Shown piece after piece: positions 1 to 64,000 of a stretch of DNA of 64,000 bases. The translations under genes were made by a program, and so were the position numbers. The notes beneath the pieces are model-generated. The model worked only from the letters and a program-made list of their open reading frames with translations. It ran no database searches and had not been told where the DNA came from. Every line of letters begins with the position of its first letter. Within the stretch, counting starts at the first letter, position 1. This DNA is from Patescibacteria group bacterium (lineage in GTDB: Bacteria > Patescibacteriota > Patescibacteriia > UBA2591 > JAQUPP01): assembly GCA_028716665.1 (NCBI GenBank), contig JAQUPP010000001.1, positions 192,467 through 256,466 on the forward strand. The letters run 5' to 3'.

Positions 1-2820
1 TCTTATATTGACAGCGAAAAAATTGGTAAAGATTTTAATAAAGAGATTGAAGAATTATTAAACTCTTTAAATAAAGAGGATGCTTTTCCTAAACAGACAG
101 AAGGCGTCTCTCTTGATCAAAAACAAAAAGAAAAACTTAGCCAATCTCTGGGAATGCCTATGGAAGGCATTGAACAGACTTTAGTTAATCAAAAAAATCA
201 AATAGAAAATTTAACTATTCAAAAATTCAAAGAACAGAAAGAAAAATTAAGCCAATCCTTGGGGCTGCCTATTGAAATTATTGAACAGGTTTTAGTCAAT
301 CAAAAAAGTAAAATAGAAAACTTAGCCATTCAAAAATTTCAAGCCGAAAAATCTCAAAAAACTCCTCGCTGGAAAAAAACTCTTAAAACAGTAGGGAAAA
401 TGGGTCTTTATATAGGCGGTGGTATCGGGCTTAGTATTTTAACAGGCGGAATAGCAGCCGGAGCAGCTGTTGGCGGAGCAAGAATTATTGAAACATTGAT
501 TAGTGGTAAGATAAAAAGAAAAGAAGATGAAGAAGCCCGAAAGAAAATGCAAGAATTTTTAATTTCTGATTCAGAAGAGGCAAAAACTCTTAAAGAAGAT
601 TTGCAAAAAAATATTTTAGCCGAACTCGCCGTGGCTAAACAACAGCAAGTTGAAGGAAAGGAAAAAGAGACCTCCCAGCTCGGCCAAGAGATTCAAAAAG
701 CTGAAGAAGCTTATACCGGGGGGAAAATTAAAAAGGAAGATCTGAAAACTCTTTACGGACACCAGAAAGACATTTATAAAGATTCAATGAGAAAGTATTT
801 TGAAGAAAGGGGCGAGGGCTTGTCTGGCGAAGAAATGGAAGAAAGAGTCCAGTTGGCCGCTTCTTTAATGGAAATGGATAATAACCAAAAAATTCTAGAA
901 ATGGAATTTAGCGCTAAAAATAAAGGATTTTTCACGAAAGCCCAAAATAAAATGGGAGAAATTTTAGCTCCTCTAGCCGGCGGAAAAACGGAAAAAGAAA
1001 AATTAGTTACGGCCGGTGTTTTTGCCTTTGCCGGTATCTTAGCTAGAACTTGTCCGGTGGTAAGAAATATAATGATGGGTTATGCCGGAATGAAAGTCGG
1101 AGAAGTAGCGGCCTCGGTAATTATAAGAAAGGCGAAAAGATTTGAAATTTTAAAAAGAATTTCTGCCGCTGAATTATTGCCTGAAGTAGATGAAAAAACG
1201 CTCAATTTAGCTAAAACTCAACTTTTAGACCAAGAATTTAAAAAAGAAGATCCTTCCGAATACGCCAAACTTAAAGAGAGAATTTTCGCTATTGAGAAAA
1301 CCAAAATTGAAGAGTCAACTGATTATATTAATAAGGCTAATGAAAAAATGGAAGAAACGGTTAAAGAAAAAATGTCCAAGGAAAAACAGGCTAAAATATT
1401 AAAATGGACGGGAAGAATAGGCGGTTTCGCAGCTGGATTTTTCGCCGGAGAAGCTTTATCAAACCTAAAAAATGAAGAAGCTCATGCAGAAACAAAACAT
1501 TTAGAAACCAAACCAGAAACAATAGTGATAAAACCCGAAGTTTCTCATACCCCAGAGATAAGTAATATAGAAACGGTTGCCAAAGGAGACAATATTTGGA
1601 AATTAGTGGAACGGCAGTTGGAGAAAAGAGGTTTACTTGAGAATTTAGATCAGTCTCAAAAAGATTATATGATTGATTCCTTAAAAGATAAAGTGGTGGC
1701 TAATCCGGAAGATTTTGGTCTTAAAAGCGCAGATCTTATCAATCCTGGTCAGACGATTGATTTTTCTGAAATTTTTAAAGACTCATCTGCTCTCAATACT
1801 CTTCACGAAGCAAGTAAAAATATTTCAGAAGAGGCCTCAAAACATATTGCTGAAAATAGCGAATTTATTAATAATATTTTACATACGCCGGTTGATAAAG
1901 TTTCAGATGAAGATTTACATAAAGCTATAAATATAATGGGCGGAGAAAGACAAGCCGGTTCAGGCATAACACATCCGGACATAACACATGAAGAATTAGT
2001 CAAAAAACTTAATGAAAATTTAAGAATTCGCGATTTTGATGAAGCTTTGCGTCATAAGTCACAATCTTCAGATAGTATAGTTCATACGGAGGCCGCACAG
2101 GGAGTTCATAATATTATTGAACCAACCCCAGTTTCTCATTCAGAAACAGTTACTAATGTTCCCTCGGATTCGACTCATGAAACTACTATAGTTGGAGCAA
2201 CAGAACATGTCAAAACTATCCCCGTAGAAAAAGCAACTCCAGTAGAGTCAGAAGCAGCGCACCATGCAGCCGCGCCAAAATCTCCAGAAATTAAAGATAC
2301 AGTTTCAACACAGGAAGTAGCAGAAGGGGCTAAAGTTGTTTCCTTAGAACAAGCTACCGCAGAGCATCCCTTGATTGTTGAAGGAGCAAAGATTTTTCAA
2401 AGAGATGGAAAATTAATTGTTAACCCAGATTTCGGGCCTGCAGCAATTTTTTCGGGAGATACTCTAAAACCTGATTTGCAATTTGATGGACCAACCGTGT
2501 TTGCTGTTTTAACCGGAGAAGAAAACAAATGGCTGGTTGAAAATCACATAGCTAATCTTGACAGCCTAGTTCAGGAAAAAGGACGAGATATAACACTAGA
2601 AAGAGAGGTATTGGGAACAACCTTTAATGTAGTACGAAATTTTGATAATATCTATGAAGCTTTAAAAGAAGCCAATTTAGGGAACACTTGGCAAGCAGAA
2701 ATTGTTCGGAGATACGTAAACGGACTTATTCAACCATGGATAGATAAGTACGGTGTTGATGGGGCTGAGAAAATTTTTCAAAAAGATATTTTAAAAGAAT
2801 ATAATTTAATTGAACAATAA
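1..2820 (+). CDS. Large repeat-containing, coiled-coil-rich protein with a central Gly/Ala-rich transmembrane segment. It is 5'-partial: frame 1 is open from base 1.
   Basis: The ORF track gives 154..2820, but the same frame has no stop back to position 1. The 37-aa N-terminal repeat unit LSQSLG(M/L)P..EQ(T/V)LVNQK..IENL.IQKF begins upstream of the first ATG. A hydrophobic GLYIGGGIGLSILTGGIAAGAAVGG segment and Glu/Lys-rich coiled-coil text follow. Confidence 0.6.
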   Translation, partial: SYIDSEKIGKDFNKEIEELLNSLNKEDAFPKQTEGVSLDQKQKEKLSQSLGMPMEGIEQTLVNQKNQIENLTIQKFKEQKEKLSQSLGLPIEIIEQVLVNQKSKIENLAIQKFQAEKSQKTPRWKKTLKTVGKMGLYIGGGIGLSILTGGIAAGAAVGGARIIETLISGKIKRKEDEEARKKMQEFLISDSEEAKTLKEDLQKNILAELAVAKQQQVEGKEKETSQLGQEIQKAEEAYTGGKIKKEDLKTLYGHQKDIYKDSMRKYFEERGEGLSGEEMEERVQLAASLMEMDNNQKILEMEFSAKNKGFFTKAQNKMGEILAPLAGGKTEKEKLVTAGVFAFAGILARTCPVVRNIMMGYAGMKVGEVAASVIIRKAKRFEILKRISAAELLPEVDEKTLNLAKTQLLDQEFKKEDPSEYAKLKERIFAIEKTKIEESTDYINKANEKMEETVKEKMSKEKQAKILKWTGRIGGFAAGFFAGEALSNLKNEEAHAETKHLETKPETIVIKPEVSHTPEISNIETVAKGDNIWKLVERQLEKRGLLENLDQSQKDYMIDSLKDKVVANPEDFGLKSADLINPGQTIDFSEIFKDSSALNTLHEASKNISEEASKHIAENSEFINNILHTPVDKVSDEDLHKAINIMGGERQAGSGITHPDITHEELVKKLNENLRIRDFDEALRHKSQSSDSIVHTEAAQGVHNIIEPTPVSHSETVTNVPSDSTHETTIVGATEHVKTIPVEKATPVESEAAHHAAAPKSPEIKDTVSTQEVAEGAKVVSLEQATAEHPLIVEGAKIFQRDGKLIVNPDFGPAAIFSGDTLKPDLQFDGPTVFAVLTGEENKWLVENHIANLDSLVQEKGRDITLEREVLGTTFNVVRNFDNIYEALKEANLGNTWQAEIVRRYVNGLIQPWIDKYGVDGAEKIFQKDILKEYNLIEQ

Positions 2821-2838
2821 AAATTTAATTTTAAATTT

Positions 2839-3153
2839 ATGCCAGAAGAAAATCCAATCAAAAATTTTGTTGACGAACTCGTGCGTCAAGCTGAAATTAA
2901 TTTGCCGCCGGAGGAGATAGATCTCTACAAAGACAAATTAATAGAACAGGTTGAACGTCGATTAGGTTTGACCTCTCTTAACTATTTGGATGAAAAAGGA
3001 TTAGCTGAATATGAGAAAATAATGGATAAAAATCCTGCCTCCGAAGAACTGCAAAATTTTTTCTCTTCTCATATAGAGAATTATCAAGAAAAAATGACTA
3101 AAACACTCGGAGAATTTTCTCAAGAATATTTTGCTTCCTTGAACAGATCTTAG
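2839..3153 (+). CDS. Hypothetical small protein (104 aa)
   Basis: ORF with a tight 19-nt gap to the upstream gene. It is followed by a hairpin terminator. Confidence 0.45.
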   Translation: MPEENPIKNFVDELVRQAEINLPPEEIDLYKDKLIEQVERRLGLTSLNYLDEKGLAEYEKIMDKNPASEELQNFFSSHIENYQEKMTKTLGEFSQEYFASLNRS

Positions 3154-3171
3154 ATAATATTTTTACCGTGC

Positions 3172-3205
3172 GACAGAAAAACCCTGCGGTTTGCCGCAGG
3201 GTTTT
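3172..3205 (+). terminator. Rho-independent terminator hairpin
   Basis: aaaaaccctgcggtttgccgcagggttttt: a GC stem followed by a T-run. Confidence 0.6.
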
Positions 3206-3332
3206 TCTGTTTGAGAAAATAAAAATTATTCAGGAAGAAAATTTGAACCAAGCGATAAAAGTGGTTTTGGGATAGACAAAAAATTTGACAGAACCCCTAT
3301 AACTCTATTGGTAGGTGAAACCTACCACTTAA

Positions 3333-3362
3333 CTAGAAAATGGCCATTGACAATTGGGCCAT
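3333..3362 (+). promoter_or_regulatory. Sigma70-like promoter (TTGACA-N17-TAATAT) embedded in the palindrome aatggccaTTGACAattgggccatt
   Basis: A -35 TTGACA sits inside an 8-bp-arm palindrome, with TAATAT 17 nt downstream. The element lies upstream of the 3382 ORF. Confidence 0.4.
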
Positions 3363-3381
3363 TTTATGATAATATAAATAT

Positions 3382-3690
3382 ATGGCTGAAACACAAACAA
3401 ACGTGCAGACCTTTACTGAAACCATTGCCCAGAAGCGGAAATTAGAGAAAATTATTATTTCTTCATTACTTGACGAGGAGGATAAAAAACTTTGGTTTCA
3501 GCTAATTCATCAACTTAATTTAGAACAAGTTGATATTTTTATTGATTTAATTCAGAATAGCCCGGACAATCTCAATAAATTAACCGCGAATTTAAAAGAG
3601 AAAATAAAAATAATTGCTTCCGGAAATCAGGAATCCATCCAATCTCTTCTTAATGAAGAAGAGAAAATGATTGAGTCGCTGGGCGGCTAA
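3382..3690 (+). CDS. Hypothetical protein (102 aa)
   Basis: ORF preceded by the promoter-like element. Confidence 0.45.
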   Translation: MAETQTNVQTFTETIAQKRKLEKIIISSLLDEEDKKLWFQLIHQLNLEQVDIFIDLIQNSPDNLNKLTANLKEKIKIIASGNQESIQSLLNEEEKMIESLGG

Positions 3691-3711
3691 GATTTATAAA
3701 TAAATTTTAAT

Positions 3712-4596
3712 ATGTCAAATTTTGAACGACAATTTGAACCAGGATCGCAATTTCCGGAGAAAAAAGAATTTAAATCAGATATTACTGCTCAGATTCAAGA
3801 TGGTGAAGAAAGGTTTTCTAATAAATTTTCCAATGCTCCTCGCATAATTGGAAAGTTTATTTATGGTTTAGCTATTTTAACTACTTTTGCCGCTGGCGAA
3901 CCGGCGTTTGCTGCTCAAAAAGAACAAGTTCAACAAACTCAGCAAGAACAAGTAGCGCCTGTCAGTGGAGAACAAATGACCGAACAAGAAAAAGAAACAC
4001 AAAAACATCTTGAGTATTACCAGGAAATCCAAAAAGATTTTAATACAGCTATGGATTCTGCAGATGCCGGAAATAAAAAATTAATGGAGGAATATTTTTT
4101 TGATATTTCAAAAAAAGAACCGAAGGAAGGAATTGGAAAATTTCTTAAAGATGAGCAAATAAAACTTACCTATCAAAATATTTATCCAGCTAAAGTAAAA
4201 TATCTTTCCAATGGTGATGAAATTCAATTTTGGGTTGATCAAGAAGGATTTATTAAAGATAATATAAGATATACATCATTTCCTCCAATGATAGGAAGTG
4301 GTATTATCAATTCCTATAAATTTGTTGAGTTTATGAATGAGCGACATCCTGATAATGCGCCTCCAAGTGATATGACACCATCGCAAAGGATAGAACAGGA
4401 TAGAAAAAATTTAGAGAATGCAATTGATGAAATTAAATTTTACTTACTGGTTTATAAAGAAATAGACAATAATATAGAAGAAGAATATGCGCGTCAAAGA
4501 CTGATTGAGAAGGTAGAAAAGATAACAGCTGATTATGGTCAAGAGGTTTTTCAAGATGGTTTTTGGCAAGAATATCAAAAAATTGTCGGTAAATAA
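3712..4596 (+). CDS. Hypothetical membrane-anchored protein (294 aa)
   Basis: ORF with an N-proximal hydrophobic segment IIGKFIYGLAILTTFAAG. Confidence 0.5.
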   Translation: MSNFERQFEPGSQFPEKKEFKSDITAQIQDGEERFSNKFSNAPRIIGKFIYGLAILTTFAAGEPAFAAQKEQVQQTQQEQVAPVSGEQMTEQEKETQKHLEYYQEIQKDFNTAMDSADAGNKKLMEEYFFDISKKEPKEGIGKFLKDEQIKLTYQNIYPAKVKYLSNGDEIQFWVDQEGFIKDNIRYTSFPPMIGSGIINSYKFVEFMNERHPDNAPPSDMTPSQRIEQDRKNLENAIDEIKFYLLVYKEIDNNIEEEYARQRLIEKVEKITADYGQEVFQDGFWQEYQKIVGK

Positions 4597-4653
4597 AGTG
4601 ATATATAATCAATTAAAAGATTGTTTTTCAAACAATCTCAATGAGGTGAATAT

Positions 4654-4935
4654 ATGAGTGATATAGAACAAGAAGGAGAATTTAATTCCGACGATTCACA
4701 AAATAAAAAAACAGAACTAACTGAGGAAGAAAAATATAGATTAAATGAACTTAGAAATGACCCCGGCGTTGAGCAATATATTAAACTTAAAAATTCTACA
4801 AGTAATATAGAAGGTAAATTTGCAGTAGTGGATACTGGATTTGAAATAGCCCGACAATTATTATTCCGAGAAAATCCTGGTTTAGAAGAAAGAGTAATAG
4901 AATTAGAGGGACTAGAAAGAAAAAATCAAAATTGA
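4654..4935 (+). CDS. Hypothetical acidic small protein (93 aa)
   Basis: ORF with an AGGTGA RBS. It is preceded by the conserved leader hairpin and followed by a terminator. Confidence 0.5.
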   Translation: MSDIEQEGEFNSDDSQNKKTELTEEEKYRLNELRNDPGVEQYIKLKNSTSNIEGKFAVVDTGFEIARQLLFRENPGLEERVIELEGLERKNQN

Positions 4936-4947
4936 TATTTAAATAAA

Positions 4948-4982
4948 AAAAAGACTTGTTAAACAAGTCTTTTTTTTATTTA
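4948..4982. terminator. Bidirectional terminator hairpin between convergent genes
   Basis: aaaaaaaagacttgttaaacaagtctttttttt: a perfect stem with T-runs on both sides. Confidence 0.65.
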
Positions 4983-4990
4983 TCAATTAT

Positions 4991-7636
4991 TTACTCCAAA
5001 TGAGCTGTTTGAGCAAACTGGCTTATTTTATTTTGCAGCAAAGGATAAGTTTTTAAACTGTTATCTTTGTTGAAAACTTTATCAGCCGCTTCTTGAGCTT
5101 CTTTTAAAATAACAACATCGGAAAGTCGGGCAATTTTCAAGTCAGTGAAAAATCCGGCTTGGCTGGTGCCAAAAACTTCTCCCGGTCCGCGCATTTCCAA
5201 ATCCATTTCCGCTAATTCAAAGCCATTTTGAGCGGTAATTAGAGCTTTTAATCTTTGTTTTGCTTTTTCGCCTTCATTTTCCAAAAATAGAAAACAGTGA
5301 GATTGATGTTCGGCTCGGCCGATTCTGCCGCGCAATTGATAAAGCTGGGCCAGTCCGAATCTTTCTGCTCCTTCAACAATCATCACCGAAGCGTTTGGTA
5401 TGTCAATTCCGACTTCAATTACGGTCGTGGAAATTAAAATATTGATTTTATTTTGGTCGAATTTTTTCATTATCTCTTCTTTCTCTTTGGCTTTCATTCG
5501 GCCGTGGAGAAATCCCAAAGTTAAGTCAGGGAATATTTTTTCCGATAATTTTTTATATTCTTCTTTGACTGATTTTACGCCCAGTTGATCAGATTGGTCG
5601 ATTAAAGGGCAAATAACGAAGATTTGACGGCCATTTTTTATTTCTTCGCGGATAAATTTATAAATCTTTTCCGTTTCATCAGGTTTGACAATGCTGGTTA
5701 AAACTTTTTTTCTGCCCGGCGGCATTTCGTCAATAATGGATAAATCCAAATCGCCGTAAAGAGTCAAAGCGACTGAGCGGGGAATCGGGGTGGCGGTCAT
5801 TGATAAAAAATGCGGCATTAACGCGGACTTACACTGACTGGACGCTGACTTACGCGGACTTTCCATGTGATTTTTTTTATTGTCTGTGTCGGTCAGTGCT
5901 TCGTCTGTGTCAGTCTGTTTCATGTAGCCATGAATCGTTCTTTTTATTTGAATATCATCTTTCCCAAAATTGACTAATAACGCCAAATGATAATCGCTGC
6001 TTTTCAAATAATGCCAAATTTGTTCCGTTTCAAATTTACCGATAGAAGGCAAAGCTTTTATTTCCACAATTATTTTATCATCAACGATAAAATCCGGTCT
6101 GTAAGTGCCTATTTTTTCATTATCGTATTGGATATTTATAATTTTTTCTTTTTCAAATTTTATATTATTTTTTTTAAATTCTTTCTCAATTGCTTTTTGA
6201 TAGATATTTTCTTTATGGCCCAAACCAAGTTCTTTTTTAATTTTAAACATTATTCCCCTGATTTGATAAGTTAAATTTTCGTATAACAGATTATTATTTT
6301 TTTTGTCCGTATCAGTCCGTGTTATATCTGCGTTAGTCTGTGTAGATGTGTCTGTGTCTGTCCGTGTTTCGTCCGTGTTAGTCTGTGTCATGTCGGGATT
6401 GGACTTTGCCAGAAACGCGGCTCTTTGCGCTACGCCGAAACGGTGCTGTTCGTCAATAATCGTCATGGCCAAATTCTTGAATTTTACTTTTTCTTGAATT
6501 AAAGAATGAGTGCCGATAATCAATTTTATTTTTCCGGAAGATATTTCTTCATAAATTTTCACTTTTTTATTTTTTTCGTCCTTATTCGTTTTGATATTTT
6601 CACGAGTCAAAAGCCCGATTTTGAACGGGTAATCTTTCAGCAATTCGGTGATATTTTTAAAATGCTGCTCGGCCAAAATTTCAGTCGGAGCCATATAAGC
6701 CACTTGATAACCGTTTAAAAGAACGTTTAAAATGGCTAAAACGCCGACAATGGTTTTTCCGCTGCCTACGTCGCCTTCAAGAAGCCGGTTCATCGGCGCG
6801 CTTGTTTCCAAATTATTGATGATTTCCCAACTGGATTTTCTCTGGGCATCGGTTAGTTTGAAAGGCAAGTTGTCAACAAATTTTTTCGTTTCTTCCAATT
6901 TGAATTCAATTTTCGGCGCGACCAAACTTTTGATTTTTTGGCGGACCAATTGATTGCGGGTTTGAATTAAAAATAATTCGTCAAATTTCAAGCGGTGAGC
7001 GGCTCGTTCCAGCCATTCCCTGTTTTGCGGAAAATGAATTTGCTCCAAGGCAAAAGTAGTACTTGTTAAATTATATTTACTCCTTATTTCTCTGGGCAGC
7101 CAATCTTCAATATCTTGCGTCAAAGGAATGGTCTGGCGGATAAGATAGCGGATTTGTTTTTGGCTCAAATTGACCGTGGCGGGATAAATCGGCACTAATC
7201 GGCCGGTGTGGATCGGATCTTTGCTGTTTACGATTTCGTAGGACGGATTCAGAAATTGCATTCCGTAATAATCGTCAACATCTATTTTTCCGGCCAAATA
7301 AATTTCCAGTCCGGATCGTAAAATTTTTGTTAAAAAAGGCTGGTTGAACCAGACCACTTTAATAGAATCAGTTTTGTCGGAAATAATCGCCTCGGTAATA
7401 ACCATTTTTTTTCGCGGTGAACGGTGATTGGCGATTAAGCTGATTTTTCCTTTAATTGTGCCGGATTTTTTTGTTTTCAATTCGGCAATGGTTAAAATTT
7501 TGCTGTAATCGTCATAGCGAAAAGGAAAATGATACAGCAAATCCTCGGCCGTTTGAATTTTTAATTTTTCCAAACGGTTTAAGGTTGTTTTGCTCGCCGA
7601 AGTCAATTCACTTAATGGTGTTTTGAGACAAGGCAT
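4991..7636 (-). CDS. recG: ATP-dependent DNA helicase RecG carrying an in-frame ~190-aa insertion that contains a GxxExxY / PD-(D/E)XK domain
   Basis: N-terminal wedge-like region. Walker A LEGDVGSGKT, DEQH box IIDEQHRFG and motif III SMTATPIPRS are present. The C-terminal helicase motifs QLRGRIGR are also present. Confidence 0.9.
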   Translation of the reverse strand: MPCLKTPLSELTSASKTTLNRLEKLKIQTAEDLLYHFPFRYDDYSKILTIAELKTKKSGTIKGKISLIANHRSPRKKMVITEAIISDKTDSIKVVWFNQPFLTKILRSGLEIYLAGKIDVDDYYGMQFLNPSYEIVNSKDPIHTGRLVPIYPATVNLSQKQIRYLIRQTIPLTQDIEDWLPREIRSKYNLTSTTFALEQIHFPQNREWLERAAHRLKFDELFLIQTRNQLVRQKIKSLVAPKIEFKLEETKKFVDNLPFKLTDAQRKSSWEIINNLETSAPMNRLLEGDVGSGKTIVGVLAILNVLLNGYQVAYMAPTEILAEQHFKNITELLKDYPFKIGLLTRENIKTNKDEKNKKVKIYEEISSGKIKLIIGTHSLIQEKVKFKNLAMTIIDEQHRFGVAQRAAFLAKSNPDMTQTNTDETRTDTDTSTQTNADITRTDTDKKNNNLLYENLTYQIRGIMFKIKKELGLGHKENIYQKAIEKEFKKNNIKFEKEKIINIQYDNEKIGTYRPDFIVDDKIIVEIKALPSIGKFETEQIWHYLKSSDYHLALLVNFGKDDIQIKRTIHGYMKQTDTDEALTDTDNKKNHMESPRKSASSQCKSALMPHFLSMTATPIPRSVALTLYGDLDLSIIDEMPPGRKKVLTSIVKPDETEKIYKFIREEIKNGRQIFVICPLIDQSDQLGVKSVKEEYKKLSEKIFPDLTLGFLHGRMKAKEKEEIMKKFDQNKINILISTTVIEVGIDIPNASVMIVEGAERFGLAQLYQLRGRIGRAEHQSHCFLFLENEGEKAKQRLKALITAQNGFELAEMDLEMRGPGEVFGTSQAGFFTDLKIARLSDVVILKEAQEAADKVFNKDNSLKTYPLLQNKISQFAQTAHLE

Positions 7637-7843
7637 AATTTCAAAATTATTATAATATTATAATACAAATTTGACTTTTTGGCAAGCCCTCACACCAAAC
7701 TTAACACCTGATTGGCATATTATCAAAATTAGAAGGCGAAGCCGCTTCGCTTTTATTTTTATCTATTAAGAAAGCTTTATGTTGAGTTTTGGTGTGGGGG
7801 CAATAGGGTCAAACCCTTGATATTTATTAACCGAAATTAGAGG

Positions 7844-7871
7844 TTGACATTTAAAATTTTTTTGATAAAAT
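7844..7871 (+). promoter_or_regulatory. Sigma70-like promoter TTGACA-N16-TAAAAT
   Basis: ggTTGACAtttaaaatttttttgaTAAAAT. A second TTGACA-N17-TAAATT lies at 7947..7975, directly before the ATG at 7982, which suggests a possible leaderless mRNA. Confidence 0.4.
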
Positions 7872-7981
7872 AAAATAGTATTAAATCTGTTATCCTGTTC
7901 AAACCGGATGGTTGCGACGGACAATATGGTGGCGGTTTGTGAACCATTGACATTTCAGAAATTCTTTGATAAATTAGATTT

Positions 7982-8590
7982 ATGAAATTTTACGATCAAA
8001 AAGTTGTTCAAGAAGCAAGAAAAGAAAGAAAAAAGGGCTTATCAATCAGAGAAATAGAGAAAAAACTTAAAGTTCCCAATTTTACCATTTCTCGCTGGGT
8101 TAGAGACATTCCCTCTGACGCCAAAGCATTTAATTTAGCCAGACAGAAGGAAGAATTTTTGAAATCTGATTTGCGTAATTTATGCGACAATTTGAAAATC
8201 GATAAAAATCTTGCCAAAATTTTTGTCAGTTTATTATATTGGTGCGAGGGATCAAAATATCCATCCAGTAATTTTGTCGCTTTTTCCAATAGTGATTATA
8301 ACTTGGTTAAAGTATTTCTAGGGCTTTTAAGACGCGGTTTTGAAATTAATGAAGATAAAATCAGAATTCATTTGCAGCTTCATTCAACTCATTCTCCTAA
8401 AGAAATTACGGAATTTTGGAGTGATTTATTGGATGTGCCGACAACTCAATTTTATAAACCGACAATCACAAATCCGACAAATAGAATGAAAAGAATTGAT
8501 TATAGAGGGACATGTACAATTAAATATTTTGATGTTAAACTGTTATTAAAAATTATTGGTCTTTACGAAAGCTTAACTAAAAAGTTATAA
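7982..8590 (+). CDS. Hypothetical protein with an N-terminal HTH. It may be a single-motif LAGLIDADG-type endonuclease.
   Basis: HTH-like segment GLSIREIEKKLKVPNFTISRWV. The motif FVSLLYWCEGSK resembles a LAGLIDADG block. The gene ends 15 nt before tRNA-Ser. Confidence 0.45.
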   Translation: MKFYDQKVVQEARKERKKGLSIREIEKKLKVPNFTISRWVRDIPSDAKAFNLARQKEEFLKSDLRNLCDNLKIDKNLAKIFVSLLYWCEGSKYPSSNFVAFSNSDYNLVKVFLGLLRRGFEINEDKIRIHLQLHSTHSPKEITEFWSDLLDVPTTQFYKPTITNPTNRMKRIDYRGTCTIKYFDVKLLLKIIGLYESLTKKL

Positions 8591-8605
8591 AATAATTTGA
8601 TTTAT

Positions 8606-8696
8606 GGAAGGATGGCCGAGTGGTTTAAGGCGGAGGTTTGCTAAACCTCTGTACGGGTTTTAATCCGTACCGTGGGTTCAAATCCCACTCCTTCCG
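8606..8696 (+). tRNA. tRNA-Ser (anticodon GCT), class II with a long variable arm
   Basis: Manual fold: acceptor GGAAGGA/TCCTTCC, anticodon stem GAGGT/ACCTC, loop TTGCTAA, long variable arm, T-loop TTCAAAT. Confidence 0.85.
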
Positions 8697-8828
8697 TTTT
8701 TAAACGGAAGTGTAGTTATTTGAAATACCCTGTTTAAAAATAGGGTATTCTGGTTTTGTTTTAAATAGATATGGAGAGGTGGCTTCGGCCCGAGGCCGAC
8801 CAGCCTTGGGCTGGGAGCGATATTTTTT

Positions 8829-9086
8829 ATGTATTACGTTTATATTCTAAAAAGTAAAAAGAATAGTAAGCTATATAAAGGATTTACTAACGATTTAAAA
8901 AGAAGAATTAAAGAGCATAACTCCGGTAAATCTGTTTTTACTAAAAATAATGGACCATGGAGTTTAATTTATTACGAGTGTTTTCTCTCAAAAATTGACG
9001 CGGAAAAAGAAGAATTATTTTTAAAGTCAGGGAAAGGTAAAGAGAGAATAAAGTTCTTACTAAAAGATACATTGGAAAAAATATAA
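8829..9086 (+). CDS. GIY-YIG domain endonuclease (85 aa)
   Basis: The N-terminus MYYVYILKS...LYKGFTNDLKRRIKEHN matches the GIY-YIG signature (Y-x-YIL...Y-G-T..L..R...H). Confidence 0.75.
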   Translation: MYYVYILKSKKNSKLYKGFTNDLKRRIKEHNSGKSVFTKNNGPWSLIYYECFLSKIDAEKEELFLKSGKGKERIKFLLKDTLEKI

Positions 9087-9095
9087 AATAAACAT

Positions 9096-9182
9096 GGAGA
9101 GGTGGCTGAGCGGTCGAAAGCGACAGTCTTGAAAACTGTTAGGGCAGTAATGTCCTCGTGGGTTCGAATCCCACCCTCTCCG
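9096..9182 (+). tRNA. tRNA-Ser (anticodon TGA), class II
   Basis: Manual fold: acceptor GGAGAGG/CCTCTCC, anticodon stem ACAGT/ACTGT, loop CTTGAAA, long variable arm, T-loop TTCGAAT. Confidence 0.85.
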
Positions 9183-9273
9183 TACTTCGACAAGCTCAGT
9201 ACTTTTACTTCGAGCCACAGCAGTGGCGAGAAGCGAATTCACCCTCTCCATCAATTTTTGGTATAATTTTTAT

Positions 9274-9723
9274 ATGAAAGAAAAAATCACTCTTCACGCC
9301 AAGTGGCTCATCAAAGCTCCTCTGACAGAGGTGTTTAACATAATAACTGACTTTGAAAAATGGCCTGAGTATTTTCCGAAAGTTGCGGAATCTATACAAG
9401 TCGTAAAGCATGGAGAAAATAATTTGGAAATAAATGCGACTGTCAAATCGTTCGGCCAAAAGTTCCCGGTAAAAATGAAAACTCGGATTCTCCCCGGAAA
9501 GGGATTTATTTCGGATAATGAGAGTCCTAAATTTGGAACTTCCGGTCACGAAGAATTATTGCTCTCTGAATGCCCGGAAGGAACCGTGATTGATTACACT
9601 TATCAAGTTGTTATCCATAAACGCTGGCTCCGTATAGTTGCAGGGCCGTTGATTAGTTGGTTTTCCATGAAATACTGGCAGAAAGCTGTTATAGATGAAT
9701 TAAGAAAAAGGGTTGAGAGATAA
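9274..9723 (+). CDS. SRPBCC (polyketide cyclase/START-like) domain protein
   Basis: The ORF track starts at 9223, inside the tRNA flank, so the likely start is MKEKITL at 9274. The pattern is SRPBCC-like (..VFNIITDFEKWPEYFP..). Confidence 0.5.
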   Translation: MKEKITLHAKWLIKAPLTEVFNIITDFEKWPEYFPKVAESIQVVKHGENNLEINATVKSFGQKFPVKMKTRILPGKGFISDNESPKFGTSGHEELLLSECPEGTVIDYTYQVVIHKRWLRIVAGPLISWFSMKYWQKAVIDELRKRVER

Positions 9724-9912
9724 AATTCTTTTTAATTCTTCTACTATCTTTTTTTCTCACGGCTCTAAACGTGTCCAGTAGTGCGAGAAGCGAATTTCCC
9801 CTTGTTTGTCTAAGAGTAGAGTGATCGGCGACAAACAGCAATCCCATTGTAGAGACTATTCTTTCTGCCGGAAAAAGTTTTGTGGATAGACTGAAGTATT
9901 TTATTTTAAACT

Positions 9913-10800
9913 ATGAAAATTACTAAAAGTATACAAAAGATAAAAGGTAATTCTGTAGATTTTCTAGGACAACTTGAGAAAATTATAGAATGTATTTTGG
10001 TTATTGTAAAAATTAAATTTCAAGATGCTCAAATTTCCTTATTTAGATTGACATTATCTCTACCCTACAAGGATATAAGTTACGAAACTTATAATGAGTT
10101 TAAAAATAATTGGAGAGATATTGATTTTTCTTTACTTGATTATTTTGTTTGTTCTATACATATACAAGAAGGCCCCAAATTATACAAAAACATATTTGAT
10201 TTTGGTTCCACCTTTTTTAAGCATAATCAGTTTGTTGAATTATCTATTGGAGCGGATGAACAAGATTTCTTAGAAAAATTATTTTATAAGGTTACACAAT
10301 CTTTACCCGAATTTAAAATCCTTGAATATGTTCCTGAAAGTGATCAAATTAAAGAAAGAAAAAATATTATTTTAAAAACAATTTTAATATTAAAAAAATT
10401 TAATCGGTATCAATTACGATTAAAAAATTTATTAAAAAATGAAAAAGAACTGCAAAATTTTCTATTTCCAATACTGAAAAGTCATTTTTTAAATCTTGAA
10501 GAAGAACTCAATTTACCAAAATTTGGCACCATTTCATACAAACCAGATTTTGGAATTCCAGATGCTAAATTATTATTAGAATGTAAATATTTAAGAAAAA
10601 AGCAAGATATTAAAAAAATTCAGAAAGAAATTAATGACGATGCTGCTGGTTATTTAGTGACTTCTACTGATTATAAATCACTTATTATTTTTATATATAA
10701 TGAAAAAAATACTCCGATACCTGATAAATTTTCAAAAGATTTAAAAAAAATTTCTGGTATTATTGATGTGATAATAGTTCCAGGCGTGGATCCAAAATAA
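9913..10800 (+). CDS. Hypothetical protein with a C-terminal PD-(D/E)XK nuclease-like motif
   Basis: The ORF is very AT-rich. The C-terminus carries KPDFGIPDAKLLLECKY, a PD-x(n)-E-x-K pattern. Confidence 0.5.
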   Translation: MKITKSIQKIKGNSVDFLGQLEKIIECILVIVKIKFQDAQISLFRLTLSLPYKDISYETYNEFKNNWRDIDFSLLDYFVCSIHIQEGPKLYKNIFDFGSTFFKHNQFVELSIGADEQDFLEKLFYKVTQSLPEFKILEYVPESDQIKERKNIILKTILILKKFNRYQLRLKNLLKNEKELQNFLFPILKSHFLNLEEELNLPKFGTISYKPDFGIPDAKLLLECKYLRKKQDIKKIQKEINDDAAGYLVTSTDYKSLIIFIYNEKNTPIPDKFSKDLKKISGIIDVIIVPGVDPK

Positions 10801-10827
10801 ATTTATTAAAGAGAGCTTAAGAATATT

Positions 10828-11052
10828 ATGTTTGAGAAAATATCAATACTAATAGGCACTATTGTAATAGCAAGTGGAGTTCTAATTGTCTTTTTCGGTG
10901 GGACGTGGGAGGGCGCCAAGATTGGATTAGAAATATTAGGTGTGTTATGGTTGTTACAAACTTCATATGAAGTAATAATTAAAAATCGGGAAGAAAAAAG
11001 AAAAGAGCGAGAGTCCAAAAAGCTTACTGATAAATATTTTAAAGATAATTAA
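10828..11052 (+). CDS. Small membrane protein (74 aa)
   Basis: Single hydrophobic helix followed by a basic tail. Confidence 0.4.
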   Translation: MFEKISILIGTIVIASGVLIVFFGGTWEGAKIGLEILGVLWLLQTSYEVIIKNREEKRKERESKKLTDKYFKDN

Positions 11053-11055
11053 ACC

Positions 11056-11367
11056 ATGAAAAATCAAAAATCAATTTTTATCAGTTTATTGAATGCGATT
11101 GGCGTGGCTGTTTACGTCATCGGCATTTCATTTATTTTGCGAAACGGCGATAAAATATTCAGCAAAATGGATAATTTCTTGGCGCCGGTGGCATTTTTGT
11201 TGCTTTTTGTTTTATCCGCCGCGATTACCGGCATGCTCGTTTTGGGAAAACCGCTTTTGTTGTATTCTGAGAATCGCAAATCCGAAGCGATAAAAATGTT
11301 TTTTTACACCATTGGCTGGCTTTTTCTGATTACATTAATTACGTTTATCGTTCAGATTAAGCATTAA
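11056..11367 (+). CDS. Small integral membrane protein (103 aa)
   Basis: Three predicted hydrophobic helices. Tightly spaced with its neighbours. Confidence 0.45.
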   Translation: MKNQKSIFISLLNAIGVAVYVIGISFILRNGDKIFSKMDNFLAPVAFLLLFVLSAAITGMLVLGKPLLLYSENRKSEAIKMFFYTIGWLFLITLITFIVQIKH

Positions 11368-11374
11368 TTTTTTT

Positions 11375-13246
11375 ATGAATTCAAAAGAAATCAGAGAAAA
11401 ATATTTAAAATTTTTTGAAGAAAAAGGGCATACAATTATATCCTCAGCTTCTTTAATTCCGGAAAATGATCCGACTGCACTTTTTATTTCAGCCGGTATG
11501 CAACCGTTAGTTCCTTATCTTATGGGCGAAAAACATCCCGAAGGGAAAAGACTGGTTGATATTCAGCTTTGTGTTCGCACTGATGATATTGACGAGGTTG
11601 GCGATGAAACTCATCATGCTTTTTTTGAAATGCTCGGTAATTGGTCACTCGGAGATTATTTTAAAGAAGAGGCGATAAAATTTAGTTTTGAATTTTTAAC
11701 AAAAAAAGAGTGGCTTGGTTTGGAAAAAGAAAAATTAGCCATTTCTATTTTTGAAGGAGACGAAGATGCTCCGAAAGATGAGGAATCCAAGAAAGTTTGG
11801 TTAAGTTTGAACATCCCTGAAACAAGAATAAAAGAATTGCCTAAAAAAAATAATTGGTGGGGACCGGCTGGAGAAACTGGACCCTGTGGGCCGGATACGG
11901 AAATGTTCTACTGGGTAGGCAAAGAAGTGGCCCCGAAAGAATTTAATCCAGACGATAAACGATGGGTGGAAATTTGGAACGACGTTTTTATGCAGTATTT
12001 TAAACAAATAAGACTAGAAAAAAAAGAAGAGTATGATAATTTGATATTAAACAACAAAGAAATTCCAGAAAATTTTTACGAATTTATCCCATTAAAACAG
12101 AAAAATGTTGATACAGGTATGGGGTTAGAAAGAACATTGGCAATAATAAACGGATTTGATGATAATTATAAAACTGATGTTTTTGGGCCGATTATTCAAA
12201 AAATTGAGGAATTGTCCGGCAAAAAATATGAAGATAATAAAAAAGAATTCCGTATTATTGCCGATCATCTTAAAGCCGCGACTTTTATTATTGGCGACAA
12301 AAATGGAGTAGAACCCTCAAATCAAAAACAAGGTTATGTAGTACGTCGATTAATTCGTCTAGCCATTGGGTGCGGTCAACGATTAGGCATTAAAGATATT
12401 TTTTGTTTTAAAATCGCCGAAGAAGTGATTAAAATTTATCAAGATGTCTATCCCGATTTGAATAAAAATAAAGATTTAATAATTAATCAATTGGTTAATG
12501 AAGAAAAAAAATTTGGTAAATCAGAAGAGAGAGGGATATCTGTAGCAACGGGTGCTGCACAATCAATACGTGAGATTTATAGTCCAACGGGCGCTCCTGG
12601 TCCAACAAATGGCCCAAATAATAAAATTTCCGGCAAAGTTGCTTTTAATTGGCGTCAAACATACGGGTTATCTATTGATAGAATAAGAGAAATTGCCAAA
12701 AAAGAGGGACTAGAATTAGATGAGGAAGGTCTTAATGAAGAAATTAAAAAACATCAAGAACTTTCGCGCACGGCTTCAGCAGGCATGTTTAAAGGCGGAT
12801 TGGCGGATTCCGGCGAGCAGACGACAAAACTTCATACCGCGGCGCATTTGATGCTGGCGGCTTTAAGGCAGGTTTTGGGAGATCACGTTTTTCAAAAAGG
12901 AAGCAATATCACGGCCGAAAGATTAAGATTTGATTTCTCTCATTCACAAAAAATGACACCGGAAGAAATAAAAAAAGTTGAAGAAATAGTTAATCAAAAA
13001 ATTAAAGAAAATTTGCCCGTGATTTGCGAAGAAATGACTTTGAACGAGGCAAAAGAAAAAGGTGCCATGGGAGTTTTTGAAAGTAAATATGGAGAAAAAG
13101 TAAAAGTTTACAGCATCAATAATTTTTCAAAAGAGATTTGTGGCGGACCACATGCCAAAAATACTCAAGAACTCGGCAGTTTTAAAATTATCAAAGAAGA
13201 AGCAAGCAGCGCCGGAGTCAGAAGAATCAAAGCAGTTATAGAATAA
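11375..13246 (+). CDS. alaS: Alanyl-tRNA synthetase, short form lacking the C-Ala domain
   Basis: The N-terminus LKFFEEKGHTIISSASLIPENDPTALFISAGMQP matches the AlaRS catalytic core. The editing domain HxxxH...CGGPH is present. Length is 623 aa. Confidence 0.9.
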   Translation: MNSKEIREKYLKFFEEKGHTIISSASLIPENDPTALFISAGMQPLVPYLMGEKHPEGKRLVDIQLCVRTDDIDEVGDETHHAFFEMLGNWSLGDYFKEEAIKFSFEFLTKKEWLGLEKEKLAISIFEGDEDAPKDEESKKVWLSLNIPETRIKELPKKNNWWGPAGETGPCGPDTEMFYWVGKEVAPKEFNPDDKRWVEIWNDVFMQYFKQIRLEKKEEYDNLILNNKEIPENFYEFIPLKQKNVDTGMGLERTLAIINGFDDNYKTDVFGPIIQKIEELSGKKYEDNKKEFRIIADHLKAATFIIGDKNGVEPSNQKQGYVVRRLIRLAIGCGQRLGIKDIFCFKIAEEVIKIYQDVYPDLNKNKDLIINQLVNEEKKFGKSEERGISVATGAAQSIREIYSPTGAPGPTNGPNNKISGKVAFNWRQTYGLSIDRIREIAKKEGLELDEEGLNEEIKKHQELSRTASAGMFKGGLADSGEQTTKLHTAAHLMLAALRQVLGDHVFQKGSNITAERLRFDFSHSQKMTPEEIKKVEEIVNQKIKENLPVICEEMTLNEAKEKGAMGVFESKYGEKVKVYSINNFSKEICGGPHAKNTQELGSFKIIKEEASSAGVRRIKAVIE

Positions 13247-13417
13247 CAAGCAGCACATTGTTTTTACAAATTTGTTAAACTGAAATTAAATAAAAGGTTT
13301 TTCAAATTCAAAAGCCTTTTATTGCCAAGCAAGTGAGGGAAGAGAAAATTTATTTTCTTTTCCGAGCGAGCGCAGGCAAAAAAGGGTCTAGTACCCTTTA
13401 TTTGTTAAAAATATATT

Positions 13418-15232
13418 ATGTTAAAAATCAGAAACATCGCAATTATCGCCCACGTTGACCACGGTAAAACCACGCTCGTGGATGCTTTATTGCGCCAATC
13501 AAAAACTCATTTGAACAAAGAAATCGCTCAATCGGAATTGATTATGGACAGCAATGATTTGGAACGCGAAAGAGGCATTACGATTTTTTCCAAAAATGCT
13601 TCCGTGGTTTGGAAAGATATTAAAATCAATATCATAGACACTCCGGGTCATGCTGATTTCGGCGGAGAAGTGGAACGCGTTTTAAATATGGCTGACGGCT
13701 GTCTGCTTTTGGTTGACGCCAAAGAAGGACCAATGCCTCAGACCAGATTTGTTTTGAAAAAAGCGCTGGAAATCGGACATAAAATAATCGTGGTGATTAA
13801 TAAAATTGACAAGCCGGATGCCAGAATTGATTATGTGGTGGAAAAAACCATGGAATTATTTTTGGAATTGGGCGCTGATGATCAGGGTTTGAATTTTCCG
13901 ATTGTTTACGCTTCGGCAAAAAACGGTTTAGCCGGTTTGGATCCGGAACTTGAAAAAATGAAAAATATTGAACCGATTTTTGAATCCATTGTTCAACATA
14001 TTCCGTCGCCGATTGTTGAAGAAAACAAGCCGTTGCAGATATTAATTTCAAATATTACGGCTGACGAATTTAAGGGCAGAATTGCGATAGGGAGAATTCA
14101 TAATGGCACCATAAAAGCGGGACAGGATATTATGCACATCAATCGCCAAGGAGAACATAAAAAATATCGCTTGAATTCTTTAATGATTTTCAGCGGTTTG
14201 AGTCGTGTGGAAGCGGAAGAAGTTAACGCCGGCGACATTGTCGCTTTGGCCGGTATTCCGGAAGTAACCATTGGCGAAACGATTGCCGATCCGGAAGATT
14301 CTCAGGCCTTGCCTTTGTTAAAAATTGACGAACCGACGGTTAAAATGACTTTTATGATCAATGATTCGCCTTTTGCCGGAAAAGAGGGCAAATATTGCAC
14401 TTCCAGGCAGATTAGAGCGCGTTTATTCAAGGAATTGGAGACAGATATGGCCTTGCGCGTTGAGGACACTTCTGACGGCAAATGGGTTGTTTCCGGCCGC
14501 GGCGAGCTTCATTTGGCAATTTTGATTGAACGGTTAAGACGCGAGAGTTATGAAATGCAAGTTTCCCGTCCACAAGTAATTAATAAAAAAATTAATGGGC
14601 AAGAAGTTACGCCTTTTGAAAGATTATTTATTGAAGTGCCGGAAGTCAGCCAAGGAGTTGTCATTCAAAAATTAGGCGGCCGCAAAGGCATGCTTAAAGA
14701 AATGAACATAGTTGATAAAATCGTCTATTTGGAATATTTAATTCCAACACGCGGACTTTTCGGTTATCGTTCGGAATTTTTAACCGACACGCGCGGCATG
14801 GGAATTATCAATACGACTTTTTATGATTATTTGCCTGATCCGGGAAATTGGAAAGAAAAAGAACAGGGTTCTTTGGTTGCTCATGAAACCGGCGTGACGA
14901 ATTCATACGGATTGCTCAATGTTCAAGATCGCGGAATTTTATTTTACGGTCCGGCGATTCAAGTTTATCAAGGCGAAGTGGTCGGTCAAAATTCGCGGCC
15001 GGGTGATATTTGGATTAATGTTTGTAAAACAAAAAAATTATCGAACATGCGTTCCAGGGGAGATGGAATTACTGAACATTTTAATACCCCGAAAATAATG
15101 GACTTGGAAGATGCTTTGGAATATATCGGCGACGACGAATTGGTGGAAATTACGCCGGCAAACGTTCGTATCAGAAAAACTTGTTTGAGCGAATTGGAAT
15201 CTAAGCGCACTGCCCGCCACAACAAATCTTAA
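13418..15232 (+). CDS. typA: Translational GTPase TypA/BipA
   Basis: IRNIAIIAHVDHGKTTLVDALL G1 motif, DTPGHADF G3 motif and NKID G4 motif. Length is 604 aa. Confidence 0.9.
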   Translation: MLKIRNIAIIAHVDHGKTTLVDALLRQSKTHLNKEIAQSELIMDSNDLERERGITIFSKNASVVWKDIKINIIDTPGHADFGGEVERVLNMADGCLLLVDAKEGPMPQTRFVLKKALEIGHKIIVVINKIDKPDARIDYVVEKTMELFLELGADDQGLNFPIVYASAKNGLAGLDPELEKMKNIEPIFESIVQHIPSPIVEENKPLQILISNITADEFKGRIAIGRIHNGTIKAGQDIMHINRQGEHKKYRLNSLMIFSGLSRVEAEEVNAGDIVALAGIPEVTIGETIADPEDSQALPLLKIDEPTVKMTFMINDSPFAGKEGKYCTSRQIRARLFKELETDMALRVEDTSDGKWVVSGRGELHLAILIERLRRESYEMQVSRPQVINKKINGQEVTPFERLFIEVPEVSQGVVIQKLGGRKGMLKEMNIVDKIVYLEYLIPTRGLFGYRSEFLTDTRGMGIINTTFYDYLPDPGNWKEKEQGSLVAHETGVTNSYGLLNVQDRGILFYGPAIQVYQGEVVGQNSRPGDIWINVCKTKKLSNMRSRGDGITEHFNTPKIMDLEDALEYIGDDELVEITPANVRIRKTCLSELESKRTARHNKS

Positions 15233-15257
15233 TAATTTCTGTATTTAAAAAAATTAT

Positions 15258-15288
15258 TCGCCTTTTCGGGCGAATAATTTTTTTGTTA
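15258..15288. terminator. Bidirectional terminator
   Basis: aattattcgccttttcgggcgaataatttttt. Confidence 0.6.
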
Positions 15289-15296
15289 GATTAAAT

Positions 15297-15749
15297 TTAA
15301 AGTGAAAAATCCAATTTATCACCAATATTCAATCCAATTTGGTTAGTTGCTCCGCCCTTAATTTCCAAAACATAAAGTGATTTTTGTTCAGTGCCGTAAT
15401 TTGGGCAGGGATCTTTCTCACAAATCGGCGTATTTTTTGAAATAAATATGACTTGCTTGTTTTCATCAAGCCAAATGATATCCAGTGGTTCCAGAGTGTT
15501 TTTCATCCAAAATTTATCACTTACCGGAGTTTTAAAAACAAAAAGCATGCCGCCATTTTTTTTAAGATGCTGATTCATCAATCCTTTGGCCATTTCAGGC
15601 GGCGTTCTGGCAATAACTGTTTGGAAACAATTATCTTTAAAACAGACCTTGGTTGATTCGGGATGAGATGAAAATTTGATTAAAATAATAATTAAAATCA
15701 GTAAAATTATTACACAAATCAGCCATAAAATTTTTTTATTTTTTATCAT
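15297..15749 (-). CDS. DUF192-like secreted protein
   Basis: N-terminal signal/TM segment, plus the pattern MLFVF...PLDIIWLDEN...YVLEIKGG typical of DUF192 (COG1430). Confidence 0.55.
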   Translation of the reverse strand: MIKNKKILWLICVIILLILIIILIKFSSHPESTKVCFKDNCFQTVIARTPPEMAKGLMNQHLKKNGGMLFVFKTPVSDKFWMKNTLEPLDIIWLDENKQVIFISKNTPICEKDPCPNYGTEQKSLYVLEIKGGATNQIGLNIGDKLDFSL

Positions 15750-15835
15750 ATTAAGAGGGGCTGGATTTTTAAACGATTATCTATTATAATAATTATATAA
15801 TAACATAAGGAGCAAATAAGACAAATAATAAAAAT

Positions 15836-18085
15836 ATGCCGGAGAAAACCAAAAAAATAGACATTGTTATTGAGATCCTTTGGTTGGCGATTATTTTTTT
15901 TATTCCTGTTTATCTTGATCAGGGATTATATAATGTTTTTGAAGTTGCCAAAAATGTTTTATTTCAAAATTTGACGGAAATTTTATTATTTGTTTATCTT
16001 GTAAAATTTATTCTTTTTTATCGGGAAAATATTAAAATTTTCCGCCAAAGAATAAAATATTTTATTCCGGCCGGTATTTTTATCGCCATTTTGGGCGTTT
16101 CCACGATTTTTTCTCAAGTGCCCTGGTTCAGTTTTTGGGGATCTTGGGAGCGGAGAATGGGTTATTTGACCTGGCTCCATTTTTTTGTTTTCGGGCTGCT
16201 TTTGCTTCTGAATATTAGAAAAAGAAATCAAATTTATCGGATTTTAGCGGCCATTTTGGCTTCTTCTTTTTTCGTCGGCATCTATGGCGCCATGCAATTT
16301 AAAGGATTGGACATATTCAAATGGACTTATGATCCGTTTGTCATGGGGCGGATTTTTTCCAGCATCGGTCAGCCGAATTTTTTGGGTTCTTGGTTGCTCC
16401 TGGTCATACCGTTGGTTATTTTTGGTTTAATAAACAAAAAATCATTAATCAAATATTTTTCATTCTTTTTATTAATTTTGCTTTTTTTAAATCTTCTTTG
16501 GACCAAATCGCGCGGGGCCTGGCTTGGCGCCTTAGTCATGATTGTTTTCATGGGTATTTTATTTTTCTGGCGCCGAGATAAAAAGAAGATTATTTTTCCC
16601 GCGATTTTTTTGTTCATAATAATTTCATTGTTATTTATCGCTCCGCATTTTAATATTTCAAAAGATAAATTGGCCGCAAATCCGCTTTTAACCCGTTTAA
16701 TGAGCTTAACTGATTTGAAAGAAGCCGGGCAATATCGCTTGATGCATTGGCAGGCAAGCGCGGATTTGATTAAAGACAAGCCGATTTTGGGATATGGCTT
16801 GGGTGGCCAGCGGTTTAATTTCCCTAAATATTATCAGCCAATATTCGCCGTTTACGAAAAACCTAATATTTATCTTGATTATGCTCATAATGATATTTTG
16901 GACACGCTTTTAATTTCAGGTTTTTTAGGTTTGGCGAGTTATTTATTTTTGATTGGTAGTGTATTTTGGTTTGGGCTAAGATATCTATTTAAAAATCCGA
17001 AATCCGAAATCCGAAATCCGAAACAAATTCCAAATTCTAAATTCCTAATTCTTTGTCTTTTGAGCGGACTTTTCGGTTATTTGGCCTCCATTCAATTTTC
17101 ATTTCATGTAATGTCCACTTTGCTTTATTTTTGGCTTTTCATGGTTTTGGTGATTATTTTATCAAATAATTTGACTGACTCGGAAAATAATTTAATTTCA
17201 AAAGAAAAACCGGAAGAATTTTTAACCCCGCTTAAAAGCTTGATGATTCTTTTTGTCTTAAGTTTAATTTTTTTATGTTCATGGCAATTCAATTTTAAAT
17301 TATATTTATCCAGCCATTATTTTTTAAATGCCCAAAAGGCAAAAGCAATGGGTGATTGGCAGGAAATGATTCAAGAAAACGAAAGAGCGATACAATTTAA
17401 TCCGAATAATCCTTATTTTCATCAAGAATTCGCTTTAAGTTTGTATCAAGCCGGTTTTTCATCTTCAACAAAAAAACTTGATTGGTTGGAAACAGGTATA
17501 GAAAATATTGAAATGATTCCTCAAAAAATCAGGCCGATTGAAGCGATTATTTGGCTAAGTTGGTTAAAAAGCGAGAAGGCCAATTTGACTAAAAATCAAA
17601 ATGATTTTCAAGCCGCGGAAAAAGCTTTTCAAGATTCGGCGGATTTTACCCCCGGCACGGCTCTTGTTTACAATCATTGGTGTGATTTGAAGGTTTATGA
17701 AGAAAATTGGGATCAAGCCGTTAAAATGTGCGAGAAAGCCATTTCTTTATATCCTGACCTCAACCACCCGTCTTTAAACGAAGAGCACTATCGCGATGTT
17801 GTTAATGAAATGACGCCGGTTTATCTTAATTTGGGATTTGTTTACAGAAAAATAGGCAACCCCCAAAAGGCAATTGACTATTATCAAAAATCAGCATATC
17901 CTATATTAAAGGGTTTTACTCCTCCTTATCCGAATGCTTTAAAAGTTATTTATCAAGAAATAATCACTACTTATCAATCAATGGGGCAAATTGACTCGGC
18001 GATTTATTGGGCTCAACATTTTCAAGTTCTCTGGCCTGATGATCCCAATTCTAACTTTATTTTAAATTCATTACAGCAAAAATAA
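15836..18085 (+). CDS. O-antigen ligase (Wzy_C)-like polytopic membrane protein with a C-terminal TPR-like region
   Basis: At least ten hydrophobic helices. WTKSRGAWLGALV is a typical O-antigen ligase loop. TPR-like repeats occur after aa ~480. Confidence 0.7.
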   Translation: MPEKTKKIDIVIEILWLAIIFFIPVYLDQGLYNVFEVAKNVLFQNLTEILLFVYLVKFILFYRENIKIFRQRIKYFIPAGIFIAILGVSTIFSQVPWFSFWGSWERRMGYLTWLHFFVFGLLLLLNIRKRNQIYRILAAILASSFFVGIYGAMQFKGLDIFKWTYDPFVMGRIFSSIGQPNFLGSWLLLVIPLVIFGLINKKSLIKYFSFFLLILLFLNLLWTKSRGAWLGALVMIVFMGILFFWRRDKKKIIFPAIFLFIIISLLFIAPHFNISKDKLAANPLLTRLMSLTDLKEAGQYRLMHWQASADLIKDKPILGYGLGGQRFNFPKYYQPIFAVYEKPNIYLDYAHNDILDTLLISGFLGLASYLFLIGSVFWFGLRYLFKNPKSEIRNPKQIPNSKFLILCLLSGLFGYLASIQFSFHVMSTLLYFWLFMVLVIILSNNLTDSENNLISKEKPEEFLTPLKSLMILFVLSLIFLCSWQFNFKLYLSSHYFLNAQKAKAMGDWQEMIQENERAIQFNPNNPYFHQEFALSLYQAGFSSSTKKLDWLETGIENIEMIPQKIRPIEAIIWLSWLKSEKANLTKNQNDFQAAEKAFQDSADFTPGTALVYNHWCDLKVYEENWDQAVKMCEKAISLYPDLNHPSLNEEHYRDVVNEMTPVYLNLGFVYRKIGNPQKAIDYYQKSAYPILKGFTPPYPNALKVIYQEIITTYQSMGQIDSAIYWAQHFQVLWPDDPNSNFILNSLQQK

Positions 18086-18086
18086 T

Positions 18087-18590
18087 ATGATGCAAGAAAA
18101 TAAAAATCAAAATATTGATCATGGTAAAAATTTTTTAAGCTGGCAGTTTCCCGAATATACCAAATATGAACGGGAAAAATCATGGTATGTAATTGTCGGT
18201 TTGATTTCTTTGGGGATTATTATTTATTCCATAGTAACAGTCAACTTTCTTTTTGTTGTTTTATTGATTTTGTTCATGACGATTATTACTTTGCATAATC
18301 GCCGCGAGCCGATGGATGTTTTATGCGATATTTTTGAAGATGGCATGGCAGTCGGCAGCCGATTTTATGAATGGTCTGATATAAAAAATTTCAGGATTGT
18401 TTATCAGCCGCCGGATGTTAAGAAACTTTATATTGATTTAAAAAATAATCTCTTGCAGGATTTTTCCATTCCTTTGGATGACCAAAATCCGTTAATGGTC
18501 CGTGATATTTTGAAAAAATATTTAAAAGAAGATTTGACTAAAACTGAAGAAACTTTGACTGATCGCTTGAATCGCTGGCTGAAAATTTAG
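18087..18590 (+). CDS. Hypothetical membrane protein (167 aa)
   Basis: ORF translationally abutting the upstream gene. Contains a TM hairpin. Confidence 0.5.
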   Translation: MMQENKNQNIDHGKNFLSWQFPEYTKYEREKSWYVIVGLISLGIIIYSIVTVNFLFVVLLILFMTIITLHNRREPMDVLCDIFEDGMAVGSRFYEWSDIKNFRIVYQPPDVKKLYIDLKNNLLQDFSIPLDDQNPLMVRDILKKYLKEDLTKTEETLTDRLNRWLKI

Positions 18591-18676
18591 AATTTTTTTG
18601 CCCCTGTAGCTCAACTCCGACGCCTTGAAGGGTCGGAGTCCCGACCGAAGCGTCGGGGCGGATAGAAAAATTTATT

Positions 18677-18940
18677 ATGAAAGGTTACGTTTATATTTTA
18701 AAAGATAAAATAAATAAATTTTATATTGGCAGTACGTCGGATATTAAGAGAAGATTACAACAACATAGCGCTGGACATACTCAAACTACGAGAAATATGA
18801 TTCATCCGATATTGGTTTTATCTCAAGAATACGAAACTTTAAGTATCGCCAGAAAAATAGAGAAAAAAATAAAAAATTTAAAAAGAAAGGACTATATTAT
18901 AAAAATGGTAGCCGATGGCTGTATAAAAATGAAAGCCTAG
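18677..18940 (+). CDS. GIY-YIG domain endonuclease (87 aa)
   Basis: MKGYVYILKDKINKFYIGSTSDIKRRLQQH matches the GIY-YIG signature. Confidence 0.75.
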   Translation: MKGYVYILKDKINKFYIGSTSDIKRRLQQHSAGHTQTTRNMIHPILVLSQEYETLSIARKIEKKIKNLKRKDYIIKMVADGCIKMKA

Positions 18941-19040
18941 AATTTGCCCCTGTAGCTCAATACCGACGCCTTGAGGGGTCGGTATCTCGACCTCCAATAA
19001 AAATGGAGCGTCGGGACGGATAGAAAAATTTTGTTCTTTT

Positions 19041-19112
19041 GCCCCTGTAGCTCAACGGATAGAGTGTGGGTTTGCGGAACCCAAGATCCGCGTCCGATTC
19101 GCGGCGGGGGCA
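19041..19112 (+). tRNA. tRNA, most likely Arg (anticodon GCG by manual fold)
   Basis: Acceptor GCCCCTG/CGGGGGC, D-stem GCTC/GAGT, anticodon stem TGGGT/ACCCA, loop TTGCGGA, T-stem CCGCG/CGCGG. The isotype needs tRNAscan confirmation. Confidence 0.7.
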
Positions 19113-19212
19113 TTGAAAAAATGCATTATAGTTAGTGCGTTTTTTTATTTGATCCCGCATCTTTTGGCAATGGTATTTTTAAATGCAAAGTATTATCGCT
19201 AAAAGGTGCGGG

Positions 19213-19250
19213 ATTGACAAAAACTGAAAAATTTGCTTGAATAATAACAG
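19213..19250 (+). promoter_or_regulatory. Promoter TTGACA-N17-TGAATAAT
   Basis: gggaTTGACAaaaactgaaaaatttgcTTGAATAAT, located upstream of the 19278 gene. Confidence 0.35.
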
Positions 19251-19277
19251 TTATTTAAAATAAAAAAGGAGGACAAA

Positions 19278-19757
19278 ATGGAAGAAAATAAGAGTAGTTT
19301 GGATGAATTTTTACGAAGACTGATAGCCAAAAGAGAAGGCATAGAGCCGGAAGAAGTTACCTGTAAAAAAATACGTGAATTACGGAAAAAACATAATTTT
19401 GTTATAATGAATTTTTTTCGATTACCGGCCATCAGGATTATAACCCCGAAAGAAGCAAAAATTATCGAGAAAAAATTTGATGATTTTATCAATGATTTTT
19501 CTTTCAATAAGGAAACGGGAAATTCCAAAGGAATAAAAAACATAGATGATTTGAAAAAAATTCTTGACAAGACAATGAGTAAAAAGGAAAAATTCAAATT
19601 GTTTCTTCGCCGATTGTTTATGGGCGAAAAAGCCACGAGATTTAAAAAGATTTCCCCTAAAGAAGAGAGAAAAATTATGGCAGAAGCATTTTTTGCGGCT
19701 CGCAAAAAAGGAGGGCTATCATCGGAATTAAGGGGCAAAAGATTTCATCAGAAATAA
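19278..19757 (+). CDS. Hypothetical basic protein (159 aa)
   Basis: Strong SD AAGGAGG lies 7 nt before the ATG. The antisense ORF 19199..19738 has no SD. Confidence 0.55.
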   Translation: MEENKSSLDEFLRRLIAKREGIEPEEVTCKKIRELRKKHNFVIMNFFRLPAIRIITPKEAKIIEKKFDDFINDFSFNKETGNSKGIKNIDDLKKILDKTMSKKEKFKLFLRRLFMGEKATRFKKISPKEERKIMAEAFFAARKKGGLSSELRGKRFHQK

Positions 19758-19768
19758 GGGAGGAAAAA

Positions 19769-20470
19769 ATGGCGAAAAAGTGTTTAGTGATTGACGGCGA
19801 CGAAACTCTTTGGTGGTCTCAATATATATACGAGATACTGAGAATTAAATGCCTGGAGATTATTTACGAAAATATCAAACCACGTACTATTCCGGTAGTA
19901 GAAACCATTCAATTTTTTGAAGATATTGACAAGGCGGCGATTAAAGTTTTGAAATTTTCCAAAGAAAGATTTCCGACTTGTTGGGTAAAAACTTACCAGG
20001 AAATTTGTTGGAAAATCGGTATTGACCCCAAGAAGGAAATTGAGAGTGAAATTTATAATATGGCAGCTAAATTCGGAAATGGGCCGTTTCCTCTAAAACC
20101 AGAAGTAGCTTCTACTCTGAAGACATTAAGAGAAAGAGGTTATTATATGGTTCTGCTGACTATCGGAGATTTGAAAATCCAAACAGGAAAGATTGCCGAG
20201 ACTGATACTGAAAAATATTTTGATGAAATTGAAATTGTTCCGGAAAGTAAGGTTGAAAAACTGAAATATTTAACGGATAAATTCGGCAAAAAAAATGTTT
20301 GGATGATTGGAGATTCATTGAAATCTGACATGGAGGCGGCTATTAAAGCGGGATGCCAGGCGATTCACGTCAAGGTTTTTGGCAATTGGCAGTATAATAG
20401 CAGTGAGATCGATTCAAATCTCTATACGGAAATCAGGGATTTTCAGGAACTATTAAAAATCTTTTCTTAA
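19769..20470 (+). CDS. HAD-superfamily hydrolase
   Basis: SD GGGAGG. Motif I is VIDGDETLW (DxDxT) and motif IV is GDSLKSD. Confidence 0.65.
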   Translation: MAKKCLVIDGDETLWWSQYIYEILRIKCLEIIYENIKPRTIPVVETIQFFEDIDKAAIKVLKFSKERFPTCWVKTYQEICWKIGIDPKKEIESEIYNMAAKFGNGPFPLKPEVASTLKTLRERGYYMVLLTIGDLKIQTGKIAETDTEKYFDEIEIVPESKVEKLKYLTDKFGKKNVWMIGDSLKSDMEAAIKAGCQAIHVKVFGNWQYNSSEIDSNLYTEIRDFQELLKIFS

Positions 20471-20482
20471 GCAAAAAAATAA

Positions 20483-20517
20483 AAAAGGGCGCTTTAATTC
20501 GCGCCCTTTATTTTTTT
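20483..20517. terminator. Bidirectional terminator
   Basis: aaaaaagggcgctttaattcgcgccctttattttttt. Confidence 0.65.
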
Positions 20518-20932
20518 ACTTATTTTTTGCTTCTATTAACTCTTTCAGTGTGCAACCCGGTTGAAGTCCGAAGTGCGTGGCCAACAGAACATTGGTATAA
20601 CTCTTTTTGGAAGTTATTTCAATCTCATCCACATTAATCAGAATAATCTTATTCTCTTTGATATGAGAAAGCATTCTTGCTTGAGCAAAGTCAAACAAAG
20701 ATCCTTCAGAGGTTGGGTTCCACCAGATATGAATTTCATCCGCCCATAAAATATCATTTATTTCATGATCAGTGACGATTCTTAATCCGACTTCGTCTTC
20801 TTGAGGAGTGTCTCTGAATGGACATCTGACAATATATCCCTTTTTCTCCAGATCCTCCACGTAATTCAAAATTCGTTCCTTTTCCTGGTCGGTTAATTTT
20901 CTGACCGGACAAATGATGTAGACATTTTTCAT
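20516..20932 (-). CDS. Nucleoside 2-deoxyribosyltransferase-like (Rossmann-like) protein
   Basis: The likely start is MKNVYIICPV, preceded by a GGGGG RBS. The ORF track extends it to a GTG at 20983. The pattern VYIICP...ADEIHIWW..SEGSLFDFAQA resembles PF05014. Confidence 0.45.
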   Translation of the reverse strand: MKNVYIICPVRKLTDQEKERILNYVEDLEKKGYIVRCPFRDTPQEDEVGLRIVTDHEINDILWADEIHIWWNPTSEGSLFDFAQARMLSHIKENKIILINVDEIEITSKKSYTNVLLATHFGLQPGCTLKELIEAKNK

Positions 20933-21079
20933 TTTTTCCCCCTTTCTATTTCTCTTTCTCTGTCCCAAACTATTTTTTGGCACTTATTGCATCTTAACTG
21001 TCCTTTTTCAGTTCTATAACATATTTCATTACTATCAATTCCTTCGTGACAAAAGTTACATTTGCAAACGTCTTTCATT
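20929..21079 (-). CDS. Small Cys-rich zinc-ribbon protein (~49 aa), absent from the ORF track
   Basis: My translation is MKDVCKCNFCHEGIDSNEICYRTEKGQLRCNKCQKIVWDREREIERGKK. A GGGGG RBS precedes it and its stop overlaps the next start (ATGA). Coordinates are accurate to about 1 nt. Confidence 0.4.
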
Positions 21080-21091
21080 TTTTCCCCCTAT

Positions 21092-21537
21092 TTATTTCTT
21101 CAACCACACTGTACTCTTTTTTAAATTTATCAACAGCTGTTGATAATATTCTATTTTCTTGATATTTTGAGGCGTTCTTGCCTGTTTACGGATTAACTGC
21201 ATCTCTTCTAAATATATCTTAATCAAACACTCATCCATAGACTTAAACTTTGTGTCTATATTTGAATTGCAGGTGCAGTGATCTATATTATCATCTGAGT
21301 CTATATAATTAGACTCCATGTTCGGATTATCGGCCAGATTATTCTCTGAGACTGGATTCTTGGCTAAATTATTTTCTAAGACCGGATCATCGGATAGATT
21401 ATTTTGTGGGCCAGGATCGTATGGGTTTGGAATAAATGCTCTTGCAATCTCATCGGCAGTAAATAGTTCATTAGTATCACAAACTACTACGCCGCCCATA
21501 TTTCTGATTTTAATGTGTTCGTCAGTTTCGTTCATTT
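21092..21537 (-). CDS. Hypothetical protein with an internal 11-aa tandem repeat (ENNLAKNPVS...)
   Basis: The likely start is MNETDEH with a GGGAGG RBS. The ORF track continues it upstream in frame to 21697, overlapping the membrane-protein gene. Confidence 0.5.
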
Positions 21538-21849
21538 TGCCTCCCTTTCTTTTTTCATCATTTTCAATACTTCTTTTTTCCCTTGATCTGAAATTAATCC
21601 TTTCAGCCAAATCCATCCTTCTTTCGAAAAACCATGATTTAAAGGATATGGGCCGTGGCTGCCAACTTGTCTGCCGGGTTTTAAATTTCCTTTCCAATCA
21701 TAAGCTCCATCTTCGTTACCTTCTGCCTCGGCAATAAGTCCTCGGAACATTGCCACGATGGGACTAATTACTAAAAATATTATAGCAGCAATGGGAGCGA
21801 GAATTGGAATTATAATATCCAAACCGGTTTTGCGTAAAATTGGTTTCAT
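21532..21849 (-). CDS. Small membrane protein (105 aa)
   Basis: AAGGAGG RBS. Hydrophobic helix IIIPILAPIAAIIFLVISPIVAMF. It is the first gene of a four-gene minus-strand operon. Confidence 0.5.
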   Translation of the reverse strand: MKPILRKTGLDIIIPILAPIAAIIFLVISPIVAMFRGLIAEAEGNEDGAYDWKGNLKPGRQVGSHGPYPLNHGFSKEGWIWLKGLISDQGKKEVLKMMKKEREAK

Positions 21850-21891
21850 TTTTTGCCTCCTTTTTAAGGTACTTTTTTGTTCAATTATTAT

Positions 21892-21920
21892 TATTTAAGC
21901 AAATTTTTTGCTTTTTGTCA
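21892..21920 (-). promoter_or_regulatory. Sigma70-like promoter: GGGG-TTGACA-N17-TAAATA on the minus strand
   Basis: Minus-strand reading gives ggggTTGACAaaaagcaaaaaatttgctTAAATA. The same motif recurs upstream of other minus-strand genes. Confidence 0.45.
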
Positions 21921-22071
21921 ACCCCCTCACTTAGAACACTGATAAACACTCGGTTTTATGTTTATCAAGTTTTTAAATTTAATATTTAATATAAATAAAT
22001 AGACTTTGTGTTTTAAAAATACATCAGTGTTTAGTGAGGGGGTCAACCCCTTAATTTAAAAAGGATAGTTT

Positions 22072-22335
22072 TTAACTGTCCTTTATTTTTTTTACGGAAT
22101 TTGTTGGAATCCAGATAAGCCAGATAATTATTACGGGTACGAATACTATCACCACTGCATCAATTAAGAAAATTACTACTCCTTTAAAAAGAAAAATTAC
22201 AAAGTCTTTAAATAATCCATTTGAACTAAATCCACAATTCATGGCACATATCCCCCAAAATCCTCCTCCTAATAAGAGCATAAAGAGAATCCAGACGCCT
22301 AAAACTTTTTCAAGTTTATCATTCCATTTTAACAT
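22072..22335 (-). CDS. Small membrane protein (87 aa)
   Basis: Two hydrophobic helices. Its own TTGACA-N17-TATTAT promoter lies at ~22355..22390. Confidence 0.45.
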   Translation of the reverse strand: MLKWNDKLEKVLGVWILFMLLLGGGFWGICAMNCGFSSNGLFKDFVIFLFKGVVIFLIDAVVIVFVPVIIIWLIWIPTNSVKKIKDS

Positions 22336-22448
22336 AATTTCCCCCTTTTTAGAAAACTATATAAATAATAACAAATTTTTTACATTTTGTCAACCCCTAA
22401 ATTTAAATAAAAAAACAGAGGAGTCTTTTTTAAGACTCCTCTTATATT

Positions 22449-23438
22449 TCAAAAATTGTTTGCTAATTCTAACTGTATGGTGTCATATTTATCCAAATAA
22501 TTCTGACAGGCCGGGCCGATTACTTCCACCACCCCGGAGTGATACATCTCTACCAATTTTTTTTCTTGATAATTGCCATTCAAATATTCCAGGTTCGCGT
22601 CGCAGAGCAGAATCATAGCCTTAACAGCCGTGGTGTGATTTAATATTCCCGCAAAAAAATTACTTGGTAATTCAGCATCAGGATATTTCCGTCTCAGCAT
22701 GTGATATGTTGAGGGCAACATCTGGACTAAAGCAAAAGCATTTTGTTTGCTTTTGGTATTGGCAAAAGCATTTTCTTCGTTTGCTCCCAAAAAAACAGAT
22801 GTTTTTTTGGTATCTCCAAACCATGCCTGTTCGGTGAAAATTAGATTGAGAGGCAAATTAGTCGGAACCATTTGAACAACCAGTTTATTTGTGTCCGCTC
22901 GGGATTTTACTCCCTGCTCTTCTAATTGTTCATAGACTCGGTCAACCAGATCTCCCAAGTATTTTTTACCGACTTCTTCCAAATCAGGAGAATCAATTGA
23001 CATTGAAAATGGAGTCCAAATGAAATTCTGGATTTTCTTACCGACCAGAGTTCTGTTTTTTACCGCCAACAATTGATAATTGGAAGTGGCAAAAAGCGCG
23101 TTCGGTCCGACAATGGTTATAACCGGAATTCCTTTGTTTTTATCAACCGGTTTCAATATTTTCCCGTCTCTCTTCATTTTAAAAACTTTTATTCCGTCTT
23201 TTTTTACAGTGTCATAAACAGCGATGTAATAGATTAATCGACTATCACAGATGTAAATGCTGTCAGACAACATTGCTCTGCCTTTATGAATTCTGGCAAT
23301 CAAAGAGCAGGTAAGGGCTTCTTTTGCTTTTCTGGCTCTTGTAAAGCCGTCAAGCCATTTTAAACCCTTCCAGCAGCCCATTATTCCCAGTCCGCAAAAA
23401 ATGCAGATAATTAAAGTTATACCCCATATTTTTTTCAT
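22449..23438 (-). CDS. Hypothetical secreted protein or lipoprotein (329 aa)
   Basis: Signal peptide MKKIWGITLIICIFCGLGIMGC. Promoter at ~23490..23520. Terminator hairpin at 22405..22440. Confidence 0.55.
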   Translation of the reverse strand: MKKIWGITLIICIFCGLGIMGCWKGLKWLDGFTRARKAKEALTCSLIARIHKGRAMLSDSIYICDSRLIYYIAVYDTVKKDGIKVFKMKRDGKILKPVDKNKGIPVITIVGPNALFATSNYQLLAVKNRTLVGKKIQNFIWTPFSMSIDSPDLEEVGKKYLGDLVDRVYEQLEEQGVKSRADTNKLVVQMVPTNLPLNLIFTEQAWFGDTKKTSVFLGANEENAFANTKSKQNAFALVQMLPSTYHMLRRKYPDAELPSNFFAGILNHTTAVKAMILLCDANLEYLNGNYQEKKLVEMYHSGVVEVIGPACQNYLDKYDTIQLELANNF

Positions 23439-23572
23439 TTTTCCTCCTATTTGGTTTTAAATGAACTGATTTTTATTTTTGTATTATTATTTTAGCATAT
23501 TTTTTGATTTTTGTCAAGACCCAAAAATAAAAAGAGCGGTTTTTTTAACCGCTCTTTATTTTTTTTATTTAG

Positions 23573-24310
23573 TTACCGATATTTTCTTTTACTTCTATAG
23601 TAATCTCCATCCTCCAGATAGAACCCTTTAGAAAAAGAGAAATAAAACAGCTCCGGAATAAGCCAGGCAAAAAATCCGCAGATAATACAGAAGGTTATAA
23701 CCAGCTTCCAATTGGTATCCATGGTTATAATCAGCCATTTTCTTTCTTCATCCAACTTAATGTTTTTGACTCTTTGAAGAAAGCTCTTTGGAATCATTTG
23801 CGTGGAAGAAAACCATTCATTCTTTTCTTTAGATGATCCTGATTCGTCGTTATATTGCCCCGAATAGTTAAGGCAAATATTGCCGCTTTTTTTCGGGAAA
23901 GTTGCGAAAATCCTTACTTCTTTATAAGGCAACGCGAACCAATTGGTCAAACAATTTGGATTGTCCGGGCAGGGGTGGGTGTCATTTATGGTTATCTTGT
24001 CAGTTTGGACGCCATTTAAGAAAATATTCTTAGTTCCGCGATTATTCGCTGTTATCAAACAGAATATAAAGATTGCCGCTGTCGCATACACGATTATTCG
24101 AAGGGAACTTGTCTCTACCCAATCCGTGAATCCGGTTTTTGTTTTTTGACCATGGATTTTTATCTTTTCTTCTATCAGCGATTTTATTTTTTCCGGTGTC
24201 GCCGCTGTTCTTTCCAAAACAACCATTTTTTCAGCGGTTGTTTTCTTTGATTGAGGAATTTCATTTTTTATTCCTCTTTCTTTTCTTTTCTTTGATGGTG
24301 ACATAACCAC
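23573..24310 (-). CDS. Hypothetical membrane protein (245 aa)
   Basis: Two TM segments. Promoter GGGGG-TTGACA-N17-TTAAAT at ~24350..24385. Terminator at 23527..23568. Confidence 0.5.
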   Translation of the reverse strand: MVMSPSKKRKERGIKNEIPQSKKTTAEKMVVLERTAATPEKIKSLIEEKIKIHGQKTKTGFTDWVETSSLRIIVYATAAIFIFCLITANNRGTKNIFLNGVQTDKITINDTHPCPDNPNCLTNWFALPYKEVRIFATFPKKSGNICLNYSGQYNDESGSSKEKNEWFSSTQMIPKSFLQRVKNIKLDEERKWLIITMDTNWKLVITFCIICGFFAWLIPELFYFSFSKGFYLEDGDYYRSKRKYR

Positions 24311-24418
24311 CTCCTTGTAAAGAACTTTCGAGAATTAACTTAATTTAAATTTAACCAGATTTTTCGAATCTTGTCAACCCCCTTGAAAAATGTATGATTA
24401 GTGCTATAATTTTTTGGT

Positions 24419-25369
24419 ATGTTAGAGATTATCGGTCACCAAAAGATTGTGAATTTTTTAAAAAAGAGTATTTCGGGCAATAATTTGGCCCATACTTATT
24501 TATTTTATGGGCCGTCCCATATCGGCAAGACCAAGGTGGCTGAATTTTTTGCCACCAGCTTAATTTGTCAAAATCCGAAATCAGGAAATCCTTGCGGCGA
24601 GTGTCAAAATTGTCTTCAAATTCAAAAACGAATTCATCCGGATGTTTATTGGGTTGTTAATCAGGAAAATAAAAGCCAGATCAGTATTGAACAAATTCGC
24701 CAACTTAAAGAAAATTTGTCCTTAGAGCCCTTTTGCGCTCCTTATAAAGTTGCTATAATAGAAGAAGCGGATAATTTGACCATTCAGGCGGCAAACTCAT
24801 TTTTGAAATTACTTGAAGAATCAGCATCTAAAACGGTTATTATTTTAATCGCCAAAAGTTTTCGCAATATTCCCTTAACCATCAGGTCTCGATCGCAAAT
24901 TATCAGATTTTCTTTCCCGAAAAAGACGGAAATTATTTCCAGTTTAACCAAAGATTTTAAGTTAAGCGACAAAGAAGCGGAAAATATTTTTAATTTAAGC
25001 TTGGGTCGGCCGGGTTCGGCCATGGAATTGGTTTCCGATCCTCAAAAAATCAAAGAATATCAAAAATTTCAAGCAGTAATATTGAACGAATTGGCCAAGA
25101 ATAATTTTCTCAGCAGGTTTGAAATAGCCGATTTGTTGAGCGATTCAAGCTCTTTAAGCAATTTATTGAAAGTAATAAGAGATTTGATTCTTTTTAAATT
25201 GGGTATTCCGACATCTTCCGATTTAACGCCTGTTTTAACAAAAGTTTCCAAGATTTATTCCATGGAAAGATTGGTCAAATTCACTTCGGAGATTTTAAAA
25301 ACACAGATGATGCTGCGCCAAAATGTCAGTTTTAAAATAGCAATTGAAAATTTATTAATTAATTTATAA
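24419..25369 (+). CDS. holB: DNA polymerase III delta-prime subunit
   Basis: AHTYLFYGPSHIGKTKVAEFF Walker-like motif. The zinc module CGECQNC is present. Length is 316 aa. Confidence 0.8.
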   Translation: MLEIIGHQKIVNFLKKSISGNNLAHTYLFYGPSHIGKTKVAEFFATSLICQNPKSGNPCGECQNCLQIQKRIHPDVYWVVNQENKSQISIEQIRQLKENLSLEPFCAPYKVAIIEEADNLTIQAANSFLKLLEESASKTVIILIAKSFRNIPLTIRSRSQIIRFSFPKKTEIISSLTKDFKLSDKEAENIFNLSLGRPGSAMELVSDPQKIKEYQKFQAVILNELAKNNFLSRFEIADLLSDSSSLSNLLKVIRDLILFKLGIPTSSDLTPVLTKVSKIYSMERLVKFTSEILKTQMMLRQNVSFKIAIENLLINL

Positions 25370-25377
25370 ATTTATTT

Positions 25378-26460
25378 ATGAAACGCAAGAATTTTTTATT
25401 CCTAATCGTCCTAATTTTTATTTTAGGAATGACTAGCGGATGTCTTAATATAAATTTTGCGACTCCAAAAGCCAATAGTGGAATTTTCAAATCCGTAAAT
25501 CGAGCCGAATCTTGGCAGCAAAAAGTCGGCTTGCTTGTTTTAAGCACGGCCAAAAAAGATCCGAAAGTTATGACGGATTTGGACGCCGTGGATGTTTCCG
25601 CCATGGTTCTTGATCCGCAAGACAGCAATACTTTATATTTAGGAACCAAGGGGAGTGGGCTTTTCGTCAGTTATGATAACGCGGAAACTTGGCAAAAATA
25701 TTCTAAATTGCCGAGCGGAAAAATAAATGCCATTGCCGTTCATCCAAAATTAAAAAATGTAGTTTATACGGCCATTGGCAATCGTATTTTTAAAAGTCTT
25801 GATTGCTGTCGTACATGGGAAAATGTTTATTTGGAAGCAGCCGGAGGAGTGCAAATTAACGCTTTGGCTGTTGATCCGGAAACCAATACCAGAATTTATG
25901 CCGGTCTTTCCGATGGCCGACTGATAAGAAGCGAAGACGACGGTTTAAGCTGGCAAACTTTTGTTGATCTCAAAGGAGGTATTAAGCAGATTTTAATCAA
26001 TCCTAATAATCCGCAAATAATTTACGCCACCACTTCAGGACAAGGAATCATGCGCACGGAAGATAAAGGAATCAAATGGGTTTCTTTGGATGAATCTTTA
26101 AAAGATTTTAAAAATGGCCGAGATGTTAATAAAATAATTTTTGACCCGAGAAGAGCGGATGGAATAATCACCGCCAGCAATTACGGTTTGTTAAGAAGCG
26201 AGGACGGCGGAAAAACTTGGGTTGATTATAAATTATTGCCCAAACAGGGCCAGGCAAGCATTCTTTCTTTCGCCATCAATCCGCAAAATCCGAATAATAT
26301 TTATTATATTACCGCCAACACTCTTCAAAAATCAGCGGATGACGGAAAAACTTGGGTGACAAAATCTTTGCCGAGCGGACAGATCCCGGTTGAATTATTA
26401 GTTGATCCGAACAATCCGAATATTTTATATTTGGGAGAAGTTCAAAAACCTAAAAAGTAA
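25378..26460 (+). CDS. Secreted BNR/Asp-box repeat (Ycf48-like beta-propeller) protein
   Basis: Signal peptide followed by repeated S-x-D-x-G-x-T-W motifs, for example SEDDGLSW, SEDGGKTW and SADDGKTW. Confidence 0.6.
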   Translation: MKRKNFLFLIVLIFILGMTSGCLNINFATPKANSGIFKSVNRAESWQQKVGLLVLSTAKKDPKVMTDLDAVDVSAMVLDPQDSNTLYLGTKGSGLFVSYDNAETWQKYSKLPSGKINAIAVHPKLKNVVYTAIGNRIFKSLDCCRTWENVYLEAAGGVQINALAVDPETNTRIYAGLSDGRLIRSEDDGLSWQTFVDLKGGIKQILINPNNPQIIYATTSGQGIMRTEDKGIKWVSLDESLKDFKNGRDVNKIIFDPRRADGIITASNYGLLRSEDGGKTWVDYKLLPKQGQASILSFAINPQNPNNIYYITANTLQKSADDGKTWVTKSLPSGQIPVELLVDPNNPNILYLGEVQKPKK

Positions 26461-26478
26461 CATTAATTATTTAAAACT

Positions 26479-27030
26479 ATGAATATTATTGAATCTCACA
26501 AACAAGAATTTGAGAATATCGTCGAATTTTTTAAGAAAGATATTCAAGGCATCAGAACCAATCGCGCCACTCCGGACTTGGTTTCTCATGTTTTGGTTTC
26601 CGTTTATGGAGCAAAAACTCCGCTTGAACAATTAGCCAGTGTTAATGTTCCGGAACCGCGAACCATTGTTATCCAACCTTGGGACAAGAGCATTATTAAA
26701 GAAATTGAAAAAGCGTTAAGTTCGGTGGATTTGGGAGCGAGTCCGTCATCCAAAGAAGGAATTGTTCGCCTGGTTCTACCGGCTTTAAGTGAAGAAACGA
26801 GAAATAATTTGGTTAAAATTTTAAAAACCAAATTGGAACACTCTCATCAATCATTAAGGACAATTCGAGATTTAGTCAGAGAAAAAATCATTAAATCAGA
26901 AAGAGCGAAAGAAATGTCAGAAGATGATAAGTTCCGTTTATTGGAAGAATTGGATAAATTCAGTGTTGCCAAGCAAGAGGAAATGAAATTAATTTGTGAA
27001 CGTAAAGAAAAAGAAATTACCAGTATTTAA
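26479..27030 (+). CDS. frr: Ribosome recycling factor
   Basis: 183-aa protein with RRF-like text IRTNRATPDLVSHVLVSVYGAKTPLEQLASV. Confidence 0.9.
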   Translation: MNIIESHKQEFENIVEFFKKDIQGIRTNRATPDLVSHVLVSVYGAKTPLEQLASVNVPEPRTIVIQPWDKSIIKEIEKALSSVDLGASPSSKEGIVRLVLPALSEETRNNLVKILKTKLEHSHQSLRTIRDLVREKIIKSERAKEMSEDDKFRLLEELDKFSVAKQEEMKLICERKEKEITSI

Positions 27031-27032
27031 TC

Positions 27033-28193
27033 ATGTCTATTCTTTTAACCATTATTGGCTTGAGTATTGTCATATTTTTCCATGAATTCGGGCATTTTAT
27101 TTTTGCCCGCATTTTTGGCGTCAGGGTTGAAGAATTCGGTTTTGGTTATCCGCCCAGAATGTTCGGTTGGATAAAAACTGATAAAAATAAATGGAATTTT
27201 AAATTTTTTTGGAATAAAAATATTCCCAAAGAAGCGGACAAAAAAACCATTTATTCTGTTAATTGGATTCCTTTCGGAGGATTTAATAAATTAAAAGGAG
27301 AAATGGGTGGCCAGGAGAAAGATGATTGGGGGGCACAAAAGTGGTGGAAAAAGGTTTTAATCGGAGCGGGCGGCGTTTGCATGAATTTTATTTTGGCGAT
27401 CATTTTATTTTCTTTTTGTTTCTCTGCCGGCATACCGCAGGCAGTCGAGCAAACGACCGGGGGAGGAAAAATTAAGGAAATTATCGGCATCCAAATAAGC
27501 ATGGTCAGTCCCAATTCGTCTGCTGAAAAAGCCGGTATTAAAATAGGAGATGTGGTTCTTAGTATTGACGGACAAGAAATTAAAACAGTGGAAGGCCTTC
27601 AAAACTATATTAAACCGAAAGTCAATCAAACGGTTAAAATAAAAATAAAACGCAATTTGCAAATTATTGAAAAAGAAGTTAATGTTCTGCCGGCCAGTCA
27701 AAACTTTCAAGATATAGAAGAATCTTATGGCGTGATCGGCGTGGGATTGGCCAATATTGCCATTGTTTCTTATCCTTGGTATCAATCGATTTATGAAGGT
27801 TTTAAAACAACTTTTTTATTGATCGGACAATGGTGTTATTCTCTTTATTTGATTTTTAAAACTTTAATAATCAAGCACCATATGATTGGCCAGTTTGTCG
27901 GTCCGGTTGGATTGGCGGCAATGGGTGGAGAAGTAGCCAGGGTTGGTTTTATTTATTTGGTTCAATTTTTAGCCATTATTTCCGTAGCCATAGGCGTCTC
28001 GCAGTTTATTCCTATTCCCGGTCTTGACGGTTCACGCATTCTTTTCGCCTTTATAGAAGGAATCAGAAAAAAACCGATTAAACAAGAAACGGAAAATTTT
28101 ATTTTAACCATTGGTTTTTATTTATTATTAGTTTTGGCTGTTTTGCTTACCTATCAAGATTTAGCGCATTTATTCAGTAAGTTTTTCAAATAA
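27033..28193 (+). CDS. rseP: RIP zinc metalloprotease (site-2 protease) RseP
   Basis: HEFGHF zinc motif. A PDZ segment GIKIGDVVLSIDGQEI and a C-terminal LDG motif are present. Confidence 0.85.
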   Translation: MSILLTIIGLSIVIFFHEFGHFIFARIFGVRVEEFGFGYPPRMFGWIKTDKNKWNFKFFWNKNIPKEADKKTIYSVNWIPFGGFNKLKGEMGGQEKDDWGAQKWWKKVLIGAGGVCMNFILAIILFSFCFSAGIPQAVEQTTGGGKIKEIIGIQISMVSPNSSAEKAGIKIGDVVLSIDGQEIKTVEGLQNYIKPKVNQTVKIKIKRNLQIIEKEVNVLPASQNFQDIEESYGVIGVGLANIAIVSYPWYQSIYEGFKTTFLLIGQWCYSLYLIFKTLIIKHHMIGQFVGPVGLAAMGGEVARVGFIYLVQFLAIISVAIGVSQFIPIPGLDGSRILFAFIEGIRKKPIKQETENFILTIGFYLLLVLAVLLTYQDLAHLFSKFFK

Positions 28194-28199
28194 TTTTTT

Positions 28200-29429
28200 A
28201 TGCGACAAAATAATTTTTTTACTAAAACTTCTAAAACCGATCCCAAAGATGCGGCTACCTTCAGCCATAAATTTTTGGTAAAAGCCGGTTATATCAATCA
28301 ATTAACCAGCGGCGCTTGGTCTTTATTGCCCTTGGGTTTGCGCGTTTATAAAAAAATTGAGAATATCATTCGCGAAGAAATGAATGCTCTTGGCGCGGAA
28401 GAAATTTTAATGCCTTCTCTTCAGCCTAAAGAATTATGGCTTGAAACCGGACGTTGGGATACGATTGATCCGCCTTTATTTAAAGTTAAAGATCGCCATG
28501 AAAAATGGCTGGCGCTTGGCTCAACTCATGAAGAAGTGGTTACTGACTTGGCCAGAACTTATATTGAATCTTATAAAGATCTGCCTAAAGCGGTTTATCA
28601 AATTCAAAATAAATTTCGCAATGAAATGCGTCCAACCGGCGGATTATTGAGAACCCGGGAATTTATTATGAAAGATTTATACAGTTTTCATAAATCGTCC
28701 GAAGATTTGGATGATTTTTACGAAAAAGTGAAACAAGCTTATTTTAAAATATATGATCGCTGCCAACTTAAAGCCGTGGCTGTTGAAGCTTCTTCGGGTT
28801 CAATCGGAGGCAGTATTTCAAACGAATTTATGATTTTAGCCGATTCGGGTGAAGATAAAATTTTAGTTTGTCCAAAATGCGGTTGGGGAGCGAATACGGA
28901 AATCGGCAAAGACATAACAGAGTGTCCAAAATGTTCAAGCAAGCTTGAAATGAAAAATGCCATTGAAATCAGTCATGTTTTTAAATTAAAAACAGTTTAC
29001 AGTCAAAAAATGAATTTGAATTTTACGGATAGCGACGGACAAAAAAAATTGGTAATGATGGGTTGCTACGGTATCGGTTTACAAAGATTGATGGCGACGA
29101 TTATTGAAGCTTCTCATGATCAGAATGGAATTATTTGGCCAGCTTCTGTCAGTCCGTTTGATGTTCATTTAATCGGTTTGGATCTAGACGATAAAAATAT
29201 AGCCGAACAAGCGGAAAAAATTTATAAAAAACTTTCGGAAAAATATGAAGTTCTTTTTGACGATCGGCAAGATTCCGCTGGCGCTAAATTTAAAGATGCT
29301 GATTTAATCGGTATCCCGGTCAGATTGGTTATCAGTAAAAAAACAGGAGATAAAGTGGAATACAAAGAAAGAGACAAAAAAGAATGCCAGCTATTTACAT
29401 TAGAAGAATTATTAGCTAAACTGAAATAG
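28200..29429 (+). CDS. proS: Prolyl-tRNA synthetase, short form lacking the editing insertion
   Basis: Class II motifs are present. FLVKAGYINQLTSGAWSLLPLGLRV is ProRS-like. A zinc ribbon CPKCGW..CPKC is inserted. Confidence 0.75.
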   Translation: MRQNNFFTKTSKTDPKDAATFSHKFLVKAGYINQLTSGAWSLLPLGLRVYKKIENIIREEMNALGAEEILMPSLQPKELWLETGRWDTIDPPLFKVKDRHEKWLALGSTHEEVVTDLARTYIESYKDLPKAVYQIQNKFRNEMRPTGGLLRTREFIMKDLYSFHKSSEDLDDFYEKVKQAYFKIYDRCQLKAVAVEASSGSIGGSISNEFMILADSGEDKILVCPKCGWGANTEIGKDITECPKCSSKLEMKNAIEISHVFKLKTVYSQKMNLNFTDSDGQKKLVMMGCYGIGLQRLMATIIEASHDQNGIIWPASVSPFDVHLIGLDLDDKNIAEQAEKIYKKLSEKYEVLFDDRQDSAGAKFKDADLIGIPVRLVISKKTGDKVEYKERDKKECQLFTLEELLAKLK

Positions 29430-29453
29430 TATTTTAATATCATTTAAACTAAT

Positions 29454-30491
29454 ATGTTTAAAAATTTTTTTGGAATATTTGCCAAAGACATAGGCATTGA
29501 TTTGGGCACCACCAATTTCCGCGTTTATATTCGCGGCAAGGGCTTAGTGTTCAATGAACCGTCAATTGTCGCCATTAATACCAGGAATGATCAGATTATC
29601 GCCATTGGCAGCAATGCTTTAAAAATGGTCGGCAAAGCGCCGGCTCATATTTCAATTGTCAAACCGCTGGATCACGGTATTATTTCTGATTTTGAAGTGA
29701 CGGAAAAAATGCTTAAATCAATTATTGAAAAAGTTCAAAAAGAAACCTTTACTCTTTTGCCCCGAGCGAGAGTTTTTACCACTATTCCTTTGGATGTAAC
29801 CGAAGTGGAGAAAAAATCCTTAGAGGATGTTATTCTTCAAGCCGGCGGCAGAGAAGTATTTCTGGTGGAAAGACCGATGGCCGCGGCTATTGGCGCGAGA
29901 TTGCCGATTCATGACTCAGTAGGCAGTTTAATTGTTGAATTGGGTGGAGGACTTTCGGAAATGGCCTTGATTTCTTTGCACGGAGTTGTTACTTGGAAAT
30001 CCTTGAAAATCGGCGGCGAGTCATTGAATAAAAATATTATGAATTATGCTCGAGAAAAATTTAATATTCTTTTGGGAGAACATACGACGGAAGAAGTTAA
30101 AATAAAAATCGGTTCCGCTTTTGCTCACGCGCCGCAAGAAATGAAAATTAAGGGTAGAGATTTAATAACCGGTTTGCCCAGAGAGATAATCATGACTGAC
30201 GCCCAGCTTAGAGAGGCGATGATGCCGGTTTTAAAAACTATCGCGGAAAGCATCCATGATACCATTGAAGCCACCCCGCCGGAATTGGTAGCGGATATTT
30301 ATGAAAGAGGATTGGTCTTGTCAGGTGGCGGAGCGTTGCTTCGGGGCCTGGATAAATTAATTCAAAAAAGAATTAATATTCCGATTTTTGTTACTGACGA
30401 TCCATCAACTTCCGTGATCCGAGGACTTGGTCTCATTTTGGAAGATTATGAAAATTTAAAAGATGTGATTATTCCTTCGGCAAGAGGATAA
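29454..30491 (+). CDS. mreB: Rod-shape-determining protein MreB
   Basis: The actin-like N-terminus DIGIDLGTTNFRVYIRGKGLVFNEPSIVA is present. Length is 345 aa. Confidence 0.9.
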   Translation: MFKNFFGIFAKDIGIDLGTTNFRVYIRGKGLVFNEPSIVAINTRNDQIIAIGSNALKMVGKAPAHISIVKPLDHGIISDFEVTEKMLKSIIEKVQKETFTLLPRARVFTTIPLDVTEVEKKSLEDVILQAGGREVFLVERPMAAAIGARLPIHDSVGSLIVELGGGLSEMALISLHGVVTWKSLKIGGESLNKNIMNYAREKFNILLGEHTTEEVKIKIGSAFAHAPQEMKIKGRDLITGLPREIIMTDAQLREAMMPVLKTIAESIHDTIEATPPELVADIYERGLVLSGGGALLRGLDKLIQKRINIPIFVTDDPSTSVIRGLGLILEDYENLKDVIIPSARG

Positions 30492-30502
30492 AATTATAAA
30501 AA

Positions 30503-30542
30503 CAAAAAAACACCCTATTTTGGGGGTGTTTTTTTGTTTTTA
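30503..30542. terminator. Bidirectional terminator
   Basis: aaaaaaacaccctattttgggggtgtttttttgttttt. Confidence 0.65.
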
Positions 30543-30554
30543 TAATTTAACTCT

Positions 30555-32816
30555 TTAATCCTCCAATTTCAGGGAAATTAATTTTGAAACACCGTCAACG
30601 CTGATGGTTACGCCGTAAAGAATATTGGCGGCTTCCATAGTTTGTCGATTATGAGTAATAACGATAAATTGTGTAAAGTTGCGAAGTTCATCCAATATCT
30701 GAGCGAATCTGTTTGAATTTTGTTCATCCAAGGCGGCATCAGATTCATCGATGACTACGAAAGGAGGTTTATTGATATTGATGATGGCAAAAATCAAAGC
30801 CAATGAAGTTAAAGCTCTTTCTCCACCGGACAGTGTTTCCACATTTTTTACTTTTTTTCCGGGCGGGACGGCCAAAATTTCAATTCCATTGATATTTGAT
30901 TCGGATTTTTCCTCTTCTTCAGGTTCGCTCTCTTTTTTATTTTCGTCTTCAGGATTTATTTTTTGTTCTTCATCTTTTTCTTCCAATTCTTTATCTTCTT
31001 CAAAAACTATTTTCGCTTTGCCGCCGCCGAAGAACATTTTGAAATATCTTTCAAATTCTTGATTGATTTTGGAAAAATTTTGGGTAAATTGTTCTTTTAT
31101 TTTTTTATCCAATTCTTTGATAATTAGATTGAGCGACTTGATACCTTCTTTAAGATCAATGCTTTGAGTGCTTAAGAATTCAAAATGTTCATGCACTTGC
31201 GGATATTCTTTGGTGATTTCGGGATCAATTCCGCCGATCAGTTCCAACTGGTGTTTTAAATTTTGTATTTCTTCAAAAGGCATAGTAACTTCCTGATTTA
31301 CGGCCTCATCGGCGACAGATAAATTTTGAGGATCTATTTTCATTTCATTTTTTATTTCTTCCAAAAGAGTGTCCTTTTTTGTTTCTACGCGGGCCAAATT
31401 GATTTGAAATTCATTGATTTTGTGGTTAATAACATTTAATTCTAATTGTTGATCTTGGATTTTTCTCTGCCATTCAAGCAGTTTTGTTCTTTTTTGGCGT
31501 TCATTTTCCGTGAAAAGGCCAAGCTCTTGATTAATCTCGCTTAATTTTTTATTTAAATCGCTTATTTGTTGATCCAGCTCATCTTTTTCTTTTTGAATTT
31601 TTTCTACTTCATTTTCATTGGGGAGATTAGTAATAAGCTGCGGGCGCTGGAAATATTCAAAAAGATGATTTATTTTTTTGGAAACATCTTGGGCTAGATT
31701 TTTTATTTTTTCCAAATCTTCGGTCAATGAAATTTGATTTAAATTTTGCAGGAATTTTTCGTAAAGCGCGCCGATATCTTTCAGCTCGCTGAATATTTTT
31801 TCCGGATCGCCGGCAAACTTTGTTTTTTGATGAGTAAGCTGAACCTGTTTTCTTTTTTCTTCTTCAAAATATATTTTAGCTTTCAAGGTTGACTGCTTGT
31901 TGAATAATTCGTCTTTAAGTTCCAGAATTTTCTGATAATCTTTTTGCAGATTTTGATACTTATCGTCAGTTTCTTCATAGACCAGATTTTCCGATTCTTT
32001 CTGCATTTCTGATAATTTTTTTTCTATGATTTTTTGGCCTTCCGATTCCTGTTTGATTTCTTTATTAATTTCAATAATTTGTTCGTCCAGGCCTTGAAGT
32101 ATCGATCCGTAATATTTTTTTTGCAAATTTTGCAATTGAGCTTCTATTTCTTGGCGTTTTTCCAATCTTTTAATTTGGCGTGTTAATGATTTCATCCGCG
32201 GTTCAATTTCCGCCAAAGCGATTTCTGCTTGTTTCAAATTTTCTTCAGATTTTTCTATTTTTCTCGCCGCTTCGTCTCTTTTAATTTGATATTGCCTGAT
32301 ACCGGTTGCTTCGTCAAAGAATTTTTTTCTTTCCATGGGAGAGGCCTGCAAAACTTGGTCAACCATTCCTTGACTGATAATACTGTAACTTTTTTGTCCA
32401 AAATTCGCTCTGGCCAGAAGCATCAAAATATCCTGTAACCGAACTTTGCTTTTGTTGATTAAATATTCTCCTTCGCCGCTTCTGTAAATTCGGCGGGTAA
32501 TGGTGAATTCTTTATAATCTATTGGCGTCAAGCCGTCTTCATTATTAAAAAAGAGGCTTACTTCAGCCACGTTAAGACGCAATTTTTTATCAGAACCGGA
32601 GAAAATCACATCTTCGGATGTTTTTCCGCGTAATGATTTTATGCTTTGTTCGCCCAATGCCCATCTGATTCCGTCGCCGATATTTGATTTTCCGCTGCCA
32701 TTCGGACCGACAATTGAAGTAATGCTGAATTTATCTCCTTCGGGCGGAGCAAATTCCAAAACCGTCCTTTGAGCAAAGGATTTAAAGCCGATTAATTCTA
32801 CTCGTTTGAGATACAT
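30555..32816 (-). CDS. smc: SMC-family chromosome segregation ATPase, short 753-aa form
   Basis: The N-terminus IGFKSFAQRTVLEF..IVGPNGSGKSNIGDGIRWALGEQS is SMC-like. The C-terminus has the LSGGERALTSLALIFAI signature and Walker B FVVIDESDAALD. The central coiled coil is long. Confidence 0.75.
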   Translation of the reverse strand: MYLKRVELIGFKSFAQRTVLEFAPPEGDKFSITSIVGPNGSGKSNIGDGIRWALGEQSIKSLRGKTSEDVIFSGSDKKLRLNVAEVSLFFNNEDGLTPIDYKEFTITRRIYRSGEGEYLINKSKVRLQDILMLLARANFGQKSYSIISQGMVDQVLQASPMERKKFFDEATGIRQYQIKRDEAARKIEKSEENLKQAEIALAEIEPRMKSLTRQIKRLEKRQEIEAQLQNLQKKYYGSILQGLDEQIIEINKEIKQESEGQKIIEKKLSEMQKESENLVYEETDDKYQNLQKDYQKILELKDELFNKQSTLKAKIYFEEEKRKQVQLTHQKTKFAGDPEKIFSELKDIGALYEKFLQNLNQISLTEDLEKIKNLAQDVSKKINHLFEYFQRPQLITNLPNENEVEKIQKEKDELDQQISDLNKKLSEINQELGLFTENERQKRTKLLEWQRKIQDQQLELNVINHKINEFQINLARVETKKDTLLEEIKNEMKIDPQNLSVADEAVNQEVTMPFEEIQNLKHQLELIGGIDPEITKEYPQVHEHFEFLSTQSIDLKEGIKSLNLIIKELDKKIKEQFTQNFSKINQEFERYFKMFFGGGKAKIVFEEDKELEEKDEEQKINPEDENKKESEPEEEEKSESNINGIEILAVPPGKKVKNVETLSGGERALTSLALIFAIININKPPFVVIDESDAALDEQNSNRFAQILDELRNFTQFIVITHNRQTMEAANILYGVTISVDGVSKLISLKLED

Positions 32817-33034
32817 ACCAGGTAGTAGAACTTTGACAGGTATTTTTTACTATCAAAATTCTAAAATTAGTTTGATTATTGTTAAATTTTACTTTTTTAT
32901 GCCGGTATAACCCTCTAAAATTTAAGTCAAAGTTTCACTACCTGGCATACTCGTTATTTTAGCAGATTTATTTTTTTTGTCTATTAAAAAAGGAGTCATA
33001 TTTGATTTTTATGACTCCTTTTCTGTTTTTAATT

Positions 33035-33454
33035 TTATGACCACTCCCTCTTTATGATCTCAATAATTTCTTTATCAGATCTGTCTCCAAAAAGAGAAAA
33101 CCAGTCCTGTTTGAGAAGATCATTATTTCTGATAAAAAAATTTCTGTTATTCACTCTGAACGCCCTTATTACTTCGTTAGGCGTCCAATTCAGAAAAATT
33201 CTGTGCCAAGCTTTATGAACCCAATCAACCACTTCTTTTCGATTGCCTTCTTCGTTTACGCCGCCTCTGGAACGAGGAATTTTATGGTGAGTAGTGGTTC
33301 TGCTGTCATGTTTTATTTTAGATTTGATGCGATTTTTGTGTTTAAGATTATGGGGGTATTCTTCAAATCTCCATCCTAAATGTTTTTTCGAGTGTTTGGG
33401 GCGTTCACGATTAGGGTGTTTATGGCGTTTCTTGTGCCTATGCTTAAATGGCAT
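33035..33454 (-). CDS. Small basic HNH-nuclease-like protein
   Basis: HHKIPRSRGGVNEEGNRKEVVDWVHKAWH is an H-N-H pattern. Promoter TTGACA-N17-TAAATT lies at ~33505..33545. Confidence 0.45.
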   Translation of the reverse strand: MPFKHRHKKRHKHPNRERPKHSKKHLGWRFEEYPHNLKHKNRIKSKIKHDSRTTTHHKIPRSRGGVNEEGNRKEVVDWVHKAWHRIFLNWTPNEVIRAFRVNNRNFFIRNNDLLKQDWFSLFGDRSDKEIIEIIKREWS

Positions 33455-33525
33455 TTTCCCTCCCTGTCTGCCGATAGCAGGCTTTTTTTAAACGAACTTT
33501 AATTAAGTTTAATTTAGCAAATTTT

Positions 33526-34269
33526 TTACTTTTTGTCAAATCCTTTTTTCAGGGCATTATGAGCCGCATCAACTTCCGCTTCTTGTTTGCTTTGTCCTTT
33601 GCCAATGGCAATCATTTCCGTGTTTAAAAAAACGCCAACCGTAAATATTTTTGCGTGAGCCGGACCGATTTCTTCAATCACTTTGTAGCTAGGCGTAATT
33701 TTTAATTTTCCTTGAGCGATTTCCTGTAATTCGCTTTTGGGATCTTTATATAATTGATTTTTAACAATAAAACTCAGTTGAGTTAATAAAACTCGGTAAA
33801 TGAATTTTTCCGCCACTTCAAATCCTTGGTCTAAATAAATAGCCCCGATAAGGGCTTCAAAGGCGTCGGCTAAAATAATTTCTTTTGATTTTCCCGTGGA
33901 ACCGGTTTCTCCTTTTGAGAGAAAAAGATAATGGTCAAGTTTTATTTCTGAGGCGACTTTTGACAAAGTTTTGGCGTTAACCAAGCTTGAACGAAAAACC
34001 GTCAATTCTCCTTCTGGATTCGGGAAATTATTAAAAAGATATTTTGTCACAATCAGCTCAATTACCGCATCACCCAAAAATTCAAACCTTTCATTATGGG
34101 AAACAATGAATCGGGGATGTTCATTTAAAAAAGAGCGATGTATTAAAGATTGAAGAAGCAAATTCTTATTTTTGAATTTAATTTTAATGACTTGTTCAAG
34201 GGGTAGCATTCTTTTGATTTCGGGAAGAAAAGGAATTTCTTTGATTTTTTTTTGAATTTTAAACATCAT
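33526..34269 (-). CDS. rnc: Ribonuclease III
   Basis: The ERFEFLGDAVIELIV RNase III signature and a dsRBD C-terminus are present. The likely start is MMFKI at 34269. The ORF track's longer form overlaps nusB. Confidence 0.85.
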   Translation of the reverse strand: MMFKIQKKIKEIPFLPEIKRMLPLEQVIKIKFKNKNLLLQSLIHRSFLNEHPRFIVSHNERFEFLGDAVIELIVTKYLFNNFPNPEGELTVFRSSLVNAKTLSKVASEIKLDHYLFLSKGETGSTGKSKEIILADAFEALIGAIYLDQGFEVAEKFIYRVLLTQLSFIVKNQLYKDPKSELQEIAQGKLKITPSYKVIEEIGPAHAKIFTVGVFLNTEMIAIGKGQSKQEAEVDAAHNALKKGFDKK

Positions 34270-34270
34270 A

Positions 34271-34732
34271 CTATTTGGTTTTATCGGAATTTTTCGGCTT
34301 GGTTTCTTTTTCAATGTCTTCAAAAATCGCTCCCAGAACTCCGTTGACGAATTTACTGGAAGTGGCGCCGCCGAAACTTTTGGCAATTTCTATGGCTTCG
34401 TTAATCGCCACTTTTGGCGGAATTTCTTTTAAAATCGCCAATTCCAAAATACCCAACCTGAGTATATTTCTGTCAACCAAGGTTATCTGGTCAATCGGCC
34501 ATTGAGGAGCGTATTTCTGAATATACGAATCAATTTTTTCCAAATTATCCGTGATTTTGGCAATCAAACTTTCGGTAAATTCTTTTCCTTCAAAATTTTC
34601 CGGAGCGAATTCTTTTAAATTTCTTTTTGTAATTTCTTCAATACTAACTTTGGTTTTAACGACAGATTTGTTAAAATCCCATTCGGTTAAAGTTTGGAGC
34701 GCAATAGTTCTGGCTAAATGTCTTTGAGCCAT
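34271..34732 (-). CDS. nusB: Transcription antitermination factor NusB
   Basis: [20 protein letters not shown] is a NusB-family N-terminus. Confidence 0.85.
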
Positions 34733-34799
34733 AAGAAAATTATTTAATTTTTAGGTCCGCCAACTGGCGGAGAAGAAAATTTAGGCGAGACAAAACCAT

Positions 34800-35000
34800 T
34801 TATTTCTTACCCTTTTTCGCCTTTGTTTTTTGAGCAATAATTTCTTTCTTATTATAACAGCCGCAAAATGGGCAAATACAATGCGGTTTTATAGATTTTT
34901 TACAGGAAGAACATTTGCTGAGATTGTTCTTTTTAAGGCGATATTGATATTGTTTAACTCCTTTTCTGCTTTTAGATCTTTTTCTATTTGGAAGTGCCAT
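34800..35000 (-). CDS. rpmF: 50S ribosomal protein L32
   Basis: MALPNRKRSKSRKG followed by the C-x2-C...C-x2-C zinc ribbon typical of L32. Confidence 0.8.
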   Translation of the reverse strand: MALPNRKRSKSRKGVKQYQYRLKKNNLSKCSSCKKSIKPHCICPFCGCYNKKEIIAQKTKAKKGKK

Positions 35001-35188
35001 AAATTTAAAGATTAGATTAATAATTTAAAATGTAAAATGATTTTACCATATTTTGATTTTTTTGGCAAGGATATTTTGAGGATAGAGTAGAAATGATAGA
35101 AAAATATTAGTCCAACATTGAGATACTAAATATAACGGCCGTTACTTTTAGTATCTAAGTGATTTATTGGTTATTGTCGGATTTTTAC

Positions 35189-35704
35189 CTAAACCTTTTC
35201 AGCAACAAAGAATTTTATATATTTATTCAAGCCAAAATTTTCTATTAAGACTTTTATTTCCTCTAGAATATCGTATTGAGTTATCCAGACACTCTGTTGA
35301 ATTTGTTCAAACCCTAATTCTTTTAAATGTCGCCGGAACAAATCTCGTCTAAATCTTGTTTTCTCGGGGATGTCAAAAATTAAGACAAAATATTTCTTTT
35401 TTATTTTTTGTTTTGTCTCAATTTTCTTTTTTATTTTTAGCTCTAATAATTTATTCATACCCTTGGCAGTCAAAAAGTATTCATCCTTCTCATTCTTTTT
35501 TAAGAGTCCAGAGTGGATAAGATGTTTAATGGCTTTTTTGATACTTTTTTTATCCCATTCGTCAATCAGTTCTTCTGATAATTTTTGGTAATTAAATAGG
35601 GTGGGCCGAACTGATGGTGCTAACAAAAGATATTTAGAGAATAGTTTTAGTCCCGATAATTTTTCCAAAAATTGTTCTGTTAAAAATTTTTTAATTTTTT
35701 TCAT
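35189..35704 (-). CDS. Winged-helix transcriptional regulator-like protein (possibly PaaX-like)
   Basis: The likely start is MKKIKKF at 35704, preceded by TTGACA-N17-TATACT. The C-terminus YFVLIFDIPEKTRFRRDLFRRHLKELGFEQIQQSVW resembles a PaaX_C/Cas2-like fold. No CRISPR array is nearby. Confidence 0.4.
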   Translation of the reverse strand: MKKIKKFLTEQFLEKLSGLKLFSKYLLLAPSVRPTLFNYQKLSEELIDEWDKKSIKKAIKHLIHSGLLKKNEKDEYFLTAKGMNKLLELKIKKKIETKQKIKKKYFVLIFDIPEKTRFRRDLFRRHLKELGFEQIQQSVWITQYDILEEIKVLIENFGLNKYIKFFVAEKV

Positions 35705-35871
35705 ATGATATAAGTATACTAAAAGTAACGGCCGTGTCAAATGATAACCAATGATAATTGGATAATCAGGTGATAATTGGGTATTGACATTTTTCAAAAA
35801 ATATGATATTTTAATAACAACCAAACAATTGGTTTGGGGATAATAGCACTTTTAAAAATAGGAGGTGTGCG

Positions 35872-36594
35872 ATGAAAAACATCGTGAACCAAAAAATGTC
35901 ACGAGGCCAAGGCAATGAGATTTTAAATAAACTCGAAGCTGCGGGTCTTGATGGTAAGCTTGCCCAGAAAATTATTGATTCAAAGGGCAATAAACTGGGG
36001 AAGGAGATAGTTGATTTGGTCGCTCTCAGTGGTAGCAAAGGAGTATTGGTATCACAGGCATCCTCAGAAGTTAAAGTCAGGGAAACTCAAATAAAGCGTT
36101 TACTTGAATGTAATGTTCATAAGGCGCTTAATATGAGTGAAGAAGAATTCAGAAATAGAGTTCCTCTCCCTGAGAACCGCCCCAATGCGTTACTGATTAT
36201 TGACATACTTGATTGTGAAAAAGGAATGAAATGCGCCAATGGTATAAACCGTCTTAGTCTCGCTGAACTTGAAGATGTGGTTATACTACGAAAATTGGCA
36301 TTCTATTGGATCTATGAAGTTGAAAACGGAAAAAAGATGTTAGGCAAGAGCCCTGATCAATGCGTTGAGATATTTAAAAAACAAGGACGCAGAGGGCTTA
36401 CTGCAAGAGAGGGTTGTTTCCTGTTGATTCAGAATCCGTATGTTTTGGAAGATCACTTTATAGATCTTCCCGGCTCTCGCTATGACTCCGGCTTCGTGCC
36501 TTGCCTCGACCTCGATGTCGGCAGGCCTGAGCTGGATTCCCGCTATTCCTTCTATTCTTACTCTCGCTATGGTTCGGCTTCTTGCGGGAGTTAG
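35872..36594 (+). CDS. Hypothetical protein (240 aa) with a Ser/Tyr-rich C-terminal tail
   Basis: Strong SD AGGAGGT. GC is visibly higher than in neighbouring genes. Followed by a strong terminator. Confidence 0.5.
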   Translation: MKNIVNQKMSRGQGNEILNKLEAAGLDGKLAQKIIDSKGNKLGKEIVDLVALSGSKGVLVSQASSEVKVRETQIKRLLECNVHKALNMSEEEFRNRVPLPENRPNALLIIDILDCEKGMKCANGINRLSLAELEDVVILRKLAFYWIYEVENGKKMLGKSPDQCVEIFKKQGRRGLTAREGCFLLIQNPYVLEDHFIDLPGSRYDSGFVPCLDLDVGRPELDSRYSFYSYSRYGSASCGS

Positions 36595-36637
36595 GAAACT
36601 CGGTTCTCGGTATTTGGAAACTTGGAAATTAATTATT

Positions 36638-36672
36638 CCCCCAACACAAAGTGTCGGGGGAATTTATTTTTT
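36638..36672 (+). terminator. Rho-independent terminator
   Basis: cccccaacacaaagtgtcgggggaatttattttttt. Confidence 0.65.
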
Positions 36673-36786
36673 TCTAAAATTAAAAAGTTATTAACAGGTT
36701 TTCCGCAGGTTATAAACTTACGATATATAGACAGCTATATTATAATAATACATAAGATTTAAATTAAATTATTTTTTTTAAAACAA

Positions 36787-38169
36787 ATGGAAACATTAGA
36801 TAAAAATCAACTTTGGCAAATAGTATTGGGTGATTTGGAATTGTCAATTTCAAAAGCCAATTTTAAAACTTGGCTTCAGAACACCCGCATTTCTCAAATA
36901 GAAGATAATGGAGAAACGGTAATTGTCAGCGTTCCGAATACTTTTACTCAAACTTGGCTGGAAAGAAAATATCATCGCGATATTTTAAAATCTCTTCAAG
37001 GAGCCACGGATGATAAAGTGAAAAAAGTTATTTATCGGGTGGAAACATCTCAATCAATAAAACCCAGTCAGCCATTGGCGATAGAATTGGAAGAACTGAA
37101 AGAAATCAGCACTCAAAAAGAATCGGAAACAAAAAATGAAACAAACAGCCATGGATTAAATCCAAAATATACTTTTGAAACTTTCATTGTCGGTTCAGGA
37201 AATGAATTGGCGAACGCGGCCAGTTTGGCGGCAGCAGGCCAACCGGGCAAAAAATACAATCCGCTTTTTATTTACGGCGGAGTCGGTTTGGGCAAGACTC
37301 ATCTTTTGCAAGCCATCGGTCATGTTATTTTGAAAAAAAATCCCAAAGTGAAATTTCTTTACACCAATGCCGAAAAATTCACCAATGAATTTATTCAGGC
37401 GGTGGGAAACGGATCAATGGATAAGTTCAGAAAAAATTATCGCAATTTGGATATTCTCTTGATAGATGATTTTCAATTTATGGCCGGCAAGGAAAGAACT
37501 CAAGAAGAATTTTTTCATACTTTCAATACTTTGTATCAAGACGGCCGTCAAATTGTCATAACTTCCGATCGGCCTCCCAAAGCCATCCCGGCCTTGGAAG
37601 ACAGATTAACTTCCCGCTTGGAATGGGGATTGATTGCCGATATTAACCCGCCGGACTTGGAAACAAGACTTGCCATTTTAAAAGCAAAATGCCAAGAAAA
37701 AAAATATGGCTTAAGCGAAGACGTCCTTCAATATTTGGCGGCTCAAATTCAAAGCAATATTCGTGAACTTGAAGGAGCTTTGAATAAAATCATGGCTTAT
37801 CATGAGCTTCATAAAATAGAATTGGATTTGCCGACGGTTAAAAATATTTTAGTCAGCTTAACCACTCAGCCCAAAAAGAGTTTTCTCCAACCCAAGCAAA
37901 TTATTGAAGCAGTGGCCAATTTTTACGGAATCAGAGTTGATGAAGTAACCGGCGATTCCCGCAAAAGAGAGTTGGTTGTTCCTCGCCAAATTTCAATGTT
38001 CTTAATGAGAGAAGAAATAGATGCGTCTTTTCCTTTAATCGGCAAGGCATTGGGTAATCGCGATCATACCACAGCCATGCACGCATACAGCAAAATCAAA
38101 CAAAGCGTTGCTGAAGGCGGAAGAGTCAAACAAGAAATAGATTTAATCAAACAAAGACTTTATAACTAA
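36787..38169 (+). CDS. dnaA: Chromosomal replication initiator DnaA
   Basis: The N-terminus LWQIVLGDLELSISKANFKTW is DnaA-like. AAA+ Walker A GGVGLGKTHLL is present, as is the C-terminal DNA-binding domain. Confidence 0.9.
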   Translation: METLDKNQLWQIVLGDLELSISKANFKTWLQNTRISQIEDNGETVIVSVPNTFTQTWLERKYHRDILKSLQGATDDKVKKVIYRVETSQSIKPSQPLAIELEELKEISTQKESETKNETNSHGLNPKYTFETFIVGSGNELANAASLAAAGQPGKKYNPLFIYGGVGLGKTHLLQAIGHVILKKNPKVKFLYTNAEKFTNEFIQAVGNGSMDKFRKNYRNLDILLIDDFQFMAGKERTQEEFFHTFNTLYQDGRQIVITSDRPPKAIPALEDRLTSRLEWGLIADINPPDLETRLAILKAKCQEKKYGLSEDVLQYLAAQIQSNIRELEGALNKIMAYHELHKIELDLPTVKNILVSLTTQPKKSFLQPKQIIEAVANFYGIRVDEVTGDSRKRELVVPRQISMFLMREEIDASFPLIGKALGNRDHTTAMHAYSKIKQSVAEGGRVKQEIDLIKQRLYN

Positions 38170-38271
38170 AAAGCTTTGTTGAAAATTATAGTTAGAAATT
38201 TAATCCGCCTTTTGGGCGGATTAAATTTTAGTATTGTCAGGTTTGGAAAACAATGTTAAACTGTAATTAAT

Positions 38272-40002
38272 ATGTTTAACTTAGATGATTTATTAAATCA
38301 ACAAACAAGTTCAAAAAAACCTCAGGTGGCGGAAGAAAATGAAGAAGAAAAACTTAAAGATAAGTTATCAGAAATCAGAATAAAAGAAAAAGAGGAAGAG
38401 GCTTCTCAAAAAGCATATCAATCCGGCGTGCCTTATATTAATTTAACCGGATTTCCAATTTCGCCCGAAGCGATAAGTTTGATTTCTTCTCAGGATGCGA
38501 TGAACTACAAAATTATTTGTTTTTATCGAACCGACAGAGAAGCGAAGATAGCTTCATATCAAGCGGAAGATGAAAATTTGGCCAAATTCAGGGAAAAAAT
38601 AGAAGGAGCTTTTGATTTAAAAACAGAGCTCTTTTTAGTTTCGGAAAACAGTTTTAATCTGGCTTATAAACTTTACAGTACTTTGCCAAAAATTACTCCT
38701 TCCATCAAGGGCGTTAAAATAACCGCCGAAGATATAGAAAATTTTAAATCAAAAATTAAAACCGTTAAAGATTTGAATCACGAAATTCAAAAAGTGAATA
38801 TTTCCGAGCTGGTCACCTTAGTGGTGGCTTCGGCCATTTCTTCTCGCGCTTCCGATATTCACATTGAGGCGGAAGAACATGATGTAAAAATAAGATTCAG
38901 AATTGACGGCGTCTTGATTGACGCGGCGGAAATTGATAAAAAATTATGGGAAAAAATTATTTCCCGCATCAAACTTCTTTCCAGTTTAAAAATCAATATC
39001 ACTGACCAGCCGCAAGATGGGAGATTTACAATTGATTTGGTTAAAGATAAAGTTGATGTCCGCGTTTCTTGTTTGCCCACGGCCTATGGAGAAAGCGTGG
39101 TAATGAGATTGTTGCGTTCATCAGTCGCGGAATTGAGTTTTGAAAATTTGGGATTAAGAGATTCCGCTTTTGAACTTTTAAAAAAAGAAGTGGAAAGACC
39201 AAATGGAATGATTGTCACCACCGGTCCGACCGGTTCCGGTAAAACCACCACTCTTTACGCTGTTTTAAATAAATTAAATAATCCGGGAACAAAAATAATC
39301 ACTTTGGAAGATCCGGTTGAATATCATTTAAAAGGCATAAATCAGAGTCAAATTGACATAACAAAAGATTATACCTTTGCCAAAGGTTTGCGCTCAATTC
39401 TGCGCCAAGATCCTGATGTGGTTATGGTAGGCGAAATTAGGGACCTGGAAACAGCGGAAATCGCCATTCAAGCGGCTTTAACCGGGCATCTGGTTATTTC
39501 CACCTTGCATACCAATGACGCGGCTGGCGCCATTCCCAGATTTTTCGCTTTGGGAGTCAAACCGTATCTTTTAACTCCGGCCATTAACGCCATTATCGGA
39601 CAGCGATTGGTCAGAAAAATTTGTCAAAAATGCAGAGAAGAAATAACTTTGGAACCAACGGTCTTGGAAAGAGTGAAAAAGATTTTATCAGAACTGCCTC
39701 AAGAAGAAAAAAAGAAAATTAATTTTCCAGAAGATATAAATCAGCCATGGACTCCCAAATTTTATCAAAGCAAAGGATGTCCGGAGTGCCAAGGATTGGG
39801 ATATTTCGGCCGACTCGGCATTTATGAAATTTTTACCATGAATCCGGCGATTGAAGAAAGTATTTCAAAAGGAGAAATTTCTGAATATAAAATAAAAGAA
39901 TTGGCTCAAAAACAAGGAATGGTTACTATGGTTCAAGACGGTTTATTAAAGGCCTTGGATGGCATCACTTCTGTTGAAGAAGTGTTCAGGGTTATTGAAT
40001 AA
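38272..40002 (+). CDS. pilB: Type IV pilus / type II secretion assembly ATPase (PilB/GspE family)
   Basis: Walker A GPTGSGKTTTLYA, His box, Walker B DPDVVMVGEIRD and a C-terminal Cys tetrad CQKC...CPEC are present. Confidence 0.85.
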   Translation: MFNLDDLLNQQTSSKKPQVAEENEEEKLKDKLSEIRIKEKEEEASQKAYQSGVPYINLTGFPISPEAISLISSQDAMNYKIICFYRTDREAKIASYQAEDENLAKFREKIEGAFDLKTELFLVSENSFNLAYKLYSTLPKITPSIKGVKITAEDIENFKSKIKTVKDLNHEIQKVNISELVTLVVASAISSRASDIHIEAEEHDVKIRFRIDGVLIDAAEIDKKLWEKIISRIKLLSSLKINITDQPQDGRFTIDLVKDKVDVRVSCLPTAYGESVVMRLLRSSVAELSFENLGLRDSAFELLKKEVERPNGMIVTTGPTGSGKTTTLYAVLNKLNNPGTKIITLEDPVEYHLKGINQSQIDITKDYTFAKGLRSILRQDPDVVMVGEIRDLETAEIAIQAALTGHLVISTLHTNDAAGAIPRFFALGVKPYLLTPAINAIIGQRLVRKICQKCREEITLEPTVLERVKKILSELPQEEKKKINFPEDINQPWTPKFYQSKGCPECQGLGYFGRLGIYEIFTMNPAIEESISKGEISEYKIKELAQKQGMVTMVQDGLLKALDGITSVEEVFRVIE

Positions 40003-40188
40003 AATTCCGCGAAATTTACCCTCACTCAACGCTCCAAAACTTTAAAAATTATAACCATTTTGCTTAACGAAAAATTCACAACTCCTCTCCCGACTATAGT
40101 GGGATCGTCAAACAGATGAATTTTTCTACAAAATTCTTTAATTTTTTAAAGCTTTTCCGCGACTTCGTTCAGGTAGATTTCGCTATTA

Positions 40189-41331
40189 GTGATTATTAAT
40201 TATTTTATTAAAATTATGAGAGATCAAAATTTAGACAGAATGGAAAGGCAAGAAGAGAAAGATGTTGAAACAGAGAAAGTCAAAGAAATGGAAAAATTTC
40301 TTAAAACAATAGCCGAAAATTTGAGAGCGGAAGGAATTCCAGTTAATGATAATTGCAAGATTGACGAGAATAGTTTTAAAGAAATTTATTCTGAAGAAGA
40401 AATAAAAAATGATACGGAGAGAATAAATTTTTATAAATCAAAATGGAATCTTGAAGAACAGAAAAATCAAACAACCGGTGAAAAACTGGAAATGTTAACA
40501 ACTGCGATTTTTCATAAATTTCTTAAAGATAAATTTATTGTTGTCCGATCATCTGAGATAGATGACGTGGATAGAAAAGTTGATAATGTTATTATAAAGA
40601 AAGGAACCAACGAGGAAGAGATTTTTGGGCTCTTTGATGCAGTCGGAGATGTTACTGATCGCCGTTATAAAGAAAAGGTGGAAAAAATAATGGAAAGAAA
40701 TAAGAATGGCGCTTCTCTAAAATACGGTTTTTCTATGGATGAAAATGGAAAAATACAGCCAAAAGCCATTGATAATATTCCTCTTTTTTACCTTGCCCTC
40801 CCCGAGAAACAACTAGAAGAAGGAATTAAAAATTTTGAATTTAATTCTACCTCTGAATACGAAAAGAAATTATTTGAATATTTTATTCTCAGCATTGAAA
40901 CTCAAATGAAGGGTCTGGAATTAAGAAGAGACATAAATCCAAAGTGCCAGGAAAAATTAAAATTTCTTAAAGAATCCTTAGAAGATGTTTTTAAAAAAGA
41001 ACGTCTTCAAAAAGAATTAGATAGCATGTTTGAAGATGATATGCTAGAAATCTTTGAGATTTTTCCCCTAATAAAGCAAGGAGAAACTCTGAAAAAAAAC
41101 CTCTTAAAAGAAGCATTACAAGATAGGTTAGAATATTATATCAATCATATTTCTAGTACAATAGAGTCTGCTTCGCAAAAAGGATTTAAATTGGATACTA
41201 AAGAAACCCTACAAAAAATACATGAAAATCTCTTAAGCGTAGAGGATTTTAATAATGCTAAAAAAATAGAAGCACTGGCTAAAAAAGAAGGAATTGAATT
41301 AAAGCTTCCAGAAGGAAATAAGCAGGTTTAA
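40189..41331 (+). CDS. Hypothetical protein (380 aa)
   Basis: ORF with an alternative start MRDQN at 40216. Helical and acidic. Confidence 0.45.
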   Translation: MIINYFIKIMRDQNLDRMERQEEKDVETEKVKEMEKFLKTIAENLRAEGIPVNDNCKIDENSFKEIYSEEEIKNDTERINFYKSKWNLEEQKNQTTGEKLEMLTTAIFHKFLKDKFIVVRSSEIDDVDRKVDNVIIKKGTNEEEIFGLFDAVGDVTDRRYKEKVEKIMERNKNGASLKYGFSMDENGKIQPKAIDNIPLFYLALPEKQLEEGIKNFEFNSTSEYEKKLFEYFILSIETQMKGLELRRDINPKCQEKLKFLKESLEDVFKKERLQKELDSMFEDDMLEIFEIFPLIKQGETLKKNLLKEALQDRLEYYINHISSTIESASQKGFKLDTKETLQKIHENLLSVEDFNNAKKIEALAKKEGIELKLPEGNKQV

Positions 41332-41428
41332 ATATTCGTTGAAAATTAATTTTTTATCAGAGAATTTAAAGCCGATATTTTGCCGGCTTTTAATTCTATC
41401 CCACACCCAATGGCGACGTCTCTATTTA

Positions 41429-41548
41429 GTGAGCACTATAAACACTTGTGAATAGTTTGTAGAGTAGCAACAAAGCTTGTTTCCCCCTTAAACACTCCTT
41501 TAAACAGGTTCTAATAAATTTTTCTTAGCCACCCCATTAAAAAAACGA
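41429..41548 (+). repeat. ~120-bp direct repeat, copy A, downstream of the 40189 gene
   Basis: Shares ACACTTGTGAA..GTTTGTAG and AAACACTCCTTTAA..AACAGGTTCTAATAAATTTTTCTTAGCCACCCCA with copy B at 42619..42751. Each copy is followed by a different terminator hairpin. Confidence 0.6.
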
Positions 41549-41669
41549 GTTTAGACTCGTTTTTTTAATAGAGAAGTATTGACAAAAAATCATAATTATT
41601 GTTATAGTAATTATAGATAAATAATCAATCAAAAGATTGTTTCTTAAACAATCTTAATAAGGTAAATAT

Positions 41670-42527
41670 ATGGGTGAAACATTTAGATCTCAGGAAGCAT
41701 TAGAAATTAATCCAAATAAAACAACAATTAATAAATCAGAAAAAAAAGAAGGTCTAACTAAAGAAGAGGAACCAAGATACGGCGAAATATTATATGATAA
41801 ATCATTAGTTTTTCACGGTGTTGGTTTTGACCTAACTAGACTCCGTTCTATTTTAGAAAAGGGTATTTTGTCAGAACAGGCAGCTCAAGCGAAGGGGTTA
41901 GAATTAACAAGAAATTTTGGCGGTTATAACCTGAGCGATAGTGTTTCCGTAGCGGAATCACCGGCAATAAATAATTCATTTACTTTCGGATGTTTTAATA
42001 ATTATATCAAGGGTGGAATTAGTTTTGTTATTGCGGACGAACATGCATTTAAAGCACCCAAAGGATCTTCGCAAGATAGTGGCTATCTAGATGAGGCATT
42101 TATTAAGCATGAGGTGGAAAGAAAAAATATAACTGGTGTTATGGTGCCTGCTGATTTACTAGATGCACCACTTGCAGATTTACCTTTAAATCTTGCCGAA
42201 ATGGGTTACAATTATACAGATAAACGCTGTAAAAAAATAATAAGCGATTTAGAAACCGAAACTGGATACCGATCTGATACCACAGAATTGGAAAAACTTA
42301 TAGAAAAGAAAGAAGAACTTGAGAACCAAGAAATTGATTATTTTGAAAAAGACAAACAAAGAAAAGATATTTTTGCACAAATGGAAAAATCTATGTCCCA
42401 ATATGTAGAGCAAGCATTTTCGCAAAAACTTGGGATTGATCATCCAACTTTGAAAGATGTCCTTAAGCTATATTTACCAAAATCAATGAAGATTTATAAT
42501 TCAGATGGGTTTGATATTTCTCTTTGA
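41670..42527 (+). CDS. Hypothetical protein (285 aa)
   Basis: AGGTAA RBS and a TTGACA-N17-TTATAG promoter. Preceded by the conserved leader hairpin. Confidence 0.5.
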   Translation: MGETFRSQEALEINPNKTTINKSEKKEGLTKEEEPRYGEILYDKSLVFHGVGFDLTRLRSILEKGILSEQAAQAKGLELTRNFGGYNLSDSVSVAESPAINNSFTFGCFNNYIKGGISFVIADEHAFKAPKGSSQDSGYLDEAFIKHEVERKNITGVMVPADLLDAPLADLPLNLAEMGYNYTDKRCKKIISDLETETGYRSDTTELEKLIEKKEELENQEIDYFEKDKQRKDIFAQMEKSMSQYVEQAFSQKLGIDHPTLKDVLKLYLPKSMKIYNSDGFDISL

Positions 42528-42618
42528 AAAAATTTGCCACCAAAGAAAAACTTAAGAATTAAGAAATAGTGAGACGGAATTTTTAGAGTAAAATAATAAA
42601 TCAAGCAAATCTGACCCT

Positions 42619-42751
42619 GTGTAGTGAACACTTGTGAACGGTTTGTAGGGTTTTACCAATTAACGACAAACTGGGAATGACCCATTTCCCCTCTCAAACA
42701 CTCCTTTAATTCCCTTAAACAGGTTCTAATAAATTTTTCTTAGCCACCCCA
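42619..42751 (+). repeat. ~130-bp direct repeat, copy B
   Basis: See copy A. It contains an internal duplication of CTCCTTTAA..CTTAAACAGG. Confidence 0.6.
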
Positions 42752-42824
42752 GGGGAAACAAAAAAATCTCTGTTTAACAGAGATTTTTTTGTTTTAATTT
42801 TTATCAAAGTCTCAAAAATAAAAT

Positions 42825-43490
42825 TTAAAAATCAGAATATTTTTCCCAGTATTTGTAAAATAATTCATTATTTTTTCTTATTCTCTTGGCGATTGTAGGG
42901 GGTGTAATTTCAGAAAATTTACCAAAATAATAATTCCAAATTTCTTTTTTTGAAGGGTTACTTAAAAGAAATTTAACGTGTTTCCAATGAAAAGATTGAA
43001 TAAAAATAAGGATTTTGGGGTTATTTTTAATTTTATATTTTTTAAGAATTAAATGAATATGGTTTGCCATAATTCGTTCCCGAAGGTAAATATAGACCCA
43101 CCATAACCAATTTTTAGTCGCGCAGGGATACATATTATACCACACTTCAAAAAAATCGGCACGTAATTCTTGTGGACCATCGACATTATAAAGCAAAATA
43201 TCATGGCCGTCGTGCCACAGCCGCTCTATATTTTCAAATGTTTTCACCATCGAAAGCGCGTACCGAAATTCACGCGACACTTCTTTCAAATTTTTTTTAA
43301 TAATCGAGACCTTCCTGAATGGTTTGTTTTTACAGTCATACTTATTAAATATACTTTCAGGGTTCCCATCTTTTTCCGGTTGCTCAAAAATAATAATATC
43401 CGGTTTATATTTTAAAACCGCCCGGGCCTGACGAAGATCTACTCTGTTTTGTTCGCGACAATTGAATTGATGAAATTTAGGCTTTATCAT
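42825..43490 (-). CDS. Hypothetical protein (221 aa)
   Basis: ORF with no recognisable motif. Confidence 0.45.
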   Translation of the reverse strand: MIKPKFHQFNCREQNRVDLRQARAVLKYKPDIIIFEQPEKDGNPESIFNKYDCKNKPFRKVSIIKKNLKEVSREFRYALSMVKTFENIERLWHDGHDILLYNVDGPQELRADFFEVWYNMYPCATKNWLWWVYIYLRERIMANHIHLILKKYKIKNNPKILIFIQSFHWKHVKFLLSNPSKKEIWNYYFGKFSEITPPTIAKRIRKNNELFYKYWEKYSDF

Positions 43491-43531
43491 TTTTTAAATT
43501 TATCAGTTAAATTTTTTAAGAATAGTCTAAA

Positions 43532-45802
43532 TTAATTTTTTAGCGTTACCTTGGTCAATTTCTCAATTAAATCTTTTAATTCCGGATTTGTTGATGTTTT
43601 TTTGTCTTCTGACTCAAGATTATAATCAACGATTTCTTTAAAAGTGATTTTCTGTTCCATTCTCCAATTTCTGATTTTTATGACCAGATTTTTTATTTTT
43701 TCAAATTCTTCTTCCGAGGCCGGGTTGATAAGTTCTTTGTCAATCTCTGGCCATTTTGCGATTATCAGCAAATCATTATTTTGTTTCAAGCCGGTCAATT
43801 GGCCGTAAATTTCCTCGGTAACAAACGGGATAAACGGATGGAGAAGTTTCAGTAAATTCAAAATGGCGGATTTTAGAATAAAGACTGTATTGTTTTGCGT
43901 TTCCGGATTTTCATTTTGGAATTTTGATATTTCCAAATACCAATCAGCGAACTCATGCCAAGTAAATTCATAAAGTTCTTTAGCCGCTTCGCCGAGTTCG
44001 TATTTTTCTATTTTTTTCGTGATTGAATCCGTAAGAGAACTCATTCGCGAGAGAATCCATTGGTCAGCCAATGTTATAGGCTTTAAGGATGAAATGGAAT
44101 CAGATTTATTTTCTTCGCATTTCATTTGAATAAAGCGACTTATATTCCAGAGTTTATTGATGAAATTTTTTGATGAAATTAAAGATCTCTCGTCAAAACG
44201 AACCGCTTGTTGATCATGATTTATTTGGAGAATCAAACCGAAGCGAGTCGCATCAGCGCCGTATTTTTCAATCAGCACCAAGGGATCAATGCCTGTACCC
44301 AATGATTTGGACATTCGTTTCCCGTCCAAAGCGAGAATTGTGGGGTGGATATAAACTTCTTTAAACGGCACTTCGCCCATAAATTCAATTCCGGAAAAAA
44401 TCATGCGCGTAATCCAAAGATGCAAAATATCTCTGGCTGAAGTGATCACATTTGAGGGATAAAATTTTTTTAAATCTTCAGTTTGTTTTGGCCAGCCCAA
44501 AGTGGCGAAAGGCCAGAGAGCGGAAGAAAACCAAGTATCAAAAGTGTTTGAATTGCCTTCCATGGGAATATTGTGCCCCCACCAAATTTGGCGAGAAATG
44601 CACCAATCGCGAATATTTTTCAGCCATTCTTCGGCGATTTTTTTCCATCGTTCAGGTTTGTAAACCACTTCATTTTTTTCTATGGCTGTTAAAACTTTTT
44701 CAGCCAAAAGTTTTGTCTTTAAAAACCATTGTTTTGAAAGCATTGGTTCCACCGTAGAACCGCAGCGATAGCATTTGGCCACATTATGAGTTATCTCTTC
44801 TTCTTTAACCAATAATCCCAGTTCTTTCAATTTACTGATTACCAACTCTCGCGCTTCAATAATTTTTTTGCCGTTAAATTCATCATTAACATTGATAATT
44901 TTTCCGATTTCATTGATTACTTTGATAAATTTTAAATTATGGCGTTCGCCAGTGTCACTGTCAGCCATGTCGTGAGCCGGCGTAATTTTTACCGCTCCGG
45001 TGCCAAAATCTTTGTCCACCATTTGATCGGCGATAATCGGCACTTCGCGATTTATAATCGGCACGATTACTGTTTGGCCGATTAATTTTTTATAGCGCAA
45101 ATCAGCCGGATTTACGGCCACGGCCGTGTCTCCGAGCATTGTTTCCGGACGGGTGGTGGCCACTTCAATAAAATCATTTGAATCTTTAATCGGATATTTA
45201 ATATGCCAAAGTTTGCCTTTTTCTTCCACGTATTCCAATTCCAAATCAGAAAGCGCGGTTTGATCTTTAATGCACCAATTAATCACTTTTTCGCCCTGGT
45301 AAATCATGCCTTTTTCCAAATAATGTTCAAAGGCTTTTTTGACCGCTGCTTGATAATTTTCATCCATGGTGAAACGGGTGCGGCTCCAATCCAATGAACA
45401 ACCCAATTGTTTAAGCTGATTTAAAATTATGTCGCCGTATTTTTCCCGCCATTCCCAAATTTTTTCCAAAAATTTTTCCTTGCCCAAATCAATGCGGGTT
45501 AAATTTTGTTTTTTTAAATCTTTCTCCACTACATTTTGAGTGGCAATGCCGGCGTGATCCGTGCCCGGGAGCCAAAGAGTTTTAAATCCTTTCATTCTGT
45601 AATGGCGAATTAAAATATCGGAAATGGTATTCTCCAAGGCATGACCCATATGAAGAGAACCGGTGATGTTTGGCGGAGCAATCATTATGCTGTAGGCTTC
45701 TCCATCTTGGTTAGGTAAATTATCCGGATTAAAAAAACCGCTCTCTTCCCAGAGTTTATAAATTTTTGATTCGTATTTTTTTGGTTCGTAAGCCGATTCC
45801 AT
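43532..45802 (-). CDS. valS: Valyl-tRNA synthetase, short form
   Basis: HIGH-type PPNITGSLHMGHAL and KMSKSLGTGIDP are present. Length is 756 aa and the C-terminal coiled coil is absent. Confidence 0.9.
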   Translation of the reverse strand: MESAYEPKKYESKIYKLWEESGFFNPDNLPNQDGEAYSIMIAPPNITGSLHMGHALENTISDILIRHYRMKGFKTLWLPGTDHAGIATQNVVEKDLKKQNLTRIDLGKEKFLEKIWEWREKYGDIILNQLKQLGCSLDWSRTRFTMDENYQAAVKKAFEHYLEKGMIYQGEKVINWCIKDQTALSDLELEYVEEKGKLWHIKYPIKDSNDFIEVATTRPETMLGDTAVAVNPADLRYKKLIGQTVIVPIINREVPIIADQMVDKDFGTGAVKITPAHDMADSDTGERHNLKFIKVINEIGKIINVNDEFNGKKIIEARELVISKLKELGLLVKEEEITHNVAKCYRCGSTVEPMLSKQWFLKTKLLAEKVLTAIEKNEVVYKPERWKKIAEEWLKNIRDWCISRQIWWGHNIPMEGNSNTFDTWFSSALWPFATLGWPKQTEDLKKFYPSNVITSARDILHLWITRMIFSGIEFMGEVPFKEVYIHPTILALDGKRMSKSLGTGIDPLVLIEKYGADATRFGLILQINHDQQAVRFDERSLISSKNFINKLWNISRFIQMKCEENKSDSISSLKPITLADQWILSRMSSLTDSITKKIEKYELGEAAKELYEFTWHEFADWYLEISKFQNENPETQNNTVFILKSAILNLLKLLHPFIPFVTEEIYGQLTGLKQNNDLLIIAKWPEIDKELINPASEEEFEKIKNLVIKIRNWRMEQKITFKEIVDYNLESEDKKTSTNPELKDLIEKLTKVTLKN

Positions 45803-45806
45803 AAAT

Positions 45807-46253
45807 CTACAAATTATTATTTACGGTTATTATTCTTTCGTTTTTCTTTTTTCCCAATTTAAGTTTAATGGTTATTGTATCTTTTGGCAAGATATTTTTA
45901 ACTCGTTCGGCCCATTCAATAACGGTTACAGTATTCGGTTTAGCCGACCAATCTTTTACTCCAATATTAATTAAATCTTGACCGGAATTTAGTCGGTAAG
46001 CGTCAATATGGCATATTTTTAAAGATTTAACAGAATATATTTTCATCACCACAAAAGTCGGACTGGTAATATGTTTTTTAATACCCAACTCAGCGGCAAT
46101 TCCCTTGATTAAAACTGTTTTGCCGCTGCCCAATTCTCCGTTTAAAGCCAAAACTTCGCCGCCAACAAGTTTTTTGGCTATTTTTTTGCCCAAATTAAGG
46201 GTTTGTTTCTCAGAATGGGTGATAATCTTTTTCATTACAATAATATAGCACAA
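45807..46253 (-). CDS. tsaE: tRNA t6A biosynthesis ATPase TsaE (YjeE)
   Basis: LNGELGSGKTVLIKGIA P-loop. Length is 148 aa. It lies 4 nt downstream of valS. Confidence 0.8.
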   Translation of the reverse strand: MCYIIVMKKIITHSEKQTLNLGKKIAKKLVGGEVLALNGELGSGKTVLIKGIAAELGIKKHITSPTFVVMKIYSVKSLKICHIDAYRLNSGQDLINIGVKDWSAKPNTVTVIEWAERVKNILPKDTITIKLKLGKKKNERIITVNNNL

Positions 46254-46286
46254 ACTTGATATTCTTTCAAGCGGGTTGACATTTTT

Positions 46287-46320
46287 AGGCCTTAAACTAT
46301 ACTAAATAAGCTAATATTTA
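46287..46320 (+). promoter_or_regulatory. Promoter GGG-TTGACA-N16-TATACT
   Basis: gggTTGACAtttttaggccttaaacTATACT. Confidence 0.4.
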
Positions 46321-46329
46321 ACCTATTTT

Positions 46330-47940
46330 ATGTCTTTACCAGATAAAAGTACAAGTGAAATTTCGCCATTAATCAGGGAATTTCTTGATAAATATCAGGC
46401 TTTTTTGGCCGAAAAAGCGCCTTCGGAAACAATACCTAAAATTCATGTTGACGAGATATCCAGCGCCATTGCCTCTTTTTATGAGAAAATAAGGAATGTT
46501 GTCGCTTATCGGGAAGAACACCTTTTGCGCAAAGGAGCAATTGAAAGAGTTTTTAAACGTCGGCTTTTTGTTCGTGGAGACAATCAAAATTTTGCCGAAT
46601 TGTTAATTCAAGATATTATTAGAGTTGGTCATTTGCCGAACGATACTATCCCGGAAACAAAAATAAAAGAAACTCAAAAAATTATTGATAAATACGTGTT
46701 TTTAATGGATAAGGCCAAAGAGTCCTCCAGGTCAAACCGCCGGGAAATTATAGATTGGCTTATCAAAATAGGAACTTGCGAAATAGAAGAAAAATTGGAC
46801 CCGCCGTTTAAAGATAATAACTTGGCGGCTTTGATGTATCAAATTTTACAAGAACGTTTGGTAATTCAGAGAGGACAGATTCCAGATGAAACAAAAAATA
46901 CCCAGCTTTTTATTAATATTCAGAGGGCACTTCTAAGAGTAGATGATTCCCAGCTCGACTATCGTCTTTTAAAATTTTTAAATCCCAGTTGGATGGAACT
47001 GAATCCCGAGACTTTTCCCCAAATAGCTGAAAAATTATTCTTTTATAAAAAAGAAATCAAGCGTCATCTTAAAAATCCTTTGGGTCCGATTTTTTTCCAA
47101 CTTTGCAATCAATATAATACCATTTTTTATTTAATCAGTGATATTATTTCCAATAGTCGAAATAATGAAGAAATGAATGTTGCTTTTGAAAAATCTGAAC
47201 TTTTTGAAAAAGCGATTAAGAATAATTATAATAAGCGTTATGAGACGGAGAGAGGGAAGCTCACCCGTTTGGCTTTTCTAAGTGTTATTTCATTTTTTAT
47301 CACTAAAGTTGCCATTGCGTTCGGTATAGAAATTCCTTTGGACAAATATATAATTGATCAGTTTTCTTGGCTTAATGTCATGATCAGCATTGTCGTACCG
47401 CCTCTTTTAATGTTGATTATTGTTTTAACGATTAGAATGCCCTCGGGAGGAAATTTGAAATTGGTTATAGAAGAAAGTAAGGCCGTGGTTTATGGGGATA
47501 AGGCTAAAAATTATGCCTTAAAATTACCGATCAAAAAATCTTGGCTTGGTCTCGCTATTGTTCAGATTTTTTCTCTAATAATGTTTTTTGTTACATTTGG
47601 GGTTTTGACTAAATTATTATTAACATTTGACTTCAGTATAGCCAGCATTGTCATTTTCTTGTTTTTTATTTCATTGGTGGCTGCGACCGGAACAAAAGCT
47701 TATAATCGTTCTCGGGAATTAAGTTTGGAAAAAGAAAAAGGCAATATTTCCACTTTTCTGATTGACTTATTTGCCATGCCGTTGATCGCGGTCGGTAAAT
47801 GGGGTGCTTCTGTTTTATCTAAATTTAATTTTGTTATTCTTGTTTTTGATTTATTAATCGAAGTGCCTTTGCAAATTTTCTTTATCTTTTTGGAAAATTT
47901 AAGAGGTTTTATCAAAAGTCAGAAGGACGAAATTTATTAG
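46330..47940 (+). CDS. Hypothetical integral membrane protein (536 aa)
   Basis: Soluble N-terminal half. Five or more TM helices in the C-terminal half. Confidence 0.55.
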   Translation: MSLPDKSTSEISPLIREFLDKYQAFLAEKAPSETIPKIHVDEISSAIASFYEKIRNVVAYREEHLLRKGAIERVFKRRLFVRGDNQNFAELLIQDIIRVGHLPNDTIPETKIKETQKIIDKYVFLMDKAKESSRSNRREIIDWLIKIGTCEIEEKLDPPFKDNNLAALMYQILQERLVIQRGQIPDETKNTQLFINIQRALLRVDDSQLDYRLLKFLNPSWMELNPETFPQIAEKLFFYKKEIKRHLKNPLGPIFFQLCNQYNTIFYLISDIISNSRNNEEMNVAFEKSELFEKAIKNNYNKRYETERGKLTRLAFLSVISFFITKVAIAFGIEIPLDKYIIDQFSWLNVMISIVVPPLLMLIIVLTIRMPSGGNLKLVIEESKAVVYGDKAKNYALKLPIKKSWLGLAIVQIFSLIMFFVTFGVLTKLLLTFDFSIASIVIFLFFISLVAATGTKAYNRSRELSLEKEKGNISTFLIDLFAMPLIAVGKWGASVLSKFNFVILVFDLLIEVPLQIFFIFLENLRGFIKSQKDEIY

Positions 47941-48036
47941 CGACGTAGAGCAAGAGAAACCCTTATTAATTTTTCGTAAATAAAAACCGCCTTTTAGGCG
48001 GAATAAAAAAACAAGTATTTAAATAATACTTGTTTT

Positions 48037-49098
48037 TTAAATTTCCAAGTTAGGATTAACTTTGATGGCTTGGAAATTTTTTGTGAGTTTTTTGATTTGT
48101 CCTGATTGCATGTTTTTATACTGTAAATAAGCCGCTGTGGCAATCATAACCGCGTTATCAGTGCACAATTTTCTCTCGGGAACATGGAAATCTATTTTTG
48201 TTGTCAGATTTTTAATTTTTTCTTCAAATTGTTTTCTTAATTCGTTGTTTGATGCCACACCACCGCAAAGAACAATTGATTTTACTTTGAATTTTTGTCC
48301 GGCATTGAGAGTTTTTTTGATTAAAACATCAATAATTGATTGCTGCGCTTCGGCACATACGGCTTGAATGAATTCATTTTTTGTTTTGTCATTTGTCAGA
48401 ATATTTTTATTTTTTTGGACCAGGTAGAAAACAGCTGTTTTTAATCCGGAAAAACTGAAATCAAAATCAGGCGAATTAAACATCGGACGAGGAAGACTAA
48501 CTTGTAGTTTTTGGTTTATAGTTTGCGGTTTTGCCGCTTTAGCGGCAATGGCCGGCCCCCCCGGATATCCGATATTAAGAAGTTTGGCTATCTTGTCAAA
48601 ACATTCTCCGGCCGCGTCATCGCGCGTTTGGCCGATTTTTTTGTATTTTGTTTGACTGGACATTAAAATCAATTCAGTGTGTCCTCCGGAAACAATCAGA
48701 CAAAGAGCCGGAAATTTAATTTTTTCGTTATTAATGAAATTAGCGCAGATATGCCCTTTTAAATGATTAATACCCATTAAAGGAATTTTTTTGGCATAAG
48801 AAAAAGTCTTGGCGGTTTCTATGCCGACCAAAAGCGAAGTTACCAATCCCGGTCCTTGAGTAACGGCGATTAAATCAATTTTTTTATTTTTCAGAATTTC
48901 CAATGATTTTTGAATAACGGGCAATATATTTTCAATATGAGCCCGAGCCGCTATTTCCGGAATAATGCCGCCGTATTTACGATGAATCGGTATTTGCGAA
49001 GAAATGATATTTGATAAAATTTCAATTTTACCGCCCGAAGTTTTAATAACCGAGGCGGCTGTTTCATCGCAAGATGTTTCAATGCCTAAAATAATCAT
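48037..49098 (-). CDS. tsaD: tRNA N6-adenosine threonylcarbamoyltransferase TsaD (Kae1/Gcp)
   Basis: MIILGIETSCDETAASVI is a classic N-terminus. Length is 353 aa. Confidence 0.9.
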   Translation of the reverse strand: MIILGIETSCDETAASVIKTSGGKIEILSNIISSQIPIHRKYGGIIPEIAARAHIENILPVIQKSLEILKNKKIDLIAVTQGPGLVTSLLVGIETAKTFSYAKKIPLMGINHLKGHICANFINNEKIKFPALCLIVSGGHTELILMSSQTKYKKIGQTRDDAAGECFDKIAKLLNIGYPGGPAIAAKAAKPQTINQKLQVSLPRPMFNSPDFDFSFSGLKTAVFYLVQKNKNILTNDKTKNEFIQAVCAEAQQSIIDVLIKKTLNAGQKFKVKSIVLCGGVASNNELRKQFEEKIKNLTTKIDFHVPERKLCTDNAVMIATAAYLQYKNMQSGQIKKLTKNFQAIKVNPNLEI

Positions 49099-49165
49099 GA
49101 CTTTATCTTATCACAAATTTTCCTTTTGACAAATTTATTTAATTATGATAATATGAATAAATTAT

Positions 49166-49240
49166 GCCGCTATCGTCTAGTGGTTAGGACACCAGGTTTT
49201 CATCCTGGTAACCGGGGTTCGATTCCCCGTAGCGGTACCA
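49166..49240 (+). tRNA. tRNA-Glu (anticodon TTC) with an encoded CCA
   Basis: Acceptor GCCGCTA/TAGCGGT, anticodon stem CCAGG/CCTGG, loop TTTTCAT, T-loop TTCGATT, 3' ACCA. Confidence 0.85.
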
Positions 49241-50720
49241 AACCTACTTTTTGATGCGTAGATTGCTCAATCAGCTGATAGATAAGCGATATTTCGGCGG
49301 TTCCAAACTTCCCAGCTTTATATGTCACTCTTTGAGGAAATATAAGATTTTGAAATCGCTGTTTCTGTTCTAAATTCATATCGAACCACAATCTTGGAAT
49401 ATTCTTAATAAATTCTAGAGCATAATCAAGAGCTGATTTAATATCAAACTCTTCAATAATGGACTCGTTCATAGATAGCCTAGTCACGGCTATTTTTTCG
49501 TTTATACTCTCTTTTTCTTTAAGAAATTCTTCGTCGGTGAATAATTCTTTCTTTTTCATCTCAATAATTTTTTCTTTTTCTTTCTCTAATTTTTCTAACT
49601 CTTTTTTATATAATAAATTGTCCTGATTTAAATCTTTATATTTTTCCTGCCAAACATCAAGAACAATTTGTTTAAATAATTTTATATAATTTTCCTTGGG
49701 AGTAATTTTTTTTAAAAACTTTATAAAATCTTTTTCTATTTTGACTTTATGAATAGCTTTAGCGTAATGGGAACATTCCCGATTATGACAATGATAATAG
49801 GGGTATCTTTTGTTTCTTCCTCGAGACCAACTGGCCGTTAGGGGTTTTCCGCAATAACCACAAATGACAAAATGTCTTAAGGGAAATTCTGGATTTTGTC
49901 CATTTCTTGACCCTGAGTTAACGGATCTGCCCCGCATAATTAATTGCGCTTTCATAAATTCTTCCATATTTACCATCGACTGGTGTTTTCCTTCTATTTC
50001 TTCCTTGGTCCAAGGATTAATCAGTATTCCAGCATAAAATTTATTATTAAACATTTTTTTTATTGTTTGGGGATACATTGTATGACCCTTTTTTGTTGTT
50101 AGCTTCCATTGGTTTGCCATCTTGGCGATATCAGTAATAGAATAGATGCCTTTTAAATATTCTTTCCAAAGTTTTTTAACTAATTTAAATCTTTTTTCAT
50201 CAGGAATATCAATTTTTCTTTCTGTTCTGTCTCTACTCGCCTTATATCCGGTGGGAGGCACCCACGGCCAGATGCCTTCTTCAATTCTTTTTTGCATACC
50301 GCCAATAGTTCTTATTGTTCTTATGTCATTATCAAACTGAGCAAAACCAGCTAATACAGTTTCCATTAAATGCCCTTGAGGGTCGTCACCAATAGGTTCG
50401 GTTACAGAGTGGATACTTACTCCATATTTAGTTAATAAGACTTTAATACCAAAATGGTCGGAAGCATTTCTGGCAAGTCTGTCAACTTTCCAAACAATAA
50501 GGGCATCTACTTTGCCTTTATTCGCCTGACAAAATTCTAAAAGTTTAAGCAATTGAGTTCTTTCCTTGAATTTAGCCGATTCTCCTTCTTCTATAAATTT
50601 TTTAAAAACTTGAATTCCTTTATCTTTGGCATATTCAAGACAAGCCTTTTCTTGCATATCAAGGCTGGTCCCTTGTACCTGTTCTTTTGATGAAACACGA
50701 CAATAAATTATTCCATTCAT
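49200..50720 (-). CDS. Large serine recombinase (phage-integrase type)
   Basis: The resolvase domain IIYCRVSSKEQ contains the catalytic Ser. ALIVWKVDRLARN follows. A recombinase domain and zinc ribbon CGYCGKPL..YYHCHNREC are present. The last ~12 codons are read from the tRNA-Glu 3' half. Confidence 0.85.
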   Translation of the reverse strand: MNGIIYCRVSSKEQVQGTSLDMQEKACLEYAKDKGIQVFKKFIEEGESAKFKERTQLLKLLEFCQANKGKVDALIVWKVDRLARNASDHFGIKVLLTKYGVSIHSVTEPIGDDPQGHLMETVLAGFAQFDNDIRTIRTIGGMQKRIEEGIWPWVPPTGYKASRDRTERKIDIPDEKRFKLVKKLWKEYLKGIYSITDIAKMANQWKLTTKKGHTMYPQTIKKMFNNKFYAGILINPWTKEEIEGKHQSMVNMEEFMKAQLIMRGRSVNSGSRNGQNPEFPLRHFVICGYCGKPLTASWSRGRNKRYPYYHCHNRECSHYAKAIHKVKIEKDFIKFLKKITPKENYIKLFKQIVLDVWQEKYKDLNQDNLLYKKELEKLEKEKEKIIEMKKKELFTDEEFLKEKESINEKIAVTRLSMNESIIEEFDIKSALDYALEFIKNIPRLWFDMNLEQKQRFQNLIFPQRVTYKAGKFGTAEISLIYQLIEQSTHQKVGLVPLRGIEPRLPG

Positions 50721-51119
50721 AAATTTATTTTTTAAATAATAAAGGGTTAACCCTTACTTGGACACAATCTATTTCAAGAATAGATTATTAAAGCAGGTGT
50801 TAACCCCTATTTATCAAAACGACCGAAGTCGTATTGAATAAAAAATATTCTTGTTGATTGTGTCCACTGTTAATTATAGCGACTTGCAAGCTATCGTCAA
50901 GACGACAGCGATGTCGCCCCTTTTTTATTATGCTTAATTTCATCTTTCTGCCAAAAATCAAAAATAATATAAGCTTGAGCATAAAGATTATCTCTTATAC
51001 TCTCTATTTGTTGATCTGTTAAATTTTTGGCTTCTTTGCCGATAATCTCTCGGCATTTTTCTAAATCAAGCATATAATTTTAACTAATAAAGATACATTC
51101 GACCCTAAAATCGCGTCTA

Positions 51120-51515
51120 TCACGCTCTCTCACGCTCTGTCGATGCTCCCTGCGACTGATAGCCGTCCAGCATTGGTCTTATAACCTCATGTATATAATT
51201 TCTAGCTTGCGCGATAGCTTGCCCTACAGACCTTAACGTTTTCTCGTCGCTAAGAATGGCAAGTTCTTTTGTTTTCAAGTCAAAAATGTCCCGAATAACC
51301 GACTCCAAGTCTATATAAAACCAATCATTGTTTTGATTATGATTTTTTCGGAGAATATATTGACGTTCATCTGCCCAAACTTCTAAATCCTCGTCTATCC
51401 GACAAATTAATTGTTGTTTTGATAGTTTCATAATTTTAAATTTTGAATTAATTATCTCTCTATAGATAGATGGCGAAAATTCGCCCTCTTTACCCCAAAA
51501 ATAAAAAACCCTCAT
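51120..51515 (-). CDS. Hypothetical protein (131 aa or shorter)
   Basis: ORF in the island with an alternative start MKLSKQQ. Confidence 0.4.
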   Translation of the reverse strand: MRVFYFWGKEGEFSPSIYREIINSKFKIMKLSKQQLICRIDEDLEVWADERQYILRKNHNQNNDWFYIDLESVIRDIFDLKTKELAILSDEKTLRSVGQAIAQARNYIHEVIRPMLDGYQSQGASTERERA

Positions 51516-51564
51516 ATTTATGAGAGTTTTAATGACAACTATTATAACTTATTAAGGTGATTAA

Positions 51565-52548
51565 TTATTCATTGTCATCGCGTATTTTTGGCGTTTGTTC
51601 CTTATAAAATTCTTCTATACCTAAATCATCTTTATCATTCCTATTTTTTGAATCTTTTTTTTCTACATCTTCCGATTTGAGAGGAATTAATGTAATTTTT
51701 ATCTGATATGAATTTACTTTTTTCTTTTTAAGGGGATTGTAATGATTATATGGGAAAAATGGGTCATAATCTATTTTAAAATAATCTTGAAGATTTTTTG
51801 CTAATTTTTCTTTAGCTTTTATATATGAATCCTTTGCTTCTGAATTTTGAGGGGTTATTTCTCCATAATTATCTGCTAAAATCTTTAAAAATGTCCATTG
51901 TATATCTGGTTTTGTTTGCCTCTTGTCTTCAAACCCCATTGTTTTATAGCTCAACCTTTCTTTATATTGTCTAACTTGAATTAAAATATTCTCTTTATCT
52001 TCAAATTTAATAATGAAATTTTCCCATATTGTTCCAGCTGGCAGTTTATAAGGGAACTTACCTTCATTTGATGATTTATTCTCTTGAATAATGGTGTCTA
52101 AAAATAATTTTTCATTAGCCATTCTGAGAAACTCTTTGTATTTATCCCTGCAATCTATAACCAATTTTTTTAATTCTTTATAATATTTATTCCACAATTT
52201 CTCTTTTTCCCCTCCAGCATGTCTCATTTTGGGGTGTAATTCGTATATATCGACAGGGCCCTCTTCAAACTTAAGTTCGTTATCAGAAAAATGTGTCTCT
52301 ATAAATTTCCACAAAGAGTCAAATGATTTGTTAAAATCTTTATAATTTTTATTTAATCCAAGGTCTCCATATTCTGATAGAATAGTTTTTGAATATCCCG
52401 CATATTGAAAAAATATTTCACTATGAGGATTAATAGAATATCCATTATTATACAATTCATTAAGTAAACAATATATGCCTTCTTCGGGGAGGATTTTTAA
52501 GAATTTTTTAAATCTTCCTTTGTCGCTAAATTCTTCTATTGAGTCCAT
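51565..52548 (-). CDS. Hypothetical protein (327 aa)
   Basis: ORF in the island. Confidence 0.5.
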   Translation of the reverse strand: MDSIEEFSDKGRFKKFLKILPEEGIYCLLNELYNNGYSINPHSEIFFQYAGYSKTILSEYGDLGLNKNYKDFNKSFDSLWKFIETHFSDNELKFEEGPVDIYELHPKMRHAGGEKEKLWNKYYKELKKLVIDCRDKYKEFLRMANEKLFLDTIIQENKSSNEGKFPYKLPAGTIWENFIIKFEDKENILIQVRQYKERLSYKTMGFEDKRQTKPDIQWTFLKILADNYGEITPQNSEAKDSYIKAKEKLAKNLQDYFKIDYDPFFPYNHYNPLKKKKVNSYQIKITLIPLKSEDVEKKDSKNRNDKDDLGIEEFYKEQTPKIRDDNE

Positions 52549-52866
52549 ATTAAATCTTTAACAAAAATGTTTATATAGATATATAATATCATATATAAAA
52601 ATTTTGTCGCCTCTGGACATTTGTTATTTTTATGTTATCATGAAAATAACAATTTAATTTGCCTAAACTCATGGATTTTCTGTGGGCATGGCAATAAAAC
52701 CTGTGATGGATATTGAGCTCGTCGTTAGAGCACCATCACAGGTCTATATCCGAAAGGGTGTAGGGTGACGCAAGTCATCGCTAGCGGCGGGCTTTATGTA
52801 TTCCCGCCAAAAAATTTAAAAAAATAAAAGTTGAGTTAACATAATTAATAATTAATTTTTATTTAT

Positions 52867-53538
52867 ATGGACAAAGAAGAAAAGAAACTTATTACTAATA
52901 ATAACAGCCCTGAAACTTTTGACTCTTCTTCCTCTGCACATCATTTTAAGGGTAGTGAAGAAGAGAAAAGACTTACTGATCTTGTAGATGAACAAAAGAC
53001 TACTATTCAAGAAAAGGATGAATATATTTCATCTCTTGAAGAAGCTCTTGAAGAAAAGTCTATCGAAGAAGAAACTAAAGTTAAAAAACTTAGCGACAAT
53101 AATTTTTTAAAAAGTAAAAACCATAAAGTTTTATACATCATTATTACTGTTTTAGTTTTAATTATTATCGGTGGCGGACTTTTTTTCTTTTTGGGTAACA
53201 ATGATGTGCGAAAAGAAACACAAGCACCTAAAGGATTTGTTGATTGTGGTGAGACAACAGCATATCCTTCATGTTTTTTAAACAGAATGAATGAATGCTT
53301 GCCCGTAACCGAAAAAATGATGGACACAGACGACTCAGGAAATTTTATAGAGATAACAATTTTAGGGAAAGAAAATGAAACTTGTCATTTTCAGGCAAAG
53401 ATGAATAATATTTTAATAAGTGACTGTTATTTTCCAAAAGGGACGCTACAATATAATACTATTTGGCAAACCCTTGGAAGCTACAATGGCTCTAGCTCGC
53501 AAAAAGCAGTTGATGAGAACTGTAAGTCAGGATGGTAA
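52867..53538 (+). CDS. Hypothetical membrane-anchored, Cys-containing extracytoplasmic protein
   Basis: Acidic N-terminus, one TM helix (VLYIIITVLVLIIIGGGLFFFL), then a Cys-containing domain. Confidence 0.5.
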   Translation: MDKEEKKLITNNNSPETFDSSSSAHHFKGSEEEKRLTDLVDEQKTTIQEKDEYISSLEEALEEKSIEEETKVKKLSDNNFLKSKNHKVLYIIITVLVLIIIGGGLFFFLGNNDVRKETQAPKGFVDCGETTAYPSCFLNRMNECLPVTEKMMDTDDSGNFIEITILGKENETCHFQAKMNNILISDCYFPKGTLQYNTIWQTLGSYNGSSSQKAVDENCKSGW

Positions 53539-53574
53539 ATAGCACCGTGTAGTAAAATTTGACGTTATAAAAAT

Positions 53575-54573
53575 ATGAAAATAAAACAATTAATAAAAAA
53601 ATGCCCAAGAAGTTTAGAAGATGTTTTTATAGAAAAAATTACTAAACTCGCCATTAGTAAATTAGGAGGAAAAAACGCAGAAGATATCAAAAATAAAGTT
53701 GAAGAAATTACAAAGTTGTCATTTACTGAAGAAAATCTATCTAAGATATTAAAAATTTTAGAAGAATTACCAATAAATAATATTTATAGATTAGAAGAAA
53801 AAGATGGAACTATATCTCTTTGGCAGATTGTATCTTCTTTATTTTTTTGGGGATGGATTCTGATTTTGCTATTTCTCCCCTTTATTTATTATGAAGAATT
53901 TATGGAAAAAATAGATAATCCTTATGGTACCCTAATCTATATCTTGGCAACCACGTTATACTTATTTGTACCGCTTGGCATTTTATTTGCCTTTCGACCA
54001 AAATGGACAAAGGAAGTAAAACAACCAATAATTAAAAAAGATGATAAATTTATGAAAGAAAAAAATAATAAAACTATATCTCTTTGGCAGACTGTATTTA
54101 TATGGACAAGCATTTGGTTTTTAATTCTTTTTTTCTTTCTTTATGGAGTGAGCGATAAAGACGCAAACCTTCCTTATGCCCTATTATTAAGTATTTTTTT
54201 ATCTATACCGCTTGGCATTTTATTTGCCTTTCGACCAAAATGGACAAAGGAAGTAAAACAACCAATAATTAAAAAGCCGCAAAAAATAAAACAATTAATA
54301 ATTAAGTTATATTTTTTAATAAAAAGATACATGGCAGAAATGTTTGTAATTTTGGGTGCTTATCTTGTTGGGATAAATTCCACTCCCAAACAACAATGCG
54401 ATTCTTATAGTGGGTCACCTTTTTTTTCACATATATTGGGAGGAGGGGAAGGAGAGACGTGGACATGTTGGAATACTTACAATAAAGGAGCATTGGGCAT
54501 AGGGTGGATTATTTTGGCCTTAGGAATAGTTATTTTAGCAAATAGATATTTACCCAGGAGAGATAAAAAATAA
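53575..54573 (+). CDS. Hypothetical polytopic membrane protein with an internal duplicated module
   Basis: The segment (K/P)PLGILFAFRPKWTKEVKQPIIKK occurs twice, from a ~72-bp exact DNA repeat at ~53975 and ~54205. Confidence 0.5.
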   Translation: MKIKQLIKKCPRSLEDVFIEKITKLAISKLGGKNAEDIKNKVEEITKLSFTEENLSKILKILEELPINNIYRLEEKDGTISLWQIVSSLFFWGWILILLFLPFIYYEEFMEKIDNPYGTLIYILATTLYLFVPLGILFAFRPKWTKEVKQPIIKKDDKFMKEKNNKTISLWQTVFIWTSIWFLILFFFLYGVSDKDANLPYALLLSIFLSIPLGILFAFRPKWTKEVKQPIIKKPQKIKQLIIKLYFLIKRYMAEMFVILGAYLVGINSTPKQQCDSYSGSPFFSHILGGGEGETWTCWNTYNKGALGIGWIILALGIVILANRYLPRRDKK

Positions 54574-54574
54574 A

Positions 54575-55294
54575 ATGAAACTAAAATTAGCCACAAGAAT
54601 TTACATATGCTCATTCATCGTAATTTTTGGTTTAATTATTTTTTATCATCAATACAATATTGATTCAATAAACAAAAAAGAAAAAGAACAAAAAGAAGCG
54701 ATCAGAATCCAATCTTGGGAAAAAGCTCACCAAGAAGCCGAGGATGCGCTGCATTATGGCGAATTACATCCCAACGAGCCATATTCTGACGGAAAAGAAG
54801 TACTATCTCCCAATGGCGAATTATCGGTTTTTGTACAAAATTATCCGGACAGACCTAGTTTCAAGCTTAATGAAATTTGGATACGAGACAAAAAGAATCA
54901 CACGGAAAAATTATTAGTAGGGAATATGTTTGAAAATGATGTTCTCTGTGATTTTTCCTCAATAGTTTTTTCTTTTGATGCAAAAAAAATTTATTTTAAT
55001 AATTATAATGATGGACAAAATGATGAAATTTATGTTGCTGATATTTCTACTGGCGTATTAAAAGATATTTCAGTTGGCGATCCATTTGACGTTATAACCA
55101 AAGGAGTATATAAAGGAAAATTGTTTACCTCAAAACATAAATATTACGAAGAAGGAGGTTCTTATGACCATTGGTATATTATTGATGAAAATGATGGTCA
55201 TGAAATTAAAGATCTCGGCGAATCTACACCACTGGAAAAATTGAAAGAGGAATATGGTTTACTCCACTTATTTTCTGAATTGAACAGTGAGTAG
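54575..55294 (+). CDS. Hypothetical N-terminally anchored secreted protein
   Basis: ORF starting 2 nt after the previous stop, with an N-terminal TM segment. Confidence 0.5.
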   Translation: MKLKLATRIYICSFIVIFGLIIFYHQYNIDSINKKEKEQKEAIRIQSWEKAHQEAEDALHYGELHPNEPYSDGKEVLSPNGELSVFVQNYPDRPSFKLNEIWIRDKKNHTEKLLVGNMFENDVLCDFSSIVFSFDAKKIYFNNYNDGQNDEIYVADISTGVLKDISVGDPFDVITKGVYKGKLFTSKHKYYEEGGSYDHWYIIDENDGHEIKDLGESTPLEKLKEEYGLLHLFSELNSE

Positions 55295-55472
55295 CACAAC
55301 AAGGTAATTTTCTAAATAGTTTGAATAATTTTGAGGGCAGGGGTATTTAAAAAATGCTTTATTCAAGCAGTTTTTTTATTAACTTTTTCGTTAAAAATGC
55401 TATAATAAAAAGAGTTTATATAATTATAAAAAAGATAAAAACTATTCATAAATATTAGAAAAATTAGCAAAT

Positions 55473-56135
55473 ATGAGGAATAAAAAATATACAAATCCGA
55501 GACCCCAAATACCTGTAGCAACTAAACGAGAAATTAAGATTGAGGCTCGTCATTCTTGTTTAGTTTGCAAGGAAAGAGTTTCTTTAGTTTTACATCACAT
55601 AGATGGGAATCGTGAAAATAATGACTCCGATAATATTATTAACATATGTAGTAATTGTCACGGCATGGTGCATGATGGGAAAATCACAGCGATTGAACTA
55701 CGTGAATACAAGCGTAAAGTAAAAGAAGGTGACGAAGAATTGATTAAATTAAGAGAAGCGGTAAGTTACCTTTTAGGTTCAAAACAAATCAGTATCTCAA
55801 GCGATTTTGGAAAATTAAAATTTAAATATCAAAACCTATTAAATGATTACGGAGATAAATTAATTTTTTATCAGTCTTTTGTTTTTCTTATCCCAGAATT
55901 TTATATTGATAAGCGTGGCGAAGAAATTAGGGCTGTGGTGAGGGATTTACTAAATTTATCTTCAGATGAAGAAAATATGATTATCACCCACCTTATTAGA
56001 CTTGATTTAATTGAGATTATTGGAGGTTTGATTATCCTGAAAAATAAGGATGATGCAAAGACAGCTCTTAACGAATTAATAAATTCTCATAAAATTGAAA
56101 TAAATAAGCTTATCAAAAAATTTGTTGAATTATGA
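55473..56135 (+). CDS. HNH endonuclease domain protein (N-terminal HNH plus ~150-aa unknown C-terminal domain)
   Basis: CLVCKERVSLVLHHIDGNRENNDSDNIINICSNCHGMVHDG shows Cys pairs and H-N-H spacing. The stop overlaps the next start (ATGA). Confidence 0.6.
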   Translation: MRNKKYTNPRPQIPVATKREIKIEARHSCLVCKERVSLVLHHIDGNRENNDSDNIINICSNCHGMVHDGKITAIELREYKRKVKEGDEELIKLREAVSYLLGSKQISISSDFGKLKFKYQNLLNDYGDKLIFYQSFVFLIPEFYIDKRGEEIRAVVRDLLNLSSDEENMIITHLIRLDLIEIIGGLIILKNKDDAKTALNELINSHKIEINKLIKKFVEL

Positions 56136-58561
56136 AAAATCAGAAACAAATTTTATCAAAATTAATGAATCTTGATAATAAACAGGCTGATAAGTATCTG
56201 TCTAATTTTGCTAATGAAATTAAAAAAAGAATCATTTCCAGTAAGGATAATGATAAAATATTTGAAGCAATTGATATTCTTCGTGAGTTTGTTTATAAAG
56301 TTCCAAAGCAGACTATTAAGATAGTTAATCATATCATTCACAATCCGAAAGAGCCGAAATTAATAAAAAATCCAATAAGGTTTTTCTATGGTAAAAGCCA
56401 TTTGGATGTGGTTATAAAAGCATTAGAATTACTTGACCAACTTCGTTATATCTACGCCGATGGTGTTTTACCTATATTAGAAGAAATTATTTTGACTGGG
56501 GGTAAAGATGAAAAAAATAAAGCCATTGAAATTGTAAAACATTTTACAAAGTATGATTTTAATGTTCTTTCTAAATCAAAAATTGGGTATGGAGCACAAA
56601 GGAAAATCCTTGATTACATTTTGGTATGGTCGATTGAAAAACAAATTGAAAATTTTGATTTTATTGAAGTAGCCACACAAGAACTTTTAGGATCGTCAGT
56701 AGAGGGGACGACATCGGGAATAAATAAAGAGTCACAATATACCTTAACAATGCATTTTGGAGTTGTTCAGCCAACTGATTTTTTAAAAAATATTCGCCGT
56801 GAGACGATTAATTTAATATTCAATCTTTATAAAAACGTAACTGACGAACAGAAAAAGATAAGATTAGTAAAAATTCTTGAAGAGGCAGTAAGGACACCGA
56901 TTAATGTAGTTTATAGTGAAAACGTAAGAAAAATGATTATTGATGACGCTCAATATTTATTAACTATTTATAGAGAGATGCTTTTTAAGGACGGTAAATT
57001 AGTTGGTAGTATTCCAGTCGCTGAAGAAATAGAGAAGAGGTTTCATTGGTTTTATAGAAGTGGAAAATTAGATACACTTGAAGCTAGAAAATTAAGGAAA
57101 GATATTTTGACAGATTCTTTCTATTCTATATTTCGTTTATTTGCTGGCGATGATATTGTTTTTCGTGAAGAAGAAGGCCGAGACAAAGCAGAATCAAGGC
57201 GTGGTCAAGCTATTGATACTAAAGTCGCAGAGATTGATGACTCTAATTTAAATAAATGGATTAATACTCTTAATAAAGTTGCAGAACAAATTGGTTTTGT
57301 AGCCGATTGGCAATTTAATCCTTTTAAAATGTTTCTAAGAAAATTAGCCGCAAAAAAACCAGACATAGCCTCAACGATATTTAATGATGCTCTAGATAAT
57401 AATAAACCGATGAAAAATCTTGCTACGCATATTTTAGATGGTTTTCGTGATATTGGTCGTCTTGATTTATGGGATACAACTGTTGAAAAAATAATAGATA
57501 AGCAAGAAATTAATTTAATCAGTGCAATTATATATTCACTTAATATCAATAGAGAAGGATTTGATTTGTCAAAAGAAATTCGGGAACAGGATTTAATATT
57601 ACTTGAAGACATTGTCAGACTAACTGGGAATTTCACTTTTCTCACTAATCAAGAAGGAAATAATTGGACCTTACAGTACGCCATTATTAATGCGCTCACA
57701 AGGAATTTCAAGCGTGATCCTATCCGTATTGAAGCTCTTATACTTGAAATGATTCAAAAATATCAAGAAAAAAAAGACTCTCTTGTTAGAGAATTGGAGT
57801 TCGGGATTATAAGGGGAGGGGTTGATTATAGCGAATTTAGTAAAAAGGGTATTAATCTTTTAAAATCATTACTTGTGGAATTAGATAATTTAGATTGGGA
57901 CGCCCAGCACCTATTATTGAATCTTGGCAAAAAGGATATTCAAATAATCTTCGACATATTTTGGGATAGAATCGAGAAAGGTTCAAAGAAAAGAAAGGGT
58001 AAAAAAATTTTTGCTGAGGTGGAACGTTATCAGGCAATTCCTTACTATTTTAATGATGATTTGAAAAGATATCTTTCTACTTATCCGCAATTTCAGGTTT
58101 TAATTAAGAAATGGCTTAACAAAGTCACTCTTACTTGGTCGCCATATAATTGGAATATCGGTCATTTTCTTAAAAAGATAAACTCATTAACAGTTGTAAT
58201 TAAAAATATGATTGAATGTGGAGATGAAAATAATTTGACCAAGGCTGTGCAATTAATGGATCAATTTGAAGGTGGCAATATAGAATTAAGTATCGAAATA
58301 ATTAAAAAAACTAAAAGTAAGAAAAATATAGGCCATATTGAAGGGATGTTATTTTCCACTGGTGTAGTTTCGGGAGAGGATGGAATCGCACGCGTCCATG
58401 AAGCAAAAGCAGAGACCTTAAAAAAATATTTAAACGACGGGAATAAGCAAGTGAAAAAATTTGCCAAAAAAATGATTAAAAGTCTTAAGGATAGTGCAAA
58501 AAGAGAACGTCAGAGAATCCAAGAAGAGAAGCAGCTACGCAAGGTCGAATTTGAGGGCTAG
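56132..58561 (+). CDS. Large all-alpha (HEAT/ARM-like repeat) hypothetical protein, translationally coupled to the HNH gene
   Basis: 809 aa with no P-loop. Helical repeat composition. A 4-nt overlap with the upstream HNH gene indicates co-translation. Confidence 0.55.
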   Translation: MKNQKQILSKLMNLDNKQADKYLSNFANEIKKRIISSKDNDKIFEAIDILREFVYKVPKQTIKIVNHIIHNPKEPKLIKNPIRFFYGKSHLDVVIKALELLDQLRYIYADGVLPILEEIILTGGKDEKNKAIEIVKHFTKYDFNVLSKSKIGYGAQRKILDYILVWSIEKQIENFDFIEVATQELLGSSVEGTTSGINKESQYTLTMHFGVVQPTDFLKNIRRETINLIFNLYKNVTDEQKKIRLVKILEEAVRTPINVVYSENVRKMIIDDAQYLLTIYREMLFKDGKLVGSIPVAEEIEKRFHWFYRSGKLDTLEARKLRKDILTDSFYSIFRLFAGDDIVFREEEGRDKAESRRGQAIDTKVAEIDDSNLNKWINTLNKVAEQIGFVADWQFNPFKMFLRKLAAKKPDIASTIFNDALDNNKPMKNLATHILDGFRDIGRLDLWDTTVEKIIDKQEINLISAIIYSLNINREGFDLSKEIREQDLILLEDIVRLTGNFTFLTNQEGNNWTLQYAIINALTRNFKRDPIRIEALILEMIQKYQEKKDSLVRELEFGIIRGGVDYSEFSKKGINLLKSLLVELDNLDWDAQHLLLNLGKKDIQIIFDIFWDRIEKGSKKRKGKKIFAEVERYQAIPYYFNDDLKRYLSTYPQFQVLIKKWLNKVTLTWSPYNWNIGHFLKKINSLTVVIKNMIECGDENNLTKAVQLMDQFEGGNIELSIEIIKKTKSKKNIGHIEGMLFSTGVVSGEDGIARVHEAKAETLKKYLNDGNKQVKKFAKKMIKSLKDSAKRERQRIQEEKQLRKVEFEG

Positions 58562-58946
58562 TATTAAGCGATAGTTGATAGTTTATATCAAATTTAAATC
58601 TCTACCGAGAAAATCTCAAAAAGTTGATGCTATCTTGATAGTCATCAATCTTAAATTATTTTATTTTCTCAATCAGAGGATTAATATATTTCCTACGAGG
58701 GCGAATAGTGGCTAAATAACTGTTTTTGCCTTATAATAAAGACTTTTAGAGCATTATCATTATTTTCCTGTGATGTCGCCTTTAATATCAGTGCTAACCA
58801 TTAAAAAACTTTATATTTAATACACGACATCGCTATCGCCTAAAATTTTATAATTTTAAAAAAATTTCTAGCACAGGGACTGTATTCTTACCGACCAAAA
58901 CAATTTTTTAGGGGAATACCCCCCCTAGGAAATTTGATTAAAATAT

Positions 58947-59621
58947 ATGAGAAAAGAAATTAAAAAACATAGTGATAAAAATGCTTTCAGAGGTATGAAT
59001 AGATATTTTAATGCGGACCTTGTTGTTGATTCAAATTCATGGGAAGAGTTATTTGAAAATTTAGAAAGATATAAAATTTCATCAAATTTTAAAAATCAAT
59101 CATTTAACGAATACAAATTATTTAATTTAACCATTAAAATAGAATATAAATTAACCATGATACTTGAATTATTTTTAAAAGAGGGAAAATTGGTAAGGTC
59201 AGAAGCGTATAAACATATTTTGGAAACATGCAAAAAATATAGAAGATTGATCACTAAAAAAGAAACTGAGAAACTCTTAAAAAGAGAAATGAAAAATGAT
59301 GATTCAAATCTTTTTAGTCCCCATGTACTATTTTATATCGCTGGATGTGGCCTGGGGGATATTCTCCATATTTTTGAGAATTGCACGGATAATTTTTCAG
59401 ATAAAGATAAAATTGTAAAACAATTAAGAGGCTTTAAAGATAAAAGGAATGATTTTACTCATAATTTGTTATCTAGCAGGATTAATTCATTTAAGCTCTT
59501 ATCAAGAGCATTATTGGTTGGTCAAAAATTATATAATACTTTCGACCAGATGATTGAATCGCATTTTATTCGGGATAGTATTGTTGGTAACAGAATGATT
59601 TACAAATTGAAACTAAATTAA
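58947..59621 (+). CDS. HEPN-domain Abi-like (Abi_2/AbiD-F type) protein
   Basis: RNDFTHN fits the HEPN R-x4-H motif within a helical ~220-aa protein, typical of abortive-infection HEPN proteins. It lies in the island. Confidence 0.45.
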   Translation: MRKEIKKHSDKNAFRGMNRYFNADLVVDSNSWEELFENLERYKISSNFKNQSFNEYKLFNLTIKIEYKLTMILELFLKEGKLVRSEAYKHILETCKKYRRLITKKETEKLLKREMKNDDSNLFSPHVLFYIAGCGLGDILHIFENCTDNFSDKDKIVKQLRGFKDKRNDFTHNLLSSRINSFKLLSRALLVGQKLYNTFDQMIESHFIRDSIVGNRMIYKLKLN

Positions 59622-59878
59622 AACTTTAGACAAGATTTATAATGAATTTAAAATGAGATAAAAATTATTTAATTACTGATTCAAATAACATACAGTAGTA
59701 TATATGTTTATTCTTAGAAAAACATAATTTATTACTAGCCCCATTTTTACTCATTGACACTTGCGAAATTCTCTTTATAATTAGCTATAATATTGCTCCA
59801 CAACTTTAAGGTTTCAATCAATTGATTCCAATTTTGAAGCGTCTGGGGTACCAAATTTAAAATATAAATTGAATCAAT

Positions 59879-60538
59879 ATGATAAGCATTAAAGAAATCA
59901 AAAATAATTCTTATGTCCAGGAATTTATTTATCAAACAGAAATTACTTTGGAAGCTTTAGAATATACCGAGCATGCTTTTCGTCATGCTAATCTAGTCTC
60001 TCAGAGATCAGAGGAAATAGCCAAAAAAATCGGGTTAAGTAAAAAAGAACAAGATATAGCGGCTATTGCCGGATTCTGCCATGATATGGGCAATTTTTTG
60101 GGTCGTCAACAACACCATTATTGGAGCGCCCTTCTTTTTAATCAACTTTTTCAAAAAGATTTTTCTCCCCAAGAATTAGCTTATATTTTACAAGCGATGG
60201 TCAATCATGACAAACAAACAATGAAAATAGTAAATAAAATTTCCGCAATTCTTATCTTGGCCGATAAATCAGATGTTCATCGTTCCAGAGTAACGGTTAA
60301 TGTTAAAAGCGCGAAAGCGGATATCCATGACAGAGTTAATTATGCAACAACCAAATCAGTTCATAAAATTGATCCTAAGAAAAAAAGAATTACCTTAGTT
60401 TTGAAAATTGACACTAAATTTTGTTCAATTATGGAGTATTTTGAAATTTTTACCGAAAGAATGACTTATTGCCGCGAGGCGGCCAATTATTTGGGCTATA
60501 AATTCGGCTTGATTATTAATAATTTTAAACTGCTTTAA
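59879..60538 (+). CDS. HD-domain phosphohydrolase
   Basis: H..H...GFCHDMG is an HD motif. Confidence 0.55.
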   Translation: MISIKEIKNNSYVQEFIYQTEITLEALEYTEHAFRHANLVSQRSEEIAKKIGLSKKEQDIAAIAGFCHDMGNFLGRQQHHYWSALLFNQLFQKDFSPQELAYILQAMVNHDKQTMKIVNKISAILILADKSDVHRSRVTVNVKSAKADIHDRVNYATTKSVHKIDPKKKRITLVLKIDTKFCSIMEYFEIFTERMTYCREAANYLGYKFGLIINNFKLL

Positions 60539-60539
60539 T

Positions 60540-61091
60540 ATGGTTCGCGAAGAAGCGTTTAAATTGGTTGAAGAAAAAATAAAAACGCCGAATTTGATAA
60601 AACACTGTTTAGCCGTGGAGGTGGTGATGAAAAATTTGGCGAAATATTTTTTCGAAAATGAAGAAAAATGGGCTCTAGCCGGACTTTTGCACGATATTGA
60701 TTACGAAGAAACCAAAACAGACCCTGTAAATCACAGTTTGATTGGAGCGAAATTTTTAGCCGAGAAAGGTATTGAATTGGAAATCATTGAAGCAATAAAA
60801 GCGCATAATGTCATGCACGGACTGCCGCGCCAAAGCCGAATGGCTAAGGCGCTATTTTGTTCCGACCCGATAACAGGTTTGATTGTTGCTTCAACTTTGG
60901 TTTTGCCAAATAAAAAAATATCAGATTTAACCGTAGAAAATATTTTAAATCGTTATAAAGAAAAAGGATTTGCCAAAGGAGCAAATCGAGAACATATTGC
61001 TGCCTGCGATGATTTGAATTTGTCGCAGGAAGAATTTTTTAAAATCAGTTTAGAGGCGATGCAGGGCGCGGCTCAAGAAATAGGATTGTAA
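60540..61091 (+). CDS. HD-domain protein
   Basis: HCLAVE...GLLHDID. It starts 2 nt after the previous gene. Confidence 0.6.
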   Translation: MVREEAFKLVEEKIKTPNLIKHCLAVEVVMKNLAKYFFENEEKWALAGLLHDIDYEETKTDPVNHSLIGAKFLAEKGIELEIIEAIKAHNVMHGLPRQSRMAKALFCSDPITGLIVASTLVLPNKKISDLTVENILNRYKEKGFAKGANREHIAACDDLNLSQEEFFKISLEAMQGAAQEIGL

Positions 61092-61092
61092 T

Positions 61093-61653
61093 ATGATTTT
61101 ATCAACAACGGAAAAAAATATTAAAAAAGCGCGGAAGATTTTAAAAAATGGCGAAGTGATTATTTATCCGACTGATACGCTTTACGGTTTGGGAGCTGAT
61201 ATTTTCAATCAAGAAGCGATTAAAAAAGTTTTTATTCTGAAAGGAAGAAATTTTCAACAGCCGATTTCAGTCATGGTCTCAAGTGTTGGAGATATTAAAA
61301 AAATAGCTCTGGTTAATAAAAATCAAGAACGTTTTATTCAAGCTCTTTTACCCGGACCGTTTACTGTTATTTTAAAAAAGAAAAAAAATATAAATAAGAT
61401 TTTGACCGGCGGAAAGAATACGATCGGCATTCGCATACCGGACTCAAAAATTTGCCAAAAACTTTCTTACAAAATGCCAATAACCGCTACCAGCGCCAAT
61501 ATTTCAGGCCAAAAACAGACCCTGGATGTTAAAAAATTAGCGAATATTTTTGGTGATAAAAAAGTAGAATTGATTTTAAAAGGAAAAAATTTAAGCAATA
61601 AGGCTTCAACAATTATTGATTTGACTGTCAGTCCGCCTAAAATTATAAGATAA
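61093..61653 (+). CDS. tsaC: Threonylcarbamoyl-AMP synthase TsaC (YrdC/Sua5 family)
   Basis: IIYPTDTLYGLGADIF...QPISVMV matches the YrdC fold signature. Length is 186 aa. Confidence 0.8.
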   Translation: MILSTTEKNIKKARKILKNGEVIIYPTDTLYGLGADIFNQEAIKKVFILKGRNFQQPISVMVSSVGDIKKIALVNKNQERFIQALLPGPFTVILKKKKNINKILTGGKNTIGIRIPDSKICQKLSYKMPITATSANISGQKQTLDVKKLANIFGDKKVELILKGKNLSNKASTIIDLTVSPPKIIR

Positions 61654-61661
61654 AAATTTTT

Positions 61662-62837
61662 ATGAATTTAAAAAAACTAAAATTTATACCGGATTTCTCG
61701 CCAAGAAATCTGAGGTTAATTCTAGTTTTTGTTATTTTTATCGGACTTTTGAGTTTTTTATTGGTTTTTTCAAAAAAGGCAGAAATGGATATTAAAAAAT
61801 TAGAACAAGGAATGGGACTTGAAATAAAGCGAATAGGTCATCGAGGTCCTGTTCTCACAAAAGGCATTTATGTTTCCGGCTGGACAGCCAGTGAACCGAA
61901 AATGATGGAAGAATTGATAAATTTGGTTGATCGAACGGAACTAAACGCTATTGTCATAGATATTAAAGATTCAAGCGGAAAAATAACTTATAACAGTAAA
62001 ATTCCTCAAGTTGAAAAATTAGGAACCAAAGAAATAAAAATTAGAGATTTAGGTGGTTTGATCAGAAAACTTCATTTTTATAAAATTTATGTTATTGCCA
62101 GAATTCCTATTTTTCAAGATCCAATTTTGGCTCAAAAAAATCCGGCCTTGGCTTTAAAAAATGGGCAAGGGCAAATTTGGAAAGATAATAAAGGTTTGTC
62201 ATGGGTTGATCCGGCCTCGGAAGAAGTTTGGGCTTATAACATAGAACTGGCCAAAGAAGTATTTGCGCAGGGCTTTGACGAAGTTAATTTTGATTATGTT
62301 CGTTTTCCTTCCGACGGTAAAATTACAAACATTGTTTATCCTTTTTGGGATAATAAAACTCCCAAAAATGAAGTTATTAAAAAGTTTTTCGAATATCAAA
62401 ATAAAGAATTGGTAAATTTAGGGCCAACCTCGGTTGATCTTTTCGGTATGACTTTTTGGCACACCACGGATGATAGTGATATGAATATCGGTCAAAGATT
62501 GGAGGATGCGTTGCCGTATTTTGATTTTATATGCCCGATGCTTTACCCGTCTCATTTTCCAAATAATTTTAACGGATTTAAAAATCCGGCTGAATATCCT
62601 TATGAAATAATTTCTCAAAGTTTGAAATCAGCTGAACCGCTTTTTATGGATTCCGAAGGCAAGAGAATTGTCAAACCGAAAGTCAGGCCGTGGATTCAAG
62701 CTTTTGATATCGGCGCCAAATATACGCCGGATATGATTTTAAAACAAAAACAAGCCGTGACTGACGGTGAAGGTTATGGCTGGCTTTTATGGAATGCCTC
62801 CAATAATTATTCTAAAATTGAATCGGCTTTAAAATAA
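61662..62837 (+). CDS. Putative glycoside-hydrolase-like TIM-barrel protein (DUF4015/GHL-like), membrane anchored
   Basis: An N-terminal TM segment is present. The pattern GIYVSGWTA...NAIVIDIKDSSG...EVNFDYVRFP is typical of the COG1306 family. Confidence 0.5.
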   Translation: MNLKKLKFIPDFSPRNLRLILVFVIFIGLLSFLLVFSKKAEMDIKKLEQGMGLEIKRIGHRGPVLTKGIYVSGWTASEPKMMEELINLVDRTELNAIVIDIKDSSGKITYNSKIPQVEKLGTKEIKIRDLGGLIRKLHFYKIYVIARIPIFQDPILAQKNPALALKNGQGQIWKDNKGLSWVDPASEEVWAYNIELAKEVFAQGFDEVNFDYVRFPSDGKITNIVYPFWDNKTPKNEVIKKFFEYQNKELVNLGPTSVDLFGMTFWHTTDDSDMNIGQRLEDALPYFDFICPMLYPSHFPNNFNGFKNPAEYPYEIISQSLKSAEPLFMDSEGKRIVKPKVRPWIQAFDIGAKYTPDMILKQKQAVTDGEGYGWLLWNASNNYSKIESALK

Positions 62838-62844
62838 ATATAAT

Positions 62845-63186
62845 ATGAAACAAAGAATTGAAAAAATCAATGAATTGATAAAACGAGAAATGAGTCAAAT
62901 CATAGTTCGGGAAATTGAAGCGCCGGACGGATCTTTAATTACCATCACCAGAGTGGAAACATCCGAGGATTTAAGTGACGCGAAAATATTAATCAGCATC
63001 TTTCCTTTTAATCATAGCAAGAAAGTACTTTTTATATTATTGAAAAGGATTGGCGAGATACAGGGTTTTTTAAATCGTCGTTTGGCAATGCGCCCTTTGC
63101 CGAGAATAAGATTTGTCATAGATGAAACAGAAGAAAAAGCCAGCCAAATTGAACATGTTTTGAATAAAATCAAAAAAGAATCCTAA
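62845..63186 (+). CDS. rbfA: Ribosome-binding factor A
   Basis: QRIEKINELIKREMSQII...ITITRVETSEDLSDAKI is RbfA-like. Length is 113 aa. Confidence 0.8.
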   Translation: MKQRIEKINELIKREMSQIIVREIEAPDGSLITITRVETSEDLSDAKILISIFPFNHSKKVLFILLKRIGEIQGFLNRRLAMRPLPRIRFVIDETEEKASQIEHVLNKIKKES

Positions 63187-63584
63187 ACTATAAATAGTTA
63201 TCCACATTTAATTTAAATTGACAATTTGGATTGGATGTGTTATGTTGTTTACAGTTAGTGAAATCTTAAGCATTTATTGCTTTTGACTTTAAAATGTCAG
63301 TTGAAGAACGTTTTATCGGTTTTCAAAGAAAAAAATAGGTGAATTCAATTCAATCAGTTGATTTCTGAAATTAAATCTATAATTAAATTATTATAATATA
63401 TTTTAGCCTGAAATAACAATTTTTGCCTCTCAACTTCTCTTATTAAGAGGGTTTGGAAAATATTTTAAAATTAAATTTTCTTAAAATAAAAAGGGCAGAA
63501 AGTCACAAAAGGCGAGTATTATCTAATTTTTTTCTTTGAAAACCGAGTATAACACTGGGTTTTTTATTTATTTAATTTAAAATT

Positions 63585-64000
63585 ATGATTTATTTGATGA
63601 TTATTTTTGTTCTTGCTTTTGGAGTTTTTGTCGGTTATTTATTGCGTCGGCAAATCGGTCAATATCAAGTTGACTCCGCCGAAGCCAAGGCGAAAAATAT
63701 TTTAGCCAAGGCTAAAACAAGAGAGCAGGAAATGTTTTTCAAGGCCAAAGAAGAAAGTTTGGAAATTCTTGAAAGAGCCAAAAAAGAAGAATTGGTTTGG
63801 CGTCAAGAATTGAAAATAGCGGAAGAAAGATTGGAAAAAAGACAATCTGTTTTTGAAAAGAAAATTTTAGAAATAGAAGACCAACATAAAGAAATTGCCA
63901 AAACCACTCAAAAACTTGAAGAAGCAAAAATTAAAATTCGTACTCTTTATGATCAGGCAAAACAAGAATTGGAAAGAGTTGCAGGATTAAGCATTGATGA
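63585..64000 (+). CDS. rny: Ribonuclease Y N-terminal region (3'-partial; runs off the window)
   Basis: My translation is MIYLMIIFVLAFGVFVGYLLRRQIG followed by a long coiled coil (AKAK..EQE..LERAKKE), the typical RNase Y start. It is not in the ORF track because it has no stop. Confidence 0.45.
   Translation, partial: MIYLMIIFVLAFGVFVGYLLRRQIGQYQVDSAEAKAKNILAKAKTREQEMFFKAKEESLEILERAKKEELVWRQELKIAEERLEKRQSVFEKKILEIEDQHKEIAKTTQKLEEAKIKIRTLYDQAKQELERVAGLSID

Follow-up and report, generated by a model that had tools for sequence, protein, structure and literature searches.

Organization of the locus

The window, i.e. the whole 64,000-nucleotide stretch of Patescibacteria DNA that was analysed, contains a tRNA-Glu gene that is overlapped on the opposite strand by the end of a recombinase gene (Table 1). 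To the right of the recombinase lie a small ORF, a block of cargo genes and, past a second copy of a 9-bp sequence, a host gene encoding an HD-domain protein (59879). The recombinase stop codon TGA is the complement of 49200-49202, within the anticodon loop, and overlaps the anticodon (49199-49201); the Leu-Val codons of the recombinase (49236-49241) are the complement of T72, the discriminator base A73, CCA and one further base (A). Residues 1-495 of the recombinase are encoded by the element; beyond Val495, the sequence PLRGIEPRLPG derives from the antisense strand of tRNA-Glu (acceptor, T-arm and anticodon stem) and gives the 506-residue protein the C-terminus ...KVGLVPLRGIEPRLPG (in longer form ...HQKVGLVPLRGIEPRLPG). 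The first-pass annotation had recognized that the recombinase ORF ends inside tRNA-Glu and had quoted correctly the C-terminal residues read from the antisense strand; its figure of 37 nt for the overlap was slightly off, as the overlap comprises 41 nt, or 38 nt if the stop is not counted, a trivial difference. The tRNA-Glu gene remains intact after integration.

Table 1. Features of the tRNA-Glu/recombinase locus (positions are those of the window)
Feature	Position	Strand	Basis or remark
Promoter-like TTGACA-17-TAATAT ahead of tRNA-Glu	49126-49154		
tRNA-Glu(UUC), anticodon ttc, CCA encoded	49166-49240	+	ARAGORN
Large serine recombinase (LSR), integrated form, 506 aa	49200-50720	-	ORF, Pfam, PHROG
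attL core GGTACCAAA	49234-49242		G70-A76 of tRNA-Glu plus one base
Conserved 58-aa ORF immediately upstream of recombinase	50897-51073	-	
Cargo, eight ORFs, mostly without family assignment	51120-59621		ORF calls, family scans
HNH endonuclease-like cargo protein	55473-56135		
Detached native C-terminal tail NLVPQTLQNWNQLIETLKLWSNIIANYKENFASVNE and stop, also P′ arm of attP	59747-59857	-	tblastn, tail HMM
Sigma-70 consensus TTGACA-16-TATAAT within tail region	59754-59781	+	Consensus scan, 12/12 matches
attR core GGTACCAAA, element right end	59847-59855		

The recombinase and its family

By domain content and modelled fold, the window protein is a large serine recombinase. It contains the Pfam domains Resolvase (PF00239; E = 7e-35, residues 4-150), Recombinase (PF07508) and Zn_ribbon_recom (PF13408), and it matches a PHROG integrase family with an E value of 7e-87. 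Residues Arg8, Ser10, Asp80, Arg81 and Arg84 (R8, S10, D80, R81 and R84), which are invariant across 30 family members, are all present. Sequence similarity to Bxb1 integrase is only distant (E = 2e-7); in a Foldseek search the AF2 model of the homologue P0037 matches the full-length SPbeta, Bxb1 and phiC31 integrases with E values of about 1e-15. The same model displays long helices at residues 348-426, assigned to a zinc ribbon with an inserted coiled coil, and a confidently predicted helix at residues 507-527. This serine-type enzyme is the sole recombinase of the element, which carries no tyrosine recombinase.

The best 120 of the 2374 homologues with E < 1e-10 (41-52% identity) are collinear up to a near-invariant Val, after which they divide into two tail classes. 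The first is tRNA-antisense-like (LVAGAGIEPAISRL, LVAPRGIEPLFPG and similar) and the second consists of about 32 residues with the motif WNQII-EL--W. Among 201 family proteins, 116 have tRNA-antisense tails and 71 have WNQ tails, with the split falling directly after the conserved Val. Beyond the part dictated by the tRNA, the tRNA-encoded tails have nothing in common in sequence. Endings in -AA are found in 13% of the native tails of the family versus 0.7% of background ORFs.

A scan of species-representative genomes yielded 80 family loci (relatives at 40-48% identity), mostly in Patescibacteria and also in Acidobacteriota, Smithella, Bdellovibrionales, Ignavibacteriales and archaeal MAGs. 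The recombinase ORF reads into an antisense tRNA in 44 of these loci, involving eight tRNA types (Met, Ala, Glu, Lys, Ile, Arg, Leu and Tyr), and in all 44 the conserved Val codon is located on tRNA positions 72-74 (discriminator/CCA) in one and the same register. This fixed register argues that the overlap of recombinase and tRNA is not a matter of chance. The control set consisted of 77 LSRs of viral contigs that are more distant (23-33% identity); only six of them overlap a tRNA, and all six are among the closest members of the set. As a separate observation, a hairpin signal for a tRNA terminator lies antisense within the recombinase 3′ end in 42% of the tRNA-type loci; such an embedded terminator was considered for the window and rejected, as the hairpin signal is absent (z = -0.4).

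Cargo and the small upstream ORF

Homologues of the 58-aa ORF are present in 66 of the 80 family loci, always upstream of the recombinase and on its strand, and in 28 cases within 230 nt. The ORF matched no Pfam, PHROG or PADLOC family. Its conserved position makes the 58-aa protein a candidate cofactor, either a directionality factor or a regulator; no known recombination directionality factor (RDF) was found in the element. Scans of the cargo against PHROG and PADLOC gave only the HNH match and weak matches, among them that of an 809-aa protein to OloA in PADLOC. Family elements are small (4-11 kb), and a viral origin was considered for them and rejected: IMG/VR contains no family member above 33% identity, hence none at 40% or more, and the cargo offers only the matches just described.

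The right end of the element and the detached tail

With the crossover in the Val codon, a tail of the second class is expected to lie detached at the far end of the element on the recombinase strand, and it was found there. A 33-codon segment (...VPQTLQNWNQLIETLKLW...) adjoins the attR core in frame and on the recombinase strand, and matches the C-terminal tails of those family members that have no tRNA beside them; more than 15 family tails match window positions 59857-59747 (-) in tblastn. The crossover is placed inside the recombinase ORF because this in-frame tail beside the far repeat matches the tails of the non-tRNA members. Joining the two ends produces an in-frame protein of 528 residues, with 33 codons after Val495, typical of the WNQ-tail class; the Val495 crossover codon is thus 11 codons ahead of the stop in the integrated form and 33 in the excised form. 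The element measures 10,613 bp between the two Val-codon positions (about 49237-59850), and the reconstructed attP and attB junctions are AGCGTCTGGGGTACCAAACCTACTTTTTGATG and CCCCGTAGCGGTACCAAATTTAAAATATAAATTG, respectively. The native tail of the window ends in ...SVNE.

The two cores are the only copies of the 9-mer GGTACCAAA in the window, and the right one provides the short core repeat that the first-pass annotation had proposed to look for near 59.6-59.9 kb. Six of 100 shuffled windows carried two or more copies of the 9-bp repeat, and by itself the repeat is weak evidence. The earlier view that everything to the right of the recombinase up to about 59.7 kb is cargo agrees with the position of the far-end core and with the lower G+C content of the intervening DNA (about 0.30 in the element versus about 0.35 in the flanks). 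A partial tRNA-Glu copy, which had been suggested for the far end, is absent from the window: no part of tRNA-Glu of at least 12 nt recurs elsewhere in it, as searched with a 25-nt query allowing three mismatches and with k-mers of 10-14 nt. Of the classic signature of integration into a tRNA 3′ end that had been proposed, the integration therefore holds and the reconstitution of a substantial tRNA 3′ segment does not, since the identity block contains only CCAAA.

The predicted sigma-70 promoter within the tail region is directed outward at the host HD-domain gene, and its sequence is also kept in the related contig L083 described below. In the circular form this promoter would run antisense into the recombinase.

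Detached tails are not confined to the window. With a WNQ-tail HMM they were located in at least 15 tRNA-type loci, at 4-10 kb on the upstream side of the recombinase, with 73 of 75 matches on the recombinase strand. In 11 of 13 such loci the body can be joined to the detached tail without a frame shift, through a shared Val-codon core situated 5-8 codons before WN. The identity blocks between attL and attR span 6-11 bp (more than 12 loci), and the Val codon is the only part common to all of them. Two states of one element were also recovered: over 1528 nt that end right after GTGGAC, the locus L051, whose tail is encoded by tRNA-Ala, is 99.1% identical to the Logan contig L168, whose tail is of the WNS type. 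Many members with an intact WNQ tail are located on long chromosomal contigs with no tRNA adjacent, an arrangement that the simple model leaves unexplained. Recombinase-less modules sharing the tail arm form arrays after some members with attached tails, and cassette arrays of this kind occur in L016, L081 and L083.

Architecture of the attachment sites

The ends of the element place the crossover within T72-A73-C74 (49236-49238), i.e. in the Val495 codon, which across the family is a near-invariant GTN. Two dinucleotides may be considered for the exchange itself: near-invariance favours GT (A73-C74), and the L083 junction points to TN (N72-A73), which in the window is the palindrome TA. On the host side, the B half-site as read from the sequence is the acceptor 3′ strand plus the T-arm of tRNA-Glu.

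Arm positions run outward from the Val codon, whose third base is the reference point. The 43 tRNA arms share the consensus TCGAACC, the antisense of T-loop and T-stem, at positions 15-21, and the 21 tail arms share T(T)GGAACC, with the motif at positions 20-26, 5 bp further out. The mimic of the T-loop in the window tail, TTGGAAT, is likewise displaced outward by 5 bp relative to TCGAACC of the tRNA arm. In characterized systems attB has the motif for the zinc-ribbon domain 5 bp nearer its centre than attP does (Rutherford et al., PMC3783163). Between the B arm and the P′ arm, the offset of the tRNA and tail motifs matches this LSR rule for attP and attB. On the side of the recombinase body, the P arm contains no clear mirror of the P′ motif, and no attP dyad is evident.

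Asn in the tail is encoded by AAC in 29 of 32 cases, AT-rich genomes included, which indicates that tail conservation acts partly at the DNA level. Further out, at 36-60 nt from the centre, the E-L-x-x-W segment is conserved with synonymous variation and in an amphipathic, heptad-like pattern. Judging from this pattern and the model of P0037, the WNQ tail most likely works both as an amphipathic helix of the protein and as a binding site in the DNA.

Insertion status in related loci

Two relatives back the view, taken in the first-pass annotation, that the overlap of recombinase and tRNA is an integration junction, and they supply the comparison with an empty tRNA-Glu site that it had called for. 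The metagenome contig L083 has flanks about 90% identical to those of the window and contains neither the recombinase nor the 10.6-kb cargo. The two sequences are homologous exactly up to A73 (49237) and again from 59658, approximately 200 bp inside the right end, and the contig retains the detached tail and the core. The place of the element is taken in L083 by a 1.18-kb segment, in which a terminator immediately follows the tRNA and three small, unrelated ORFs are present. In the more distant relative L085 the site is empty, with the order tsaD, tRNA-Glu(CCA), 40 nt, glutaredoxin and HD gene.

A degenerate pattern covering attB, attP, attL and attR gave 0 matches in metagenome_contigs and viral_contigs, collections that do not include the source population. 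The 528-aa form is absent from the protein collection, in which the only near-identical entry is the 506-aa form. Family members with attached tails have no terminal repeats, so no circular contigs were recognized among them.

Proposed mechanism and alternative explanations

We propose, with a probability of roughly 0.8, that the locus is a 10.6-kb integrative element of Patescibacteria (CPR) that is inserted by its own LSR at the discriminator/CCA end of tRNA-Glu, and that the centre of attP lies within the recombinase ORF. The anatomy, the att sites and the in-frame exchange of tails, conserved across the family, are shown by the data above; that the exchange is functional is a more tentative proposal. 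In the circular form the ORF would run on for 33 codons into the amphipathic 'WNQ' helix, and the DNA encoding the helix would double as the P′ half-site, imitating the tRNA T-loop. Integration joins the tRNA T-arm and acceptor (the B half-site) to the recombinase body, and the integrated enzyme ends in about 10-11 tRNA-antisense residues that replace the C-terminal 33. The helix-coding segment stays 10.6 kb away at attR, beside the host HD gene and with the predicted outward promoter. The full-length enzyme would then be the integration form, and the helix-less enzyme would either be freed to excise the element by attL x attR recombination, possibly aided by the 58-aa protein, or be disabled.

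The integrating enzyme must have the helix and that of the integrated copy cannot, and the simplest hypothesis is therefore that the helix sets direction or activity. The C-terminus of serine integrases is near the hinge between zinc ribbon and coiled coil, where directionality factors act. In phiC31 integrase the extreme C-terminus touches the RDF (10.1101/2025.05.02.651858), which locates the integrase C-terminus where directionality is set; an excisive synaptic complex of phiC31 was formed with a C-terminal integrase-RDF fusion (10.1101/2025.05.02.651858). By this reasoning we suggest tentatively that the helix imposes integration or prevents recombination between attL and attR, and that an enzyme without it has changed directionality or activity. 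If this is true, the enzyme of the circular element, with its helix, favours or locks integration, and the integrated helix-less enzyme differs in directionality, activity or stability. A broader and rather speculative extension would be that in this large clade, found chiefly in bacteria, the C-terminus of each serine integrase reflects whether its DNA is circular or integrated, as a built-in switch that replaces or joins an RDF; the family would recognize the universal tRNA T-arm as one half-site, imitate it in its own coding sequence and possibly mobilize recombinase-less mini-elements.

Three other explanations bear on parts of this proposal. The tail exchange might be a neutral by-product of a compact layout, with WNQ serving only as a DNA site, both enzyme forms acting alike and directionality left to a separate factor such as the 58-aa protein. 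The DNA-level conservation of TGGAAC(C), seen in the AAC codons and placed where the motif for the zinc-ribbon domain is expected, fits such a by-product, as do the small ORF that accompanies the recombinase in most loci and the tRNA-encoded tails that share only what the tRNA dictates. Conservation at 36-60 nt, however, extends past a normal att half-site and shows synonymous variation and a heptad-like pattern, the detached tails in many loci are still open reading frames of the usual length and the AF2 helix is confident; we regard a neutral exchange as somewhat less likely than a functional one. We consider it less probable still that integration is one-way, or 'suicidal', in that helix loss inactivates the recombinase and locks the element in place unless an intact copy arrives, in parallel to the SSV-type integrases. 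An att site within the integrase gene is indeed shared with that type (PMC8371274), integrated forms are commoner in the databases (116 versus 71) and recombinase-less inserts between the same sites exist, as in L083; yet the replacement affects only the last 33 codons and spares all catalytic and DNA-binding domains and the invariant residues, the detached tails are intact and in frame as if excision still happens, and one element was seen in both states (L051 and L168).

That the ORF merely reads by chance into a neighbouring tRNA, the island being ancestral or having arrived by another route, could appeal to the frequency with which shuffled windows reproduce the 9-bp repeat. It is already contradicted by the constant register across 44 loci and eight tRNA types, by the scarcity of the overlap among more distant LSRs, by the finding of the predicted detached tail exactly at the far end and by the break in L083 synteny at A73, and we assign it almost no weight.

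How directionality is controlled is the main unsolved problem of serine integrases and restricts their use in genome engineering. A natural family in which integration and excision would necessarily fall to two versions of the enzyme allows a direct comparison of the 528-aa and 506-aa forms, and it offers an initial entry point to small mobile elements, and perhaps to genetic tools, in Patescibacteria.

Comparison with known systems

The layout was not found described in the full-text literature searched, the coverage of which stops at subscription journals, and the integrase family, which is large, is apparently undescribed. The text of a large LSR survey (PMC10083194) is without any mention of tRNA; serine integrases that land on the conserved T-arm and CCA end of tRNAs thus represent a target site that was not considered there.

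The recombinase shares with phiC31, Bxb1, A118/LI, SPbeta SprA and TP901-1 integrases the order of resolvase catalytic domain, recombinase domain and zinc ribbon with coiled coil. Its short att sites with few identical central bases also resemble those of phage LSRs, as does the motif of the element-side arm, displaced outward by 5 bp relative to that of the host side (PMC3783163). Unlike the characterized LSRs, this family targets the discriminator/CCA end of tRNA genes, and the centre of attP is inside the ORF of the integrase, the C-terminal helix of which is exchanged on integration; unlike those of phage LSRs, the elements are not recognized as viral.

The 'suicidal' tyrosine integrases of the SSV type, with att within the gene and a tRNA target, were reported in a 2021 review to be exclusive to Archaea (PMC8371274). 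The serine family described here contradicts the view of att-in-own-gene integrases as a peculiarity of archaeal tyrosine recombinases (PMC8371274). As in SSV1, pTN3 and pT26-2, att is inside the integrase gene, the target is a tRNA, and the gene is changed when the element integrates and regained when it excises. The SSV-type enzymes are tyrosine recombinases and their gene is fragmented, whereas here a serine recombinase, mainly of Bacteria, has only its last 33 codons swapped.

In the mycobacteriophages BPs, Brujita and Charlie, as Broussard et al. are said to have described in 2013, attP lies in the repressor gene and integration removes an ssrA-like tag. The present element resembles this type of integration-dependent immunity in that attP is inside an element gene and integration changes the C-terminus of the protein. 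The difference is that the BPs type affects a repressor and uses a tyrosine integrase, while here the integrase itself is affected, and the window tail ends in ...SVNE, not in -AA.

The resemblance to tRNA islands with tyrosine integrases (P4-like and others; Islander/TIGER) lies in an integrase gene that abuts the tRNA, preservation of tRNA function and cargo located beyond. In contrast to those islands, this element has no tyrosine recombinase and no distal duplication of the tRNA 3′ end, and its crossover is placed at tRNA positions 72-74 rather than in the anticodon or T loop.

Putative elements without a recombinase

The contigs L016 and L017 encode an intact recombinase whose tail is attached and, downstream of it, carry four mini-modules in tandem; similar modules are found in L081 and L018. 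Each module of the L016/L017 array contains an opposite-strand cargo ORF (different in each), a copy of a conserved small ORF of ∼70 residues, a hairpin, a GTGGTGG core and a segment encoding the WNQ tail (the native C-terminal segment of the recombinase, which is also the P' arm of attP). The homology of these modules to the recombinase 3' end starts exactly at the Leu-Val codons. The arrangement resembles a series of elements or cassettes that lack a recombinase and have the P' arm in common.

A recombinase-less insert also occurs in L083, a relative of the window with flanks that are about 90% identical. Here, 1.18 kb of DNA is bounded on one side by the tRNA-Glu site and on the other by the detached tail and core, both as in the window. 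The insert contains neither a recombinase nor a homologue of the small ORF; it encodes three small ORFs, two of which contain CxxC pairs. The tRNA-Glu of L083 has the 3' end GCGGTA, with CCA not encoded, and is immediately followed by a terminator. Either the insert is a mini-element that was mobilized in trans, or it is what a precise deletion left behind.

Small ORF, promoter-like sequence and hairpin

Homologues of the 58-residue ORF of the window are present in 66 of the 80 family loci, in every case on the recombinase strand and upstream of the recombinase; its product is a candidate for a directionality factor or a regulator. The detached tail region of the window contains a σ70 consensus (TTGACA-16-TATAAT, matching at 12 of 12 positions) that points to the host HD-domain gene and is kept in L083; in the circular form, this putative promoter would lie in antisense orientation to the recombinase gene.

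In 42% of the loci in which the recombinase reads into an antisense tRNA (for example L009, L012, L004 and L021), there is a strong hairpin, in many cases with a T-run after it. The hairpin is located 45 nt upstream of the near-invariant Val codon, on the tRNA strand immediately past the tRNA 3' end and thus antisense within the recombinase coding sequence. None of 20 attached-tail loci has a strong hairpin at this position and the window lacks the post-tRNA hairpin. The hairpin may be a tRNA terminator provided by the element.

Feature coordinates in the window and in related contigs
Feature	Contig	Position	Strand	Remark
58-residue ORF	Window	50897-51073	-	No family assignment
Cargo ORF	Window	53575-54573		Predicted membrane protein
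Direct repeat	Window	53962-54038, 54199-54275		77 nt, 97% identical, copies 237 nt apart
Second repeat pair	Window	53772-53833, 54036-54097		Weaker
HNH endonuclease-like protein	Window	55473-58561 (together with the overlapping 809-residue protein)		
σ70 consensus	Window	59754-59781	+	
Host HD-domain gene	Window	59879		
Mini-modules	L016, L017	11600-16600		
Similar modules	L081	12700-14400		
Similar modules	L018	About 17000		
Insert	L083	8792-9975		

Cargo

The direct repeat lies within the membrane-protein ORF. The HNH endonuclease-like protein matches PHROG (E = 4e-8) and, as ZorE-like, PADLOC (E = 3e-6), and its gene overlaps by 4 nt with that of an 809-residue protein with a weak PADLOC match to OloA. 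Because of these matches and the overlap, the pair may be defence-type cargo.

Relatives and C-terminal tails

The Logan contig L002 (SRR22315505) is 99.9% identical to window positions 49193-51223. Its final bases differ from the window in the tRNA anticodon stem and give the tail ...GIEPRFTG, compared with ...GIEPRLPG in the window. The difference reflects either strain variation or an artefact at the contig end. Acidobacteriota loci (L055, L066, L073, L081 and others) contain intact attached-tail recombinases whose 3' ends do not adjoin a tRNA and whose contigs are chromosomal and 0.3-2.1 Mb long; L055 and L066 have a tRNA-Pro 6 kb downstream. The tail-exchange model does not account for the integration of these copies. 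Large serine recombinases of 27-33% identity in IMG/VR viral contigs (L095, L097, L098 and L091; predicted prophage) also read into antisense tRNA, in this case tRNA-His, with tails such as ...GAGDGVRTHVYRHHKPRS, and the tRNA-reading habit therefore reaches beyond the studied family.

Native WNQ tails end in -AA in 13% of cases and in -A in 26% (P0004, P0013, P0030, P0037, P0041, P0069, P0073, P0119, P0120 and others), compared with 0.7% and 6.5% of background ORFs; the native tail of the window ends in ...SVNE. The -AA and -A endings resemble ssrA-like degradation signals, which integration would take away.

Follow-up and report, generated by a model that had tools for sequence, protein, structure and literature searches.

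What is a small HNH nuclease doing, on a mobile element, in an operon-like arrangement with a protein almost four times its size? This question is raised by two adjacent genes in the window discussed here, that is, the whole 64,000-nucleotide stretch of patescibacterial DNA that was analysed. The preliminary description had placed the two genes in an island integrated at a tRNA-Glu and had proposed that they form a defence-like module. Both open reading frames indeed lie where they had been drawn, on the forward strand, the effector gene (220 aa) at 55473..56135 and the gene of its 809-aa partner at 56132..58561, and the 4-nt ATGA overlap between the stop of the first and the start of the second (56132..56135, gaattATGAaaaat) is present in the sequence.

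The setting of the pair can be read from close relatives. The limits of the island were derived from blastn collinearity with the relatives L046 and L047 and from junction alignments; L046, which shows ~90% nucleotide identity, is collinear on both flanks and lacks window positions ~49238-59660, and since its empty site carries no 10.4-kb insert at the tRNA-Glu, the island (~10.4 kb, 49238..59660, no strand assigned) is real. The integration site is a tRNA-Glu(UUC) at 49166..49240 on the forward strand, recognised by ARAGORN and by alignment to the empty site, and the left core/island junction falls at 49237|49238, so that the terminal CCA of the tRNA comes from island DNA; the right junction could be placed between about 59658 and 59676. 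A large serine recombinase (49200..50720, reverse strand), which matches the Pfam families Resolvase, Recombinase and Zn_ribbon_recom with E-values of 6.7e-35, 1.6e-10 and 2.3e-9, adjoins the tRNA and is presumed to be the integrase of the island; the final ~13 codons of its gene extend into the tRNA gene. No repeated copy of the tRNA 3' end that could serve as an att site was found, as expected for serine recombinases, and the GC content of the island is 30.3%, versus 34.8% in the remainder of the window. The tRNA-Glu, the site-specific recombinase and the empty site in L046 together identify a tRNA-integrated island, as had been claimed.

The long AT-rich spacers said to flank the pair measure 178 bp (20% GC) on the 5' side and 385 bp (29% GC) on the 3' side, and show neither Rfam matches nor conservation. 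The sequence 5' of the pair that most resembles a promoter, at 55379..55406 on the forward strand, consists of TTAACT and TATAAT separated by 16 nt, with an upstream TG, and agrees with the consensus at 10 of 12 positions; its role as promoter of the pair is suggestive only, the AT-rich upstream region containing 26 such sites against 19.4 +/- 3.6 in shuffled sequences, a number that is not clearly higher. Downstream lies a further cargo gene of the island (58947..59621, forward strand), whose 224-aa product had been described as HEPN Abi-like. This was the weakest part of the earlier account. An Rx4H motif (RNDFxH) is invariant in the 7 homologues that make up the family, and the protein is possibly HEPN-like, but it matches no family in Pfam, PADLOC, NCBIfam or PHROG; because it does not accompany the pair at other loci, the gene is outside the conserved module.

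The first protein of the pair comprises, in order, an HNH nuclease, a linker helix with a hinge, and a winged-helix domain, as seen in an alignment of its 43-member family and in an AF2 model (pLDDT 83.5). The canonical N-terminal HNH core that had been recognised corresponds to a beta-beta-alpha-Me nuclease at residues ~15-70 (55515..55682, forward strand), in which the catalytic HH...N...CH motif, the CxxC...CxxC zinc site and the beta-beta-alpha fold are all found, with HNH residues that are invariant throughout the alignment; H42 and H63 are the histidines of interest for its catalysis. The C-terminal domain of ~150 aa, set down earlier as uncharacterised, is real and well conserved, but its fold can be assigned: a long helix is followed by an acidic winged helix (residues ~110-220, 55800..56132, forward strand), a putative docking adaptor that recurs on effector proteins with differing N-terminal domains. 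Charge analysis contrasts this acidic winged helix with a solenoid whose two ends are basic; DNA binding by the former was judged unlikely in view of its acidity. In PIN-type partners a winged helix is not detectable by sequence. The domain is kept even in covalent fusions with DUF4365, an observation suggesting that it may do more than tether.

The 809-aa protein (basic, pI 9.2) is what the family conserves at its core, and would serve as sensor or regulator. Its predicted structure is a confident HEAT/ARM-type alpha-solenoid of stacked helical hairpins without a catalytic fold, which bears out the HEAT/ARM-like composition noticed beforehand. The absence of a P-loop is likewise confirmed: no Walker A motif is present in the protein, its occurrence in 1 of 41 family members is at chance level, and no NTPase family of Pfam or NCBIfam is matched, with NB-ARC/AAA_14 appearing in a single distant fused representative. 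No DNA-binding family was found in Pfam or NCBIfam, and no metabolic family in searches that included both; a match to the latter would have spoken against a role in conflict, so that on this point the defence-like interpretation is supported. In the family alignment four solenoid motifs, GYGAQRK, AIPYxFN, WSxYNW and TGVVSGEYG, are near-invariant, which may point to an activity or a ligand site so far overlooked rather than to a passive scaffold; invariant positions include Y141/G152/Q156, K219/R222, D588, Y633/P637 and G744/G748/G751. No hypervariable patch was detected, entropy remaining at 1.2-2.0 bits throughout, a profile from which many direct phage-protein sensors differ. The missing patch and the near-invariant motifs weigh against the conflict-module reading set out below, as do the winged helix kept in DUF4365 fusions and the PIN-type partners in which none was detected.

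The family to which these proteins belong numbers more than 1,000 sequence clusters, its 1,358 cluster representatives coming from several bacterial phyla and one DPANN archaeon in a distribution that is patchy over distant groups (CPR bacteria, DPANN, Proteobacteria, gut Firmicutes). It is not recognised by Pfam, PADLOC v2, NCBIfam or PHROGs, in RefSeq its members carry no label beyond 'hypothetical' or 'RelA/SpoT domain-containing protein', and literature searches on DUF4365, HEAT, RelA/SpoT and defence yielded nothing that describes it. Co-occurrence of the two genes, which had been proposed as a check, was assessed in the loci with a near-complete large gene (n=25): an effector lies directly 5' of the solenoid gene or is fused to its N-terminus in 25/25, as a separate gene in 17 (junctions of -20 to +29 nt) and as a fusion in 8, and the -4 overlap recurs in 7 of the 16 other loci with a separate effector gene. 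A conserved third gene 3' of the solenoid was rejected, the similar-sized ORFs present there in several loci being unrelated.

The effector itself varies widely, and includes HNH, DUF4365 nuclease, PIN_12, RelA_SpoT and TIR_2 types, among others. Rosetta-stone fusions of the form DUF4365-winged helix-solenoid occur in one locus protein (L017/P0198) and in 13 further representatives, and 52 of the 198 family proteins examined are direct RelA/SpoT-solenoid fusions. Single chains with an N-terminal RelA/SpoT synthetase are in fact the closest relatives of the window solenoid (71% identical); the fused domain retains the synthetase motifs and is nearest to RelP/RelQ. Since solenoids that are 55-70% identical bear differing effectors, in four separate clades, the cassette must have been exchanged repeatedly. 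Winged-helix identity tracks effector type (52-59% within HNH forms, 26-32% across types), and one prophage-like backbone carries HNH in locus L041 and DUF4365 in locus L043. Such repeated swapping among close relatives would be the hallmark of antiviral immunity.

A housekeeping operon in conserved surroundings, the alternative by which the defence proposal could have failed, is at odds with these loci, which lie in serine-recombinase islands such as that of the window, in prophage-like elements, on plasmids and beside restriction-modification (R-M) systems. The latter stand directly 5' in 4 of the 11 contexts examined, as a plain count; about ten loci have a large serine recombinase no more than ~10 kb away, and plasmid copies are surrounded by TA, integrase, IS and SIR2 genes. 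Culturable hosts with copies include Legionella, Sphingobium (pYGP1) and Rhizobium (pC6.5d). Phage collections are nearly free of the family, with 0 matches in INPHARED and 1 contig in IMG/VR, which counts against an antiphage module.

Taken as a whole, the gene arrangement and the comparative data make it probable that the pair is a two-component, NTPase-free conflict module, most likely antiphage, carried as cargo of a serine-recombinase island, in which a sensor/regulator solenoid controls a docked toxic effector. The constant part would be the 809-aa HEAT/ARM solenoid, and the exchangeable cassette the 220-aa protein with its HNH 'warhead', flexible hinge and acidic winged helix. A single transcript would yield both proteins, with a coupling that the observed 4-nt overlap suggests, and the winged helix would then dock the effector onto the basic N-terminal end of the solenoid; this docking is suggested by strict co-occurrence, by natural effector-winged helix-solenoid fusions and by charge complementarity. 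In the resting complex the nuclease would be kept inactive, until an infection-associated cue is recognised by the solenoid. The HNH domain could then be freed or activated to cut DNA, and would in this way either halt the invader directly or bring about the death of the cell in an abortive infection, a step suggested by the alternative warheads. RelA/SpoT, TIR, PIN and PD-(D/E)xK all have a general toxicity, so that it must be the sensing step, and not the effector, that confers specificity. The repeated effector exchange provides strong indirect support for the proposed role of the solenoid as a sensor or scaffold. A bolder version can be put forward as a tentative suggestion, namely that these loci represent an unnamed, widespread immune family distinct from Olokun, in which an NTPase-free HEAT solenoid is itself the infection sensor, effectors are plugged in through acidic winged-helix docking or direct fusion, and the conserved motifs mark a new trigger- or ligand-binding site.

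Among other explanations, the one that survives best holds the pair to be a divergent member of Olokun, a validated system of two proteins, OloA and OloB, reportedly described by Millman et al. in 2022. On this view the solenoid would be orthologous to OloA, and OloB would have given way to the HNH protein, in a 2:2 complex cutting phage DNA. The preliminary description could match the pair to no named system from sequence alone, but a distant and partial link does exist, and also counts in favour of the conflict-module reading: the PADLOC model of OloA matches the window solenoid with an E-value of 2.9e-6 (residues 402-613 against profile positions 125-329 of 596), and its best match in the family reaches 1.2e-9. 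However, the match spans about one third of the profile, such matches fade with the divergence of the set (9/41 family members, then 2/33 fused divergent members, then 0/10 of the most divergent), and weak spurious matches are possible for alpha-solenoids. In addition, the solenoid has ~800 aa against the 596 positions of the OloA profile, the helical/winged-helix domain follows the nuclease here but precedes it in OloB, and neither the HNH protein, nor nine other effectors, nor the 33 fused members match OloB; PADLOC would not call Olokun at the window locus. Membership in Olokun is unlikely, and the pair was not filed there because it lacks OloB and resembles OloA in a weak and patchy manner.

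The residence of the pair on integrative elements and plasmids, the typical toxin domains of its effectors (HNH, PIN, RelA/SpoT) and the tight coupling of the effector and solenoid genes could also be reconciled with a role in addiction, in which a toxin-antitoxin-like module keeps its mobile element stable, with the effector as toxin, the solenoid as a large antitoxin, and no phage sensing. This proposal appears quite improbable: a conserved 800-aa solenoid far exceeds the size of typical antitoxins, single-chain effector-solenoid fusions are incompatible with the differential stability of two proteins, and effector exchange on a constant large partner, together with R-M adjacency, is typical of immune systems. 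Addiction and immunity are moreover compatible, the fused toxSAS CapRel being both (PMC9712102). The idea that the HNH gene acts as a selfish homing element or a phage-packaging aid beside an unrelated gene, or that the pair serves the DNA metabolism of its element, draws on PADLOC/PHROG matches of the HNH core that include homing-endonuclease and phage HNH families and on the terminase-like genes of some carrier elements, but co-occurrence and effector swapping in effect refute it: coupling to the solenoid is strict, with 4-nt overlaps across phyla, the winged helix is shared with non-HNH effectors, and close relatives replace HNH by RelA/SpoT, TIR or PIN, which would be of no use for packaging or homing. 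The same three observations speak against a free-standing homing HNH endonuclease.

If validated, the conflict-module reading would add a large defence family that the four resources named above overlook, and would indicate that an alpha-solenoid without NTPase is able to exert control over an immune system. Matched natural sensor/effector sets would also become available, in which HNH, DUF4365, PIN, TIR and RelA/SpoT sit on near-identical solenoids, and which would allow the control of chemically unrelated effectors by one sensor to be dissected. The findings are relevant to Patescibacteria/CPR and DPANN, whose immune repertoires are poorly known, and if the family and Olokun share an origin, they could clarify how Olokun works.

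Several known systems resemble parts of this architecture. CBASS Cap5 and McrA-type nucleases also carry HNH domains, but the window locus encodes neither a cyclic-nucleotide synthase nor a nucleotide-sensing domain such as SAVED; a STAND or Avs-type NTPase-driven sensor is ruled out by the missing P-loop core in the solenoid. As names for the architecture, ARMADA and PANGU were both rejected, the former being DISARM-like and the latter using small nucleoid-associated proteins. In EAD systems (Kaur, Burroughs, Iyer, Aravind 2020; PMC7159879), as in the family, a small non-enzymatic adaptor ties diverse effectors from adjacent genes to a constant core; EADs, however, pair homotypically, with the same domain on both partners, and their cores are STAND, MoxR or GTPase NTPases (PMC7159879), whereas the putative adaptor here is found only on the effector side of a core that lacks an NTPase, save in the NB-ARC/AAA-fused outlier. 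Short pAgo systems (SPARTA, SPARSA, SPARDA, SPARHA) likewise mount DUF4365/DREN, HNH or TIR warheads on a constant sensing core, and the DUF4365 and second-type effectors of the family match PADLOC models of pAgo-associated REase/TIR proteins. Short pAgo effectors act non-specifically once triggered (PMC10810196, PMC12738770, PMC9097488). The family nevertheless involves no Argonaute, APAZ or guide nucleic acid; its core is a HEAT solenoid, and coupling would be achieved by the winged-helix domain or by direct fusion. The fused toxSAS CapRel shares with the closest relatives of the solenoid an N-terminal RelA/SpoT synthetase and a non-catalytic C-terminal region, which in CapRel both autoinhibits and senses a phage capsid protein (PMC9712102). 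In CapRel this region is a small pseudo-zinc-finger domain, unrelated to the ~800-aa HEAT solenoid of the family (toxSAS mechanisms: PMC11782079), and CapRel is a single chain, whereas the HNH effector of the window has a gene of its own.

Of the known systems Olokun comes closest, but the pair is set apart from it as a variant rather than a member, OloA having been compared through its PADLOC profile. Both consist of two genes, are NTPase-free, and unite a large adaptin-like/HEAT-type protein with a nuclease subunit, and part of the window solenoid is weakly similar to OloA, a similarity absent from most of the family. In Olokun the adaptin-like protein binds a non-catalytic helical domain of the nuclease (10.1101/2025.07.10.664194), which is N-terminal in OloB, whereas the putative binder of the pair is its C-terminal winged helix. 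The Olokun nuclease is of the PD-(D/E)XK type and that of the pair is an HNH enzyme, with no OloB homologue; the solenoid is ~200 aa longer than OloA, and the effector repertoire of the family, which extends to RelA/SpoT, TIR, PIN and single-chain fusions, is much wider than that of Olokun.

In the window, the 220-residue HNH protein (55473-56135, plus strand) and its 809-residue partner (56132-58561, plus strand) are encoded by open reading frames that match the preliminary description exactly, including the proposed translational overlap, in which the HNH stop and the start of the larger gene share 4 nt (gaattATGAaaaat). The sequence originates from a Patescibacteria MAG, in which the first product is annotated as 'HNH endonuclease signature motif containing protein' and the second as 'hypothetical protein PHE59_00305'. 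Computation indicates that the former carries an intact HNH nuclease followed by a hinge and a winged helix of acidic character, and that the latter is a basic, NTPase-free solenoid. With invariant motifs and no hypervariable surface, the solenoid may bind a conserved ligand or possess an unrecognised activity. The long AT-rich spacers attributed to the pair are also present (178 bp at 20% GC upstream, 385 bp at 29% GC downstream). The best promoter-like candidate in this region (TTAACT-16-TATAAT, plus a TG element) lies 67 nt 5' of the HNH start, in AT-rich DNA where the number of such matches is not clearly beyond chance. The downstream spacer (58562-58946) is predicted to fold more stably than 100/100 dinucleotide shuffles (z = -3.2); it matched no Rfam family and showed no conservation next to the pair at other loci.

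This locus is one case of a large, unannotated, modular effector-plus-solenoid family, for which an exhaustive profile search identified 1,358 cluster representatives at E<=1e-3, of which 638 reach E<=1e-30. A literature search of incomplete coverage retrieved no description of the family, and an earlier account under another name is possible. Hosts of the loci include Patescibacteria, Aminicenantes, a Pacearchaeota (DPANN) bin, Gammaproteobacteria, Legionella and Bdellovibrionales, among others. Effector and solenoid were linked in 25/25 loci with a near-complete solenoid gene, with the effector either directly upstream (17 loci, junctions of -20 to +29 nt, overlapping in most) or fused N-terminally (8 loci). 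The effectors themselves are diverse: HNH, DUF4365 PD-(D/E)xK nuclease, a second type of ~300 aa with similarity to the N-terminal modules of proteins associated with pAgo, a type of ~450 aa with no family assigned, PIN_12, directly fused RelA/SpoT, rarer TIR and NB-ARC fusions and, in a plasmid-borne case from Rhizobium, a module with the annotation poly-gamma-glutamate hydrolase-like. Separate effectors and DUF4365 fusions have the winged-helix domain in common; in RelA/SpoT fusions it is absent and the junction lies about 25 residues into the solenoid, the RelA/SpoT domain being closest to the small alarmone synthetases RelP/RelQ, with motifs intact. Among 198 family proteins, 113 have no N-terminal extension, while 52 are RelA/SpoT fusions, 14 adaptor-containing fusions, and 19 carry other extensions. 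A set of gut-bacterial proteins (L027-L035; Muribaculaceae, Clostridium, Bacilli and Mycoplasmatota) of 938-961 aa also begins with RelA/SpoT, while their C-termini match only the final ~80-130 residues of the solenoid family (TGVVSGEYG region); these RelA/SpoT fusions may form a distantly related sister family.

Solenoid phylogeny and effector type disagree. The window solenoid, an HNH partner, is 66% identical to both the DUF4365-associated L001 and the RelA/SpoT-fused L002, and 71% identical to the homolog P0002, with only 40-48% identity to solenoids of other HNH-type loci; the same mixing recurs in three more solenoid clades. The winged helix, by comparison, tracks effector type, with HNH forms sharing 52-59% identity and different types 26-32%. 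Moreover, a prophage-like backbone made up of a serine recombinase, a terminase-like gene, ParB-methylase and a LexA-like repressor occurs in two copies, which harbor, at the same position, HNH in one and DUF4365 in the other. Since solenoid identity crosses effector types, the winged helix follows them, and the backbone exchanges one nuclease for the other, these comparisons indicate that entire effector cassettes have been swapped repeatedly on a constant solenoid partner.

The conserved unit comprises two genes only. No other gene of the window, the 224-aa neighbour included, was detected beside the pair elsewhere, and no third gene is common to the loci; the HEPN Abi-like gene initially noted downstream is not part of the unit. 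That neighbour (58947-59621) carries an RNDFxH motif (Rx4H, HEPN-like) that is invariant across a small family of 7 sequences, and had no match in Pfam, PADLOC, NCBIfam or PHROGs. In 4/11 annotated contexts the pair lies immediately downstream of an R-M system, which is type III-like in L039 and L042, MmeI/Eco57I-like in L073 and HinP1I plus Vsr in L075; in about ten loci a large serine recombinase is located within ~10 kb. Further neighbours include SRA, UvrD with trypsin, Fic, RhuM, a MazE-like gene, YhcG and NADAR, and copies are plasmid-borne in Rhizobium, Sphingobium, Legionella and Pseudanabaena. The phage genome collection yielded no family match, and IMG/VR one. In two proteobacterial genomes (L039 and L072) the pair occupies the same TspO/DnaG/RpoD neighbourhood with different co-cargo (one has a serine recombinase and type III-like R-M, the other a MazE-like gene, an MmeI_N fragment and RhuM), which suggests an integration hotspot. 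On an Aminicenantes chromosome (L037), the DUF4365-solenoid region lies between a full-length Mg-chelatase/ComM-like gene (5163-6683) and a ComM fragment of 158 aa (14563-15039), suggesting that it was inserted at comM, where integration is known to be frequent.

The proposed recombinase-borne island at tRNA-Glu was confirmed and delimited by comparison with a metagenomic relative, L046, whose sequence runs collinear to the window on either side of it (DNA ~90%, TsaD 92% identical). Homology ends at 49237|49238, 3 bases short of the tRNA end, and restarts at about 59658-59676; because L046 has merely ~0.95 kb of unrelated DNA between these points, the window contains a ~10.4-kb insert at the tRNA-Glu 3' end. 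The insert starts with a large serine recombinase (Resolvase/Recombinase/Zn_ribbon_recom), includes the HNH, 809-aa and 224-aa genes as cargo, and has a GC content of 30.3%, versus 34.8% elsewhere in the window. No att repeat was found at the island, as is expected for a serine recombinase. The recombinase frame (49200-50720, minus strand) terminates within the tRNA gene (overlap 49200-49240), its last ~12 codons and stop lying in core DNA; given the junction at 49237|49238, its C-terminus would differ after excision. The terminal CCA of the tRNA is supplied by island DNA, and L046 encodes none there. At this site L046 (8890-9858) carries two small CxxC...CxxC frames (78 and 95 aa, weak DUF4428 match); the site thus appears to be a variable hotspot rather than simply occupied or empty. 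The products of the island genes at 52867-55294 resemble membrane or secreted proteins, among them a 332-aa predicted membrane protein (53575-54573) with a near-perfect internal duplication (77-nt repeat at 53962-54038 and 54199-54275, 97% identical). Two further segments vary between strains: 35070-36682, missing or replaced in L046 and another ~90%-identical relative, L047, encodes a 211-aa protein (35189-35824, minus strand) that combines a PaaX_M/Cas2-like domain with a weak wHTH, as well as a DUF5701 protein of 240 aa (35872-36594); 40003-43550 (~3.5 kb, GC ~0.31; ~0.8 kb in L046) holds three frames (380, 285 and 221 aa) without Pfam matches.

Obligate linkage, cassette exchange and a mobile, R-M-adjacent context support and sharpen the view of the pair as a defence-like two-gene module, and the family shows strong hallmarks of immunity in comparative genomics. 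These same features, together with the natural fusions, make it reasonably likely that the effector is docked on, and controlled by, the solenoid. The winged helix would dock the effector, probably near the solenoid N-terminus, since in fusions it stops 3 residues before the solenoid; the complex would rest in an inactive state, and detection of an infection cue by the solenoid would release the nuclease to cut DNA. As the other warheads are toxic enzymes of a generic kind, specificity would have to reside in the sensing step; an abortive-infection outcome is plausible. Effectors of the TIR, PIN and DUF4365 kind are used by short pAgo systems (PMC10810196, PMC12738770, PMC9097488).

Among other systems, CapRel (PMC9712102) is like the RelA/SpoT fusions in logic and unlike them in sequence, and EAD coupling (PMC7159879) shares the adaptor principle, whereas the solenoid family lacks homotypic pairs and NTPases. 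The closest named system is Olokun: adaptin-like OloA binds a helical domain of the PD-(D/E)XK nuclease OloB, and the resulting 2:2 assembly can break down certain phage DNAs in vitro (10.1101/2025.07.10.664194). The PADLOC OloA model matches the window solenoid weakly and partially, and recognizes 9/41, 2/33 and 0/10 members of increasingly divergent family sets. OloB, a defining feature, was not found among the family effectors searched, and the pair is therefore not assigned to Olokun. It can nevertheless be classed as a two-component module of a like kind, with a helical-repeat partner and an effector, and probably works in a similar way.
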